In this document: positions 1 to 51,479 of the stretch, piece after piece | Layout: every line of letters starts with the position of its first letter | Position numbering within the stretch: position 1 is the first letter of the stretch | Source of the DNA: a virus | Lineage: Duplodnaviria; Caudoviricetes | Reading direction: 5' to 3' (one strand) | Length of the DNA stretch: 51,479 nucleotides | Virus record (IMG/VR): IMGVR_UViG_3300012232_000016 | Span: 1-51,479 of that record | Translations under genes and position numbers: made by a program | The notes under the pieces: generated by a model | Told to the model about the DNA's origin: nothing | What the model saw: the letters and a program-made list of their open reading frames with translations, nothing else | Database searches by the model: none

Positions 1-218
1 CAGATGTGCTCGTAGTCCCCTGCCCAAGCGACCAACTCCTCCGCGGTGAACTCGCCACCACCACGGAAACTATGGACCCGCTCGAAGTCCGTGTCACACC
101 CGACACAGACCTTCTTGCCGACGCTACAGCCCACGAACCGAATGAAGGCCATGGGTGTGCCCGCGTAGAGACCTTCGCCCTGCAGGCTCTTGAACTTCTC
201 GGAAACCTTGTAGATCAT
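1..218 (-). CDS. queE: 7-carboxy-7-deazaguanine synthase QueE, N-terminal part (runs off window start)
   Basis: Hand translation MIYKVSEKFKSLQGEGLYAGTPMAFIRFVGCSVGKKVCVGCDTDF...; SLQGEG, FIRFxGC and CDTD motifs; ATG overlaps the upstream TGA. Not in the ORF track. Confidence 0.92.
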   Translation of the reverse strand, partial: MIYKVSEKFKSLQGEGLYAGTPMAFIRFVGCSVGKKVCVGCDTDFERVHSFRGGGEFTAEELVAWAGDYEHI

Positions 219-472
219 TCGGACAACTCCATCTTGATGCTTCTGACACCCTTCTCATGTTCAATGAGCACGCCTATCCGGTCGCCGTCGGAACGGTCTA
301 CTTGGAAGAGTTTCAGGCGGACGTTGGGGCCGACCATATCTGCCAGCTTGCCCTCTGCCTCACGGAAACGTGCCTGATGTTGTTCAATCTCGTTCTGGAG
401 GTTCATTTCTTTGCGTGCAAGGTCCACAAGGATCAAGGACTCTTCCACCAAGGTCTTGGCATGCTCGTTCAT
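215..472 (-). CDS. hypothetical protein
   Basis: MNEHAK start; ATGA overlaps at both ends. Confidence 0.7.
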   Translation of the reverse strand: MNEHAKTLVEESLILVDLARKEMNLQNEIEQHQARFREAEGKLADMVGPNVRLKLFQVDRSDGDRIGVLIEHEKGVRSIKMELSE

Positions 473-627
473 TTCTTCTCCTGCTGATGCACTCGGAGCA
501 CCTCTTCTAGATCTCCTGCCAGACGACGCCCATGGCACTGTCTGCAGACAGCCTTAATCGGGCGCCCAGGTCGATTGCGATCAGGCACTTCTGCGGGATG
601 CTGCCGGCACAGGATGCAGAGCTTCAC
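469..627 (-). CDS. small CxxC-CxxC zinc-finger-like protein
   Basis: Hand translation (GTG)KLCILCRQHPAEVPDRNRPGRPIKAVCRQCH...; coupled to the next gene. Confidence 0.55.
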   Translation of the reverse strand: MKLCILCRQHPAEVPDRNRPGRPIKAVCRQCHGRRLAGDLEEVLRVHQQEKK

Positions 628-632
628 CTTTT

Positions 633-797
633 TCACCTAGGTTGCACCTGCTTCGCCAACCAGAAGAAGATCAGACTAATCCAGCACAGAGAAGCGCCTG
701 CCCAGACCGTCTTGAGATTGTTGCTCGCCACACCCATGACAGCACCCGTGCCCATGAGCAGGAGCCCGATGATGATGCAGGTGATGAAGAGCTTCAT
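633..797 (-). CDS. small two-TM membrane protein
   Basis: MKLFITCIIIGLLLMGTGAVMG...WAGASLCWISLIFFWLAKQVQPR; ATGA overlap with the KGG gene. Confidence 0.6.
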   Translation of the reverse strand: MKLFITCIIIGLLLMGTGAVMGVASNNLKTVWAGASLCWISLIFFWLAKQVQPR

Positions 798-988
798 GTC
801 TGCTCCTCCTCTACAGGTGCGGGTTGACGATGACTGGCCAGGCCGCCTTTGCGTCCAGCCTCACGTGCCTCCTTCTCGGTCCACTCATGCGCGGTGCCCT
901 TCGCATGCGCCGCCTTGCCACCTTTGCTGGCAATTGACCTCTGCTTGTCTCGGTCCATGGACGCGAAGCCGCGATCTGCTTTCGCCAT
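794..988 (-). CDS. KGG-repeat general stress protein (YciG/Con-10-like)
   Basis: RGFASMDRDKQRSIASKGG and EAREAGRKGG motifs. Confidence 0.88.
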   Translation of the reverse strand: MAKADRGFASMDRDKQRSIASKGGKAAHAKGTAHEWTEKEAREAGRKGGLASHRQPAPVEEEQT

Positions 989-992
989 ACAT

Positions 993-1481
993 TCACAGCC
1001 TTTCTGGGAAGCCGTATTCCTCCGATTTGGTGTTGAAGACTTCACGAATTGATGCCACGATCTCGTCACGGGTAGCACCCGCTCTGGCACACATGAGCAC
1101 GCCATAAATCACGGTATCAGCATATTCCTTGAGAACACCCTTGCGGTAGAGCACCACGAGTTCATCCTTGGGCTTGTCTACGCCGAACATCCGTTTGTCG
1201 TGATTGGTGATCTCTGTCTCTACCCGCTTCAGCTTTTTGGCGAAGTTGGCGGCTTCGCCAGCCTCACCGCACATGGCCCCTGCCCATTCAAGCGTGGACC
1301 AATCTGCTAAGGAATGCCATTTCTCTACACGGGAGAGATTCGCGTCGATGATCTCTCTGAAGGTCAGGTCAGAGAGAAGATCAAGAATCTTCTTGGGCAG
1401 AGGTGAGGCTGCACAAGGCCCGTCATGTCCTTGGTCTCTTGTGCAGATCCACCCAAGAGGTGGTTTATCACAGAAGGTCAT
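993..1481 (-). CDS. MazG-like all-alpha NTP pyrophosphohydrolase
   Basis: GEAGEAANFAKK and KEYADTVIY motifs, FNTKS tail; ATG 1481 overlaps the queD stop. Confidence 0.8.
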   Translation of the reverse strand: MTFCDKPPLGWICTRDQGHDGPCAASPLPKKILDLLSDLTFREIIDANLSRVEKWHSLADWSTLEWAGAMCGEAGEAANFAKKLKRVETEITNHDKRMFGVDKPKDELVVLYRKGVLKEYADTVIYGVLMCARAGATRDEIVASIREVFNTKSEEYGFPERL

Positions 1482-2107
1482 AGTGCAGGCAACTCCGTAC
1501 GGCGTTTGACATTGCCGCCATGACCTATGGAGGCGGCATACTTGTCCGTCTCGTAGACCTTGACTTCGACTATGATCCAAGACAGTTCACACATCTCATT
1601 GAAAATGAGTTCGGCGATGGCTTCTGTCGTGGGCTCCACGTTCAACAGGACCAGGCGCTGTGGCAGTGGCCTCAACACTCGCACGAAAGGATCATCCTCG
1701 AACAGGACCATCGCATGATCGAGCGGCTCGAGGAGTCTGCCCAGATCGCGGTCCACGGCCTTGAAGTCTGTGAATTTTGTTGTGTGCAACATGACCTCAA
1801 AGGTCACGTTGTGGCCGTGCATGCTAGAGCAGATGCCATCGTAGGTGGACAGTCGATGTCCCATAGAGATGGTGCGCCGGATGTGGAGGTTCGCCATCGC
1901 TGGCGTGTTTGTTCTAGGCTTTCTCAAGAGACCCTTTCGTCCAAGGGGTGCCTTCAATTCAGCCCTGCGTATTTTGTATTCATCAAGTTCCGCGGGCTTG
2001 GGGGCTCTTCCGAACATCGCGACCCACTTCTGTTGGAACTCTTTGACCGTCTTGCCGTGCTTCTCACGGAAGTCCTGCCAATCCTGTCGCTGGGCCCGAG
2101 TGCTCAT
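1478..2107 (-). CDS. queD: 6-carboxytetrahydropterin synthase QueD with basic N-terminal extension
   Basis: GHRL, C..MHGHN, LDHAM, PTTEAIA, VYET motifs; catalytic domain begins at MANLHI. Confidence 0.9.
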   Translation of the reverse strand: MSTRAQRQDWQDFREKHGKTVKEFQQKWVAMFGRAPKPAELDEYKIRRAELKAPLGRKGLLRKPRTNTPAMANLHIRRTISMGHRLSTYDGICSSMHGHNVTFEVMLHTTKFTDFKAVDRDLGRLLEPLDHAMVLFEDDPFVRVLRPLPQRLVLLNVEPTTEAIAELIFNEMCELSWIIVEVKVYETDKYAASIGHGGNVKRRTELPAL

Positions 2108-2298
2108 ACGTGTCTGCGCCTATTGACCAGGATACCGTAGGCCTGCGTGCGGGCCCTGTGATTCAGTAGCCCACTACTCTGCAATAGACGCCGTAGACGT
2201 GAAGATTCCCAGGTGCTCACATGTTCTGCTGAACCACTCATGCCATGCCCGGCACGCTGCACCAGCGCCAACTGGAGTAACAGCAGGAGCAGGGTCAT
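2104..2298 (-). CDS. hypothetical protein with hydrophobic N-terminus
   Basis: GGAGG RBS; ATGA overlaps at both ends. Confidence 0.5.
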   Translation of the reverse strand: MTLLLLLLQLALVQRAGHGMSGSAEHVSTWESSRLRRLLQSSGLLNHRARTQAYGILVNRRRHV

Positions 2299-2459
2299 GC
2301 TTCCTCCACCTCGTCAATGTCAAGGGCTTCGGCGTGAATGTTGCGGCGAAGTTCGTCAGCGAACTCGGTGATCTCACCCGCGTCCTCCTCTAGGAGCAGG
2401 CGGTTCCGTGCGTCGCTAACGTCGATGAGAATACGTGCTGTGATCTGGAGGGTAGGCAT
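2295..2459 (-). CDS. small acidic hypothetical protein
   Basis: MPTLQITARILIDVSDARNRLLLEEDAGE...DEVEEA; first ORF after the 2503-2531 promoter. Confidence 0.6.
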   Translation of the reverse strand: MPTLQITARILIDVSDARNRLLLEEDAGEITEFADELRRNIHAEALDIDEVEEA

Positions 2460-2502
2460 AAGGCCTCATACATTCACCGTATAGCTGTGCTGGAACGCGG
2501 AC

Positions 2503-2531
2503 ACAGTAACAGAAGGGTTATCCGAAGTCAA
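2503..2531 (-). promoter_or_regulatory. sigma70-type promoter for the queD/queE operon
   Basis: TTGACT-17 bp-TACTGT on the - strand. Confidence 0.65.
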
Positions 2532-2534
2532 TAG

Positions 2535-2580
2535 AAAAAACAACGGGCGGAAACACCTGAGATAGGTGCCCCGCCCGTGT
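2535..2580 (-). terminator. intrinsic terminator
   Basis: ACGGGCGG-GGCACCT/AGGTGTT-TCCGCCCGT stem followed by TGTTTTTT. Confidence 0.75.
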
Positions 2581-2602
2581 CTTCTGGGAGAGCCGGCCTC
2601 TG

Positions 2603-2938
2603 TTAGAGGCTGATGCCCGCCGCGGCGAGCGCATCGCGCTCCGCTTTGCGACCGGCTTCGCGCACGGCCTTCTTGACCGCCGGATCCGCCGTCTTGAGCG
2701 CCTTCGCGATGCCCGTCGCCTGGACCTTCACGGCCTTCTCGGCGAACTTGACGTCGATCGCTTCCACCGCCGACACGCCCTCGCTGGCCTCGACGCCAGG
2801 CACGCTGCCGATCTCGATCGCGTCCGGCGCCACCCCACCCGCGAACTGCGCGGCCGGCACGGCGATCGCCTGCTTGAACCCGTCTCGCACGTAATACGCG
2901 GTGCCATACTTGCTGGTCGACTTCAACGTGAACTTCAT
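2603..2938 (-). CDS. Ala/Lys-rich hypothetical protein, monocistronic
   Basis: MKFTLKSTSKYG start after AAAGGAG; own promoter and terminator. Confidence 0.75.
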   Translation of the reverse strand: MKFTLKSTSKYGTAYYVRDGFKQAIAVPAAQFAGGVAPDAIEIGSVPGVEASEGVSAVEAIDVKFAEKAVKVQATGIAKALKTADPAVKKAVREAGRKAERDALAAAGISL

Positions 2939-2984
2939 CTTCTCATCTCCTTTAGGTGCGGAATGCACCTGTGTCAATGGAGCA

Positions 2985-3013
2985 ACTATAGGAGTCCATG
3001 ATATTGAATGCAA
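2985..3013 (-). promoter_or_regulatory. sigma70-type promoter (leftward)
   Basis: TTGCAT-17 bp-TATAGT. Confidence 0.65.
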
Positions 3014-3056
3014 GGACAATCTTTGAGGGGTAAGATTATTTCGCGTAAAGATTGTC

Positions 3057-3085
3057 TTGACAACCACTTACCGTTCTGCTATAAC
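3057..3085 (+). promoter_or_regulatory. sigma70-type promoter for the primase-helicase
   Basis: TTGACA-17 bp-TATAAC with extended -10 TGn. Confidence 0.75.
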
Positions 3086-3237
3086 GTGCCGTTCACACAG
3101 TAACAGTCGGGTGAATGGCTCGGTGTGGCGGCGGCCACCGAACTCTGTTCCTGATCTGCTCATCCCAAATCAGGAAGCCGGGCCTCGTTTCCTACGGAGG
3201 ATGAGACCGTGATGCCTAGGATCTTGGCCGTGACCCG

Positions 3238-5400
3238 TTGAACGCCCGCGAAGCCGCCCAACAGTATATAGCGCGTGGTTGGCATGTGGTCCCCCTGGAA
3301 GTGAGGGGGAAGAAGTGCATCCATGATGATTGGCTCACACGCGCCTACACCCCGCAAGACTTCAGCCCGACTCAGAACATAGGGATCCAGCAAAAGGCGG
3401 GTCTCATAGACATCGACTGTGACTGCGATGAAGCCGTCTTCATGGCAGAGGCTTTCTTGCCCAAGACCAAAGCGATCTACGGGCGGGCAAGCCGGCGCCG
3501 CAGCCACTGGCTCATGCGGTGTGCCGAGGTCACGGATCCGATCGCCTACAAGGACCTGATCGCCAAGAAAACACTGATAGAGATCCGGGTGAAACACCAA
3601 AGCATGGCGCCGCCCTCAGAGCACCCGGACGGCGAGACGGTAGAGTGGGACGACCCGACGTTCCTGTCTACAGGCAACGTCGCATCCATGCTATCAGAAT
3701 TGACCGTGGAGAAGGCGCTCCTGGTGCGTTCCGTCCAACTCTGCGCGACAGGCGCGATGATCGCCCGTTACTACAACCCACCTGGTGCCAGACACGATTG
3801 GGGTGTGGCGCTAGCGGGGTTCCTGAAACGACTGAACATCACGCAGAGCGAGACGGAAAGACTCTTCGACCGTGCGGGCAAGCTGGCGCACGACGACAAG
3901 GTGAAGGATCGTTTCGACGCGATCCGCACCACCTATGCCGTCTCAGAAGACACCCCGACGACAGGCGGCAAACGCCTCGTAGAATTGATCGGCGAAAACG
4001 GGAAAGAGTTCGTGGCCACGATCCAGAAGATCTGGGGTGGTGAAGCAGGAGGCGTCAGCAAGAACCGCCTCGATGCTATGAACAAACGTCACGCCGTGCT
4101 CTTCAACCAAGCAGGCAACGTTATCATCATGACGGAAGAGCAAGAAGACGGGCATCTCCAGGTCAGGTATTCCAGTCGCTCGGAGTTCAATCTGCTCTAT
4201 CCACAGCTGATCCAGGTGGGCGCCACGGACAAAGGCAAAGCGATCATGAAACCTCTGGGTGAAGCCTGGGTCACCCATCCGAAGCGCAGGTTCTACCGCG
4301 GGATTGAGTTGGCGCCGAACGGCAAGTCGAATGAGGGCTACTACAACCTCTGGACAGGCTTTTCTGTGGAACCGAAGCAGGGAGACTGGTCCCTCTTCCG
4401 GCAGCACATTGACCTCCTGGCGAATGGCAATCCCGATCATGTGCAATACATTCTGACGTGGATGGCGGAGACTGTCCAAGATCCTGCCCACCCGATTGGC
4501 ATCGCACTCAGCTTCAAGGGTGGCCAGGGTGTGGGTAAGTCGACGTATGCGAAATGGTTCGGGGCGCTCTTCGGGCCTCATTTCCTACACCTGGACAGTG
4601 AACACCGTCTGCTTGGGCAGTTCAATGCCCATCTCCATCATACGATTGTGGTCTTCGCAGACGAAGCCGTATGGGCCGGGGGCAAGCAAGGCATTGGCGC
4701 CTTGAAGCGCATGATCACCGAGACGACGCTTGCGATAGAACGCAAGGGCATTGATGTGATCAACGTCAAGAACATGCTGCACATGATTGTGGCATCGAAC
4801 GAAGAATGGTTCGTGCCCGCGGACTTTGATAACAGGCGCTTCGCTGTGTTCAAGGTCAACCCGGCGCGTCAGAATCAACACAAGTTCTTCGGCGCGGTGG
4901 CGTCCCAACTCTTTGAACAAGGCGGCCTAGCCGCACTGCTCTATGACCTGCTCGCGTTCAAGAGCACGATCAATCTGCGCGAGATTCCTGAAACAGAGGA
5001 ATTGATCGAACAGAAGAAACACAGCATGACGGGGAAGAAGGCCTGGTGGTTTGAGCAGCTCCAGAGTGGGGCGCCCTGGATTGGGGCTGAGCCTCTGCCT
5101 GCAAATGGCGAGGGCGACATTCCGTATCAGATTGACCCAGATAACCTCTACTCTGCGTATGTGACGGCCATTCGGATTGGTGACACCCGAGCGAATCCGG
5201 GTTTCATGGGCTCTGTAGGGCGTTTCCTGCGAACTGTGCTACCCGAGGGGTTTCCTGAAATAATCCAAAGGGGTGGGAAGAGGTATTGGGTCCTGCCAAG
5301 TCTCGAGAAAAGCCGGAAGCATTTTGAGGAACTCCTGAAAGCTCGGGTGGCATGGCCCATCGATGTAGAGGCACCCACCGCGCCAGATATACCTTTTTAA
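3238..5400 (+). CDS. bifunctional Prim-Pol primase / SF3 (D5-like) helicase
   Basis: N-terminal RGWHVVPL, NIGI, IDID; C-terminal Walker A GGQGVGKS, Walker B VVFADE, IVASN, RRF; TTG start. Confidence 0.88.
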   Translation: MNAREAAQQYIARGWHVVPLEVRGKKCIHDDWLTRAYTPQDFSPTQNIGIQQKAGLIDIDCDCDEAVFMAEAFLPKTKAIYGRASRRRSHWLMRCAEVTDPIAYKDLIAKKTLIEIRVKHQSMAPPSEHPDGETVEWDDPTFLSTGNVASMLSELTVEKALLVRSVQLCATGAMIARYYNPPGARHDWGVALAGFLKRLNITQSETERLFDRAGKLAHDDKVKDRFDAIRTTYAVSEDTPTTGGKRLVELIGENGKEFVATIQKIWGGEAGGVSKNRLDAMNKRHAVLFNQAGNVIIMTEEQEDGHLQVRYSSRSEFNLLYPQLIQVGATDKGKAIMKPLGEAWVTHPKRRFYRGIELAPNGKSNEGYYNLWTGFSVEPKQGDWSLFRQHIDLLANGNPDHVQYILTWMAETVQDPAHPIGIALSFKGGQGVGKSTYAKWFGALFGPHFLHLDSEHRLLGQFNAHLHHTIVVFADEAVWAGGKQGIGALKRMITETTLAIERKGIDVINVKNMLHMIVASNEEWFVPADFDNRRFAVFKVNPARQNQHKFFGAVASQLFEQGGLAALLYDLLAFKSTINLREIPETEELIEQKKHSMTGKKAWWFEQLQSGAPWIGAEPLPANGEGDIPYQIDPDNLYSAYVTAIRIGDTRANPGFMGSVGRFLRTVLPEGFPEIIQRGGKRYWVLPSLEKSRKHFEELLKARVAWPIDVEAPTAPDIPF

Positions 5401-5404
5401 TGGT

Positions 5405-5655
5405 TTACTGGCTTAGTGGTTGTCTTACTGGCTGCGAGTTTTGCCAATGTTTATGCGAGGACAAGCCAGTAAAGCCAGTAAGCCTGTAATAATAGTATGT
5501 AGTAATGCTCGTAAACAGCCTATGCACGCAAGGCGCAGCGATTCAAAACCTTACTGGCTACTGGCTTTTCCGACGTGAGACCTCGAGTTAAACGACTGCA
5601 GAGCAGAGAGTTAGATGGCGAACCAGTAACAAAAGCGGGACTGGCTTTACTGGCT
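5405..5655. repeat. cluster of about 10 (T)TACTGGCT repeats in both orientations; putative replication origin
   Basis: + copies at 5405, 5425, 5551, 5559, 5640, 5647; - copies at 5464, 5473, 5481 (1 mismatch), 5622 (partial); AT-rich patch about 5487-5505. Confidence 0.75.
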
Positions 5656-5675
5656 TTGTGTGCAGAAATAACACA

Positions 5676-5705
5676 TTGACAAGTCTCAGCGCGGTATCGT
5701 AACGT
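5676..5705 (+). promoter_or_regulatory. putative promoter for the packaging/structural operon
   Basis: TTGACA-18 bp-TAACGT. Confidence 0.45.
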
Positions 5706-5716
5706 TCCGCGCATCC

Positions 5717-5914
5717 GTGCAGGCACAACGATTCAAGATCCCTGTCAGGGAAGAATGTGGGCAACGATACCGCCTGTTGTTGCCCCAAGAGGTGGCCTGG
5801 TTTCGTGAGTTGTCTCACGACGAGGCCATGGAATCGATTTTCCTGTCATTCATCAACCCGCTCGTGAGGGTCTTTCCTGACGGGCTGTGGATAAGAGACA
5901 ATGGAACCCATTGA
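5717..5914 (+). CDS. hypothetical protein
   Basis: Short ORF overlapping the terS start. Confidence 0.4.
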   Translation: MQAQRFKIPVREECGQRYRLLLPQEVAWFRELSHDEAMESIFLSFINPLVRVFPDGLWIRDNGTH

Positions 5915-6446
5915 AGAGAAGCTGACGCCTAGACAGATACTCTTCATTCAAGAGTATCTGATCGACCTGAACGGGACAAAGGCAGCAATCAGAGCGGGTT
6001 ACAGCGAAGACAGTGCGACCGTGATCGCTTCTGACTTGCTGAAACTGACCAAGGTCTCTCAACGGATCGCGACCGCAGTTGAACAACGAGCCACGCGAAT
6101 CGGAATGACCCAGGCTCAGGTCCTGCATGAGATGTCCTTGCTGGCGAACTCACGGCTTGATTGGTTCGTCGTCAACGATGAGGGTCAGGTCGAACTCACT
6201 GAAGCGGCGCCAGAAGGCGCGATGGGTTGTGTCGCCTCGATCAAGCGCAAGGTGAAGATCTTCCCCGGTAAGGGTGACACCCCTGGTCACAAGGAATACG
6301 ACGTCGAACTTAAGTTCTGGGACAAGCCGGCACCGCTCAAGCTCATGGGGCGTCATACTGGGCTATTCCCTGACAAGGTTGAGGTGTCGGGCCCTAACGG
6401 CAAGCCTATTGAGACTGTGACGCGCATCGAACGGGTGATCATCTGA
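5901..6446 (+). CDS. terS: terminase small subunit
   Basis: LTPRQILFIQEYLIDLNGTKAAIRAGYS signature; lies before terL. Confidence 0.92.
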   Translation: MEPIEEKLTPRQILFIQEYLIDLNGTKAAIRAGYSEDSATVIASDLLKLTKVSQRIATAVEQRATRIGMTQAQVLHEMSLLANSRLDWFVVNDEGQVELTEAAPEGAMGCVASIKRKVKIFPGKGDTPGHKEYDVELKFWDKPAPLKLMGRHTGLFPDKVEVSGPNGKPIETVTRIERVII

Positions 6447-7795
6447 GCACGCTCCAGATCCAGACGCCAAGGAAACTCCTGCCTCTGCTTGAGCCTCACA
6501 GATATAAGGGCTTGCACGGTGGGCGTGGTGGCATGAAGAGCCACTTCTTTGCAGAACTGCTCATTGAAACCTGCATGCTCCGCGAGATCAGAGCCGTCTG
6601 CATCCGTGAGATCATGCAGTCCCTCAAGGAGAGTGTCAAGCGTCTGCTGGAAGATAAGATTGAAGCCTTCGGCGTTGGCGACAAGTTCAACGTCTTGAAC
6701 ACCCACATCGAAGCACCACACGGTGGCATTATTATCTTTGTCGGCATGCAGAACCATACGGCACAGAGCATCAAGTCGCTGGAAGGGTATGATATCGCCT
6801 GGGTTGAAGAGGCTCAGTCCTTGAGTTCTACCTCTCTTGAGCTTCTGCGACCTACTATCCGAAAAGAGACCTGCCGTCACTGCCTCAAGATCAAGGGAAA
6901 AGAAGATGTGCCATGCCTAGAGGGCTTCACACATCTATGGGACCCCTCTGAGATCTGGTTCTCTTGGAACCCTGATCAACCTACAGACCCTGTAGACAAG
7001 ATGCTCAGGCAGGATCGCCCACCTGATTCTGTGGTGATCAAGACAGGGTGGGAAGACAATCCTTGGTTCCCTGATGTCCTCCGTCGGGAGATGGAGTGGG
7101 ATCGTCAGGTTGATTCAGAGAAGTATGAACATGTTTGGGGTGGTGAATACGAGAAGCATTCTGAAGCTAGGGTCTTCAAGAACTGGCGGGTGGAAGCCTT
7201 TGAAGCGCCTCATAACGCGGTGTTCAATCTAGGCGCCGATTGGGGCTTCTCTGTGGACCCGAGCACGTTGGTTCGCTGCTACGAGCAGCGGGTTGATCCG
7301 CTGACGGGTCAGGCGTGGGCACGTAAGCGTCTCTACATTGACTATGATACCTACGGTGTTGGTGTAGAGATAGACGACCTGAACAAGCTATTCGATGGTC
7401 TGCTCTGCGGGTGTCATCCGTTAGCACCTGGCGTCTGCAAGGAACCCAGACTTCATGGGTGGGCGAGGCCTTGGAACATTGTAGCAGATTCTGCTCGCCC
7501 AGAGACGATCAGCTATCTGCGTCGATACGGTTATGCAAACATCGAGCCTGCCAAGAAGGGTGCCAATTCCGTCAAGGAGGGGGTCATCTTCTTACAGGGC
7601 TACGACATCATCATTCATCCACGATGCACACATACGATTGACGAGTTCAAGAACTACTCTTACGTCAAGGACAAGCTGACGGGGAAGGTGATTCCGGTTC
7701 TCGAGGATAAGAAGAACCACATCATTGACCCGATTCGTTACTCTGTAGAACAGCTCCGTGGCGCTCTGCGGATCAGAGAGGCAGTTTGGGGATAG
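6443..7795 (+). CDS. terL: terminase large subunit (PBSX/SPP1-like); probable CTG start
   Basis: YKGLHGGRGGMKS Walker A, AWVEEAQ Walker B, WFSWNP, GADWGF, ADSARPE, NHIIDPIRY; frame open back to a stop at 6410. Confidence 0.93.
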   Translation: MSTLQIQTPRKLLPLLEPHRYKGLHGGRGGMKSHFFAELLIETCMLREIRAVCIREIMQSLKESVKRLLEDKIEAFGVGDKFNVLNTHIEAPHGGIIIFVGMQNHTAQSIKSLEGYDIAWVEEAQSLSSTSLELLRPTIRKETCRHCLKIKGKEDVPCLEGFTHLWDPSEIWFSWNPDQPTDPVDKMLRQDRPPDSVVIKTGWEDNPWFPDVLRREMEWDRQVDSEKYEHVWGGEYEKHSEARVFKNWRVEAFEAPHNAVFNLGADWGFSVDPSTLVRCYEQRVDPLTGQAWARKRLYIDYDTYGVGVEIDDLNKLFDGLLCGCHPLAPGVCKEPRLHGWARPWNIVADSARPETISYLRRYGYANIEPAKKGANSVKEGVIFLQGYDIIIHPRCTHTIDEFKNYSYVKDKLTGKVIPVLEDKKNHIIDPIRYSVEQLRGALRIREAVWG

Positions 7796-7803
7796 GAGAC
7801 CAG

Positions 7804-8061
7804 ATGAAGATTGATAAGGCTGTTGGCAAGACCGTCCGGGCACTGTTGGCGGCGAGGTCCGTGAAGAAGGTGGCCTGTGTGCTGAGTCCGCAGCTCGTGG
7901 TGACCGCCACGATGCGTGGCACGCCTACTCACAGGGACACGCGCTCAGACATCGCTCTGACGATTGGCAGACCCAATCATCAGATGAGACAGGTGATCAA
8001 GGTGGCGAAGGTCGCTGGTGAACCCTTCCCCATTAAGAGGCTCTACTTCAGATACAAGTGA
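7804..8061 (+). CDS. basic hypothetical protein
   Basis: AGGAG RBS; operon position. Confidence 0.65.
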   Translation: MKIDKAVGKTVRALLAARSVKKVACVLSPQLVVTATMRGTPTHRDTRSDIALTIGRPNHQMRQVIKVAKVAGEPFPIKRLYFRYK

Positions 8062-8062
8062 G

Positions 8063-8335
8063 ATGGGCCGGACCGCAAGGACTGAACGTATTCTCTACCG
8101 AGTTTTGGTAGAAGAACCCAGGGAACAGCGCCTGGTCGCTTATGATGCACGCATCGAAGAGATCAAAGAGTCTATGAGGCGTCATCATGAGGCGATCAGG
8201 TTTCTGGCAGAGGATCTTAGGGCCGCCTTCGTTGATCGTGCCGCCTTCGTTGATCGTGCCGCCTTCGTTGATCGTGCCGCCTTCGTTACAGAGATAGAGG
8301 AGAGGTATGCTGCCAGTCGAACCGACGCTGCATGA
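8063..8335 (+). CDS. coiled-coil protein with RAAFVD repeats
   Basis: ORF packed between neighbours; internal tandem repeat. Confidence 0.55.
   Translation: MGRTARTERILYRVLVEEPREQRLVAYDARIEEIKESMRRHHEAIRFLAEDLRAAFVDRAAFVDRAAFVDRAAFVTEIEERYAASRTDAA
8222..8287 (+). repeat. 18-bp perfect tandem repeat, about 3.7 copies
   Basis: GCCGCCTTCGTTGATCGT at 8222, 8240, 8258; partial at 8276. Confidence 0.95.
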
Positions 8336-8555
8336 AGGCGCTTTTCGCGTCACCTACGCGAAGGATCAGCCAGACTATATCTCTCTGCCCGCGTCTGTAG
8401 ATGCCCAAGGCACCGTGATGACAGAGTGGGAACTTTGTGCGGAAGACCTCGAACGTGTCCTGCACGGTGGTCGCATTCGTCTTTGGCTTCTGCACACAGG
8501 GGTTGAACGGGGTGCTCTGCTGACACCCATTAAGATGGAGACCGTGGATGCCTGA
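8307..8555 (+). CDS. hypothetical phage protein
   Basis: AGGAGAGG RBS; overlaps both neighbours. Confidence 0.7.
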   Translation: MLPVEPTLHEGAFRVTYAKDQPDYISLPASVDAQGTVMTEWELCAEDLERVLHGGRIRLWLLHTGVERGALLTPIKMETVDA

Positions 8556-8850
8556 GCCCAGGGACAAAGCAGAGTATCTCAGGCTGTTCGAACAGAACAC
8601 TAAGATCAAAGGCTTCGGGCTCAATGTGAGCCAGGAAGTGCCCTGCCCGTTCTGTGCGGCGCCCGGGTTCATGGAATACCGCATCATAGACTGTGAAGAG
8701 ATGATGTCTCAAGAGCATGTCTGCAAGGAGTGTGGTAGAGGTTCGAAGGCGCTTTTTCGCGTCACGCTCAATACGAAGTCATTCGAGTTCGTGCAAACAC
8801 AAGGTCCTGATCAGCCTGCTTGGCTCCTCCCTAGCATGAGGCGCATCTGA
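8548..8850 (+). CDS. zinc-ribbon protein
   Basis: CPFC and CKEC; TGATG coupling to the portal. Confidence 0.7.
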   Translation: MPEPRDKAEYLRLFEQNTKIKGFGLNVSQEVPCPFCAAPGFMEYRIIDCEEMMSQEHVCKECGRGSKALFRVTLNTKSFEFVQTQGPDQPAWLLPSMRRI

Positions 8851-10343
8851 TGCCCGTCAATACAACACGGAAAGACTACGAAGACATTCTGTCCAAGTGG
8901 GGCAGGCTCCGCGATTGCTTCAATGGTCGGGATGCGATCCTCAAGGCGGGGAGCAAGTATGTCCCGGAACTACCGGGCACGGATACAGCGGGCAATAGAG
9001 CCTATCGCGAACGTGGGAACTTCTATAATGCGGTGAGACGCACTGTGCAGGGCATGAACGGTGCCATCTTCCAGGAATCGCCCGAAGTTGAGATGCCCGA
9101 GACCATGAAGCCTCTGCTGGACGACATCACGCTCACGAACGTGCCCTTCGAGACATTCGCGACAGAGTCCGGCGTCGAGATCTTCTTGACTGGTCGTTTC
9201 GGCGTGCTGGTGGACATGCCCATGGCACCGAAGGGCATCACGGCCGCGGATACACCCTATGTAGACATGCGTCCCTATTGTGTGGGCTACAAGGCAGAAG
9301 ACATTATCAACTGGCGCACAGAACGTCGCGGCGGAGATGAAGTCCTCACGATGGTCGTGCTGCGAGAAATGGTTGAAGCCCCTAAGGACGATGACCCTTT
9401 CTGCACAGACAGGATCTGTCAGTATCGCGTCGTGATGCTGAATGAGTCCGGGCAGTGCATCCAGCAGATTTGGCGCGAGAAGTCCGATGATGGTGGTTAC
9501 GCCCAGTATGACGAAGATGTCCTACTGGTTCGGCGTGGTGAGCCTCTGGACTTCGTGCCATTCGTGTTCATGGGCGCGCTCCATCCGTCGCCGGACCTCG
9601 AACAGCCTCCGCTGATTGACCTCGCGGACGTCAACCTGGGCCATTGGCGTAATTCTGTGGACCACGAATACGGTCTGCATCTGGTCGCGCTCCCTACGCC
9701 ATGGGTGGCTGGTGCGAAGGGCACGGGCGATCAGAAGATGAAGATCGGGCCGTCTGTCGTGTGGGAGTTGGACGTGCAGGGTTCGGCGGGGATGCTGGAG
9801 TTCCAAGGCACGGGTCTTGGGGCGCTAGTCACGTCGATGGAGGAGAAGAAGAAACAGATGGCCACCTTGGGCGCCAGGTTGCTCGAGGATGCACCTTCTA
9901 CCGCGGAAACAGCCTCTGCGGTCAAACTTCGTCATGCAGGTGAAACGGCGTCACTCAAGACGGTCGCGCAGAGTCTGGAGCAGGGCTTCGGCCAGGCGCT
10001 TCAGATGTGTGTCTGGTGGCTTGGCACAGATCAGACACCTGCGGAGGCGGAAGTCACGGTGGAATTGAACAAGGAATACCTGGACATCCGGGCCACACCT
10101 CAGGAGATTCAGGTCGCGCTCACAGCCCTTCAGGCAGGTGAGATCAGCTTTGAGACGTGGTATGATCTCCTGCAGAAGGGTGGCTGGGCACGTGAAGGGG
10201 TTGATGCTGAATCGGAGCAGGAGGACATCGCGACGGCCAAGGCGAAACTGCCTAAGGAGCCCGCGATCGACCCGGAACTCAGCCCGAACGAACCTCCGCT
10301 CAAGCCTGGTGATCCGGGCTACAAGGCACCGGTGGCGGCGTGA
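8850..10343 (+). CDS. portal protein (DUF4055-like)
   Basis: 497 aa after terL; FYNAVRRTV, IINWR, PPLIDLADVNLGHW, LGARLL. Confidence 0.88.
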   Translation: MPVNTTRKDYEDILSKWGRLRDCFNGRDAILKAGSKYVPELPGTDTAGNRAYRERGNFYNAVRRTVQGMNGAIFQESPEVEMPETMKPLLDDITLTNVPFETFATESGVEIFLTGRFGVLVDMPMAPKGITAADTPYVDMRPYCVGYKAEDIINWRTERRGGDEVLTMVVLREMVEAPKDDDPFCTDRICQYRVVMLNESGQCIQQIWREKSDDGGYAQYDEDVLLVRRGEPLDFVPFVFMGALHPSPDLEQPPLIDLADVNLGHWRNSVDHEYGLHLVALPTPWVAGAKGTGDQKMKIGPSVVWELDVQGSAGMLEFQGTGLGALVTSMEEKKKQMATLGARLLEDAPSTAETASAVKLRHAGETASLKTVAQSLEQGFGQALQMCVWWLGTDQTPAEAEVTVELNKEYLDIRATPQEIQVALTALQAGEISFETWYDLLQKGGWAREGVDAESEQEDIATAKAKLPKEPAIDPELSPNEPPLKPGDPGYKAPVAA

Positions 10344-10789
10344 GAGAAGAGGTTGTCAAGGCCAAACTGATCCGGCCGCAATACTGGCGTGTCACGTTGG
10401 AGTGCGGGCATCGGCAGGAGGTTCATTCTGTGCGTGAGGGTGGGCCAGCTTACGTGAAGTATTGCCGGACGTGTTTCATGCCCTCTGGGGTTATGCTACG
10501 GAAGGATGGCACCACTACAGGGGAAACCGTGAGAATCTTTGAGTATGTGAGGAATGGTCATCGCTTTGGTCTCACCTTGACAGAAGATGCGGCCAAGGCG
10601 CAGATCGGCACGGATGCTCTGCCTCTATATGAGATCCGCCCGGTGGATCTCTCTGTGGTCTTCCTCATCGCGCATCAGGATGATGAGTGTGAACGTCAGA
10701 TTGATGAGCATGTCGCTTACAGCACACTTGCGGCAGCAGAAGCCGCTCAAGACGTGGGTGATGCCATCGTCGTTGTGGAGCTGAAATGA
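10340..10789 (+). CDS. hypothetical protein with LECGH...CRTC zinc motif
   Basis: GTGA overlap with the portal stop. Confidence 0.6.
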   Translation: MREEVVKAKLIRPQYWRVTLECGHRQEVHSVREGGPAYVKYCRTCFMPSGVMLRKDGTTTGETVRIFEYVRNGHRFGLTLTEDAAKAQIGTDALPLYEIRPVDLSVVFLIAHQDDECERQIDEHVAYSTLAAAEAAQDVGDAIVVVELK

Positions 10790-10929
10790 TCAAGCGAGTC
10801 GGAACGAAGAAATACGTCGTCATGTCTAAGGACGGGAAGAAGAAACTCAGCAAGCCGATGTCACACCCAGCAGCCGTGAAGCGTCTCCAGCAGATCGAAT
10901 ACTACAAACAGAAGGATGGGGGTTACTGA
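10786..10929 (+). CDS. small basic protein
   Basis: MIKRVGTKKYVVMSKDGKKKLSKPMSHPAAVKRLQQIEYYKQKDGGY; coupled at both ends; below the ORF-track cutoff. Confidence 0.7.
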   Translation: MIKRVGTKKYVVMSKDGKKKLSKPMSHPAAVKRLQQIEYYKQKDGGY

Positions 10930-11156
10930 TGCCTGATGTGTTCGTGCTCCATGTCATCATGGATGACAAGCTCCAAGTGAGGATCGAGGGTAACGTCATC
11001 GACCAGAAGCTCATGGCCTATGGTCTGCTTGAAGTCGCGAAGGAAGCCATCAAGAAGCACCACGAAGATCTATCTTCGGGCAAGCGCATCGTGACGGCGC
11101 CTGCGGCGGCATTGGGCAGTCTGCTCGGTGATCCGAGTGCCTTCAAAAAGCCGTGA
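10929..11156 (+). CDS. hypothetical protein
   Basis: TGATG coupling. Confidence 0.65.
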   Translation: MPDVFVLHVIMDDKLQVRIEGNVIDQKLMAYGLLEVAKEAIKKHHEDLSSGKRIVTAPAAALGSLLGDPSAFKKP

Positions 11157-11301
11157 GCCATCTACGCACCTGCCGGAACCCACGCTGTGATGAAGTGCTT
11201 GAGGGTGTGATTGTGCCCCTCTGTCCGTCATGCAGGTTCATCGGGAAGTTGATGTTCGCGCTAGGTGCCCTCCTAGTGGGGGCGCTTGTGAGGTGGCTCA
11301 A

Positions 11302-11898
11302 ATGAAGCGAAGTCGCCGTAGAGCTGTCAAGAATGGGGCTTTGAAGGGTATTCATATGCCCTCCTATCACCAGCAGGATTCAAGGAAGACTGTGGTGATG
11401 GAATGGCGCGTCGGGCTGCAAGGCATGCGCCAACGGAAACGTTATCTCACAGCCAAGGTCAGACACATCTTGGACTCCAAAGATCCGCACGTGATCATCG
11501 CAGGTCAGCGAGCGGTGATGGCCGTTAAAGACGAACCGGATCCGGAGTTTGCCTCCCTGCATCTCTTCGCTTCAGCGGTCGATGCCTGCGCGGATACGGG
11601 TGAGCCGTGGGATGTGTGCATGAACTACTTCATGGACAGATTCGACGCTCAACAGAAGGATGAGGCGCCTACAGATGCCCCGCCAACCAAAAGAGATTCA
11701 AATCGTTCACGCTTCGGCGGATTACTACGAGCCTTTATTCCGCGCTCGCTTCGTGCGGGCGATGAAGAAGCTCCAGGTGGAGACGAGCGTGACCGCCCTG
11801 GCGGCAACGCTGGGGAATGCGAAACAAGCCAGGAACATCATCCCCCGGAAGAAGATCGAAGAGGCTCTGACCCAGTCGGTCAAGAAAGTCCTGCGTGA
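11302..11898 (+). CDS. hypothetical protein overlapping the next gene by about 220 nt
   Basis: GAGGTGG RBS; low-complexity C-terminus in the overlap. Confidence 0.45.
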   Translation: MKRSRRRAVKNGALKGIHMPSYHQQDSRKTVVMEWRVGLQGMRQRKRYLTAKVRHILDSKDPHVIIAGQRAVMAVKDEPDPEFASLHLFASAVDACADTGEPWDVCMNYFMDRFDAQQKDEAPTDAPPTKRDSNRSRFGGLLRAFIPRSLRAGDEEAPGGDERDRPGGNAGECETSQEHHPPEEDRRGSDPVGQESPA

Positions 11899-11959
11899 TG
11901 CCTTCATGCGCGGTGGGAAACTAGGGGCTGAACACGTGAAGGATCTGCTGCGTGGCTAA
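11675..11959 (+). CDS. helical protein, possibly the N-terminal half of a split MuF
   Basis: Amphipathic helices; 8-nt overlap with MuF. Confidence 0.55.
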   Translation: MPRQPKEIQIVHASADYYEPLFRARFVRAMKKLQVETSVTALAATLGNAKQARNIIPRKKIEEALTQSVKKVLRDAFMRGGKLGAEHVKDLLRG

Positions 11960-12527
11960 GAAGAACGTCATCGACTTCCGTTTTGACAGCAAGGCTGAAG
12001 ACGCGGTCAAAGCCGCGGAGCGGATGGCTGGGCAGATGATCACGGAGATCACGGATGAGACAGAGAAGAACATCCGGAATCTAATTGCCACTGCGATCCG
12101 TGAAGGTATCCCCCCGCATGAGGCGGCGCAGACGATTGTGCCGCTGATTGGCTTGACCTCTGCCCAAGGCCAGGCGGTTCTGAAGTATCGCAAGGAACTG
12201 ATTGATGGTGGACTGAGCCCGGACAAAGTCGAGAAGAAGGTTGACGCCTACGCGGGCGACCTCCTCGAGTCACGCGGCGAAAGTATTGCACGCACAGAAA
12301 TCATGGATGCCCTTAATACGGGGCAAGATGAGGCATGGCAGCAGGCGCAGGAAGATGGCCTGCTCTCTGACAATGCCACCAAGGAGGTGATTCTGACCGG
12401 TGATGCCTGTCCGATATGCGTGGACATTGCGGATGAAGGCCCTATCCCTGTAGGAGAGAACTTTAGTGAAGACGGGCCGCCTTTTCATCCTCAATGCAGA
12501 TGCACCGTAGGGATCGCGACACCATGA
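11952..12527 (+). CDS. MuF / SPP1 gp7-like minor head protein
   Basis: IARTE, CPIC, PPFHPQCRC motifs. Confidence 0.88.
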   Translation: MAKKNVIDFRFDSKAEDAVKAAERMAGQMITEITDETEKNIRNLIATAIREGIPPHEAAQTIVPLIGLTSAQGQAVLKYRKELIDGGLSPDKVEKKVDAYAGDLLESRGESIARTEIMDALNTGQDEAWQQAQEDGLLSDNATKEVILTGDACPICVDIADEGPIPVGENFSEDGPPFHPQCRCTVGIATP

Positions 12528-12742
12528 GTGTGGTAGCGATGCCCTTGCGTGGTCGTCCACGGAAAGAGACTGAAGCCCTGACTGAAGTGCTCTCGTTCGC
12601 TTGCACGAAGCAGGAAGCTGATGCCATGCACGTCCAGGCCCGACAAGCCGGTTACAAATCCGTAAGTGCTTACATTCGGAAGCGCACCAAGGAGTTAGGT
12701 CTTTTCGCTAAGATCAAAGACGTGTCTCAGCAACCCGTGTAA
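12524..12742 (+). CDS. small DNA-binding protein (GRPRK plus ribbon-helix-helix-like)
   Basis: RGRPRK then strand-helix-helix ending SVSAYIR. Confidence 0.6.
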   Translation: MSVVAMPLRGRPRKETEALTEVLSFACTKQEADAMHVQARQAGYKSVSAYIRKRTKELGLFAKIKDVSQQPV

Positions 12743-12758
12743 TATAAGGAGCACACAG

Positions 12759-13586
12759 ATGGCCCAGCTTGCGCCCGTGGTAGACAAACTCGAGGACGTG
12801 CCTGAACCCGCACGTCAGTTCTACGTCCCCAAAGAAGGCAAGTTTCATGTCGACTTGAATGGAGCCCCTGCGGGCTTCGTGCCCGCGACTGACCTGGCCC
12901 TTGCCAACGGCAAGGTGGTGGAGTTCCGCGACACCAACATCGCGTTGAAGAAGACCGTCGATGAACTGACGCCGCTCAAAGACAAATACAAGGACATTCC
13001 GGATCCGGTCGCTGCGAAGTTGGCACTGGACAAGGTGGCGGAGTTGGAGAAGAAGGGCATCACCAAGCCGGACGACGTCACAGCGGCCGTGAATGCGGCG
13101 CTGGAACAGTTCAAGACGTCAGTCGTGAAGCCCTTGAACGATCAACTCACGGCGATCACGACCGCGAACACGGAGAACGCCAAACGCGCCGATCAGATGA
13201 CGCTGCGTTCGAAGGTCAGCGATCTCTTCACCAAGGCTGGTGGCGTGCCTGATGCGCTGGACTTCATCGTCGGCAAGACGAACGGCGTGTTCATCGTCGA
13301 GGGCGGTGCCGTCAAGGCGGCACCCAATCAGTTCAGCGCGGACAAGCCTGGCGATCCCCTCACGGTGGAAGAGTGGGTGACGCGCCAGACGAAGGAATCC
13401 CCGTTTGCATTCAAGACGTCGGGTGGCGGCGGTGCTGCCCCCGCGGGTGGAGGCGGCGGTGGCACGCCAAGGGCTGGCGTGACGGTCATCAAAGACCCGT
13501 CACCTCAGGACCTGGGCAAATACGCGGCCGACGTCAAGGCCGGTAAGGTGCGATTCGAGTATTCAGAGAACAAGGTCGGTTCGTAA
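12759..13586 (+). CDS. capsid scaffolding protein
   Basis: LEDVPEPARQFY N-terminus, coiled coil, FAFK..GGG tail; TAAGGAG RBS; precedes MCP. Confidence 0.8.
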   Translation: MAQLAPVVDKLEDVPEPARQFYVPKEGKFHVDLNGAPAGFVPATDLALANGKVVEFRDTNIALKKTVDELTPLKDKYKDIPDPVAAKLALDKVAELEKKGITKPDDVTAAVNAALEQFKTSVVKPLNDQLTAITTANTENAKRADQMTLRSKVSDLFTKAGGVPDALDFIVGKTNGVFIVEGGAVKAAPNQFSADKPGDPLTVEEWVTRQTKESPFAFKTSGGGGAAPAGGGGGGTPRAGVTVIKDPSPQDLGKYAADVKAGKVRFEYSENKVGS

Positions 13587-13588
13587 GA

Positions 13589-13766
13589 CCTGACGCTTAT
13601 GGGTAGCTGGGGCGGTGCCCCCGCTACCCATCTCGGCGAGATAGCGTTAGGATAGCTTCCAGATAGAGGATGTTCGTTCGGTGAATGAACATCTTGGCCC
13701 GCCTCGGTGAGGACGTTGGCCCGGCTTCGGTGAAGTCGCTTGGTGACATCAACACTGTTATCCAAG
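13589..13766 (+). ncRNA. structured leader / candidate cis-regulatory RNA with five C-GGY-G triloop hairpins
   Basis: Hand-paired stems 13601-13629, 13630-13642, 13667-13695, 13702-13712, 13722-13738; outer stem 13589-13597/13643-13651; G-U pairs. Confidence 0.65.
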
Positions 13767-13779
13767 AGGAGACTGCACA

Positions 13780-14916
13780 ATGGCCGGAGCAATGGTAACC
13801 ACCAACATTCTGGGGACGACAGTCTCGATGGGTCTTGCGACCTTGCGAGAATTCCTCGCCCTGGTATTAATCGCCAATCGCAACTACGAAAGCGAGATCA
13901 CCGCCGCGAAGAAGTTCGCGACCGTGAACGTGTCTGTGCCCGCTGCGGTCACGACACGAGACGTGACGCCCGACGTCGTGCCGCCCGCGGTCACGGCTGT
14001 GACGCCGACCAGCATCCCCGTGACGCTGGACAAGTGGCGTGAGGCGCCGTTCGCGATGGACGACAAGGGTCTGTCGCAGGTGGATCGGGGCATCCTGCCC
14101 ATGGAAGTTTCCGAGGCCAGCAAGGCCCTCGCGAACTACATAGAAGACGACATGTGGGCGCGCCTGACGGCATCGCTCTACCTGTTCGCAGGCACGGGCG
14201 GCGTCACGCCCTTCGCCACCGACCTGAGCGCGTATCTGGACGCCCGAAAGTTGGGCAACAAGGCGTTGATGGCGCTGGATCCCAGATACGTCATTCTGGA
14301 CACGGATTCCGAGGCGAATGCTTTGGGACTTCGTGCCTTCCAGGATGCGTCCTTCGGTGGTGGTGATGGCGTCATCATGAACGGGCAGATCGGGCGCAAG
14401 CTCGGCGCGCTCTGGATGATGTCGCAGCGGGTGCCCACGCATACCGCAGGCACGTATACCACAGGCACGACGGTCACTGGCGTCAATGCCATCGGCGCGA
14501 CGGTCATTGCACTGTCCGGTGGTGCAACAGGCACACTGATCGCGGGTGACATCATCGGCATCGGTGCGTTCACCTACAACGTCGTGTCCAGCGTCGGTGG
14601 CGGCACGCCGTCCAGCGTGACCATCACACCCGGGCTGTTCGCAGCCACCGCGGGTGGTGAGGCCATCGTCAAGAAGGGCTCGTTCGTGCAGAACGTGCTC
14701 ATTCAGAGGGACTGCCTGACGTTCGCCATGGCACCACTGATTGACACCGTTCAGGTGCCAGGCGCGTCGTTGCAGGCGGTTGCGATCGACGAGGTTTTTG
14801 GTCTGGCGCTCAGGCTGGAAGTCACGCGGCAGCACAGACAGGTTCAGTGGTCCTTCGACGCTCTGTGGGGCGGGAAGGCCATCCGGGCCAACGCAGGCGT
14901 CTACATCGCCGGATAA
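13780..14916 (+). CDS. major capsid protein (P22 coat-like, with insertion domain)
   Basis: 378 aa after scaffold; ANRNYE, TVNVSVP, WSFDALWG; Gly/Thr-rich beta insertion; GAGGAG RBS. Confidence 0.85.
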   Translation: MAGAMVTTNILGTTVSMGLATLREFLALVLIANRNYESEITAAKKFATVNVSVPAAVTTRDVTPDVVPPAVTAVTPTSIPVTLDKWREAPFAMDDKGLSQVDRGILPMEVSEASKALANYIEDDMWARLTASLYLFAGTGGVTPFATDLSAYLDARKLGNKALMALDPRYVILDTDSEANALGLRAFQDASFGGGDGVIMNGQIGRKLGALWMMSQRVPTHTAGTYTTGTTVTGVNAIGATVIALSGGATGTLIAGDIIGIGAFTYNVVSSVGGGTPSSVTITPGLFAATAGGEAIVKKGSFVQNVLIQRDCLTFAMAPLIDTVQVPGASLQAVAIDEVFGLALRLEVTRQHRQVQWSFDALWGGKAIRANAGVYIAG

Positions 14917-14934
14917 CGTCAACAACGGCTGGGA

Positions 14935-14958
14935 GGGGAGAGCTAAGACAGTCTCCCC
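14935..14958 (+). terminator. hairpin after MCP (weak terminator or mRNA stabiliser)
   Basis: GGGGAGA...TCTCCCC stem; weak U-tract. Confidence 0.4.
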
Positions 14959-14994
14959 CGACATTCCTTTCACCAAAGAAAGCGAGACCGTTAC

Positions 14995-15471
14995 ATGGGA
15001 GATCTTCGCAATTACCCCGAAGGGCGTGGCGCACAAGTCGCCCGCTACATCAAAGACGTCCTGGTCGAGTTCGGTGTGGCCAAGGCGTTCCGCACCCGCT
15101 ACACGCTGGCACAACTGAACGCAGGCCAGACACTACTCCCTGCACTCCCTGGCGTCAAGTGGCGCCTACTGGGCGGGGCGCTCATCGCTGTGGGCGGAAA
15201 CGCGGGTGCAGCGACCTCCGTGAACTTCGTCGGCACGCAGGCAGCGGGGGCGGTGCAACTCTGGATCGTGACCATTGCGGCACTGACCCGAAGCACATTC
15301 GTCAATATCGGCGTGACGCCTGCAGCGGGCACCAGCACGATTCTGGCAGACGGTGCGTCCATGGCGGCAAACGACGTCAATACGGCCGTGCTGTTAGCCA
15401 ACGTGGGCGCTGCGATGACCACGCTGACATCGATCGACGTGTTCGTAGACTACGTGGCAGATCAGGGCTAA
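14995..15471 (+). CDS. virion protein, possible head decoration
   Basis: Ala/Gly/Val beta-rich; follows MCP. Confidence 0.6.
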   Translation: MGDLRNYPEGRGAQVARYIKDVLVEFGVAKAFRTRYTLAQLNAGQTLLPALPGVKWRLLGGALIAVGGNAGAATSVNFVGTQAAGAVQLWIVTIAALTRSTFVNIGVTPAAGTSTILADGASMAANDVNTAVLLANVGAAMTTLTSIDVFVDYVADQG

Positions 15472-15474
15472 GAC

Positions 15475-16002
15475 ATGCCTGTCTCTGCACTGGTCATCAC
15501 GGCGGGGTCTGCATCGGCGAACGCCTACTGCGATTTGGCGTTCGCCGAGCAATATCAACTTGATCGTCCCGCCGTAGGCACGACGTGGTCTGCGGCCACG
15601 TTGGACCAGAAGAATTCGAGCATCTTGTGGGCCACAAAGTTACTGGATGATCTGTGGGACTGGGCAGGCTGGTCCACGGATGCGATCCAGGCGCTGTTGT
15701 GGCCGCGCATGGGCATGGTCAAGAAGAACGGTTGGGAGTATGTGGATCAACACACAATCCCCATTGAACTTCAACAGGCGACCGCTGAATATGCCCGTCA
15801 GCTGTTGGCTGGTGACCTCGCAGGAAACAGCCAGATTGAGACATTGGGTATCACATCACTCAAGGCCGGTTCAGTCGCACTCACATTCAGGGAATCTGTG
15901 ATTGCGAAACCCGTGCCTGATACGGTGTTCTATCTGATTCCTCCGTCATGGGGTTGCCCACGAAGCAGGAACAAGGGCTATCGGGAGGCAATAAGAGCAT
16001 GA
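15475..16002 (+). CDS. head-tail adaptor (DnaT-like family)
   Basis: ANAYCDLAFA and QALLWPR motifs; position. Confidence 0.75.
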   Translation: MPVSALVITAGSASANAYCDLAFAEQYQLDRPAVGTTWSAATLDQKNSSILWATKLLDDLWDWAGWSTDAIQALLWPRMGMVKKNGWEYVDQHTIPIELQQATAEYARQLLAGDLAGNSQIETLGITSLKAGSVALTFRESVIAKPVPDTVFYLIPPSWGCPRSRNKGYREAIRA

Positions 16003-17216
16003 AGAAGTTCCTTCTCAGCTTGCTGGTGTTCTTGTTCTTGACACCAGCAGCATTGGCCCAGCAGAGGTCACTCACGAGTGCCACCTGCCCGGGCACGGGC
16101 TGCACGGTCTATCAGGTGAGCGGACAGGGGTCGATCAGTCTCCAGTTGTCCGGCACGTTCTCTGCCACGGTGCAATTTGAGCAGACGAATAACCCGGATG
16201 TCGGGTGGGTGGCGCTTCAGCTTTCGCCTGTCACGGGAGGCGCGGCAGTTACCTCGAGCACCACGACAGGGATCTGGGCAGGCGGCATCTCCGGCGCCAA
16301 GTTTGTGAGACTTCGGGTCTCTGCCTACACCTCTGGCACAGTGGTCATTGACCCTGGTCTCGCGCAGGCACGCAATGCGGCGCCGACGGGGGGCAATGGC
16401 ACACTCTCCACGTTGGCCTTGGGGGCTGGCGCGCCTACGGCGACCAAGCCTTTCGATGCGACGTTCAGCACGAATACGAACCAACAGTTTCTGTGGTTCA
16501 ACAATAACGCAGGAGCCAGCGCGGGGGCTGAAGGGTGTTTCAAGACAGACACAGTCGTTGGGTGTCTCTCCGCCCAAGGTGTCAGTGCATCTGTTGAACC
16601 ACAGAGAACAACGCTTTATACCAACGTAGGTGTCGGGGGCACGAGTGGTAACCCGGGGTGGGATATTGTCTCGTGCTACTCCGCCACTCCGACGCTCTGT
16701 AACACGCGATTCTTCACCAATACAACGGATGGCATCGCTGGTGAACGAATGCGTATAGACTCGACGGGACTGAAATTCCCGGCGACCCACGGCATCTCAC
16801 AATATCAAGGCATTACGACGGCTGGATCTGGTGTGCCTTTCATCACGTCGAATGGGCGCGGTGTAGGTATTTCCAGTTCACTTGATACGAATCGTTGCAC
16901 GTTCACACCTGCGGCCGATGGCAGTTTCCTCATCACGGATTACATACTGGTGACGGCGGCTGGCGCGGCCACGAATATGAACGGCACTATTACATTCAAG
17001 ACAGAGGAAGGCACATCGCGCTCAGTATTAATCGTATGGCAGATTGCCTCAGGTGGCACATTGACCAACGTTCAGACAGCTGGTGGCACGGTGGGTTACT
17101 ACGGTGTCCCTATCCGCATCCGGGCACAGGCCTCTACAGCGATCACCGTTTCTACAACGGGAACGCCAAGCACGGCGGTTTATAACCATGAGTGTTCAAT
17201 CACGCAGATTTCATAA
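15999..17216 (+). CDS. signal-peptide-bearing beta-rich, fibre-like protein
   Basis: MKKFLLSLLVFLFLTPAALA-Q signal; Thr/Gly/Ser-rich; ERMRIDSTG; ATGA overlap. Confidence 0.7.
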   Translation: MKKFLLSLLVFLFLTPAALAQQRSLTSATCPGTGCTVYQVSGQGSISLQLSGTFSATVQFEQTNNPDVGWVALQLSPVTGGAAVTSSTTTGIWAGGISGAKFVRLRVSAYTSGTVVIDPGLAQARNAAPTGGNGTLSTLALGAGAPTATKPFDATFSTNTNQQFLWFNNNAGASAGAEGCFKTDTVVGCLSAQGVSASVEPQRTTLYTNVGVGGTSGNPGWDIVSCYSATPTLCNTRFFTNTTDGIAGERMRIDSTGLKFPATHGISQYQGITTAGSGVPFITSNGRGVGISSSLDTNRCTFTPAADGSFLITDYILVTAAGAATNMNGTITFKTEEGTSRSVLIVWQIASGGTLTNVQTAGGTVGYYGVPIRIRAQASTAITVSTTGTPSTAVYNHECSITQIS

Positions 17217-17222
17217 GAAGTT

Positions 17223-17573
17223 ATGACACTGCTGTCCGACGTCATCGGAATCGCTGATGGTATCACAAGAGACCTTGGGTTACAGGGTTCCGTGAACCAC
17301 GAAGTTTGCACCCTTCTTGATGGAGCTGGAGCGCGTTCATATGCTGCGCCCGTTTCTCGTGGGGCGATCGTAGAGAAGAAACAGAAGCTCGTGAAGACAA
17401 CCAATGGTGAGATGGAAATGAGTCAGGCGAGTATCACGTTCCTGAGCCCGACTCCTGTTGGTATGTTTGACAGACTTACGTTGGCCGATGGCACGACCGG
17501 TCCAATTCTGAACACAGGAGGATTCGTAGACAGCAGCAATGTTGCGATCCTCAATGAGATCTACCTTGGCTGA
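17223..17573 (+). CDS. head closure protein
   Basis: 116 aa beta protein; synteny. Confidence 0.6.
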   Translation: MTLLSDVIGIADGITRDLGLQGSVNHEVCTLLDGAGARSYAAPVSRGAIVEKKQKLVKTTNGEMEMSQASITFLSPTPVGMFDRLTLADGTTGPILNTGGFVDSSNVAILNEIYLG

Positions 17574-17964
17574 TATCAAATATTCTATCTTCAAGGGCGC
17601 GGATAAGACGCTGGCACAGCTGAAGAAGCTCCAGGCGTTCACACCGAATGCTTTCGCTACGGCGCTCTTTCAAGAAGCGCAGATCGAGGCGACTGAGTGC
17701 AAAAAGGTGACGCCGGTGGATACGGGTGCTCTCAGAGCCTCTATCTTTGTCGAGAATCCCAAGAGGGAAGGGCGCAAGGTCTCCGTGGCGATTGTGGCGG
17801 GCGGGCCCTCGGCGCCCTACGCTTTGATCGTGCATGAGGATCTTGAAGCACATCATCCGCACGGGGAAGCGAAGTTCATTGAGCGTCCGCTGCGTGCTAG
17901 TGCCCCGCACATGGGGACACGCATCGCGAAGAGAATTGATCTGAATCAGGGGTTGAAGGGATAA
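17566..17964 (+). CDS. neck protein (HK97 gp10-like)
   Basis: TPVDTGALRAS, YALIVHE, KFIERP. Confidence 0.82.
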   Translation: MADIKYSIFKGADKTLAQLKKLQAFTPNAFATALFQEAQIEATECKKVTPVDTGALRASIFVENPKREGRKVSVAIVAGGPSAPYALIVHEDLEAHHPHGEAKFIERPLRASAPHMGTRIAKRIDLNQGLKG

Positions 17965-18407
17965 TGCCTACGACATTCCCTCAATCCACGTTCATCCCCG
18001 ATCTGATCTTTCTGTTCGTGGAGGAGCTTGGTTACAGCGGTTTCGGTCAAGACGTTTTCAAGGGTGCCAAGTCGATTGTGCCCGCAGGTGTCGCCCGGGC
18101 GGTGACTATCATTCCTACAGGTGGGCTTGGGGATGAAGGCACGCATAATCTCTCAAGGGATACCATCGCGTATGAGCGCCCATCTGGGCAGTTGGTCTTC
18201 CGTGGTGATGATTGGAATGCGGTGAATGATGCCGCACAGCAGGCGTTCTTCGGACTGAACTTTCTGGATCGTTTCGTGAACAACACGTGGTGGCGCGTCT
18301 GCGCCCCGAAGGGGGAAGTCTACGAACTCCCCGTGGATGAGAAGGGTCGGGCGCGACTTGTGTTCAATCTTGACAGTGTGAAGAGACTTTCACCCGCTAC
18401 AAGCTAA
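17964..18407 (+). CDS. tail terminator-like protein
   Basis: Size, synteny, DEKGRARLVFN tail. Confidence 0.65.
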   Translation: MPTTFPQSTFIPDLIFLFVEELGYSGFGQDVFKGAKSIVPAGVARAVTIIPTGGLGDEGTHNLSRDTIAYERPSGQLVFRGDDWNAVNDAAQQAFFGLNFLDRFVNNTWWRVCAPKGEVYELPVDEKGRARLVFNLDSVKRLSPATS

Positions 18408-18419
18408 AGGAGAATCGCA

Positions 18420-18917
18420 ATGGCCTCTACCGTTACATCAAAGTTGATCGTTCAGCTCACGTCCATCCTGGCAAACTCCGTCGGACTGGCGAGCGCCCAG
18501 GCCACGATCGAGACGGGCATCAACCAGAATCTGCCGAATGGCACCGGCGCGCTCCAATGCGATCGCGTCTTCTCGGAGAACGACAAGTCCATCTCCGGCG
18601 CGACGGACATCGACCTGGCAGGTGCGCTGGTCGATGCCCTCGGCGTGGCTTGCGTGTTCGCTCGCGTCAGAGCATTGATCGTGGTTGCGGACGCCCTGAA
18701 CGCGGGCGACGTGGTGGTCGGTGGTGATGCGAATGCCTGGTTGTTCGGTGGTGCCGCAGCACACACGATCTCAGTCAAGCCAGGTGGCGTGCTCGTGCTG
18801 CTCGCGGGCAACACGGCCGGCTACGTCGTCACGGCCGCAACGGGGGACATCCTCCAGTTCGCTCCGTCGGCGGGCACGGTGGTCTTCGACTACGCCGTTC
18901 TTGGGTGCAGCGCCTAA
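18420..18917 (+). CDS. virion structural protein
   Basis: AAAGGAG RBS; beta-rich; tail module. Confidence 0.65.
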   Translation: MASTVTSKLIVQLTSILANSVGLASAQATIETGINQNLPNGTGALQCDRVFSENDKSISGATDIDLAGALVDALGVACVFARVRALIVVADALNAGDVVVGGDANAWLFGGAAAHTISVKPGGVLVLLAGNTAGYVVTAATGDILQFAPSAGTVVFDYAVLGCSA

Positions 18918-18947
18918 CCGGAACGGCCGACTTAGGCGTTCCTTTTT
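18910..18947 (+). terminator. possible partial terminator
   Basis: GCGCCTAA...TTAGGCGT then TCCTTTTT. Confidence 0.4.
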
Positions 18948-18961
18948 GAGAAGGAGTAGCA

Positions 18962-19375
18962 ATGTCGAACGCAGTCACATCTACAGGGATTCTCGTCAAG
19001 CGTGCTCCGTTCGCGACCCCGACCGCGTTCGTCACGGTGGCCGAGATCACTGAAGTCGATCCCGGAGGCATGACCCGGAACAAGATCGAGACGTCCACGC
19101 ACAACGACGGCTCTGAGAGCCATGTGCTGGGCATCTTGCGTCAATCCGACCCGACGCTGAAGATCAATTACATCGGATCAGATTCGTCGCACATCAACAT
19201 CTTGGCGGACATCATCAACAACGTCAAGAACGCCTGGCAGATCCTGTTCCCATCGGGGAAGTCGAGAACGGGATTCGCCTTCGTGCAGATGTTCAAATTC
19301 GATGTGGCGCCCGTCGACGGGAAGCAGGGCGCTTCGCTGGCTCTCACGTGGGCCAGCATCGTGACCGAAGCGTAA
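18962..19375 (+). CDS. major tail tube protein
   Basis: 137 aa; VAEITEV, IETSTH, WQILFP; before the chaperones. Confidence 0.8.
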   Translation: MSNAVTSTGILVKRAPFATPTAFVTVAEITEVDPGGMTRNKIETSTHNDGSESHVLGILRQSDPTLKINYIGSDSSHINILADIINNVKNAWQILFPSGKSRTGFAFVQMFKFDVAPVDGKQGASLALTWASIVTEA

Positions 19376-19406
19376 ACCTGTTCGTTTCCGCAGATGAGGA
19401 GAGCAT

Positions 19407-19754
19407 ATGTCCCAGCCATTGCTCTCCGCGTCAAATATTGTTGACGCGGAGGACCTGAAGTTCGTCGATGTTGAAGTCCCTGAATGGGGTGGCACCATCC
19501 GCCTCAAACAGATGGACGCCAAGGAATCCATGGCGTTCACAGACGAGATGGTGACGATCGAGAAACAGCCTCTGGGCATGTATCTGATGCTGATCAGGTG
19601 CGCCGTCGATGAGCAGGGCAAGAAACTGTTCACGGATGAGGATCTTCCCAGACTCCAAGCCAAAAGCGTCCAGGTCCTGAATCGCTTGCAGCGGATCGCC
19701 ATCACGCTCAACAAGATGGATCAGGAGACCACGGAGGTGCTAAAAAAGGACTAG
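19407..19754 (+). CDS. tail assembly chaperone (gpG-like)
   Basis: VEVPEWGGTIRL; ends at a slippery site. Confidence 0.85.
   Translation: MSQPLLSASNIVDAEDLKFVDVEVPEWGGTIRLKQMDAKESMAFTDEMVTIEKQPLGMYLMLIRCAVDEQGKKLFTDEDLPRLQAKSVQVLNRLQRIAITLNKMDQETTEVLKKD
19742..19748 (+). other. -1 programmed frameshift site A AAA AAG
   Basis: -1 frame reads GLERGGNRRYAYGLARRLGYANVDD into ORF 19823-20134. Confidence 0.85.
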
Positions 19755-20134
19755 AGCGTGGCGGTAATCGCCGCTACGCCTACGGCCTTGCACGTCGGTT
19801 AGGTTACGCCAACGTCGACGATATGGTCGCGGAAATGGGCGAGTGGCATCGCTTCCGCGAATGGCAGATCTTCGAGGAACTGGAACCACACTTCGAAGAC
19901 CAGATGAACTACCATGCCGCACATCTCGTGCAGACATTGTGGAACATCTATCGCGACACAGAGAAGCATCCGGAACCTTTCCCCCTGGGTAAGTTCTTGA
20001 TGTATTTCGGTGACGCCCAGACTGTGCAACCGCCGCCTGTGGTGCAACCGCTCGAGCATCAAGAGCGTCTGATCGATATGTGGATCATGGGGAGTAACGC
20101 ACTCTTCCAAGCGAAAGAGGCCAGTGGCAGCTGA
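19748..20134 (+). CDS. gpT-like frameshift extension of the chaperone
   Basis: Open -1 frame from the slippery site to the TMP. Confidence 0.8.
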   Translation, partial: GLERGGNRRYAYGLARRLGYANVDDMVAEMGEWHRFREWQIFEELEPHFEDQMNYHAAHLVQTLWNIYRDTEKHPEPFPLGKFLMYFGDAQTVQPPPVVQPLEHQERLIDMWIMGSNALFQAKEASGS

Positions 20135-22388
20135 ACTCGAAACAGTCAAAGGGCTCATTGAGCTTCAAGACAATTACACGAGCGAACTTGGGCTCGCGCA
20201 GGCTGCTCTTTCGAACTTCACCAAAGAGAATCAGGAAAGTCTGAAAGCGGTCGCAGGCGCCGCGGGGCTTGTGGCCGCTGCCATTGGCGCGATCATCGCT
20301 ACGACGATCAAACTCGGGGAGCGTGGCTCAGATGTCAATGACGTCAAGGCCACGCTCAACGAGTTTGCAGGGTCCGCCAAGAATGCTGACGCGGTGATGC
20401 GAAATCTCCGCGAGGGCACCAAAGGCACGGTAGATGATTTTGAACTCGCGAGGAATGCCGCTCGGCTGTTATCCACAGGCGTCAAGCTCACGGCAGAAGA
20501 CTTCGGCACACTCTCTTCTGCGGCGTTCGCCCTGCAGAATCGGGGGCTTGGGCCTACCAAAGAACAACTCGACACGATTTCAGATGCCCTAGTCACAGGC
20601 CGCTCGAAGGCGCTGGCTGCGAAATTGGGCATCGTAGACCTTGGTGATGCTCAGGCGAACTACGCTAAGCAATTGGGCATCAGTGTTGATCAACTCTCTG
20701 ATGCAGGGAAGGCTGAAGCGGCGCGCATCCAAGTGATGCAGATGCTGAAGACGGCCACCAAACAGGCAGGGGACCAACAGAGAGATTTCGGCGAAGAGAT
20801 AGAGGCTGCGAAAGTCGCGGTCAAGAATTGGGTGGATGATCTAGCGTCTGCGGTGGCGGTCTCTCCTGTCTTCAAAGCAGGGATGGACACCATCAAGTCT
20901 GCGCTCTCCGAAGCATTCGGTGGGGATAGCAGAGAGAGTATCAAGGCGGTTGTCAACGCCCTTGAGCAGACAGTCATCTATAGCACTTATGTGGCCAATG
21001 CTACGATTGAGGCCGCTCGAGTCGTGCATACGGCGTGGTCTGGTGTCAAGGTATTGGTGTTGGGACTGGAGACGGTGTTCACGACCGTCTTTGATGTCAT
21101 TACATCTGGTGTGAGTGAGGTGGCGAATGTGGCCGCTAAGCTCCATATCATCAGTCCTGAGACTGCCCAACAGGTAGCAGACCTTCGAGATCAATTCAGA
21201 GGCATGTCCAACGATCTTGCGAAGCAGACCGCGGAAGCGATGAAGGGTGTCGTAGGCGCTTCTGATTTCGATAAGACATTGGATTCGCTGGGTGGCACGG
21301 TAGATCGGGTGCGTGACGCCATGGTCACTGCGGCCAATGCGACGGCTCAGAACACGGAGACTGATGCGGAAGCTACAGCTGGCGCCGGCAAGCTGGCCGC
21401 GGCGCAAGGGGTTGTCGCGCAAAGCATGATCGATCGCCAGAAGGTTGAAGACCAGCTTTGGAAGATCCAGGCTAAGAGTCTGGACGAGACCTCCCAACTG
21501 TGGGAGGAATTCTTTGCGCTCCGTGCAGAACATGAGGGCAGCACGGTTGACGCGCAGAAGGCCTCTATCAACGCTTGGCGCAACAACGAGATCGAGAAAC
21601 TTGACGCCTCCGACAAAAATTGGAACGAACACTATGCCTCGATAAATGCGGTAGCCGACGAGAAGCTCAAAGGCGTCGGTTCCATGTGGGATACTGTCAA
21701 GGATAAGTCGATCAGCGCCCTACGGGCCCAATACGAGGCGGCAGTCGCTACGTATAACCAGATGGTGCGCTCTGGTGACTTCTTTCGTGAGGATATTGAC
21801 AAACAAAGATCAGCCATAGATAAAGCCGCGGATGCGATGCGTGGATTCGGTCAGGAAGCCAAGCAAGCAGAAGAAGCCGCTGCGGCTGCGACCAAGAAAA
21901 CCAACGATGAACTCGCCAAGCAGAAGAAGGCCGCAGACGACGCGAAAGCGGCGATGATGGCGCTGGGCAGTTCTTTCACTTATGATCTGTCCACCAAAGA
22001 AGGTATCGCGCAGTATCGCAAGATGAACCCTGCCGCCGAGATCATCTGGTCTGACGAACAGATCATGGCCTACATCAAGAAGGGCGGGGCGCTCGAAGGA
22101 CTCATCAAGAGCGGTGTGATCAATCCTTACGCGCATATGGGATCTACAGGATTCGTTAAAGGCGGTTCTGTGGATATCAAAGTAGGTGAAGAAGGACCTG
22201 AGGTTGTCCGCGTGCCTCTGGGCAGCACGGTCTATCCGAACAACATGACGCCACCAGGTGGCGGTGGTGGTGATAGTTACCAGGTGATCGTCAACGTGAA
22301 TGGCACACCGGAAGACGCGGCCAAACGGGCTGCAAAGATCATCATGGATGGCGTCAAGATGAGAAAACGTTTTGGGGCTTCTCAATAG
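20124..22388 (+). CDS. tape measure protein
   Basis: 754 aa Ala-rich helical; VGEEGPE near C-terminus; follows G/GT. Confidence 0.9.
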   Translation: MAAELETVKGLIELQDNYTSELGLAQAALSNFTKENQESLKAVAGAAGLVAAAIGAIIATTIKLGERGSDVNDVKATLNEFAGSAKNADAVMRNLREGTKGTVDDFELARNAARLLSTGVKLTAEDFGTLSSAAFALQNRGLGPTKEQLDTISDALVTGRSKALAAKLGIVDLGDAQANYAKQLGISVDQLSDAGKAEAARIQVMQMLKTATKQAGDQQRDFGEEIEAAKVAVKNWVDDLASAVAVSPVFKAGMDTIKSALSEAFGGDSRESIKAVVNALEQTVIYSTYVANATIEAARVVHTAWSGVKVLVLGLETVFTTVFDVITSGVSEVANVAAKLHIISPETAQQVADLRDQFRGMSNDLAKQTAEAMKGVVGASDFDKTLDSLGGTVDRVRDAMVTAANATAQNTETDAEATAGAGKLAAAQGVVAQSMIDRQKVEDQLWKIQAKSLDETSQLWEEFFALRAEHEGSTVDAQKASINAWRNNEIEKLDASDKNWNEHYASINAVADEKLKGVGSMWDTVKDKSISALRAQYEAAVATYNQMVRSGDFFREDIDKQRSAIDKAADAMRGFGQEAKQAEEAAAAATKKTNDELAKQKKAADDAKAAMMALGSSFTYDLSTKEGIAQYRKMNPAAEIIWSDEQIMAYIKKGGALEGLIKSGVINPYAHMGSTGFVKGGSVDIKVGEEGPEVVRVPLGSTVYPNNMTPPGGGGGDSYQVIVNVNGTPEDAAKRAAKIIMDGVKMRKRFGASQ

Positions 22389-22397
22389 GAGTAGAGT

Positions 22398-22958
22398 ATG
22401 TTCAATGGGCAGACGTGGCTTGAATCAATGGCGTCGATGCAGGCTGATGGGCCTACGCTCACGGCCGCGGCCGCGGCATCGGCTCTCTCAACGCAGGCAA
22501 AAGGTAACAACTTCCCCGCGGGATTCTGGGGGAACGCGGGGAAGGCAGTGCTCATTCTGGCCAGCGGTCGTATCACCGTGGCGGTCACAACACCCGGCAC
22601 CGTTCGTTGGGATGTGCGCCTAGGTGGCACAGTGGTCTGGGACTCTACAGCCATCGCATGCGACACGGCAGGTTATACCAACGTTGGTTGGTTTCTGGCC
22701 CTGCTGTTGACGCAGAGAGCGGTAGGCACTGCCGCAAACCTGATGGGTCAGGCGGTGCTCAGCACGCCGATTCTCGCGGGTAACCCTGCAACGCCACCGA
22801 AAGGTTCTCTGACAGCACTACTCCCCTGGAACACGGCTCCGGCAGTGGGTGGCAACTTCGATGCGACGGTCTCCCAGGCATTGGACTTCTTCTATACGCC
22901 TTCCCTGGGCACGACATCGCAAATCTGTCATCAGTTCGTTCCGATCACGTTGAACTAA
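22398..22958 (+). CDS. tail-associated protein
   Basis: Beta-rich 186 aa; AGGAG RBS. Confidence 0.65.
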   Translation: MFNGQTWLESMASMQADGPTLTAAAAASALSTQAKGNNFPAGFWGNAGKAVLILASGRITVAVTTPGTVRWDVRLGGTVVWDSTAIACDTAGYTNVGWFLALLLTQRAVGTAANLMGQAVLSTPILAGNPATPPKGSLTALLPWNTAPAVGGNFDATVSQALDFFYTPSLGTTSQICHQFVPITLN

Positions 22959-22959
22959 C

Positions 22960-25900
22960 GTGGCGTTCCGTCGTCCTTGGGATCGGATCAGAATTGGCGC
23001 CGTCATTACGACGACGGTGCCAATTGTCACGGCCATAGACCCGAATGGTGGGCCTATGGCAGGTGGCACCGCGGTCACGATCTCAGGGAAGAATTTCCGC
23101 AAGAACTCTGATGGGACTGCGCCTACGGTATTGTTTGGGAGTAATCCCGCCACGAGTGTGGTGGTTGTTAACTCAACGACCATCACCTGCAATACACCTG
23201 CCGCACTGGTTTCTGATACTGTTGATGTCTCTGTCACGTGCGGCACGCAAACTGGCACGCTGACAGACTGCTTTCTCTATGCAGAACTTGTCATCACTAG
23301 CATCTCTCCTGCTTTTGGCACCTTCGGAGGAGGCACTGCTGTCCTGATCACAGGCGTGAATTTCACGTCAGCCGGGCTGACTGTGACCTTTGGTGGATCA
23401 GGCGCCTCAACCATCGTCTTCATAGACTCTGAACATATCAGCTGCGTAACGCCCAATCATGCGGCAGGATATGTAGACATCGTAGTCGGAGGCACTTTCG
23501 GACCAGGAACATTGCGGAATGGCTTCCAATACACGACGCTAACGCGGGGAGCAGATATTCGTAGGTCTCCTGGTATCTCCATTCAACAAACACTCAACAG
23601 CCAACCTTATCGCGCCAGTTTTCAGGTAGACGGAAACAGCAACGTCCCTGTCATTGGTGAGCGACTTGAGATTATAGATTCGTTTGACGGGAATAGACTG
23701 CTCTTCGCCGGCACAGCGATTCGCGTTACGCAGTCCTTCACCTCGACTAGTGATTACACAAGAGCGGTGGATCAACTGCAATACGGGGTTGATGCTGCAG
23801 ATTTCGCCTGGCTTCTGAATCGACGCAGACCCGTAGGAAATTACACGTATGTCTCCGTCAGCGAGGTTGTGAAGGATCTGGGTGCCAGATATGCACCAGG
23901 ATTTGACTTCACGTCTTATGTGCAGACGAAGCTGGCACCTGTTACGATCTCCTTTGATGGCACGAACGAATTCACGGAGTGTTTGAGCATTCTCGCGCAG
24001 GCCATAGGTGGTGGCCATTGGTATGTAGATTACCAGCAGAAGATACATTTCTTTCATATTGCACCTAGATCCGCACCGATTGGGATCACCCAGACGCTTG
24101 CGGCTAAACCTACGGTGACGGTTGGTGTCGCTATTGGTGGTGCTGCGACATATCTGCCTGGGTTCTACTGCTTCGCCTGGACGAGTGTTGATGCAGGTTC
24201 GAGGGAGTCCTCTCCTTCTCTGTTTTCTAATCCGTTGCTGTTGACGGGTCTCTCCAAGTTGGATTTCACTGTGCCCGTGGGTAGCGGTGCCACCCGGAAT
24301 GTCTATGCATTCCGTCTGGCGACACCTTTCTCATTGGGTGCAGGGATCACGAACATCCCCGCCAATGACGGTGTGTCTCTCGTTCGTATCGCCACCATCA
24401 CGAACAATACGACGACCACGTTCACGGCGTATTTCCAGGGGGATGTCACAACCATTCTTGGTATCACAGACGCGAACGTGACGGCACCCGTTGCCAATAC
24501 TGTGATCCCAATCCCTCAGAAGTCAAGGGCATCTGCGCCACAGCCTGCGTCATCTCTGGCATTGGATCAAGACCAGGGTCAGAATTATTGGAATGGTGGG
24601 GCGTATATCTGTCGGGTTGGATATCTCTATAGAAACGGCACCATGTCATTCGTGGGATCTGCCAGTAATACGGCGGTTCAATTCTTGCAACAATTTATCG
24701 GAGTGCGGAATAAGATCGTCAGTAACATCCCGATCGGTCCAGACCTTAACGGGGTTGAGTGCATTGCACGATTCGTCGTTCTTGGGTCTGTGCCCACAAC
24801 GATTATCCCCAATACGAACCAGTTTGAAATCTCAGGGACACCTACGTGGCCCTCTAAGGTGTCTCCATTCTGGGTTGCGGATAATACGACGACACTGGCT
24901 TATTTCCGTGGGATCTACGTGGGATCACTCCCCAATGATCTTTTCACACCTACGCAGACGGGCACGAGTGGGGTGCTTTCTGCGTCTCAATGGGGTGCGA
25001 ATGTTCCGGTTCTTTACTCCAACAAGAATTCTCTAGATGCGAATGAACCTATCCCTGTCTGGCCGAATCCAGACGGTCCTGACCTAGAGGCGTCGTTACC
25101 CCAACCTGTCGATGTGACAGACGCGGATACAACCTACCTGCTCAGGGACACGGCACCTTCTGTGAGTGTTGATGCTTCGCAGATCCGTAACCGCATCACA
25201 GTCATTGGTTCTGGTTGTGTCATCACAGAGGATGCAAACGTAGGCACCACACAGATCAAGATTTCAGATGTTACTGCATTCTCCGTGAACGGCGGCACCG
25301 TGTTGGCCGACGGGAGGGTAAGCCTCGATTACTCAGCGCCTAACAACGATAGCACAGAAGATGATACGGGAATCCTGTTACTGACAACGCCTCTGACTAC
25401 GGCGTTGAAGAATGGGGTGCCTATCGTCAATTACTATCGTGCGGACGATGTCGATTCTCAGATTGAGCTTGCGAAGGTAGAGCTGGATCATAACGGTGCC
25501 AAGACCGACGGCATCCACGAATACACGATCGTAGATTCTTCTCTCAAGGCTTTCTTCCAGCTCTACATGCGAGCGCATGCAGAGCTTGAATTGTTCTCCA
25601 AGCCCATCATCTCTGTCACGTATTCAACAAGGGATCCGAACTCACGCCCGGGCGCCATTGTGTCGATCGATTTATCTTTCCCTCCTGTCAAGGGCGATTT
25701 CTTGATCCAGGATGTGACGATAGATCAGATCCATGATGAGGTTGATGCAGCATTGTTGCCACGCTATGACGTGACCGCCACATCTGTGAAGTTCTCTCTT
25801 GAAGATCTGCTGTTGTCCCTCTTGGCGAATCAGACAGTCAATCAGACATCAACCCCTTCTAATGGCCTCACGGGTCTGACACAGACTGTAACAAACGGTG

Positions 25901-26646
25901 GTGATAGCACAGAAGATGCTATACCCAATCTAAGTCTAAAGGTTTCTGGTTGGCTAGGCTTCATGGGTTCCACATCTTCACCGTTCTTTACGAATGTGAA
26001 TTATGGTGCGTGGACGACAGGTGTTACGGTCGCAGGTGTGACACAGACGTATACACAGGATATTCGTGCTATCTGGGCACGGATGACCACGAACAGTGCG
26101 AGCACGGGGCTACTGAGCAGTGCCGCATTTATCCTGCCTTTGCGACCGAACCCGCGGGTCATCACTCGTGTCAGAACACTAGGCCAGATTGACCAGATGT
26201 ATGCGATTTTTGGTGCGATCGTTGATCGTGCGCCATCCATGACGACAGGTGGTAAACCAAACACAATTGGCACCTATATTGGATTCGTAGGCGGAGCGGG
26301 TGGCGTGAGGCCGTTCTACTTCCTGAATCCCTCTGGTGCTGCAAACGACGAATTGTATGTCTTGGGTCCTGTGCTTGCAGAGTGGCAGACGAACATCGAA
26401 TATCTCTGTGAGATACAACTCAATTGGAGTGAGACGGCGCCTACGGCCACGATGATTGTGAATAAGACAGCGGCCGTCATGAACCTGAGTGGTGTCACAC
26501 CTACTTCTTTCACTACACTTGTCTCACGTGTCGCGCAGGACGGCATCGTTTACGGTGTGAATCTTGTTTCTATTCTGCGGTTAGGTAGCTCCAATCGTGG
26601 CATGGAGACCGCAGGTGTGTATACTGAAATGAACAATTTCATCTGA
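22960..26646 (+). CDS. large tail tip protein with two N-terminal IPT/TIG domains
   Basis: IDPNGGPMAGGTAVTISGKNF and ISPAFGTFGGGTAVLITGVNF; hub-like WYVDYQQKIHF and QIRNRITVIG; 1228 aa. Confidence 0.8.
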   Translation: MAFRRPWDRIRIGAVITTTVPIVTAIDPNGGPMAGGTAVTISGKNFRKNSDGTAPTVLFGSNPATSVVVVNSTTITCNTPAALVSDTVDVSVTCGTQTGTLTDCFLYAELVITSISPAFGTFGGGTAVLITGVNFTSAGLTVTFGGSGASTIVFIDSEHISCVTPNHAAGYVDIVVGGTFGPGTLRNGFQYTTLTRGADIRRSPGISIQQTLNSQPYRASFQVDGNSNVPVIGERLEIIDSFDGNRLLFAGTAIRVTQSFTSTSDYTRAVDQLQYGVDAADFAWLLNRRRPVGNYTYVSVSEVVKDLGARYAPGFDFTSYVQTKLAPVTISFDGTNEFTECLSILAQAIGGGHWYVDYQQKIHFFHIAPRSAPIGITQTLAAKPTVTVGVAIGGAATYLPGFYCFAWTSVDAGSRESSPSLFSNPLLLTGLSKLDFTVPVGSGATRNVYAFRLATPFSLGAGITNIPANDGVSLVRIATITNNTTTTFTAYFQGDVTTILGITDANVTAPVANTVIPIPQKSRASAPQPASSLALDQDQGQNYWNGGAYICRVGYLYRNGTMSFVGSASNTAVQFLQQFIGVRNKIVSNIPIGPDLNGVECIARFVVLGSVPTTIIPNTNQFEISGTPTWPSKVSPFWVADNTTTLAYFRGIYVGSLPNDLFTPTQTGTSGVLSASQWGANVPVLYSNKNSLDANEPIPVWPNPDGPDLEASLPQPVDVTDADTTYLLRDTAPSVSVDASQIRNRITVIGSGCVITEDANVGTTQIKISDVTAFSVNGGTVLADGRVSLDYSAPNNDSTEDDTGILLLTTPLTTALKNGVPIVNYYRADDVDSQIELAKVELDHNGAKTDGIHEYTIVDSSLKAFFQLYMRAHAELELFSKPIISVTYSTRDPNSRPGAIVSIDLSFPPVKGDFLIQDVTIDQIHDEVDAALLPRYDVTATSVKFSLEDLLLSLLANQTVNQTSTPSNGLTGLTQTVTNGGDSTEDAIPNLSLKVSGWLGFMGSTSSPFFTNVNYGAWTTGVTVAGVTQTYTQDIRAIWARMTTNSASTGLLSSAAFILPLRPNPRVITRVRTLGQIDQMYAIFGAIVDRAPSMTTGGKPNTIGTYIGFVGGAGGVRPFYFLNPSGAANDELYVLGPVLAEWQTNIEYLCEIQLNWSETAPTATMIVNKTAAVMNLSGVTPTSFTTLVSRVAQDGIVYGVNLVSILRLGSSNRGMETAGVYTEMNNFI

Positions 26647-26659
26647 TTGGGGACCCTAG

Positions 26660-27001
26660 GTGACCAGATACGAGGGAGAAGAACGGCGCATCAGAGAAGG
26701 TGAAGAACGTCGTAAGAGACCAACGGGTTGGAATCTTGAACGTGTTCTTCTGATCCTGACGTTTATTTGTAGTTTCACAGGTGTCGTTTTCGGGTTAGGT
26801 GTGCAGTGGGCCAAGACGACCGCCGTAGAAGCGAAGGTCGATGCAGCCCCAAAGATTTACGTGACGAGAGAACTCTACGATGCAGACAAAGCACATCTGA
26901 CTGAAGCGGTTAACCGTTTGACTATCGCCATAGATAGAATGACACAACGTCAATTGGATGAGGCGAAAGGCCCAGCAGTGCCTTCTTTTGGAAAGAAGTG
27001 A
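26660..27001 (+). CDS. single-TM membrane protein (lysis module)
   Basis: YEGEERR N-terminus, one TM, coiled coil. Confidence 0.6.
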   Translation: MTRYEGEERRIREGEERRKRPTGWNLERVLLILTFICSFTGVVFGLGVQWAKTTAVEAKVDAAPKIYVTRELYDADKAHLTEAVNRLTIAIDRMTQRQLDEAKGPAVPSFGKK

Positions 27002-27005
27002 GGTC

Positions 27006-27518
27006 ATGGATTACACAGATCTGATCGTGCAGACGTGCAGAACGTTCAAACTTGAACCCACAGTCATCGTCGCGCAGGTGCAGGTAGAGTCAGGCGGAGA
27101 CACATATGCCTGGAACCCTGAACCTCGCTATCACTGGCTATGGGATGTCAAACAGAACAAACCGTTTCGCGCCGTGACGTTGAATGAAATGGCGTCTGAG
27201 ACGCCACCGAAGGATTTTCCCTGTTTGGCAGGTGATCCTGACCAGGAATGGTGGGCGCAACAGTGCTCCTGGGGTCTCCTGCAGGTCATGGGTGCGCTGG
27301 CGCGTGAGATGGGGTTCAAGGGTGTCTATCTCACAGAACTGTGCGATCCGGTGGTTGGCCTGACTTTGGGCTGCAAACATCTCTCTGAATTGTTGGCCTG
27401 GGCCAAAGGTGACATCGAGCAGGCATTGGCCGCCTACAACGGCGGAAAGGGCGGGAACGAGAAAGCACCCTTCAGGAATCGAGACTACGCCATCAAGGTG
27501 CTTTCACTGAGACGATGA
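27006..27518 (+). CDS. endolysin, SLT-family lytic transglycosylase
   Basis: QVESGG, WGLLQVM, ALAAYNGG. Confidence 0.88.
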   Translation: MDYTDLIVQTCRTFKLEPTVIVAQVQVESGGDTYAWNPEPRYHWLWDVKQNKPFRAVTLNEMASETPPKDFPCLAGDPDQEWWAQQCSWGLLQVMGALAREMGFKGVYLTELCDPVVGLTLGCKHLSELLAWAKGDIEQALAAYNGGKGGNEKAPFRNRDYAIKVLSLRR

Positions 27519-27763
27519 TGCGAAACAAAACGACGTCGACCACAACGTCCACCAGTTCAACCCCTTGGTGGTTGCCTTTCGCTGGGTTAGCAATCATGGC
27601 GGGCGGTTGGCTCGTGCAGTATGGGATGGAGCGCGCTGAGCACAAGGCCATGGAAGCCAAAGTCCGCAAGCTCGAGGCGATGCAGGACGTAACCAACTTC
27701 ATCAACTACAGCGAGCATCACCAGTATTGGGAGAATCTGCTGTCCGCGCAGAAGACACAATAG
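27515..27763 (+). CDS. single-TM membrane protein
   Basis: Hydrophobic segment then coiled coil. Confidence 0.55.
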   Translation: MMRNKTTSTTTSTSSTPWWLPFAGLAIMAGGWLVQYGMERAEHKAMEAKVRKLEAMQDVTNFINYSEHHQYWENLLSAQKTQ

Positions 27764-27772
27764 GAGGATCGA

Positions 27773-28318
27773 ATGGGGTTCAGCGTGAAGGGTATCATCG
27801 GAACGGTCGCGCCCATGCTCGCCACGGCGCTTGGCGGGCCCATGGCTGGGCAGGCAGTCGCCTCGATTGCTCGCTCTATGGGTCTGAAAGAAGATGCCAA
27901 ATTGGGTGACGTGCAACAGGCATTGGCGTCAGGTCAACTCACCGGAGATCAACTCGTCGCGCTGAAGGCTGCTGAGATGCAGTTTCAAGAACACATGGCG
28001 CTGGCGGGATTCGAGAACACGGAAAAACTTGAGGCACTGGCGGCACAGGATCGTGATAGTGCCCGGGTCCGTGAAACCAAGGTCATGGACTGGACGCCTC
28101 GCATTCTGGCCTATGTTATCGTGGGTGCATTCGTCTTCGTCATCATTACCACGCTGCGAGGTTGGTCCAAGGTGGAGAGCGCCTTGGCCGGCACGCTGAT
28201 TGGCTATCTCTCTGCCAAGGCAGAACAGGTCATCTCCTACTACTTCGGCAGCTCTGCGGGCAGCGCCGAGAAGACCAAATTGCTCTCACAGGCACCCGCT
28301 ATCGAGAACAAACCCTAG
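27773..28318 (+). CDS. holin-like membrane protein (GTA 3TM-like)
   Basis: APMLATALGGP, DRDSAR, TMs, YYFGSS. Confidence 0.75.
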   Translation: MGFSVKGIIGTVAPMLATALGGPMAGQAVASIARSMGLKEDAKLGDVQQALASGQLTGDQLVALKAAEMQFQEHMALAGFENTEKLEALAAQDRDSARVRETKVMDWTPRILAYVIVGAFVFVIITTLRGWSKVESALAGTLIGYLSAKAEQVISYYFGSSAGSAEKTKLLSQAPAIENKP

Positions 28319-28326
28319 GAGGTCGC

Positions 28327-28887
28327 ATGAAGAAGGTGTGTTTCGTTGTATCGTTCGTTTGTTCCTTATTAGGTGTCGCGCCTATCGCGAAGGCTCAAGG
28401 CGCACCACCTCTCCCGGTCAGCTACAATTTCCGGGTGCGTTTCCAGGGCGCTCAGCAGGTGATCAGCGGTCCGACGTCAGTGCCGATCACCTCGATGCAG
28501 TGTGGTCAGGCGAAATTTGTTGTGCCCACGGGCACCGTGGTCAATCCCTCCAAGTGGGAAGTGGATGATCCGAATGATGCCACAAAGGTCTGCATCTATA
28601 CGGAAGGCACGAATCAGCAAGGTTCGTTGAACGCGGTGCCTCTGTCAACGATGACGATGGTGGCCACGGTCACCGGCGTCAGTTCGACAGGGATCGAGAG
28701 TTCCGAAAGCGTGGTGAGCAACCCTTTTACAAAGCCCGGCGTGGCCCCCGCTGTCCCGTCGGGTATGAGGCTCGCACGTCTGCAAATGTTCTTACGTGGC
28801 GCGACGGCGCTTGGGTTCAGGCGCTTTCGCCCTGCGAAAGATCCCCCAGGCGTCCTGCGCCTGGTCGGCGATAACAGACATCTGTAA
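28327..28887 (+). CDS. secreted FN3/Ig-like protein
   Basis: Signal MKKVCFVVSFVCSLLGVAPIAKA-Q; ESSESVVSNPF...PAVPSGMRL. Confidence 0.6.
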   Translation: MKKVCFVVSFVCSLLGVAPIAKAQGAPPLPVSYNFRVRFQGAQQVISGPTSVPITSMQCGQAKFVVPTGTVVNPSKWEVDDPNDATKVCIYTEGTNQQGSLNAVPLSTMTMVATVTGVSSTGIESSESVVSNPFTKPGVAPAVPSGMRLARLQMFLRGATALGFRRFRPAKDPPGVLRLVGDNRHL

Positions 28888-28908
28888 GGCAAGAAAGGGA
28901 CGGGCTCA

Positions 28909-29217
28909 TCACCCAACCCCTGGGGCAGTGTCGACGGAGTTTTTGCTGGGGGCTCCGTCGGCGCTGTCCATCTCTATGATCGCTTTCCTGAACAGCACGA
29001 TCCTCTGCGCGTAGAACTCTCGTTCCTCTTTTTCACACTCTTCCAGCGCCCGTCTGTCTCTGCTGATCTGACGCATGTAACAATCCCTGGTGGTGAGGCC
29101 AATCGGCCAGGGCGTCCACCAGTGCCACGTGTAACCTTCGACGTCTGGTTCAGAAGCCGGGGCTGGTTTGCTGACAGATTCTTCTGTCGCCGCCCAGTCG
29201 AAAAGGTCCTGTTTCAT
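28909..29217 (-). CDS. hypothetical protein
   Basis: Last ORF of the - arm. Confidence 0.55.
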   Translation of the reverse strand: MKQDLFDWAATEESVSKPAPASEPDVEGYTWHWWTPWPIGLTTRDCYMRQISRDRRALEECEKEEREFYAQRIVLFRKAIIEMDSADGAPSKNSVDTAPGVG

Positions 29218-29450
29218 AGCGCGTTCTCACCCGCAACCTCTTGCACACCTCCGGCAGGCGCCGCGATCGTTGTAACACCAATAGTAAGCCCCGGGCGAAA
29301 AACTGGTCGCCTGTAGCGAGAGCATCCAGTTCTCTGGATTACATCGTGCAGACGTAGATGATCGCTGCCAGCGTGGGGATGACCACTATGGGCCACCAGA
29401 GATCAAACCAGTTAGGCGGGGCTGTGAACACAATTCTCTTCGTCATACAT

Positions 29451-30350
29451 TCACTCCTCCAACAACTCGACCACGTCATTCCACCGCTGTGAAGCCCTGC
29501 CTAACAGCTCCCGATCCTTATCCTCTGAGTCCACGCGCTCTTCCCACTTGTCCGGATCGCGGAAACTCATGATCGCATCGCGCACGAGCTGCACGATGAC
29601 ACGGGGTTCCAGCGCATCCAGCTCCCACGACTCGTGCCCGAACTCTGCCACATAGGCGGGCGCCCTCGAGTCCGTCAGCTTCGTGGGATTGGGCGGTGGA
29701 TCGTATTGCTCAATCTGATCAAAGTTCAACGCTAGGCGCCTGACTTCGAGGCCGCCCATGAATGTCTTCAGCCGGTCTGTGATGTCCCTGGTCATGTCTT
29801 TGCCAGAGGGGTCATGGTCGCCGAAGTGCAAGATAATGGGCGTCTGGCCGTCTCTGATATGATGCTTCATCCGCATCGCACCCGCCCACATCTCTGAGAG
29901 TGAGGTGTAGCCCCTGCAACTGAAGTAAGGCACGTCCAGTTCCTCGCAGACGCCCTCAATGACACCTGCTACGGCGTCCTTCTCGATCCAGACCTCTGGG
30001 CGGAAAGGTTGGTTGTCCCACTTGTCCACGCGGAACTGTTTGGCCACGACATCCATGATCTCTGCAGGATCCGTCCAATGGGCCACGCTCTTCAGGTTGC
30101 GGGTGCGATCGATGATGGCTTCCCAGTCCACCAGCCCGCACATCCGCCCGTCTGCAATCGCGGCACCCAGGTTGTCGTATTCCTTCTGATTGTTCGGGAT
30201 GAGGTCGCGTGCAACGAATTGATAGTAGAGCTGTCTGAGCGTCAATTCGAAACCCTGACGTCGATACTCTTCAATGATCTCGTTCGCCTTGCTGATGACT
30301 GCCAACTTGGGTGCGCCAAGGTTCTTGTGGATGTATTTGATCTTGGGCAT
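29451..30350 (-). CDS. HTH plus TOPRIM protein (Topo VI-A/JetD-like nuclease fold)
   Basis: TLRQLYYQ, EVWIEKDA, RGYTS, GDHDPSG, ELDAL. Confidence 0.75.
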   Translation of the reverse strand: MPKIKYIHKNLGAPKLAVISKANEIIEEYRRQGFELTLRQLYYQFVARDLIPNNQKEYDNLGAAIADGRMCGLVDWEAIIDRTRNLKSVAHWTDPAEIMDVVAKQFRVDKWDNQPFRPEVWIEKDAVAGVIEGVCEELDVPYFSCRGYTSLSEMWAGAMRMKHHIRDGQTPIILHFGDHDPSGKDMTRDITDRLKTFMGGLEVRRLALNFDQIEQYDPPPNPTKLTDSRAPAYVAEFGHESWELDALEPRVIVQLVRDAIMSFRDPDKWEERVDSEDKDRELLGRASQRWNDVVELLEE

Positions 30351-30547
30351 CAACGTTTCTCCGGACAAGTGCCTTCATGTTCAACGGTATATCCTGTGCC
30401 CTTGAAGATCAGGTCGTCTTTGAATTGCCCAAGACCACCTATCCGAACAACGGTGCCCATTTGGATGATCTTGACAGTGGCATCCGCCAAGATCTTCTGT
30501 CCACAGGTTCTGCAAGTGATCATCGGGTTCCAGAGCGATGGGATCAT
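30350..30547 (-). CDS. small Cys/His protein
   Basis: CRTC...HEGTC; coupled at both ends. Confidence 0.55.
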   Translation of the reverse strand: MIPSLWNPMITCRTCGQKILADATVKIIQMGTVVRIGGLGQFKDDLIFKGTGYTVEHEGTCPEKR

Positions 30548-30768
30548 TTATGAACCTCAAGATTGATCTTCATGAGCAAGGTGTCAGCGCCCTCAAGCGC
30601 ATCCATCGCCATACGAAGTTTGTGCATGGCGTTGACCTTGTACTGTGCGGCAGTCGTATGCTCGTCGGGGCAGACAGTGGTCTTGAGCAAGGCGTAGAGA
30701 TGCTCAATCTCCATCTGTTCATCCTCCACGCGCTCCGCAAGTCTTCGCGCCTTGCTGGCAGTGCTCAT
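30544..30768 (-). CDS. hypothetical helical protein
   Basis: MSTASK start; ATGA overlaps. Confidence 0.55.
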   Translation of the reverse strand: MSTASKARRLAERVEDEQMEIEHLYALLKTTVCPDEHTTAAQYKVNAMHKLRMAMDALEGADTLLMKINLEVHK

Positions 30769-31112
30769 TTGATAAATCTCCCGTTCCGTAGATTGCGATA
30801 CGTCATCCATCCGTTGAGCCCCACGAGACCTATTGTGGTGCCTACGGCGCCCCACTTATGGCCATCCTTCCAGAGCTTGTGAACGGCGAACATCTCTAGC
30901 GTCAGCGTGCCTGCTTTGAGGGCGATGGCACCACTCCGATGCTTCATCAATGGATTGGCTTCCACAGCGAAACCTCTGTCCACGGCCAGCAAGGTGGTGG
31001 TCAAATCCGCGGCCCCTGTGGTGCCAATCACAACGTGCAACCAAACCTCAGAAGCCTGAGCTGGTATCGTCATCAACAAGCCCAGCATGCAGATGAGTAG
31101 AACGTTCTTCAT
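30765..31112 (-). CDS. membrane protein with signal peptide (DUF5658-like)
   Basis: ADLTTT...EANPLM plus TM segments. Confidence 0.6.
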   Translation of the reverse strand: MKNVLLICMLGLLMTIPAQASEVWLHVVIGTTGAADLTTTLLAVDRGFAVEANPLMKHRSGAIALKAGTLTLEMFAVHKLWKDGHKWGAVGTTIGLVGLNGWMTYRNLRNGRFIK

Positions 31113-31537
31113 CCCTTCACCGTAGGCGCCACGTCGTAGAAGATCACTTTGTCTTGTTGGTGTTGTTTGAACCACCAACGAGCCTCAATCACCTCCGTAG
31201 CAGAAGGATCGTAGATCATGCCTTCTGACATGACCACCCAATGCCAACCTTGACGAAACTGTCCGGCAGGGGTTCGATGATGCACGCGCAAAATCCCGTG
31301 GAAGGACCAAAGGTCTTCACCGATCCATCTCATGCCAAGAATGAAATCGTAGGAACGCAGCAGACGCGAAAGCTCAGCGACCGACGTGCTGTGTTTAGTC
31401 GTCTGTTTCTTCTGGCGCACTAGAGGCAGAAGTGAGAGGATCTCTGCCGCGGGTTTCCCCACCAGCATGGCCACGCAGGTTGGGCCACAGCTGGTGCGCG
31501 AAGGCTGTTTCTGATGCGTGATCACAGCTCTCTCCAC
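31109..31537 (-). CDS. peptidase C39-like cysteine protease
   Basis: Q..SCGPTCVAML, HWVV, IYDP (Cys-His-Asp). Confidence 0.75.
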   Translation of the reverse strand: MERAVITHQKQPSRTSCGPTCVAMLVGKPAAEILSLLPLVRQKKQTTKHSTSVAELSRLLRSYDFILGMRWIGEDLWSFHGILRVHHRTPAGQFRQGWHWVVMSEGMIYDPSATEVIEARWWFKQHQQDKVIFYDVAPTVKG

Positions 31538-31719
31538 GTGACGTTGATCTCTTCGTGCTCACTTGAGGCTCGTAGCGAAGAACGAATGGCTTCCGCTTCA
31601 GAGGCTGTTGCAAAACGACGGGCACGAGAGAGGTTCGCCGTCCAAGGTGCTGTGTAACTGACAAACCAAGTCAACTCGCCATTCGTCTTCTTGCTCTCGA
31701 TGACATAGTCGTTCGCCAT
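31522..31719 (-). CDS. small early protein
   Basis: MANDYVI...WTANLSRARRFATASEAEA. Confidence 0.6.
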   Translation of the reverse strand: MANDYVIESKKTNGELTWFVSYTAPWTANLSRARRFATASEAEAIRSSLRASSEHEEINVTWREL

Positions 31720-32047
31720 ACTTAATCCTTCCTCTTGGCCAGGATGCGTCGGATTACTGCACAAGCCTCTGGTGCCTTGACCCAGATACCAGGCTTGGCA
31801 TCCTTGATCTCCTGTTCCATCTCTGCAAGCCGGAGACGGAGAAGCTCTGTGCTCAGCCTGCTGTAGAAGCTCTGCATGCTCTGCTTCGCCATCATAGCCC
31901 CGCCACGGAGAAAGATTTGATCATCGGCCAGAGCTTACGGGCCACTATCTTGGCGCCTCGTTCCGTGTTGGCCACCACATATCCTAGGAACCCGACGCCC
32001 TCACCATAGACTTCGTAGGACCTCTTCATCTCTACCTCCACACACAA

Positions 32048-32097
32048 AGTCTATGGCAAGAGCTGATACCCGGCAAGCAAAATCAAGCCGGGTATCA
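32048..32097 (-). promoter_or_regulatory. promoter with inverted-repeat operator
   Basis: TTGCCG-17 bp-TAGACT; perfect IR TGATACCCGGC (32064-32074) / GCCGGGTATCA (32087-32097). Confidence 0.7.
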
Positions 32098-32118
32098 AAG
32101 ATTGTGTGCAGATCTGTT

Positions 32119-32649
32119 TTATGAGATGGCCTCCAGCACCGCCTGATGATCGCGATCATCATACAGCCCGGCCACCTCGGCCACCTTCGCTTCCGCCTGG
32201 CGCAGCGTGCGGTAGATCGAGGCCTTGCTGACGTCCTCGACCCGCTTCCAGGTCGCCTTGTCGCCGGGCTTGCGCGGCTGGTCTCGCCGCAACCACCCCT
32301 CCAGCGCCGTGCATCGCAGGCGGTAGCCTCCGGCAGGCGCGACGATCGGCGCATCGCCCGAAGCTTGCCCTTGAGGCGTTTCGATGGAGGGCTGCGGGGC
32401 GGGCACCGGATCCTTCGTGCGTTCACGTTCTTCGTCTGTGGCCAGTAAGTCGGCGACCACAACCACGAGCGTCTCCTTGGGCAGGGCGCGCCAGAACGTG
32501 ACGCCGTATTCCTTCTTCTCGATGGCGTTGGCGATCTTCTTCGCGAGATCCTTCTTGTTCATCTCGTCGAAACGCACCATCATCTTCGGGGTCGCTGTGG
32601 CGTTTCCGTAGCCCGGAACGTTCACCGTGGTCGTGTTGATCGTTTCCAT
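32119..32649 (-). CDS. early protein
   Basis: METINTTT start after AAAGGAG; directly downstream of a promoter. Confidence 0.75.
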   Translation of the reverse strand: METINTTTVNVPGYGNATATPKMMVRFDEMNKKDLAKKIANAIEKKEYGVTFWRALPKETLVVVVADLLATDEERERTKDPVPAPQPSIETPQGQASGDAPIVAPAGGYRLRCTALEGWLRRDQPRKPGDKATWKRVEDVSKASIYRTLRQAEAKVAEVAGLYDDRDHQAVLEAIS

Positions 32650-32693
32650 CTCGTCTTCTCCTTTGGCTTGGGCGATATGCCCGCCGTAGAACA

Positions 32694-32744
32694 ACTGTAT
32701 GATGCCTTGTGATACCAGGCAAGCGAATTCTTTACCGGGTATCA
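32694..32744 (-). promoter_or_regulatory. promoter with the same inverted-repeat operator
   Basis: TTGCCT-17 bp-TACAGT; TGATACCAGG (32710-32719) / CCGGGTATCA (32735-32744). Confidence 0.7.
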
Positions 32745-32762
32745 AGAAAGAGTGCAATTCTG

Positions 32763-32966
32763 CTAACCCGGTTTCTCCCATCGCGTATCGTCCATCATGC
32801 GAATCAATTTGCCGACCTTCTCCACGATGAAGAACTTGTGTCGTCGTGTCTTGCTGCATCTCATCGTGAAGGCTCGGTCATTGGTGCCTTCCTGAAAGTG
32901 GTTCTTTTCAATGTTCAGGACACCATCACACCCACGAACCGTGCAACTGAGTAATCCCTCCCACAT
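32763..32966 (-). CDS. small Cys/His protein
   Basis: MWEGLLSCTVRGC...RCSKTRRH; probable internal start of the track ORF. Confidence 0.5.
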   Translation of the reverse strand: MWEGLLSCTVRGCDGVLNIEKNHFQEGTNDRAFTMRCSKTRRHKFFIVEKVGKLIRMMDDTRWEKPG

Positions 32967-33284
32967 CAGGACACCTTCTTCTGGCACAGCCTGCAAGTCA
33001 CCCGCGTCTTGTCTGTTGTAGCCTTCGTGTGATCGCAAATGGTGCCGCAGGCGGTCTGATGCTTCTCGCGGTGCTTTATTCCCGTCTTCCAGCTTTGATC
33101 GTAGATCCCAACGCTCAGATGTGTGCGCTTCATACATTCACCTTCTTCTGTTGAGCGGCTTCAAGGGCCTCTATCTCTGGTAGCAACTTCGCCAAGCAGG
33201 CCTCACAGATACCATGGGAGACCCGACCTTCCGGGCCCTCCTTGCGCCCCATATCTTTCTTGCAGTAGGCGCAGACGACGTCCA

Positions 33285-33515
33285 TCATGATTGCACCTGA
33301 ATCAGGGTTTCATATCCAGCCGAGGCGGCCTGGGCGGATCCGGCGTCCCCGAAGCGGAGCGCATGCTTCACGTCCATCACCCAGTGATTGTTGGGGCCCA
33401 GCCAAGCACCAGAGGCTGGCATGAAGGCGACGAATCTCTTGGCCGCTTGGGGAGGCGTCTGGAGAGACGCCGCCAGGCTGGCACTGAACTTGAAGATCTC
33501 TGCGTTGGCGATCAT
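33285..33515 (-). CDS. small early protein
   Basis: WVMDVKHALRFGDAGSAQAA; GGAGG RBS. Confidence 0.6.
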   Translation of the reverse strand: MIANAEIFKFSASLAASLQTPPQAAKRFVAFMPASGAWLGPNNHWVMDVKHALRFGDAGSAQAASAGYETLIQVQS

Positions 33516-33630
33516 GTTACTGCGCCTCCGTCACGGGGAACAGCTCCGCCCATTTGGCGAAGCCCAGTGCTGTCAGCGTCAACGTGTCCGGATCCTGATC
33601 GATCAGCGCGGTGTGCTTGCTCATGAACAC

Positions 33631-33658
33631 AGTGTAGGGTATCACTGAGACCCTGCAA
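33631..33658 (-). promoter_or_regulatory. promoter containing a TGATACCC box
   Basis: TTGCAG-16 bp-TACACT; AGGGTATCA-C-TGAGACCCT dyad in the spacer. Confidence 0.55.
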
Positions 33659-33822
33659 CATCAAAATCAGCATTGCTGGTGAAATAGAGTGCAGTCATGT
33701 AAACGACGATGGGGCCAGCCTCTCCCAGAGACTGACCCCAGCCCGAATCCTCTTCTCCCTCGCGGCCACAGGAGTAAGAACAAGGAAGCCGATGCTTGTG
33801 TCGTGCCGCCTTGCCTGAGAGC

Positions 33823-34617
33823 TTACATGCCAGACGTATCGCCGCTCTTGTCTCCTCCGCCTTCTTCCCAGGCATCCGGATCGATGGCGCGCTCGACGTC
33901 GATCACCTTGTCCTTGAACGATTCGAACTCCTTCTTCGCCGTCGCGTAGAGCGCCGCGTCCTGGATATATCCCGAGTTGTTGACGACGAAGACGCCGAAT
34001 GTGCCCTTGTCGGTCTTCTCTGACTTGACCTCCACGGTGTAGAGCCCCGCGTAGATCGGCGCCGGCGGCTGTCGCATCTTGATGAAGCCGCTGAGACGTT
34101 CATGCGCCTTCTTCTGGAACTTGTTCGTCTCCTGGATCGACATCACGATGGGCTTCGTGCTGCCATCGGGCAGCACCAACAAGATCACGAACTCCACGAA
34201 CTTGACCGCCCGTGGCGGAATGCCCTTGCCCGTCACCGGATCCTTGCCCCAGTCCATGCGCGGATCGTTGGCAGGCACCTTCAGATCGATCGGGATGTTC
34301 CTGTTCTCCGGATCGAATTCGATCCGCTTGACATCGCGCCGCACGACAACAAACGTGAGAGGCCCGACGCCGTAGATCGTGCCCTGCAGATCGTCGAACA
34401 GGTCGAACAGTTTCAGATCCTTGATGTAGACGGACTCGCTGGGGATGATCTGCTTGCTGAGACCCTGCGCGATCTTCAGCATCGGGAGCTTCACATCGTT
34501 GATCCCGATGTCTGCTGTGCCCGCCGTGGACTGCTCGATGAATGACGGGCGCTCGAGCGCACCCGCTGGCGGTGCCGCCTGCACCGCTGTCGTCTCTTCC
34601 TTCTTCTTGTCTACCAT
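33823..34617 (-). CDS. putative single-stranded DNA-binding protein
   Basis: LPMLKIAQGLS motif, beta-rich core, acidic tail; replication module; AGGAG RBS. Confidence 0.55.
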   Translation of the reverse strand: MVDKKKEETTAVQAAPPAGALERPSFIEQSTAGTADIGINDVKLPMLKIAQGLSKQIIPSESVYIKDLKLFDLFDDLQGTIYGVGPLTFVVVRRDVKRIEFDPENRNIPIDLKVPANDPRMDWGKDPVTGKGIPPRAVKFVEFVILLVLPDGSTKPIVMSIQETNKFQKKAHERLSGFIKMRQPPAPIYAGLYTVEVKSEKTDKGTFGVFVVNNSGYIQDAALYATAKKEFESFKDKVIDVERAIDPDAWEEGGGDKSGDTSGM

Positions 34618-34880
34618 GTGTTCTCCTAGGGCCAACTGCGTTCTAGTTCACCGAACTCGCGCAGGCTCATCTGGGCGAACGGTGGATGGTTGAAGATACT
34701 GATAGGCCTCCCAGAGTCGTAACGGCCTTCGAAAGGTTCGTTGTCTCCATGGGGCTCGTTGTAATCAGGCTCAAACCGGGCAGAGACCTGATCGTATTCC
34801 TCTATCATCCGGGCACTGTCTGCCCGGTGCCCCGATTGTGGTCAAACACGCAAGCCGCGGCGGCGCACCTCCTTGAGCAT

Positions 34881-35282
34881 TCACTCTCCTTCTGTGCCCT
34901 CTGCACTAGTCTCAACGAAGTCCGGTCGCTTCGGCATGAACTTGCTGATCCTCTTGCTGTGCTGCAGAGCCTTGAGCTTGTCCTCCGTCGTGAAGACGAT
35001 GATGCCATCTCTGTTGCGGAGGTTGTGGTAGGCGCATGGCAGGCACATCAGATAGGGTCTGCTGTCGCCGTTGTCGATGATCGCGATAGCAGGCGACCCA
35101 CAAGCGAAGTATCTGCTGCCAGACAGAGCTGATGCCTCCTGGCACTTGGAGCCTTCAGGTATGTCTGTCATGCTGTAGATTGGACCGATGCCTTGTGAGG
35201 TTTCCACGACAGGTGACGGCGCCCGTTCCCCTACTTCATCGCCACCGAATTCATCAATCGTGCCATCTGCTTTGGTTCTCAT
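34881..35282 (-). CDS. Cys-rich hypothetical protein
   Basis: C...C...CLPC; GGGAG RBS. Confidence 0.55.
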   Translation of the reverse strand: MRTKADGTIDEFGGDEVGERAPSPVVETSQGIGPIYSMTDIPEGSKCQEASALSGSRYFACGSPAIAIIDNGDSRPYLMCLPCAYHNLRNRDGIIVFTTEDKLKALQHSKRISKFMPKRPDFVETSAEGTEGE

Positions 35283-35283
35283 C

Positions 35284-35940
35284 TCACTTCTCCCTTGTCA
35301 GAACGATCTTGACCTTGGCATGCGCTATGACACCAGGCGGTTCAGGTTCACCGGACAACAGACGTTCTTTAACGATGCTGTTGGTAGACTGCCAGGGCAG
35401 TGCCAAGGACTTCTCCAAGCCCCCTCCTGGCAGATATTTGTGAGTGAACGTTTCTGGATTGTGCCCGATCGCATCATGACTGCCACCACAGGTCATGCAG
35501 ACACCCAATGGCGTCACACACCAGAGCCTGAACTTCTCCTTGTCATCTACCTTGGCGTAGGGCTCATACTGCGCCCGCACGGACCCGACACCGTTGATGC
35601 TGAGGGAGGACAGATCCTCTACCTCGAATTGGTTCGTCATCAACTGTGAGTTGGCTTCGAGGCGAAGGTTCGCGTCAGACAGTTTGGCTTCCAACCCATC
35701 GATCTCGTTGCGGATCGCGATGTAGACTTTGGTGAGATCTGTCGCTGGAACGAAGGTGCGAACGTGCTGATAGGCACAGTCCCCGGCATGCTTCTCAGGA
35801 TCAGCTTCATCTGTCATCCCGCAATCACAGGGATGCCTGAGCATCTCCTTCTTGACGACTTCCACCTTCTCCTGATACTTGGGTTCCGTGTTCAGGAGAC
35901 GTGGAAGTTTGTCGATGACGTGGGCGTATTTTCCGGCCAT
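35284..35940 (-). CDS. coiled-coil replication-region protein with two Cys/His segments
   Basis: AAAGGTG RBS; HPCDC...H...C and CMTC...H...H. Confidence 0.7.
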   Translation of the reverse strand: MAGKYAHVIDKLPRLLNTEPKYQEKVEVVKKEMLRHPCDCGMTDEADPEKHAGDCAYQHVRTFVPATDLTKVYIAIRNEIDGLEAKLSDANLRLEANSQLMTNQFEVEDLSSLSINGVGSVRAQYEPYAKVDDKEKFRLWCVTPLGVCMTCGGSHDAIGHNPETFTHKYLPGGGLEKSLALPWQSTNSIVKERLLSGEPEPPGVIAHAKVKIVLTREK

Positions 35941-36071
35941 ATCATTTCACCTTTGAAAAGAATGCACGTCCAAGGAGCATGGCTGCGATACAGCTCACCA
36001 AGAACCAAGCGCAACCTACTGCGATGACACGACAGATGAGAATTGCCCAGGTCATTGTTTCTTCTCTATCT

Positions 36072-37574
36072 TCACAGCCCTCTCACATACACCAGCGTCT
36101 CAATGGCGCGGGTGCCCGCCACATACTGTAGGTTGATTTCTTCTCTGTTATAGTCGCGGAGCGTCTCTGCCAACACGAACACCTTGCGAGCTTCCAGACC
36201 CTTCGCCTTGTGGATGCTGGAGCAGGTGATGACGCCCTCATCACCGAGCTTCTCTACGTCAACGAACAGCGCCTCAACACGGGCTGTGATCTCGTCGACG
36301 TTCTTAGCACCGTCTGCCAGGCTGGACAGCATCTCCGCCTGATCAACGATCGCGCCCAGCCTCGAGAGGTAGGCGGGGCTATCCAGCTTGTCTGTATATT
36401 TCGCTTTCAGGCGTTCCGCCTCACGCTTGGCATGATTGTTCAACTTGCTGAGGAAGTCGGGCACACTACGGGCCTTCAATTTGCGGACGAGCGCGACCAA
36501 CCCCTTGCCGATGTTGCGTCCCAAGATGCGCGTCCGCTTGCCGTTGCGGAGGAGTCGCATCGCGATACTGACGAGCGGCGCATTCATGCGCGACAGGATG
36601 AAGTTCCCTGGGCCCGCTTCTGTGATTAATTTCTCGATGCCCAGGTCAACGATTTCTCCGTCATGGTTGCTGTCAGCGGCGCAGAAGTCAGGCACGAACT
36701 TCTGCATTTCCGCCACGATTGCCTTGCCGCAGCGAAAGGTCTTCGTCAGGCGGAGCACCTTGGCGTTCAATACGGTCTTCAGACGTGACAGTGATTTCGT
36801 GTCTGCGCCAGCGAAGCCATAGATCGCTTGGTTCTCATCACCGAAGATGAACATGCGTCCCTTGCAGACGCCTTGTGCGATCTCCAGCTTAGCGACCGTC
36901 AGATCCTGCGCCTCATCTACGATGACCATGTCGTAGGTCTTGGTGAGCCATCCGTTCCGCACGGGTAAGAAGATCATGTCGCTGAAATCGATGAAGCCGT
37001 CTGCTGGCTTCTGCTTAGCGGCCAGCTCCATGCAGGCGACGGCAGAGCGACACACATAGTTGAGATCGTATCCCTGATGCTCCCAGCTCTCGTCGGGCGC
37101 ACATTCGAACTCAATCGCAAGATCGAACAGCTCTTCCGCTCGCACTGCATGCGGCACGATCTCTCGCCCAAGGGTGTGCAGGTTACTGACGAGCCGCTTG
37201 ATCGCGTCCGGCGCCGTGCCCCCGCAGATGGCGTTCGTGAGGTTGTTCTGACGTTCGAAGTTCTCTCCGACATGGACGCCTTCCCAGAAGCGCCCGACCG
37301 CCTGCATCCCGATGCTGTGCAGATTCTGGAACTTGGCATTCGTGATGCCCATCTGCTTCAGCTTCGCGTTTCCTGCGTCCCGGATCTTGACGTTGAAGCA
37401 GGTGAACAGGATGTTGCGCTCTGGCGCGAAACGAACGCCGCTCACGGCGGTTGTCGTCTTGCCTACACCCGCAAGGGCCTCGACAATGACGTTGTCCGTG
37501 CCGTCGCGGAACTCGTCGTAGATGGCGGATTGTTCTTCGGTGGGGATTATCTTGGCGACATTCGTCTCAGTCAT
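36072..37574 (-). CDS. UvrD/Rep-like SF1 helicase
   Basis: ALAGVGKT, VDEAQD, GDENQAIYGF, TFRC, SIHKAKGLE, YVAGTRA. Confidence 0.92.
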   Translation of the reverse strand: MTETNVAKIIPTEEQSAIYDEFRDGTDNVIVEALAGVGKTTTAVSGVRFAPERNILFTCFNVKIRDAGNAKLKQMGITNAKFQNLHSIGMQAVGRFWEGVHVGENFERQNNLTNAICGGTAPDAIKRLVSNLHTLGREIVPHAVRAEELFDLAIEFECAPDESWEHQGYDLNYVCRSAVACMELAAKQKPADGFIDFSDMIFLPVRNGWLTKTYDMVIVDEAQDLTVAKLEIAQGVCKGRMFIFGDENQAIYGFAGADTKSLSRLKTVLNAKVLRLTKTFRCGKAIVAEMQKFVPDFCAADSNHDGEIVDLGIEKLITEAGPGNFILSRMNAPLVSIAMRLLRNGKRTRILGRNIGKGLVALVRKLKARSVPDFLSKLNNHAKREAERLKAKYTDKLDSPAYLSRLGAIVDQAEMLSSLADGAKNVDEITARVEALFVDVEKLGDEGVITCSSIHKAKGLEARKVFVLAETLRDYNREEINLQYVAGTRAIETLVYVRGL

Positions 37575-37627
37575 TTGACCTCCCGCTAGGTGCCAGTCTC
37601 TTTGCTGACACCGTTTGCGTAGGTGCT

Positions 37628-37656
37628 ACAGTATGACACCCGGGCTGCACTGTCAA
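37628..37656 (-). promoter_or_regulatory. sigma70-type promoter with operator half-site
   Basis: TTGACA-17 bp-TACTGT; TGACACCCGG at 37634-37643. Confidence 0.72.
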
Positions 37657-37725
37657 CGAGTTTCTGCACAGTCCTGCCCGAAATCTATGAAGCCGCAAAA
37701 ACATTAACAAAAACCGTGAATCGTT

Positions 37726-38076
37726 TTATTTCGGCTGTGGGCGACCAGTTTCCCGCCCGAGGTTTACCTTTGGCCGTGTTTCGATCGTGGCACCTGCCGG
37801 CGGTGTATAGCCGTGCTTGCCTGTGTAGGCGAACAGTGTCCACGGCGGATCCGTGAACAGAGACCCATCAAGTCTTCGCGCCGGACTGAAGGGTTTGAAT
37901 TCACCGAAGGGTCCTGCTGTAGGACTCGAGGAGAGGTCAGGCTCATGAATCCGTGGCACTCGTTTCGCCACATAGACGAATTGATGCGGTGCCATGAGGG
38001 CGGCCGCTTCGGCTGGTGTGGTAGCGAGCTTCTGTCCTGAACAAGAGATCATCATGGCGACGAGTATGCACGTCAT
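37726..38076 (-). CDS. Pro-rich hypothetical protein, possible lipoprotein
   Basis: MTCILVAMMIS-C start after GAGGAG. Confidence 0.5.
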   Translation of the reverse strand: MTCILVAMMISCSGQKLATTPAEAAALMAPHQFVYVAKRVPRIHEPDLSSSPTAGPFGEFKPFSPARRLDGSLFTDPPWTLFAYTGKHGYTPPAGATIETRPKVNLGRETGRPQPK

Positions 38077-38080
38077 ACGT

Positions 38081-39808
38081 TCACTCCTCACTGAGCACGT
38101 CCAACCAGGCCTTGGCGGTCCAGTCCGCCACATCTGCTTTATTGGTCCGTGCCTTTACGATTGAATGATCAATGGTCTTCTGTCCGCCAGGTCCTGTCGC
38201 GACCATCACATAGGAGGAGACAGGTTTCGTCTGTCCTGGTCGATGGATCCGTTTTCCTTTCTGTGTGTATTTGAAGAGAGAGTAGTCATATGACATGTCT
38301 AGATCAACGTGAGCAGCGGTGAAGTTATGCCCCATAGATCCGGTGCCGTAGGTGCCCGCCAACATGGCCGGTTCTTCCATGATCGCGGTGCGAGGGTGCA
38401 GCAACCTGAGCGCCAGGATGCGATCTGTTTTCTTCTGACCACCCTCTAGCACCGCGACTCTGACGTGCGGGAAGCGTCTCTGGAATTCTTCCACGAACCT
38501 ATGTAACTCGGGCTTGAATCTGCACCAGACGACCAGCTTGAAATTTGGCTCAAGTGAGAGATGGTGAGCATAGAAGTCTAGCGCGTCATCTAGCTTCTCT
38601 CTCCCGATCTCTTTCACCTCTTTGAACGAGACCTTCTCTAGTTTGACTTGTGTGTTTTGCGTGGTCGATTCCGCTAAGAACCAATCCTCCTCCTGCATGA
38701 AAGCAGGCATCTCATCCTGTGTCTCTTCGAACACCTCTTCAACGCCCCCAATGAAACCTGATGTGATCTGTGCCAGGCGCATCGCTTTCGTGATAGCAAG
38801 ACCTGCGATGCTGGCTTGATTGCTACTCACCCATGAGACCATGTCTTGCTTCATGGGTTTGTAGTAGGTCTTCCAGGTGTTCGGTGTGAGCGCAATGCTA
38901 CGAGTCACGGCAGGAAGCCTGGGTGGGAGGTCTAGACAATTCTCAGAGAGACGTCGTAACACATACGGAGCAAGTCGGCGTTGAATATCATCTAGGTTCT
39001 TCCAACGGAGGATCTGCGGGTAATCAACCTTGGGGTTCATCACGCAGTAACGTTCACGGAAGATCGTGACGTAAGGGCACTCCAGAATAGAGGGGTGTAG
39101 GATGTTGGCCTGGTTCATCAGGCTCATCGGGCTGTCCACAATCGGCGTCCCATTAAGCAGCACAATACGACCACAGGCACGACGCAGCTCCAGACAGGCC
39201 TTTGATTGGAGAGAGCCCTTGTTCGCCACGGCGCTGGATTCATCTAGCACCAGCAACGTTCTCGGCCCACAATAGGCCTTGAGCTGCTTCAGGCGCATCT
39301 TGGAGCGAGCGATGAATTCGTAGTTCGTAATGATCCACCTGAGTTGATCTTTAGACCCCTCCCAATTGCCCCAATCCCACTGACGGACTTTGGCATGGAA
39401 CTCTGAGACTCTGTTAGGCAGGATCTGGTCGAAGAGATGCAGAGACAACTCACCAAGGTCCTTGTCATACCAGACATCACGCACCGTATTCGGTGTGACG
39501 ACGATGACGCGATTGATGACACCCAACATGTAGAGGATCTGTGCTGCAATGATGACCTGAGCGCATTTCATCAGGCCCATCTCGTCGAAGATTGCGAACC
39601 AGGGATTCACAATGAGTGCCCGGACACCTATCTTGGCATGATCCTTGACACCGGAGAGTGTGCCATCCTGCAGGCGCACAAGACGGCACTTGTCCCAAGG
39701 CTGATCGGTTGATGCGAGCTTGACCTCACCCCGAGTGCTCAGGATGCTGAAGTCCAGAATCTTCTTGAGATCGTCGATCGTGTTAGATGGGACTAGGGCC
39801 ATCTTCAT
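38081..39808 (-). CDS. SNF2-family helicase with degenerate motifs
   Basis: FDEMGLMKC, TNYE, VLDESS, LNGTP, LDLPP, RIHRPGQ. Confidence 0.85.
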   Translation of the reverse strand: MKMALVPSNTIDDLKKILDFSILSTRGEVKLASTDQPWDKCRLVRLQDGTLSGVKDHAKIGVRALIVNPWFAIFDEMGLMKCAQVIIAAQILYMLGVINRVIVVTPNTVRDVWYDKDLGELSLHLFDQILPNRVSEFHAKVRQWDWGNWEGSKDQLRWIITNYEFIARSKMRLKQLKAYCGPRTLLVLDESSAVANKGSLQSKACLELRRACGRIVLLNGTPIVDSPMSLMNQANILHPSILECPYVTIFRERYCVMNPKVDYPQILRWKNLDDIQRRLAPYVLRRLSENCLDLPPRLPAVTRSIALTPNTWKTYYKPMKQDMVSWVSSNQASIAGLAITKAMRLAQITSGFIGGVEEVFEETQDEMPAFMQEEDWFLAESTTQNTQVKLEKVSFKEVKEIGREKLDDALDFYAHHLSLEPNFKLVVWCRFKPELHRFVEEFQRRFPHVRVAVLEGGQKKTDRILALRLLHPRTAIMEEPAMLAGTYGTGSMGHNFTAAHVDLDMSYDYSLFKYTQKGKRIHRPGQTKPVSSYVMVATGPGGQKTIDHSIVKARTNKADVADWTAKAWLDVLSEE

Positions 39809-40094
39809 TCACACAGAATTCGCACCCCTGAAACTCCACGCCCATGGCCGTCTTGCCCGTGCGGGGCTCAAAGCCTCGTGACTTACAGCCCGGGCACAGA
39901 GGCTCAATGGTATCCAAAGGAATCCAGACGGCCACCTCAACGAAGGCCCCATCTGGCAACGGATGCACATGAGCGTGAGGGTTCATGTTCACGCCACACT
40001 GTTTGGCCGCAGCTTCACGATAGAGTTCGAAGCGTCTCTTCTCACGTTCTCGCTTCGCTTGCACTTCGTTATCTGTCATGACAACCTCCTGCAT
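39783..40094 (-). CDS. zinc-ribbon hypothetical protein
   Basis: CPGC...CEFC. Confidence 0.55.
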   Translation of the reverse strand: MQEVVMTDNEVQAKREREKRRFELYREAAAKQCGVNMNPHAHVHPLPDGAFVEVAVWIPLDTIEPLCPGCKSRGFEPRTGKTAMGVEFQGCEFCVNEDGPSPI

Positions 40095-40387
40095 TCATCA
40101 CAGACACTATCGAGCTCGATATGCTGTTGGTGACGAATGCATCTGGCTGACAATATAACACGACGATGGGGCATACTCATATCCGTAATTTCTACAGGCA
40201 CGAATTCAATGCCCAACTTAGCGGCCTCAGGTGAGATAATCTCTAGCACCTTCTTCGCTTGACGTAGTGACCACTGCCCCCGTGGGTCGACGCTGAATGC
40301 TGGGATGTTCATGCGCGCCTCCTTGCGGGTGATGAGACGTAAACGATCAAGCCGCGTGAGCTGGTCTTTTGACCAGGGCCACTTCAC
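40076..40387 (-). CDS. hypothetical protein
   Basis: GTGA overlap; C..H...CDEC tail. Confidence 0.55.
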   Translation of the reverse strand: MKWPWSKDQLTRLDRLRLITRKEARMNIPAFSVDPRGQWSLRQAKKVLEIISPEAAKLGIEFVPVEITDMSMPHRRVILSARCIRHQQHIELDSVCDECRRLS

Positions 40388-41802
40388 GACGCGACATGTC
40401 CATCTTCCAGCATGACACTCACGCCGTCTTTGGAAGATGTGACGTATTCCATCCAGACCTGAGCACCAGCCGCCTCAGCCTGTTCTGCGACCACCTTCAG
40501 ACCGTCTTCGTCCAACAGATTCCCGTTGCGAATGAGCAGCACCTTCAATGTAGCATTGAGCGCGAGCCCGATCGCGATACTGACGCGCAGTTGCACACTC
40601 GAGGAGACCTCTTCCAGAGGCAATCCCTCGAACGTGACGCCGTCGTCCGTGAGCCCGAGTCCTTCGACCGGGAATTTCGCGTTGATGAGCGCCGCGGACT
40701 TCTCTTCGTCAATGCGACGAATCGTGCCATCCGCTTCGTCCACCAGGACCTCAGCTCGCTTCACTTCGTCTTGCTGTTTCTGATAGGCTTGGTTGTCCCG
40801 CACCTGACGATTCGTGGCATCAATCTCGCGGAGTCTGACGTCCAGTTCTTCGAAGTTGGGCACGGCTTCTTTGGCCGCGTGCATCGTCACCCGAAGGGCA
40901 CTCAGATTCTCTGTCTGCTCTTGCAACTGCGTGACGACGCCTTTGATGAGCGCCTCTTCTTCCTTGATGCGGAGTTCTATCCGCTTGATCTCTTCACGGT
41001 GCATGTCCACGCGACCTTGACGAGTTTCTCGCTCTGTGAGGAACCCCTGGCACTTGCTTTCGGCATCAGCGACCGACTTGATAGCGTCTTCAGCCGCCGT
41101 CTGCAGTTCGTGTCCACGCTTGATCTCGGTGGAGATCTCTTCGATGGGCACTTCAATTGCGGGGGCATCAGGGAAACGGTGCATCCCTTCAAGTCTGCTC
41201 TGCTGGATGGCCAGCGTCTTCTTGTGCATGGCGCGGGCATCGAATGCCGTCTTCCGCTGCCCGTTGAGCAGTCCGAAGTCCAGATTGACCAGACGGCGGA
41301 GAGTCTCGTTCTGCTGCGGTGGCTTTTCTTTGCTGAAGGCGAGCGGATCGAACGTCAGTTTCCCGTAGAGCTTGTCCAGCAACACCTGGGGGGATGGATA
41401 CTTGGCGCCATCTCTGTTCGTGACGGTCAGGACGCTCTTGGTGGGACCGAAGGTGGTCTTGCAATTGCAAGGCGCTGTCAGGATCTTCCCCGTCTCTTTG
41501 TTGTCTTTGATCTGTATCTCTGGTGCTGAGGCACATCCTGCGACATGGACAACGTCGCGATAGAAGCGCCGAGTCACGATGTAATCTTCGATATCCACCG
41601 TGATCCTGGCTTCCGCTTGATCCTTGCGGATCGGTTGGCTGGGCACCAACTTCTCGCCACCGAGTGCATAGGCGATGGAGTCCAGCACAGATGATTTCCC
41701 TGCACCGTTCTTGCCGCCGATGGTGATCAGCGAGCCATCGGGACTAACTTCCACGACGCTGATCCGTTTGACGTTCTCCGTGATGAGCTTCTTGATCTTC
41801 AT
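40384..41802 (-). CDS. SMC/Rad50-like ATPase
   Basis: ENVKRI, GKNGAGKSS, long coiled coil, VSSS signature region, VLLIRNGNLLD. Confidence 0.85.
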   Translation of the reverse strand: MKIKKLITENVKRISVVEVSPDGSLITIGGKNGAGKSSVLDSIAYALGGEKLVPSQPIRKDQAEARITVDIEDYIVTRRFYRDVVHVAGCASAPEIQIKDNKETGKILTAPCNCKTTFGPTKSVLTVTNRDGAKYPSPQVLLDKLYGKLTFDPLAFSKEKPPQQNETLRRLVNLDFGLLNGQRKTAFDARAMHKKTLAIQQSRLEGMHRFPDAPAIEVPIEEISTEIKRGHELQTAAEDAIKSVADAESKCQGFLTERETRQGRVDMHREEIKRIELRIKEEEALIKGVVTQLQEQTENLSALRVTMHAAKEAVPNFEELDVRLREIDATNRQVRDNQAYQKQQDEVKRAEVLVDEADGTIRRIDEEKSAALINAKFPVEGLGLTDDGVTFEGLPLEEVSSSVQLRVSIAIGLALNATLKVLLIRNGNLLDEDGLKVVAEQAEAAGAQVWMEYVTSSKDGVSVMLEDGHVAS

Positions 41803-41811
41803 ACGTTCACC

Positions 41812-42039
41812 TCAATCTAGAATGTAGGGGTTACCCTTGAATGTGACGCTTGTATTGCCGAACTTCTGCGTGCCTTCTATATGCCAACTCTTCTTCTTGA
41901 CAGCAGGTGCGCCTATCTGTTTCTCCATCACGAAATGAACCGTATCATGATTGCAGAATGGTGAGGGAGCATCAGATGACCTGACAAGCACCTCACGCAC
42001 TGCCCCGCATTCCGGGCACTTGTAATCGAAGAGAGGCAC
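41812..42039 (-). CDS. FmdB-like zinc-ribbon protein
   Basis: MPLFDYKCPECG. Confidence 0.75.
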   Translation of the reverse strand: MPLFDYKCPECGAVREVLVRSSDAPSPFCNHDTVHFVMEKQIGAPAVKKKSWHIEGTQKFGNTSVTFKGNPYILD

Positions 42040-42863
42040 TAGAGCAGCCCACCCTTCACAGGGAATTTTCCTGCCGCTGCCGCCGCAGCGATCTCACGCA
42101 TGTCAGGAGGGAAGCCGTTGATCGGGTTCGCGATGTAATCGAAGTAGTCCCTAGGCACTTCTTTCATCGGGCGCGGGCCGTTTTTGGCATGTTTGCCGAA
42201 GGTGATACAGGCCACATCGTTCACCCAGAGGAACTTCCCCGCTCTGTCAATCGCATTGGGCTTCTGAGGGAAGCACCAGAGTTCTAGTTCTTTGACGTTG
42301 CGGGGTAGATCTGAATGCCGGAGCAGTTGCCCACGAAGTGCCATCTCTGTGGCTTGGACGTCCACGCCGGCATTATGAGCACCATCCAGTATATGCCCCG
42401 GAGGCAGAGGTTCACCGTTGTCGCCGCCATATTCCAGATAAGCGTTCGTTAGATTATGAGGCTTCTTCCGCTTGTAGATGCGGTAGGCATCGATCACGCA
42501 ACCAGACCACTCCCATGTGACACCAGAACGGCGCATCTCAGCTCGGAGAAATGTGATATCGAAATCGACATTGTATCCGGCGATGTCAACGTGCAGGATC
42601 TTGGGAGCCAAGGCCGGTGCAATCTGCAGGAATGACGGGCTGTCCTTAACGGCCTCATCAGTGATGCCATGGCTTTCCGAGGCGTTCCTGATAGGGATGC
42701 CCGGGTTGACCAAGGACATCCATTGAATGGGATCACGATGCGGATAGTGGATGGTCAACGCAATCTGCACGATGCGTTCTTTCTCCGCGTCGAAGCCAGT
42801 CGTCTCTAGATCCAGCACAGCGAGCGGACGCTCGAGCGTCAGATAGTTAGCGAGATTCAACAA
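42039..42863 (-). CDS. DEDDh 3'-5' exonuclease (DnaQ-like)
   Basis: LDLETTG, GYNVDFD, HNAGVD; C-terminal ITFGKH. Confidence 0.9.
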   Translation of the reverse strand: MLNLANYLTLERPLAVLDLETTGFDAEKERIVQIALTIHYPHRDPIQWMSLVNPGIPIRNASESHGITDEAVKDSPSFLQIAPALAPKILHVDIAGYNVDFDITFLRAEMRRSGVTWEWSGCVIDAYRIYKRKKPHNLTNAYLEYGGDNGEPLPPGHILDGAHNAGVDVQATEMALRGQLLRHSDLPRNVKELELWCFPQKPNAIDRAGKFLWVNDVACITFGKHAKNGPRPMKEVPRDYFDYIANPINGFPPDMREIAAAAAAGKFPVKGGLL

Positions 42864-43089
42864 GTCGCACCTGCACTGCCCGGAGTCCGTTGTTCTTGGC
42901 CCCGGGATCTGTATTGAGTTTGCCTGTGGGCTCGAAGGTCACTTCTTGACCTTCGTGGAGTGTATCGAAGTCGGATACAGGCTCTATGTCCTTCGCATAG
43001 ATAAAGCGTGATTGATTATCCACAGGGCTCCGCACGAAGGCATAGCCCGAGTTGAGCCTCACCGACGTGATCGTTCCAGTCCTTCGCAT
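42847..43089 (-). CDS. cold-shock domain protein
   Basis: GYAFV (RNP1-like), LHEGQEVTFE, GLRAVQV. Confidence 0.8.
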   Translation of the reverse strand: MRRTGTITSVRLNSGYAFVRSPVDNQSRFIYAKDIEPVSDFDTLHEGQEVTFEPTGKLNTDPGAKNNGLRAVQVRLVESR

Positions 43090-43100
43090 CAGTTCACCGC

Positions 43101-43427
43101 CTACGAAATATCTTCAGCGAAGCCTACCCTATAGAACCGCACAGGCAGATCTAAAGAGAGTGCCAGATGCAGCTCTAGCTTCGCGCCGCGAGATTGTGAC
43201 CAGCCGGGCAGTAGAATGATACCATCGCAGTCTTTCATAAACGACAGCACATCATGCCGCAACAGTTGGCAATACATGTCTTCATTTGGCTGTGTCGGGT
43301 GGTGGTATGTCTCATGAGGTGAGACGATCTCATACCCGGCGACACGCAGACTCTCAGACGCGGCCTGAAAGGCCGGATAGTTCTGATCTGGGATACCGGA
43401 CATCGGCCCGGCAAGATACCATTTCAT
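43101..43427 (-). CDS. DUF4406 / nucleoside 2-deoxyribosyltransferase-like protein
   Basis: YLAGPMSG, NYPAF, CDGIILLPGWSQSRGAKLE. Confidence 0.8.
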   Translation of the reverse strand: MKWYLAGPMSGIPDQNYPAFQAASESLRVAGYEIVSPHETYHHPTQPNEDMYCQLLRHDVLSFMKDCDGIILLPGWSQSRGAKLELHLALSLDLPVRFYRVGFAEDIS

Positions 43428-43560
43428 AGTTGCAACCATTCCAGCACATTCTCACCAAGATAGACTTCCTTGATGTAGTCTCTGGCATCAGCCTTGTTGA
43501 CTTGGCCTGTAGGCACCCACAGGCCATAGCTGTCTTCCCTGCCGATTCGTGCCCACCATC

Positions 43561-44637
43561 TCATAATCTCATCCCCATGATCACATTGATGTATTCCCCA
43601 TCGCTGAAGAGTGCGGGGGAATCAGCATGCTGAAAAGACAACGTAACCTTCTCACCTGTGGCCGCAGAGAGAAAGTCTAGAATGAACTGCCCCTGAAACT
43701 TGAAGTTGAGATCGGGTCCGTCGTATTCTACCACGAGCCTTTCTACGCCGTCCCCTACTTCAGCACTCGCAGCGGAAAGGTCCAAGGTGAACGCCTTGAG
43801 TGAGAGCGCCACGATATCATGGATCAACACCAATCTCTTTAGCACACTGGCGAACTCGAGCCTACTGACGGTGACCTTGTGCGTATTGTTCTTTGGGATG
43901 ATGCGTTCATAGGCAGGAAACTTCCCGTCTACCTGCCTCGAAATCAAAAGACGTGCATCCACATCAAAGAATAGGTGCCTATCACTTTGTGCGAACATGA
44001 CATCACCATCACCCGGTTCTGCCAAGAGCGCAGATAGTTCGTCCAGACACTTCGAGGGCACCAATACAGCCTCACGCATCGGACCCGTGCGCTTGAACGT
44101 TGTGAGCGCGAGCCTGGCGGAGTCCGTTGCGGCCATCAACAGACTATCTTCATTGAATGCGACGTAGGCGCCTTTGGTGTAGAAGCGTGAGTCCTTGTCG
44201 CTGATAGCAAAGCGCACTTGGGCGACAGCATCCTTCAATGGAGCGCGTGGGATGGCGTATTGCGTGAGTCCATCACCGTTCGGAATACCCACGAAGTCTG
44301 CCGCGGGTAGTGATTGAAGCCTGGACTGAAACCCTCCGGAATTGAACTTCACAGCACCCTTGGCATCACTCTTCATGGTGACCTTAGTATCAGACTGCGC
44401 CCGCACCAAGTCTAAGAGTTTCTTGGCAGGCAGTGTGATAGCACCGGCCTCCATCACATCCGCCGCACAGCCACTGATCAATCCGATCTCTAGATCCGTG
44501 GCGGCCATAGAGAGCCCGCCCATCTCTGCACGGATCAAGACATTGGAGAGCACGCTGATGGTAGGCTTCTTGCCGATGACCTTTTCCAGCAGGTTCAACT
44601 CACGCAGGAGATCAGAATTCTGAACGGTGATGTCCAT
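43561..44637 (-). CDS. dnaN: DNA polymerase III beta sliding clamp
   Basis: 358 aa; LSNVLI, ATDLEI, ATDSARLA, GKFPAYERIIP, VIMGMRL. Confidence 0.93.
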   Translation of the reverse strand: MDITVQNSDLLRELNLLEKVIGKKPTISVLSNVLIRAEMGGLSMAATDLEIGLISGCAADVMEAGAITLPAKKLLDLVRAQSDTKVTMKSDAKGAVKFNSGGFQSRLQSLPAADFVGIPNGDGLTQYAIPRAPLKDAVAQVRFAISDKDSRFYTKGAYVAFNEDSLLMAATDSARLALTTFKRTGPMREAVLVPSKCLDELSALLAEPGDGDVMFAQSDRHLFFDVDARLLISRQVDGKFPAYERIIPKNNTHKVTVSRLEFASVLKRLVLIHDIVALSLKAFTLDLSAASAEVGDGVERLVVEYDGPDLNFKFQGQFILDFLSAATGEKVTLSFQHADSPALFSDGEYINVIMGMRL

Positions 44638-45035
44638 CAGGTGATTCTCAGACGTCGCATATGTTGCTCCGAGATGTAGTTCGCTACCCAGCCGAAGTCA
44701 AAGTAGGGTGTTCGCACCTCTGACTTCACCCATTGATCCAATTTCTCAGGCTCAACGATCAAGACTTGCTTCAGTCCTCCGCGATCCTCAAAGATGATGT
44801 AACGACAGAAGGATGCCCGGTCCAACCGCCTGCACATTATATGCTGGTTCTCTGGCGATTCAAATGGTGCATTGTTGTAGAATTTCACTTCCCACCAACT
44901 GGTCCAATCGCGCCAGATATTGGAGAAGTCTGGGTAGCCTCCTTTAGACCTCTCTGTGTGCGTGAGCTGGACGGAACCAGGCATTCGGAGCTTGGCACGT
45001 TGCAGCACACCCGCCTTGAGGGTGCCTTCGTTCAA
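44637..45035 (-). CDS. VRR-NUC / PD-(D/E)XK nuclease
   Basis: GYPDF...WWEVK...Q; TTGA overlap with the polymerase stop. Confidence 0.65.
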   Translation of the reverse strand: MNEGTLKAGVLQRAKLRMPGSVQLTHTERSKGGYPDFSNIWRDWTSWWEVKFYNNAPFESPENQHIMCRRLDRASFCRYIIFEDRGGLKQVLIVEPEKLDQWVKSEVRTPYFDFGWVANYISEQHMRRLRIT

Positions 45036-47683
45036 TGTGCTACCGCCCAATTCGGACCGGTTTCCACTTCCCAAACGATGGGCACTCTCAATTGAAAGGT
45101 CTGACGATTGAGCACTTCACGCATGCGTGACGCCGTCTGCGTGGCGCGTGCATCACCGTCTACTTCATCATGGACGGTGTAACGCATCAGGAAACCTGTA
45201 TACTTTCGGTTCTGATGCAGCTCCACCAACTTCGCCTTCATAATGTCAGCGGCTGATCCCTGAATGACGTAATTGATAGCCGCATGAGCCCACTGCATCT
45301 GATCAGCGTTCGTGAAGCGAGCACGGCGCCCAGAGATCGTTTTCACAAAACCACGTGAGCGCGCCAGGTTCTCTGCCTTCTTAGGCAACCTGGATAACTC
45401 AGGAAACATCTGGTGCCAGATACGGTAGATCTGATCGCTCTCTGTGCGTTCCATGCCGAGCGTAGTGGAGAGGGTCGCTTCTCGTCCGCCATAGACTAGG
45501 CAGAAGTTTGCGTTCTTGACGATGTTACGGCTCAGATCTTTGTAGCGGCGGATCTCGTCTCCAACCACCTTATGGAAGTCTACCCACTTACCTCCAAGGT
45601 CACCCCGCTCCAACTTCTCGGCGTCAGCCTTGTAGGCGGATATGAGCTTCTCGCTCTCTGCGAAATGGGCCGCGAGTCTATACTCAATAGACTGAGCGTC
45701 AGCACTGACATGATCTGCGTTACTTTCATCATCACGGACGTAGGGAGCCGCCTCGAAGAGTTCTCTGACAAGAAAGATCTCACTGTCATGGGAGTTATCA
45801 TCGTGGGCAAATCCGAAGGCCATGCGTTGGCTGTTGACGCGGAAGACCTGCTGTAGATTGGCACCGAACTGCCCGATGCCTTTACTAGAGCCCGACATAC
45901 TGAATCGTCCACGAATAGTGCCGTATTCATCACCTCGTAGTTGATGAAGTGCGAATCGAAGGGCATTATCGGCACCTACCACCTCCGAGTAAGGCAGCAG
46001 GAATTTGGACATCAGGCTCGCCAGCTTGCCAGATTTCCGCACGATCTGCACTAGCGGATGATTGATCTTAGCGAGCAGAGCATCCGCAAAGGATGCCTGT
46101 CCTTGTGGATAGCTCTTGCTGGGTTCTGTGCGGCCAGGATAGGCGAGTTTCAAGAAGTCGAAGAGCCTTACAAGATCTGCATTCTTATCCGGATTGATCT
46201 GGAAGCCACATTCACGAGCGATCTCAAAGAGCATTTCGTCCAGCATGCGCCTGCATTCGCTTGTGAAGTGTAGGAGCTTACCCCTATCTACATTCGCTGC
46301 ATTGCGCTCCATCTCACAGACAGGATAAATGACGTCGCACTCCAATTGACGCACCCGCTGGAGGTCTTGTGCATCCATGAGAGGGATCATGACCTGTTTC
46401 AGTTCACCGACCAGATGCACATCATGACAAGCATACTCAGCCACTTGCGAGGCGTGATAACCGGCCATGCGCGTCTTGTCGAGGTCCTGCCCGGTCTTGT
46501 GCTGCCCGATGAAGTCTTTCGCGAGGACATCTAACTTGAACTCTCTGCGATACTCGTCTAGGAGTGCGGCATAGTGCTGCACGTCTGCAAGTTGACAACC
46601 CTGCTCTTCAAGATCGATGCCCCAGGCATAGAGCATGTGATTATCGAAACGGGTATTGGCATTGGTGATCTTCTTGCCCCTCAGTTCCCGTTTCGCCCAC
46701 TCTTTGACTTGAGCTTCATCTAGGTTCCCACCTGTATGACCCCAAGGCAGATACTGCTTCTTGCCGTTAGGAAGGCGCACGGAGATCCCGATGGGTTTGG
46801 CACCTTCCCACCACTTCAAGCCGTTCGTTTCACAGTCTAGTTCTATCTCATCGATGCCATCTAGTTGAGGCGGTGCTTCTGGGCGCCAACCCAGGTTCTC
46901 TGGGGGCACTTCATCACCCACAAGTTCTACGGTCGTATAGGTCTGCTTGAGCCCAACGATGGGTTCACTGAACGCTTCTAATTCTCTGAGCCCAATCTCC
47001 ACAGCGAGCTTTGGTGTCAGCATGCTGTCAGGCGTGAACGCCACCGCCCGGGCTGCACGTCGGGCGGCCACGTCGTTCGCGGCTGTAGCCGAAGGCTGGG
47101 CCGGCGCTGGACGAGCTACAAGGATCTGTTTGTCAATCCTGATCTGTTTCCCTGGCTCACCTGGGATGATGGTTTCCACCTTGGGCGGTGGAGGCGGTGC
47201 ATCATCATCTTCGTAGAGTGAGACCTGCCCGAACTGAAATTGTGCCCAATCGAACGTCTGGAGGTCTTTGAAGTAACGCAGGCGCTCTGTTGTGAATGGT
47301 GTGGTCATAGGCAAGCTGGCATAACCATCGTCATGCTCAAGAGAGGTGACGATCTGTGCCATCTTGGCGTAATCAATCTCCGCACCCAACTCCAGACTCA
47401 GCGCCAGTTTGATCGCATCCTCTTTGCTGATCAAACCGAAGTTATGAACCTGGCATTCTGCCCAACCAAGCTGGCGCATGATGTTCAAACGGCGGCGCCC
47501 ATCAACGACCTCGAAGTGCCCGTCTTGGACAAGTTCGTTCTCAGCGTTTACGAAGCGCACCAACAATGGAAGAACCTGCCCATGTTTCATCAAGCTGGCG
47601 GTCAGCTTGATCACTTCTTCGCGGTCGTCGAGATGCCAGCTCCAATCAGGAAGCTGGATCTCATCAAGCTTCAAGACTGTCAT
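45032..47683 (-). CDS. family A DNA polymerase with N-terminal ParB/Srx-like domain
   Basis: ParB-like SLMKHGQVLPLLV and VVDGRRR; ExoI LDCET, NTRFD; motif A DAQSIEYR, B RNIVKNANFCLVYG, C VHDE; one 883-aa frame. Confidence 0.9.
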   Translation of the reverse strand: MTVLKLDEIQLPDWSWHLDDREEVIKLTASLMKHGQVLPLLVRFVNAENELVQDGHFEVVDGRRRLNIMRQLGWAECQVHNFGLISKEDAIKLALSLELGAEIDYAKMAQIVTSLEHDDGYASLPMTTPFTTERLRYFKDLQTFDWAQFQFGQVSLYEDDDAPPPPPKVETIIPGEPGKQIRIDKQILVARPAPAQPSATAANDVAARRAARAVAFTPDSMLTPKLAVEIGLRELEAFSEPIVGLKQTYTTVELVGDEVPPENLGWRPEAPPQLDGIDEIELDCETNGLKWWEGAKPIGISVRLPNGKKQYLPWGHTGGNLDEAQVKEWAKRELRGKKITNANTRFDNHMLYAWGIDLEEQGCQLADVQHYAALLDEYRREFKLDVLAKDFIGQHKTGQDLDKTRMAGYHASQVAEYACHDVHLVGELKQVMIPLMDAQDLQRVRQLECDVIYPVCEMERNAANVDRGKLLHFTSECRRMLDEMLFEIARECGFQINPDKNADLVRLFDFLKLAYPGRTEPSKSYPQGQASFADALLAKINHPLVQIVRKSGKLASLMSKFLLPYSEVVGADNALRFALHQLRGDEYGTIRGRFSMSGSSKGIGQFGANLQQVFRVNSQRMAFGFAHDDNSHDSEIFLVRELFEAAPYVRDDESNADHVSADAQSIEYRLAAHFAESEKLISAYKADAEKLERGDLGGKWVDFHKVVGDEIRRYKDLSRNIVKNANFCLVYGGREATLSTTLGMERTESDQIYRIWHQMFPELSRLPKKAENLARSRGFVKTISGRRARFTNADQMQWAHAAINYVIQGSAADIMKAKLVELHQNRKYTGFLMRYTVHDEVDGDARATQTASRMREVLNRQTFQLRVPIVWEVETGPNWAVAH

Positions 47684-48902
47684 GTGAGAAGACTGGGTCC
47701 TGTTCGCCGTTCCGTTCAAAGGCCTTACGGCGCATAAAACAGGGACCGCATTTGCCGCAGTGACCTGTTCCGCCGCGGTAACAAGACCAGGTGGATTCAA
47801 AGGGCGCAGAGATCTGCAGTCCCAGCTTCACGATCTCGTGCTTCATCAAATGTCCGACAGGACTCAGCAGACGCATGGCATAGTGGGCCCGCACGGCGTA
47901 GGGCATCGCGTCGTTGAGCAGTGTAGTGAACTGCTCTTCATTGTCCGGGTAAGCGCCAGCCTCTTCCAGGTTGTTCCCAAGTGCCACCGCGTGCCATCCG
48001 TTCGCTTCCGCCCAGGCTGTCGCCAACGAGATGAATACCAGATTTCGTCCAGGCACCCATTCGTGAGCGAATTCAGCCCCTTGGATCGCGGGTGTGATTG
48101 CGTCCTCAGACCCGAACAACGTGGATGATGCCCTACCCAGCATTGCCTTCAGATCTACAGGCATGAACGCCGCCTGGCATTTCAATTTCTTCGCGATCTG
48201 ATGAATCGCTTCACGTTCCCTGACCTCGGCTGCACAGCCATAGGTGAAATGTAAAAGACAGACGTTCCAACCGTCGCGCACCAGACGGGTCGCGGCCACT
48301 GTGCTATCGAGGCCTGAGGACGCGATGACAACGGCACTCTTGCTGTCTTCGCGCTTGAGACTGACCACTTCACCTGTCAGGAAGTCGATGGCGGTGTAGG
48401 GCTTGAGTTGAACAGGCGCATGACCGAATCTCGCCACGCCTTCAAAATGACGCGCCATGGACGAGAAGTAGATGGAGCCCCTGAGTTCGAAATAGTAGAG
48501 GGGCTTGTAGTTCGTCGCCGCCAGAACTGATCGGCCATTAAAGCACGCCAGAGCATAGGAGCCTTTCACATCTTGCAGACTGCGAGCCAGCTTGCTGACA
48601 CTCTCCCGATTGATGAACCTTGCCAGTGCCTGGCTGTCAATCTCATCAGGCTTCGCACCGATCTCGAGATCGTTGGCAATGGTGCCATTGTGGACCATCT
48701 GATCGTAGGGCTGGAGATCTCCGATCATGGGTTCGGGTGTAGGTGTGGCGCGCCAGTTGCCCAACATGACACTCCATCCGTTGAGAGAGACGTAACGTTC
48801 CATCCGCCCACCGTCACGCCCCCGATCACGTGCCTGGTCACGAATGGCGTCCAGGATGGCGTCGTTGACAGTTGGGCCAAGGGCGCCGTAGATGCTACAC
48901 AT
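47664..48902 (-). CDS. gat-queC: Gat-QueC fusion (Ntn glutamine amidotransferase plus preQ0 synthase)
   Basis: N-terminal MC nucleophile, RGRD, HNGTI, IDS; QueC SSGLDS, VPGRN, YPD, TWSCY, CGKCGPC. Confidence 0.92.
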   Translation of the reverse strand: MCSIYGALGPTVNDAILDAIRDQARDRGRDGGRMERYVSLNGWSVMLGNWRATPTPEPMIGDLQPYDQMVHNGTIANDLEIGAKPDEIDSQALARFINRESVSKLARSLQDVKGSYALACFNGRSVLAATNYKPLYYFELRGSIYFSSMARHFEGVARFGHAPVQLKPYTAIDFLTGEVVSLKREDSKSAVVIASSGLDSTVAATRLVRDGWNVCLLHFTYGCAAEVREREAIHQIAKKLKCQAAFMPVDLKAMLGRASSTLFGSEDAITPAIQGAEFAHEWVPGRNLVFISLATAWAEANGWHAVALGNNLEEAGAYPDNEEQFTTLLNDAMPYAVRAHYAMRLLSPVGHLMKHEIVKLGLQISAPFESTWSCYRGGTGHCGKCGPCFMRRKAFERNGEQDPVFSHDSLEA

Positions 48903-49734
48903 TGGGATCCTCCTCCCACGTGATGCCCCTCATGCGCCAAACGTCTGTGACATGTCGTTGGAGCTGGAGCTGAGTCTTGACATTCAGGATGGAGCGTCCA
49001 CGATGTGCTGAACCACCCTTCTTCGATTGATATTCAGAGATGCCATCCATGACCAAGCCATCGTAGAACTTTTGCCCATACTCCAGCCAGCCCATGGAGA
49101 CCACCTTACAATCTACAAACTGTGAGACACGTCCCATGCCCGCGCCTACCAATGCGGAGGAGCTGTCTGCGCTATACCAGGGGTATCGTTCAAGTGCCCA
49201 TTGTGCCATCACTCCGAAGACGTGGACTTTGATCGGGAAATAATCTCGTAGGACGCGCCAACATTTATCGAGCCATGGCTTCATCGTCTCCCGAGTCGCA
49301 CCAACAACCCCGCCCAAGGCAATGTAATCCGCCATTCCGCAAAGCCGACGGAGTTCATGCTCAGGGCTTCCCATATGATAAGTCGGGACCGGATGTAGAC
49401 CTTTTCCGAGCATGGTATCGTAATTACGGGCTGATCCACGCCAATCTCCGATCACGTCTAAGCATGCGTAGGGACTGAGGTGTGCTTCGTGCTGCCTGAT
49501 GTATTCGCTATATCGGTCAATATCGATCGTCGCACCGCGGGTCAATGCACCGAAGGCGCCGGAGTCGAGAAAGAATGGTTGTGGGGCGCGCTCACTTGTC
49601 CAGTAGGCGAAGGCATCTTTACCCCATGAGTCGATGTCTGCGAAGCTTAGGAGACGGTGCTGGATCCCTGCGATGGTGCTTAGGGCTGTTTCCTGTTCGG
49701 CCGTAGTTACGTTGCCTGCGAAGAAGAGTTTCAC
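48895..49734 (-). CDS. dpdA: DpdA-like DNA-guanine transglycosylase (TGT fold)
   Basis: FLDSGAF, LDVIG, PTYH, IALGG, HVFG, SADSSS; between folE and gat-queC; GTG start overlapping the upstream TGA. Confidence 0.78.
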   Translation of the reverse strand: MKLFFAGNVTTAEQETALSTIAGIQHRLLSFADIDSWGKDAFAYWTSERAPQPFFLDSGAFGALTRGATIDIDRYSEYIRQHEAHLSPYACLDVIGDWRGSARNYDTMLGKGLHPVPTYHMGSPEHELRRLCGMADYIALGGVVGATRETMKPWLDKCWRVLRDYFPIKVHVFGVMAQWALERYPWYSADSSSALVGAGMGRVSQFVDCKVVSMGWLEYGQKFYDGLVMDGISEYQSKKGGSAHRGRSILNVKTQLQLQRHVTDVWRMRGITWEEDPNV

Positions 49735-49907
49735 CGTTTTACCAGAAAAACAGGTCTTCCTGGCCAAAGAATGGATTTATCCTCAGGTCCTTTCAAGAAT
49801 GATTCTATATAGATTGGTTCTATAGTTTTTCTAGTAGGATAAGGTTGGTTTCTCCAGTGTCCTCTCACCCACCAACGATGTTCTCGATCACGATATGATT
49901 CTCTCAC
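49731..49907 (-). CDS. 58-aa VRGHWR-motif protein
   Basis: (V)RESYRDREHRWWVRGHWRNQPYPTRKTIEPIYIESFLKGPEDKSILWPGRPVFLVKR; GTGA overlaps with folE stop and dpdA start. Confidence 0.75.
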   Translation of the reverse strand: MRESYRDREHRWWVRGHWRNQPYPTRKTIEPIYIESFLKGPEDKSILWPGRPVFLVKR

Positions 49908-50467
49908 TTGATCAGGCTCATGAATTCAGCTCTGGCACTTGCTTCGTCCAGCAGCACACCCCGCAGATCTGACGTCGTGGTGTAGACGTTGGGGGCACAG
50001 ACGCCGCGGAGCTCCATGCAAAGATGACGGGCCTTAATGACCACACCGATGCCTTTGGGCTTCAGGTTCAATTCCAGCATCTCCGCGATGGCCTTGGTGA
50101 TGCGCTCCTGATTCTGTAACCCGGCTGAGCAGAATTTGACCGCCCGGGCCAGCTTGCTGAGCCCGACGATCTTGCCGTCTGGGATGTAGGCAACGGCCGC
50201 GGTGCCCATGAACGGGAGCATATGATGCTCACAAAGTGACTGCAGAGGGATGTTCGTCTGCACAATCATCTCGTTCATGCCCTCCGCCTCGAACGTCGTG
50301 AAGTTGAATTCCTGGCGATGACACAACTCCAACAGCATCTTCGCCATGCGCCGAGGGGTCTCTTTCAGGCCTTCACGTTCTGGTTTCTCCCCTAAGGCGA
50401 GGAGTAGACTGCTGACAGCCTTCTCCATGGCTAACTGTCGAATCGTGGTATCTACGACGGTGCTCAT
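49904..50467 (-). CDS. folE: GTP cyclohydrolase I
   Basis: REGLKETPRR, SLCEHH, GLSKLAR, LQNQER, HLCMELRG. Confidence 0.95.
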   Translation of the reverse strand: MSTVVDTTIRQLAMEKAVSSLLLALGEKPEREGLKETPRRMAKMLLELCHRQEFNFTTFEAEGMNEMIVQTNIPLQSLCEHHMLPFMGTAAVAYIPDGKIVGLSKLARAVKFCSAGLQNQERITKAIAEMLELNLKPKGIGVVIKARHLCMELRGVCAPNVYTTTSDLRGVLLDEASARAEFMSLIK

Positions 50468-50634
50468 GAGCCCTTCTTCTTTGACTTCGCTGTCACAGTC
50501 GCCTGTGGCGGACAAGTGCGACGATCCGTGTAGATCTGCCCGTTGGGGAGTCTCCAGTGGATCTCTACGACTTGATCGTGCTGGGCAAAGCAGGGGACCG
50601 TTTCGTCTCTCACGCGATGTTCGTTATTGACCAT
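50464..50634 (-). CDS. small hypothetical protein
   Basis: MVNNEHRV...KKKGS; ATGA overlap with folE. Confidence 0.5.
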   Translation of the reverse strand: MVNNEHRVRDETVPCFAQHDQVVEIHWRLPNGQIYTDRRTCPPQATVTAKSKKKGS

Positions 50635-50836
50635 GTCTCACCGATTTCTCTCCTACGCGAATGCCCGCCCATGCCTTGGCGCTTGCGAATGTCTTAACTC
50701 GAGCAAGATCACCCACTGTCTTGTCTGCGATGGTATATCCATCACCTGTCCGCACGATGAAGAACCTGCGATAGGTATGTTGACCTGTGGAGAAGCACAT
50801 GTCGCGCCGCCACCCGGACCAGCCAAGTTGATCCAT
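50624..50836 (-). CDS. hypothetical protein
   Basis: TAATG coupling. Confidence 0.55.
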   Translation of the reverse strand: MDQLGWSGWRRDMCFSTGQHTYRRFFIVRTGDGYTIADKTVGDLARVKTFASAKAWAGIRVGEKSVRHGQ

Positions 50837-51036
50837 TACGTTTGGCTGTCACCCATCCGTGCTAACGCCCGCCCGACCTGAGCGAGTCTTTCTCCATACA
50901 AGTTCACCTTGTATTCCAACTGATAGATTCCGTCGACGGGCATCACCAGCTGGACGTCTGCACATTCTTCAGGTAATTTGAAACCTTCAGCGAGTAAGGC
51001 TTCATATAGATCGAGCTTAACAGGGTGACTCATCAC
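50836..51036 (-). CDS. hypothetical protein
   Basis: GTGA overlap with the queE stop. Confidence 0.6.
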   Translation of the reverse strand: MMSHPVKLDLYEALLAEGFKLPEECADVQLVMPVDGIYQLEYKVNLYGERLAQVGRALARMGDSQT

Positions 51037-51479
51037 TGCACCTTCAGAATCTTGTGCATCTGCACGGATAGCCTCAGTGTCGGATGCGTCTGCAGCAGAT
51101 CCGTCACATAGCGCAGATTGACGGGGTCGATGTCGAATTTCCCGTTGCGGGGTTGGAGGAACACCAGCTTACCAGTCTGCGCCCAACGGAGCGCGTCCGT
51201 GAGATCCGGCCAGCGATAGCCACGCGCCCACGCTTCGAACTCCCCAGGCGCACAATGATACCCTTCACCCTTGATCAGACGGATCCGAGCGTCGACTTGC
51301 GCCGATGGGATCTCATTGCTGAGCCCGGGCACGATGACCTTGATCTCGTCAGCGTAATCTAGCATCGCGTCTTCGAGGTAGCCCGGCTTCGGACTGACGC
51401 AGATGTAGAGCGCCTTGCGGACTCTTTGCTGCGCCTGCTGATGGAAGAATTCGTGCGGGAACGCCTTCTCCCAAGGCAG
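51033..51479 (-). CDS. queE: QueE C-terminal part (frame open to window end)
   Basis: YICVSPK, DEIKVIV, VFLQP, RLSVQMHKIL. Confidence 0.88.
   Translation of the reverse strand: MPWEKAFPHEFFHQQAQQRVRKALYICVSPKPGYLEDAMLDYADEIKVIVPGLSNEIPSAQVDARIRLIKGEGYHCAPGEFEAWARGYRWPDLTDALRWAQTGKLVFLQPRNGKFDIDPVNLRYVTDLLQTHPTLRLSVQMHKILKVQ

What the first reader, a model, noticed from the sequence alone, without database searches (positions are those of the whole stretch)
13589..13766. Five C-GGY-G triloop hairpins in the major capsid leader
Seen: the scaffold-MCP gap folds into five hairpins with unrelated stems but the same capped loop: GGGGC-GGT-GCCCC (extended by GGGTAGC/GCTACCC), ATCTC-GGC-GAGAT, AGGATGTTCGTTC-GGT-GAATGAACATCTT, CCTC-GGT-GAGG and CGGCTTC-GGT-GAAGTCG. 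The first two sit inside an outer stem (CCTGACGCT/AGCGTTAGG), and a sixth stem (about 13739-13766) abuts the GAGGAG RBS. G-U pairs on the + strand favour RNA-level structure. Inference: a multivalent protein-binding RNA, analogous to CsrA GGA-loop arrays, setting scaffold:capsid stoichiometry, or a processed ncRNA.
Basis: partly seen in the sequence, partly recalled or inferred. Interest (0 to 1): 0.75.

Follow-up and report, generated by a model that had tools for sequence, protein, structure and literature searches.

The report
Triloop hairpin array gating capsid translation
The untranslated stretch in front of this phage's major capsid gene is a conserved, uncatalogued folded RNA: a row of small hairpins that all carry the same three-base loop, the last of which competes with a helix that hides the capsid gene's ribosome-binding site, so it most likely controls how much capsid protein is made.

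Summary
The 193-nt gap between the scaffold gene (12759-13586) and the major capsid gene (13780-14916) holds five C-GGY-G triloop hairpins. About 0.03 are expected, and none of 5000 shuffles gave more than two.

It is not a chance fold. About 77 distinct leaders of related uncultured phages carry one to six such hairpins. Stems differ, but the cap is conserved as YYC-GGU-GRR (154 distinct hairpins). Compensatory changes are abundant and G·U pairs favour the + strand. Cultured Vibrio phages (Mardecavirus) carry two C-GGG-G hairpins in the same leader. Rfam and the literature searches gave nothing.

New here: the fifth hairpin is mutually exclusive with a longer helix. That helix pairs its loop and 3' arm with the SD-AUG spacer, and its 5' arm with capsid codons 1-3. 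It is predicted to be about 10 kcal/mol more stable across the family, against 1.7 for shuffled tails.

Best reading: a translational switch whose hairpins are docking sites for an unidentified factor, probably phage-encoded. It resembles a CsrA array only by analogy. No partner was identified and no expression data were available.

The parts
12759..13586 (+). head scaffolding protein gene (upstream cistron)
   Evidence: phrog_206, E 4.8e-16. tblastn finds a homologue upstream of the MCP gene in 135 of 152 related loci.
13589..13651 (+). Domain 1: outer stem (13589-13597 with 13643-13651) enclosing H1 (13601-13629, C-GGU-G loop) and H2 (13630-13642, C-GGC-G loop). It starts 3 nt after the scaffold stop codon.
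   Evidence: Present in the MFE and the ensemble: mean pair probability 0.97 for the outer stem, 1.00/0.99 for H1, 0.78 for H2. The H2 stem shows compensatory changes in 13 close relatives.
13652..13666 (+). mostly single-stranded A/U-richer linker between domain 1 and H3; a possible endonuclease entry site
   Evidence: Largely unpaired in the MFE; 13654-13658 is drawn in a weak outer closure of domain 2. A linker is seen in the leaders of relatives. Its role is inferred.
13667..13695 (+). H3: 13-bp hairpin with a C-GGU-G triloop
   Evidence: Mean pair probability 0.98. Relatives have a different stem with the same cap at this position.
13696..13721 (+). H4: lower stem GGCC/GGCC, an internal loop, and a 4-bp top (13702-13712) with a C-GGU-G triloop
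   Evidence: All 4 top pairs show double changes, and 93.9% of cells pair across 46 sequences. RNAalifold keeps both the lower and the upper stem.
13722..13738 (+). H5: 7-bp C-GGU-G hairpin, the proposed anti-sequestor; mutually exclusive with form B
   Evidence: 96.6% of cells pair, 4 of 7 pairs show double changes, and the closing C-G is kept in 46 of 46 sequences. Its ensemble probability in the window is about 0.00.
13739..13766 (+). H6: hairpin with a large loop whose 3' arm abuts the SD
   Evidence: Mean pair probability 0.80 for the outer 5 pairs. 78.4% of cells pair and 3 of 5 pairs show double changes.
13766..13779 (+). SD (GAGGAG 13766-13771, core GGAG 13768-13771) and the 8-nt spacer 13772-13779
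   Evidence: Read from the sequence. The spacer is unusually conserved in relatives and is complementary to the loop and 3' arm of H5.
13722..13786 (+). Form B, the sequestering helix. 13722-13726 pairs with 13782-13786 (the G of AUG plus codon 2 and the first base of codon 3). 13730-13732 pairs with 13776-13778. 13734-13737 pairs with 13771-13774 (the last G of the SD plus the spacer). H6 sits at the tip.
   Evidence: Mean pair probabilities 0.92-0.99 in the window. Form B is lower in energy than the H5 form in 42 of 44 relatives. The energy gain is -10.0 against -1.7 kcal/mol for shuffled tails.
13780..14916 (+). major capsid protein gene (P22-coat-like)
   Evidence: PF11651, E 9.8e-8; phrog_283, E 5.5e-48.

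Best explanation
The scaffold-capsid gap is a cis-acting regulatory leader of the capsid mRNA, and it works as a two-state translational switch.

Shown by computation:
1. There is a conserved array of hairpins whose stems vary but whose caps are kept as YYC-GGU-GRR.
2. The last hairpin (H5) and a longer helix (form B) are mutually exclusive. Form B buries the end of the SD, the spacer and the start codon region.
3. Both conformers are maintained across the family.

Inferred:
1. Form B is the default OFF state.
2. A trans-acting factor recognises the triloop hairpins.
3. When it occupies the array, including H5, H5 is stabilised, the ribosome-binding site is released and capsid protein is made.
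4. The factor is most likely phage-encoded, because all the loops of a leader change together in some lineages. Scaffold, portal and capsid protein are the candidates, since they are the head proteins shared with the Vibrio phages that carry the same hairpins. If so, capsid synthesis would be tied to the supply of assembly partners.
For: Enrichment and strand.
- C-GGN-G hairpins with stems of at least 5 bp occur at 12.4 per kb on the + strand of 67 leaders, against 0.20 per kb in the rest of the same loci.
- There are 114 CGGTG-capped hairpins on +. Only 73 of their mirror images reach 5 bp on -, so G·U pairs favour the + strand.
- 121 of 1139 stem pairs are G·U.

Cap selection.
- Among 154 distinct hairpins (found by requiring a closing C-G and a middle-loop G), the first loop base is G in 133 and A in 15.
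- The two pairs under the closing C-G are pyrimidine-purine in 128 and 138 of the 154.

Covariation.
- On 46 sequences 90.3% of cells pair.
- There are 104 double-change cells against 22.4 in shuffles (0 of 500 shuffles as high), and slid controls pair at 39-54%.

The switch.
- The duplex of the H5 loop and 3' arm with the spacer averages -8.0 kcal/mol, against -4.3 for shuffled spacers. 32 of 44 sequences have z below -1.64. Swapping spacers between sequences gives -6.39 +/- 0.27.
- Form B is lower in energy than the H5 form in 42 of 44 sequences.
- The MFE minus the H5-forced energy is -10.0 kcal/mol, against -1.7 for shuffled tails. In 39 of 43 sequences at most 5 of 100 shuffles go as low.
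- RNAalifold on 13 leaders chooses form B.
- A marine relative (L155) keeps the middle helix with different bases.
- Opening the capsid ribosome-binding region costs 16.7 kcal/mol, against 8.7 for the scaffold gene.

Location.
- In three near-complete genomes the only cluster of these hairpins is at this leader.

Cultured relatives.
- Mardecavirus leaders have a terminator, conserved -35 and -10 boxes, then two C-GGG-G hairpins with one G-C to A-U compensation.

Concerted loop changes.
- L134 has GUU in three hairpins, L084 has GUU and GUC, and L083 has GUA.
- Within-leader concordance is reached by 68 of 5000 permutations, and these loops sit in two separate places on the capsid tree.
Against: - No binding factor was identified or tested, and there are no RNA or structure-probing data (no RNA run was listed).
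- All energies are nearest-neighbour predictions. Form B may be over-weighted, and co-transcriptional folding would favour H5.
- The outer helix of form B pairs with protein-constrained codons. It shows complementarity (87-88% paired, against 2-59% when slid) but almost no covariation: one pair, GC 19 and AU 9, and possibly a single event.
- The Vibrio phage leaders have the hairpins but no form-B complementarity by my reading of their sequence. The hairpins therefore do something without the switch.
- It is odd for the most needed late protein to carry a locked ribosome-binding site.
- The loop concordance is modest (p about 0.014) and rests on two or three lineages.
- Nine leaders had no hairpin under the C-NGN-G definition. 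Some of these are definitional, such as the GUN loops or a mis-called start.
Confidence: 0.5

Rival explanations
1. A purely RNA-intrinsic element with no dedicated factor. The hairpins are nuclease barriers: a 3' stabiliser for the scaffold segment and 5' stem-loops for a processed capsid mRNA. They would also keep Rho off the long untranslated gap. The H5/form-B exchange would be driven by co-transcriptional folding and ribosome occupancy.
For: - The gap has no promoter or terminator, so the genes are co-transcribed.
- A mostly single-stranded linker separates domain 1 from H3.
- In Mardecavirus a terminator and a promoter-like site sit where domain 1 and the linker sit here.
- The stems are very stable.
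Against: - A barrier needs no particular loop. Yet the cap YYC-GGU-GRR is kept in 154 distinct hairpins whose stems have diverged completely.
- The loops change together within leaders.
- Such caps are not used elsewhere in three genomes.
Confidence: 0.2
2. A nut-like antitermination site. The hairpins would act as boxB-type handles on the nascent RNA. They would load a phage or host factor onto RNA polymerase so that it reads through to the tail genes.
For: - It is a hairpin array with a conserved loop and variable stems.
- In Mardecavirus the hairpins lie shortly downstream of a promoter-like site and after a terminator.
Against: - The last hairpin is wired to the ribosome-binding site, not to a terminator.
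- No terminator-like site was found from 12400 to 15600 on the + strand.
- No N- or Q-like protein turned up in the Pfam and PHROG scans that were run, which covered 45 ORF entries and not the full set.
- The loops have 3 bases, not the 5-base boxB loop (boxB recalled).
Confidence: 0.08
3. A sponge or target for a global host regulator of the CsrA/RsmA type.
For: There are several G-rich loops in one leader.
Against: - 16 of 154 loops end in A, so GGA is a minority. The loops are triloops and none overlaps the SD.
- The family spans soil, groundwater and marine phages, and prophage copies lie in an Acidobacteriota MAG.
- Loop dialects differ between lineages.
Confidence: 0.03
4. A DNA-level element: single-strand DNA hairpins acting as promoters for a phage RNA polymerase (N4 type) or as a priming or origin signal.
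For: The stems are short and the loops have 3 bases with a central purine, which resembles what I recall of N4 virion-polymerase promoters.
Against: - No RNA polymerase gene was found among the ORFs scanned.
- Stems range from 4 to 16 bp.
- G·U pairs favour the transcript strand.
- The position is fixed in front of the capsid start and is coupled to the ribosome-binding site.
Confidence: 0.02
5. A processed stable non-coding RNA that acts in trans.
For: The fold is compact and stable (z -4.63).
Against: - There is no promoter or terminator of its own.
- The 3' part overlaps the capsid start.
- The number of hairpins varies from 1 to 6.
Confidence: 0.04

Closest known systems
Phage Mu Com / mom mRNA translational activation (recalled, not read here)
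   Same: A factor binds a hairpin upstream of a sequestered translation start and so opens it. This is the working analogy for H5 against form B.
   Different: Mu has one site and a zinc-finger protein, and the target is a DNA-modification gene. Here there are one to six repeated triloop sites in front of a capsid gene, and the factor is unknown. A Zn-ribbon ORF (41812-42039, -) is present in 3 of 5 relatives searched, but nothing ties it to the leader.
Lambda cIII mRNA two-conformer switch and riboswitch expression platforms (recalled)
   Same: Two mutually exclusive folds, only one of which exposes the ribosome-binding site.
   Different: There is no aptamer-like junction or conserved internal loop here. 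The sensor is a repeated hairpin cap.
CsrA/RsmA-binding leaders and CsrB/RsmZ sponges
   Same: Several stem-loops with a shared G-rich loop in one RNA, giving multivalency.
   Different: The defining GGA in a penta- or hexaloop and the overlap with the SD are not met. The host range is far too broad for one host regulator.
Iron-responsive element and other C-NGU-G pseudo-triloop protein sites (recalled)
   Same: A C-G pair closes a three-base R-G-U turn that a protein reads. AGU occurs as a minority loop here (first loop base A in 15 of 154).
   Different: These are true triloops with no extra 3' loop base and no conserved bulged C. The context is bacterial phage.
P22 scaffolding-protein post-transcriptional autoregulation, and the old proposal of a portal-mRNA interaction in P22 assembly
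   Same: The capsid type (P22-like coat) and the gene order (scaffold then coat) are the same. There is precedent that head proteins feed back on late mRNA.
   Different: I saw only the titles of Casjens & Adams 1985, Wyckoff & Casjens 1985 and Bazinet et al. 1990, in the reference list of PMC5529062, plus one sentence of its introduction. No RNA site is known to me for P22.
Hairpin arrays and RBS-hiding leaders noted earlier in this scan in other phage capsid leaders (e1-6011672, e1-5290125, e1-5889057)
   Same: The arrays have the same loop on different stems in a capsid 5' UTR, or the leaders hide the capsid ribosome-binding site.
   Different: The sequences, loops and phage groups are different. 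Those are unchecked notes that I did not test.

Membership tests
Any Rfam 15 family | covariance-model match at or near the gathering score | tested here: not met
   In window 13000-14400 at E up to 10, the only match is mir-939 at 19.3 bits against a gathering score of 84. In 20 related loci at E up to 1 there are 0 matches.
CsrA/RsmA binding array | GGA core presented in hairpin loops of 5-6 bases | tested here: not met
   The loops have 3 bases. The third loop base is A in 16 of 154 distinct hairpins, U in 89, C in 31 and G in 18.
CsrA/RsmA binding array | one site overlaps the SD of the regulated gene | tested here: not met
   The SD GGAG (13768-13771) lies outside every triloop hairpin.
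Iron-responsive-element-like pseudo-triloop | six-base loop with a C-G cross-pair plus an unpaired sixth base, and a bulged C below | tested here: not met
   The stems continue directly after the closing G, and no conserved bulge was seen. The definition is recalled.
Lambda-type nut site (boxB) | five-base purine-rich loop on a short stem, with boxA nearby | tested here: not met
   The loops have 3 bases. I did not search for boxA. The definition is recalled.
N4-type hairpin promoter | short DNA hairpin with a 3-base loop and a central purine | tested here: inconclusive
   The shape fits for the short hairpins, but stems range from 4 to 16 bp and G·U pairs favour RNA. The definition is recalled.
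N4-type hairpin promoter | phage encodes the hairpin-reading virion RNA polymerase | tested here: not met
   No RNA polymerase was found among the 45 ORF entries scanned, which include all ORFs over 400 aa. The largest, of 1228 aa, matches no PHROG family.
Intrinsic terminator / attenuator | G+C-rich hairpin followed by a U run | tested here: not met
   There is no terminator-like site on the + strand from 12400 to 15600.
Sequestor / anti-sequestor translational switch | a helix that buries the SD and/or the start codon | tested here: met
   Form B has mean pair probabilities of 0.92-0.99 in the window. It is favoured in 42 of 44 relatives, and 39 of 43 beat 95 of 100 shuffled tails. This is prediction only.
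Sequestor / anti-sequestor translational switch | an upstream hairpin that shares a strand with the sequestor, so the two exclude each other, and both are conserved | tested here: met
   H5 covaries, and its 3' arm also matches the spacer.
Sequestor / anti-sequestor translational switch | a signal (protein, ligand or ribosome) that shifts the balance | not testable with these tools
   No RNA-protein prediction or expression data were available.

The most novel reading that the evidence does not exclude
A head-assembly protein of the phage (scaffold or portal) reads the YYC-GGU-GRR triloop array on the capsid mRNA and unlocks the capsid ribosome-binding site. Capsid protein would then be made only where and when its assembly partner is available. 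This would be an mRNA-borne assembly checkpoint, with lineage-specific loop 'dialects' co-evolving with the protein. It would also give a molecular site to the decades-old hints of scaffold and portal feedback on late mRNA in P22-like phages.
Probability: 0.2. Interest if true: 0.85.

Novelty: new variant of a known kind. Interest (0 to 1): 0.66.

Why it matters
How tailed phages set the ratio of capsid protein to scaffold and portal is usually put down to promoter and SD strength. Here a whole family carries a dedicated RNA device in front of the capsid gene. The family includes soil, groundwater and marine contigs, prophage copies in an Acidobacteriota MAG and, in reduced form, cultured Vibrio phages.

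The device has a simple repeated recognition motif and a clear ON/OFF geometry, so it can be tested with reporters. The cultured Mardecavirus phages offer a system for looking for the partner. The element is also a candidate new RNA family for Rfam. It could serve as a compact part for phage engineering, as a hairpin-gated ribosome-binding site.

Tried and rejected
- Rfam gave nothing.
- Literature searches gave no paper on this motif. The terms covered triloop/capsid/intergenic, scaffold/capsid/stem-loop/UTR, 'GGU triloop', SSP002 transcription, and translational activation/alternative structure (listings and abstract starts only).
- For RNA evidence, no RNA holder was listed for window 12800-14800.
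- I scanned IMG/VR for three spaced copies of the 7-base cap. Among the new loci (L168 onward), 12 matches in 6 loci had all sites on stems, and all were tandem direct repeats of one unit, not arrays with different stems. This says little about other families.
- I looked for a phage RNA-binding candidate:
  - The weak cold-shock-domain ORF (42847-43089, -; 21.7 bits, below the cut-off of 27) was found in 0 of 5 relatives.
  - The NikA-like ribbon-helix-helix ORF (12494-12742) was found in 4 of 152 loci.
  - The Zn-ribbon ORF (41812-42039, -) was found in 3 of 5 relatives, but not in SSP002 or in the L063 record.
  - None is tied to the leader.
- A relay from the scaffold stop codon does not work. 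Masking the 5' strand of the outer stem did not bring H5 back in the fold.
- A leader peptide in the Vibrio phage leader is ruled out, because the frame is not kept in MAR10 (my reading of the alignment).
- More distant P22-coat phages have no leader. Acinetobacter phage qsb1 has a gap of 12 nt and MW202864 a gap of 29 nt.
- The promoter scan did not call the Mardecavirus promoter. By my count its -35/-10 spacing is 19 nt, outside the tool's 16-18. I call it promoter-like by eye and by conservation of the two boxes.
- I built no covariance model and ran no structure or complex prediction.

Full report
**What the window is.** It is a 51,479-base IMG/VR virus record estimated 96% complete. The finding lies in the head module. 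This runs small terminase (5901-6446), large terminase (6512-7795), portal (8850-10343), a MuF-like head-morphogenesis protein (11952-12527), scaffold (12759-13586, phrog_206), a P22-coat-like major capsid protein (13780-14916; PF11651, phrog_283) and an Ad1 adaptor (15475-16002). The 193-nt gap 13587-13779 is the finding.

**Checking the observation.**
- A mechanical scan for C-GGY-G triloops on stems of at least 4 pairs gives 5 in the gap. The rest of the window holds 14 on both strands, so 0.026 are expected, Poisson P about 1e-10.
- In 5000 dinucleotide-preserving shuffles of the gap, 4857 gave none, 140 gave one and 3 gave two.
- The + strand folds at -95.2 kcal/mol (z -4.63). The - strand folds at -78.3 (z -3.14).
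- No sigma-70-like promoter or intrinsic terminator is called in the gap.
- Rfam gives only a sub-threshold miRNA match.

**Conservation.**
- Searching with the capsid protein and then with an alignment of it brought in 5, 69, 77 and 3 loci from viral, metagenome and genome collections. A capsid start was located in 125 of the 146 loci scanned (L016-L161), giving 81 distinct upstream regions.
- The scaffold-capsid gap measured 42-426 nt, mostly 90-300.
- Folding each gap separately, 218 of 374 predicted hairpin loops are triloops. The commonest closing-plus-loop strings are CGGUG 101, CGGCG 32, CGGGG 16, CAGUG 10 and CGGAG 10.
- In 67 leaders, C-GGN-G hairpins with stems of at least 5 bp occur at 12.4 per kb on the + strand. 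The rate elsewhere in the same loci is 0.20 per kb, and it is zero on the leaders' - strand.
- The 114 CGGUG hairpins on + correspond to only 73 mirror images of at least 5 bp on -. So about a third need G·U pairs that exist only in the + strand transcript.
- Collapsing identical copies leaves 154 distinct hairpin sequences. Their stems are 4-16 bp and unrelated in sequence.
- The cap is constant. These 154 were found by requiring a closing C-G and a middle-loop G. The first loop base is G 133, A 15, U 6. The third is U 89, C 31, G 18, A 16.
- The two pairs beneath the closing pair are pyrimidine on the 5' side in 128 and 138 of the 154.
- 121 of 1139 stem pairs are G·U.
- Leaders carry 1 (5 leaders), 2 (15), 3 (10), 4 (24), 5 (14) or 6 (2) such hairpins. 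Nine had none under this definition.
- On a 46-sequence alignment of the last 95 nt, the H4 top, H5 and H6 pair in 90.3% of cells. There are 104 double-change cells against 22.4 in shuffles (0 of 500 as high), and slid controls pair at 39-54%. The H5 closing C-G is kept in 46 of 46.
- Twenty relatives have no Rfam match at E up to 1.
- In three near-complete genomes (the window, G002, G003) the only cluster of such hairpins is this leader.

**Cultured relatives.**
- The only cultured phages with a detectable homologue of the capsid protein are 41 Vibrio phages (36-38% identity in the records listed; Mardecavirus), two uncultured records and one weak Acinetobacter hit.
- In SSP002, MAR10 and vB_VneS_S3 the scaffold-capsid gap holds three things in order. 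First comes an intrinsic terminator (called by the scan). Then come two invariant hexamers that look like -35 and -10 boxes around a diverging spacer. The scan did not call these; the spacing is 19 nt by my count. Last come two adjacent C-GGG-G triloop hairpins, one of which shows a G-C to A-U compensation in MAR10.
- In the 76-kb SSP002 genome there are 25 hairpins of the looser class C-RGN-G on both strands. Two adjacent ones inside this roughly 115-nt leader are therefore unlikely by chance, about 2e-4 by my estimate.
- This places the hairpins in the capsid 5' UTR as RNA.
- Two other P22-coat phages have gaps of 12 and 29 nt and no such leader. The element is therefore a family trait and not universal.

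**The switch.**
- The window's MFE does not contain the fifth hairpin. In the ensemble H5 has probability about 0.00.
- Its parts pair elsewhere. 13730-13732 pairs with 13776-13778. 13734-13737 pairs with 13771-13774, the last G of the SD and the first spacer bases. 13722-13726 pairs with 13782-13786, the G of AUG plus codon 2 and the first base of codon 3. Mean pair probabilities are 0.92-0.99, and H6 sits at the tip.
- I call this form B. It is not a quirk of one sequence.
- In 44 relatives the duplex between the H5 loop plus 3' arm and the spacer averages -8.0 kcal/mol, against -4.3 for shuffled spacers. 32 of 44 have z below -1.64. Giving each sequence another sequence's spacer weakens it to -6.39 +/- 0.27.
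- With H5 forced, the 3' segment averages -19.7 kcal/mol. With the H5 3' arm forced to pair downstream it averages -29.0. B is lower in 42 of 44; in the other two my script had picked a different hairpin. The ribosome-binding window is 59% unpaired in A and 35% in B.
- B was almost unconstrained in that comparison, so I added a control. The MFE minus the H5-forced energy is -10.0 kcal/mol for the real sequences and -1.7 when the last 10 nt before the AUG and the first 12 coding nt are shuffled. In 39 of 43 sequences at most 5 of 100 shuffles go as low.
- RNAalifold on 13 close leaders independently returns H2, H4 and a form-B register.
- A marine relative (L155) keeps the middle helix with different bases.
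- The outer helix pairs with codons that the invariant N-terminus fixes. It shows conserved complementarity in two possible registers (87.0% and 88.5% paired, against 2-59% when slid), but only one covarying position: GC 19, AU 9, and 17 unpaired where the Ala codon ends in A. That may be a single event.
- H5 itself is supported independently. Its pairs at alignment columns 48/56 and 49/55 covary, although the 5' bases of these pairs are unpaired in the window's form-B register.
- The predicted cost of opening -18 to +12 of the capsid start is 16.7 kcal/mol, against 8.7 for the scaffold gene. It ranks sixth of 41 starts tested, and four of the five above it lack an SD-like sequence and may be mis-called.

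**Who reads the loops?** A shared cap on unrelated stems implies recognition.
- In some lineages all loops of a leader depart together from the otherwise constant middle G. L134 has GUU three times, L084 has GUU and GUC, and L083 has GUA. In L083 I see three by eye, but only one passes the 5-bp filter.
- Within-leader concordance of non-G middle bases is reached by 68 of 5000 permutations.
- On a FastTree of 62 capsid proteins these leaders sit in two separate places (branch supports were not examined).
- This favours a partner that can co-evolve, meaning a phage protein. A fixed host component such as the ribosome fits less well.
- By tblastn only the capsid protein, portal and DNA polymerase are detectably shared between the window and SSP002. 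The scaffold proteins share function and position.
- Small candidate ORFs are not consistently present.
- I could not test binding.
- A sentence in PMC5529062 mentions an earlier proposal of an obligate portal-mRNA interaction in P22. Its reference list names the two 1985 papers on post-transcriptional autoregulation of the P22 scaffold gene. I could not read those papers. What they show is recalled, not verified.

**Mechanism proposed.**
- Shown by computation: the array, its conservation, the strand, and the two exclusive conformers.
- Inferred: B is the OFF state, occupation of the hairpins by a factor stabilises H5 and frees the ribosome-binding site, and the upstream hairpins add avidity or cooperativity.
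- Alternatives are given as rivals. The main one is a factor-free stabiliser and processing element whose switch is driven by folding kinetics and ribosome traffic.

**Comparison with known systems.**
- It works like sequestor/anti-sequestor translational switches such as Mu Com-mom and lambda cIII (both recalled).
- Like CsrA-type arrays it is multivalent.
- It is a member of neither family. The CsrA-defining GGA loop and SD overlap were tested and are not met, and no Rfam family matches.
- Earlier notes of this scan describe other capsid-leader hairpin arrays and RBS-hiding leaders in unrelated phages. I did not test them. They suggest a wider theme.

**Verdict.** This is a real, conserved and uncatalogued cis-regulatory RNA of a widespread phage family. 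The hairpin array is confirmed and a ribosome-binding-site switch is newly recognised. The partner and the sign of regulation remain open.

Noticed in passing
window 47664-48902 (-), 49904-50515 (-): A glutamine amidotransferase / QueC-like ORF (phrog_10428, phrog_1550) and a GTP cyclohydrolase I ORF (PF01227, E 8e-60). Together they look like a 7-deazaguanine (queuosine-type) pathway, so the phage may modify its DNA.
   Followed up: no
window 45032-47800 (-), 43561-44637 (-): The DNA polymerase carries an N-terminal ParB-like domain (phrog_723, residues 39-180). The phage also encodes its own three-domain beta sliding clamp.
   Followed up: no
window 12494-12742 (+): A small NikA-like ribbon-helix-helix ORF (26.0 bits, just under the cut-off of 27) lies between the MuF-like gene and the scaffold gene. 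Found in only 4 of 152 related loci.
   Followed up: partly
window 41812-42039 (-) and 42847-43089 (-): A Zn-ribbon ORF (PF09723) is present in 3 of 5 relatives searched. A weak cold-shock-domain ORF (21.7 bits, below cut-off) is present in 0 of 5.
   Followed up: partly
L165 1285-1480 (Vibrio phage SSP002); L166, L167: The Mardecavirus scaffold-capsid gap has a terminator, conserved -35 and -10-like boxes with a 19-nt spacing, and two C-GGG-G hairpins. This is a cultured system in which the hairpins could be tested.
   Followed up: partly
L134, L083, L084 leaders: Loop 'dialect': all triloop hairpins of these leaders carry G-U-N instead of G-G-N. In L028/L030/L031 and L025/L075 the upstream hairpins use A-G-N while the last one stays GGU.
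   Followed up: partly
L162, L163 (one contig of a Marinacidobacterales MAG): Two copies of the capsid gene with the same leader lie 1.3 Mb apart in one Acidobacteriota MAG contig. These are probably two prophages and give a hint about the host.
   Followed up: no
L225 about 2400-2520 (+); also L187, L255: Unrelated viral contigs carry tandem direct repeats in which each unit is a perfect hairpin capped by the same TCGGTGA string. In L225 three units of about 35 nt lie upstream of an ORF.
   Followed up: no
window 11660-11959 and 11952-12527 (+): The MuF-like head-morphogenesis region appears as two overlapping ORFs in different frames. The second matches only the C-terminal part of the PHROG profiles. 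This could be a split gene or a frameshift.
   Followed up: no
window 12759, 13780, 18420 (+): Three late genes (scaffold, capsid and the ORF at 18420) all start ATGGCC after an AAGGAG/GAGGAG SD. Only the capsid start is predicted to be hard to open.
   Followed up: no
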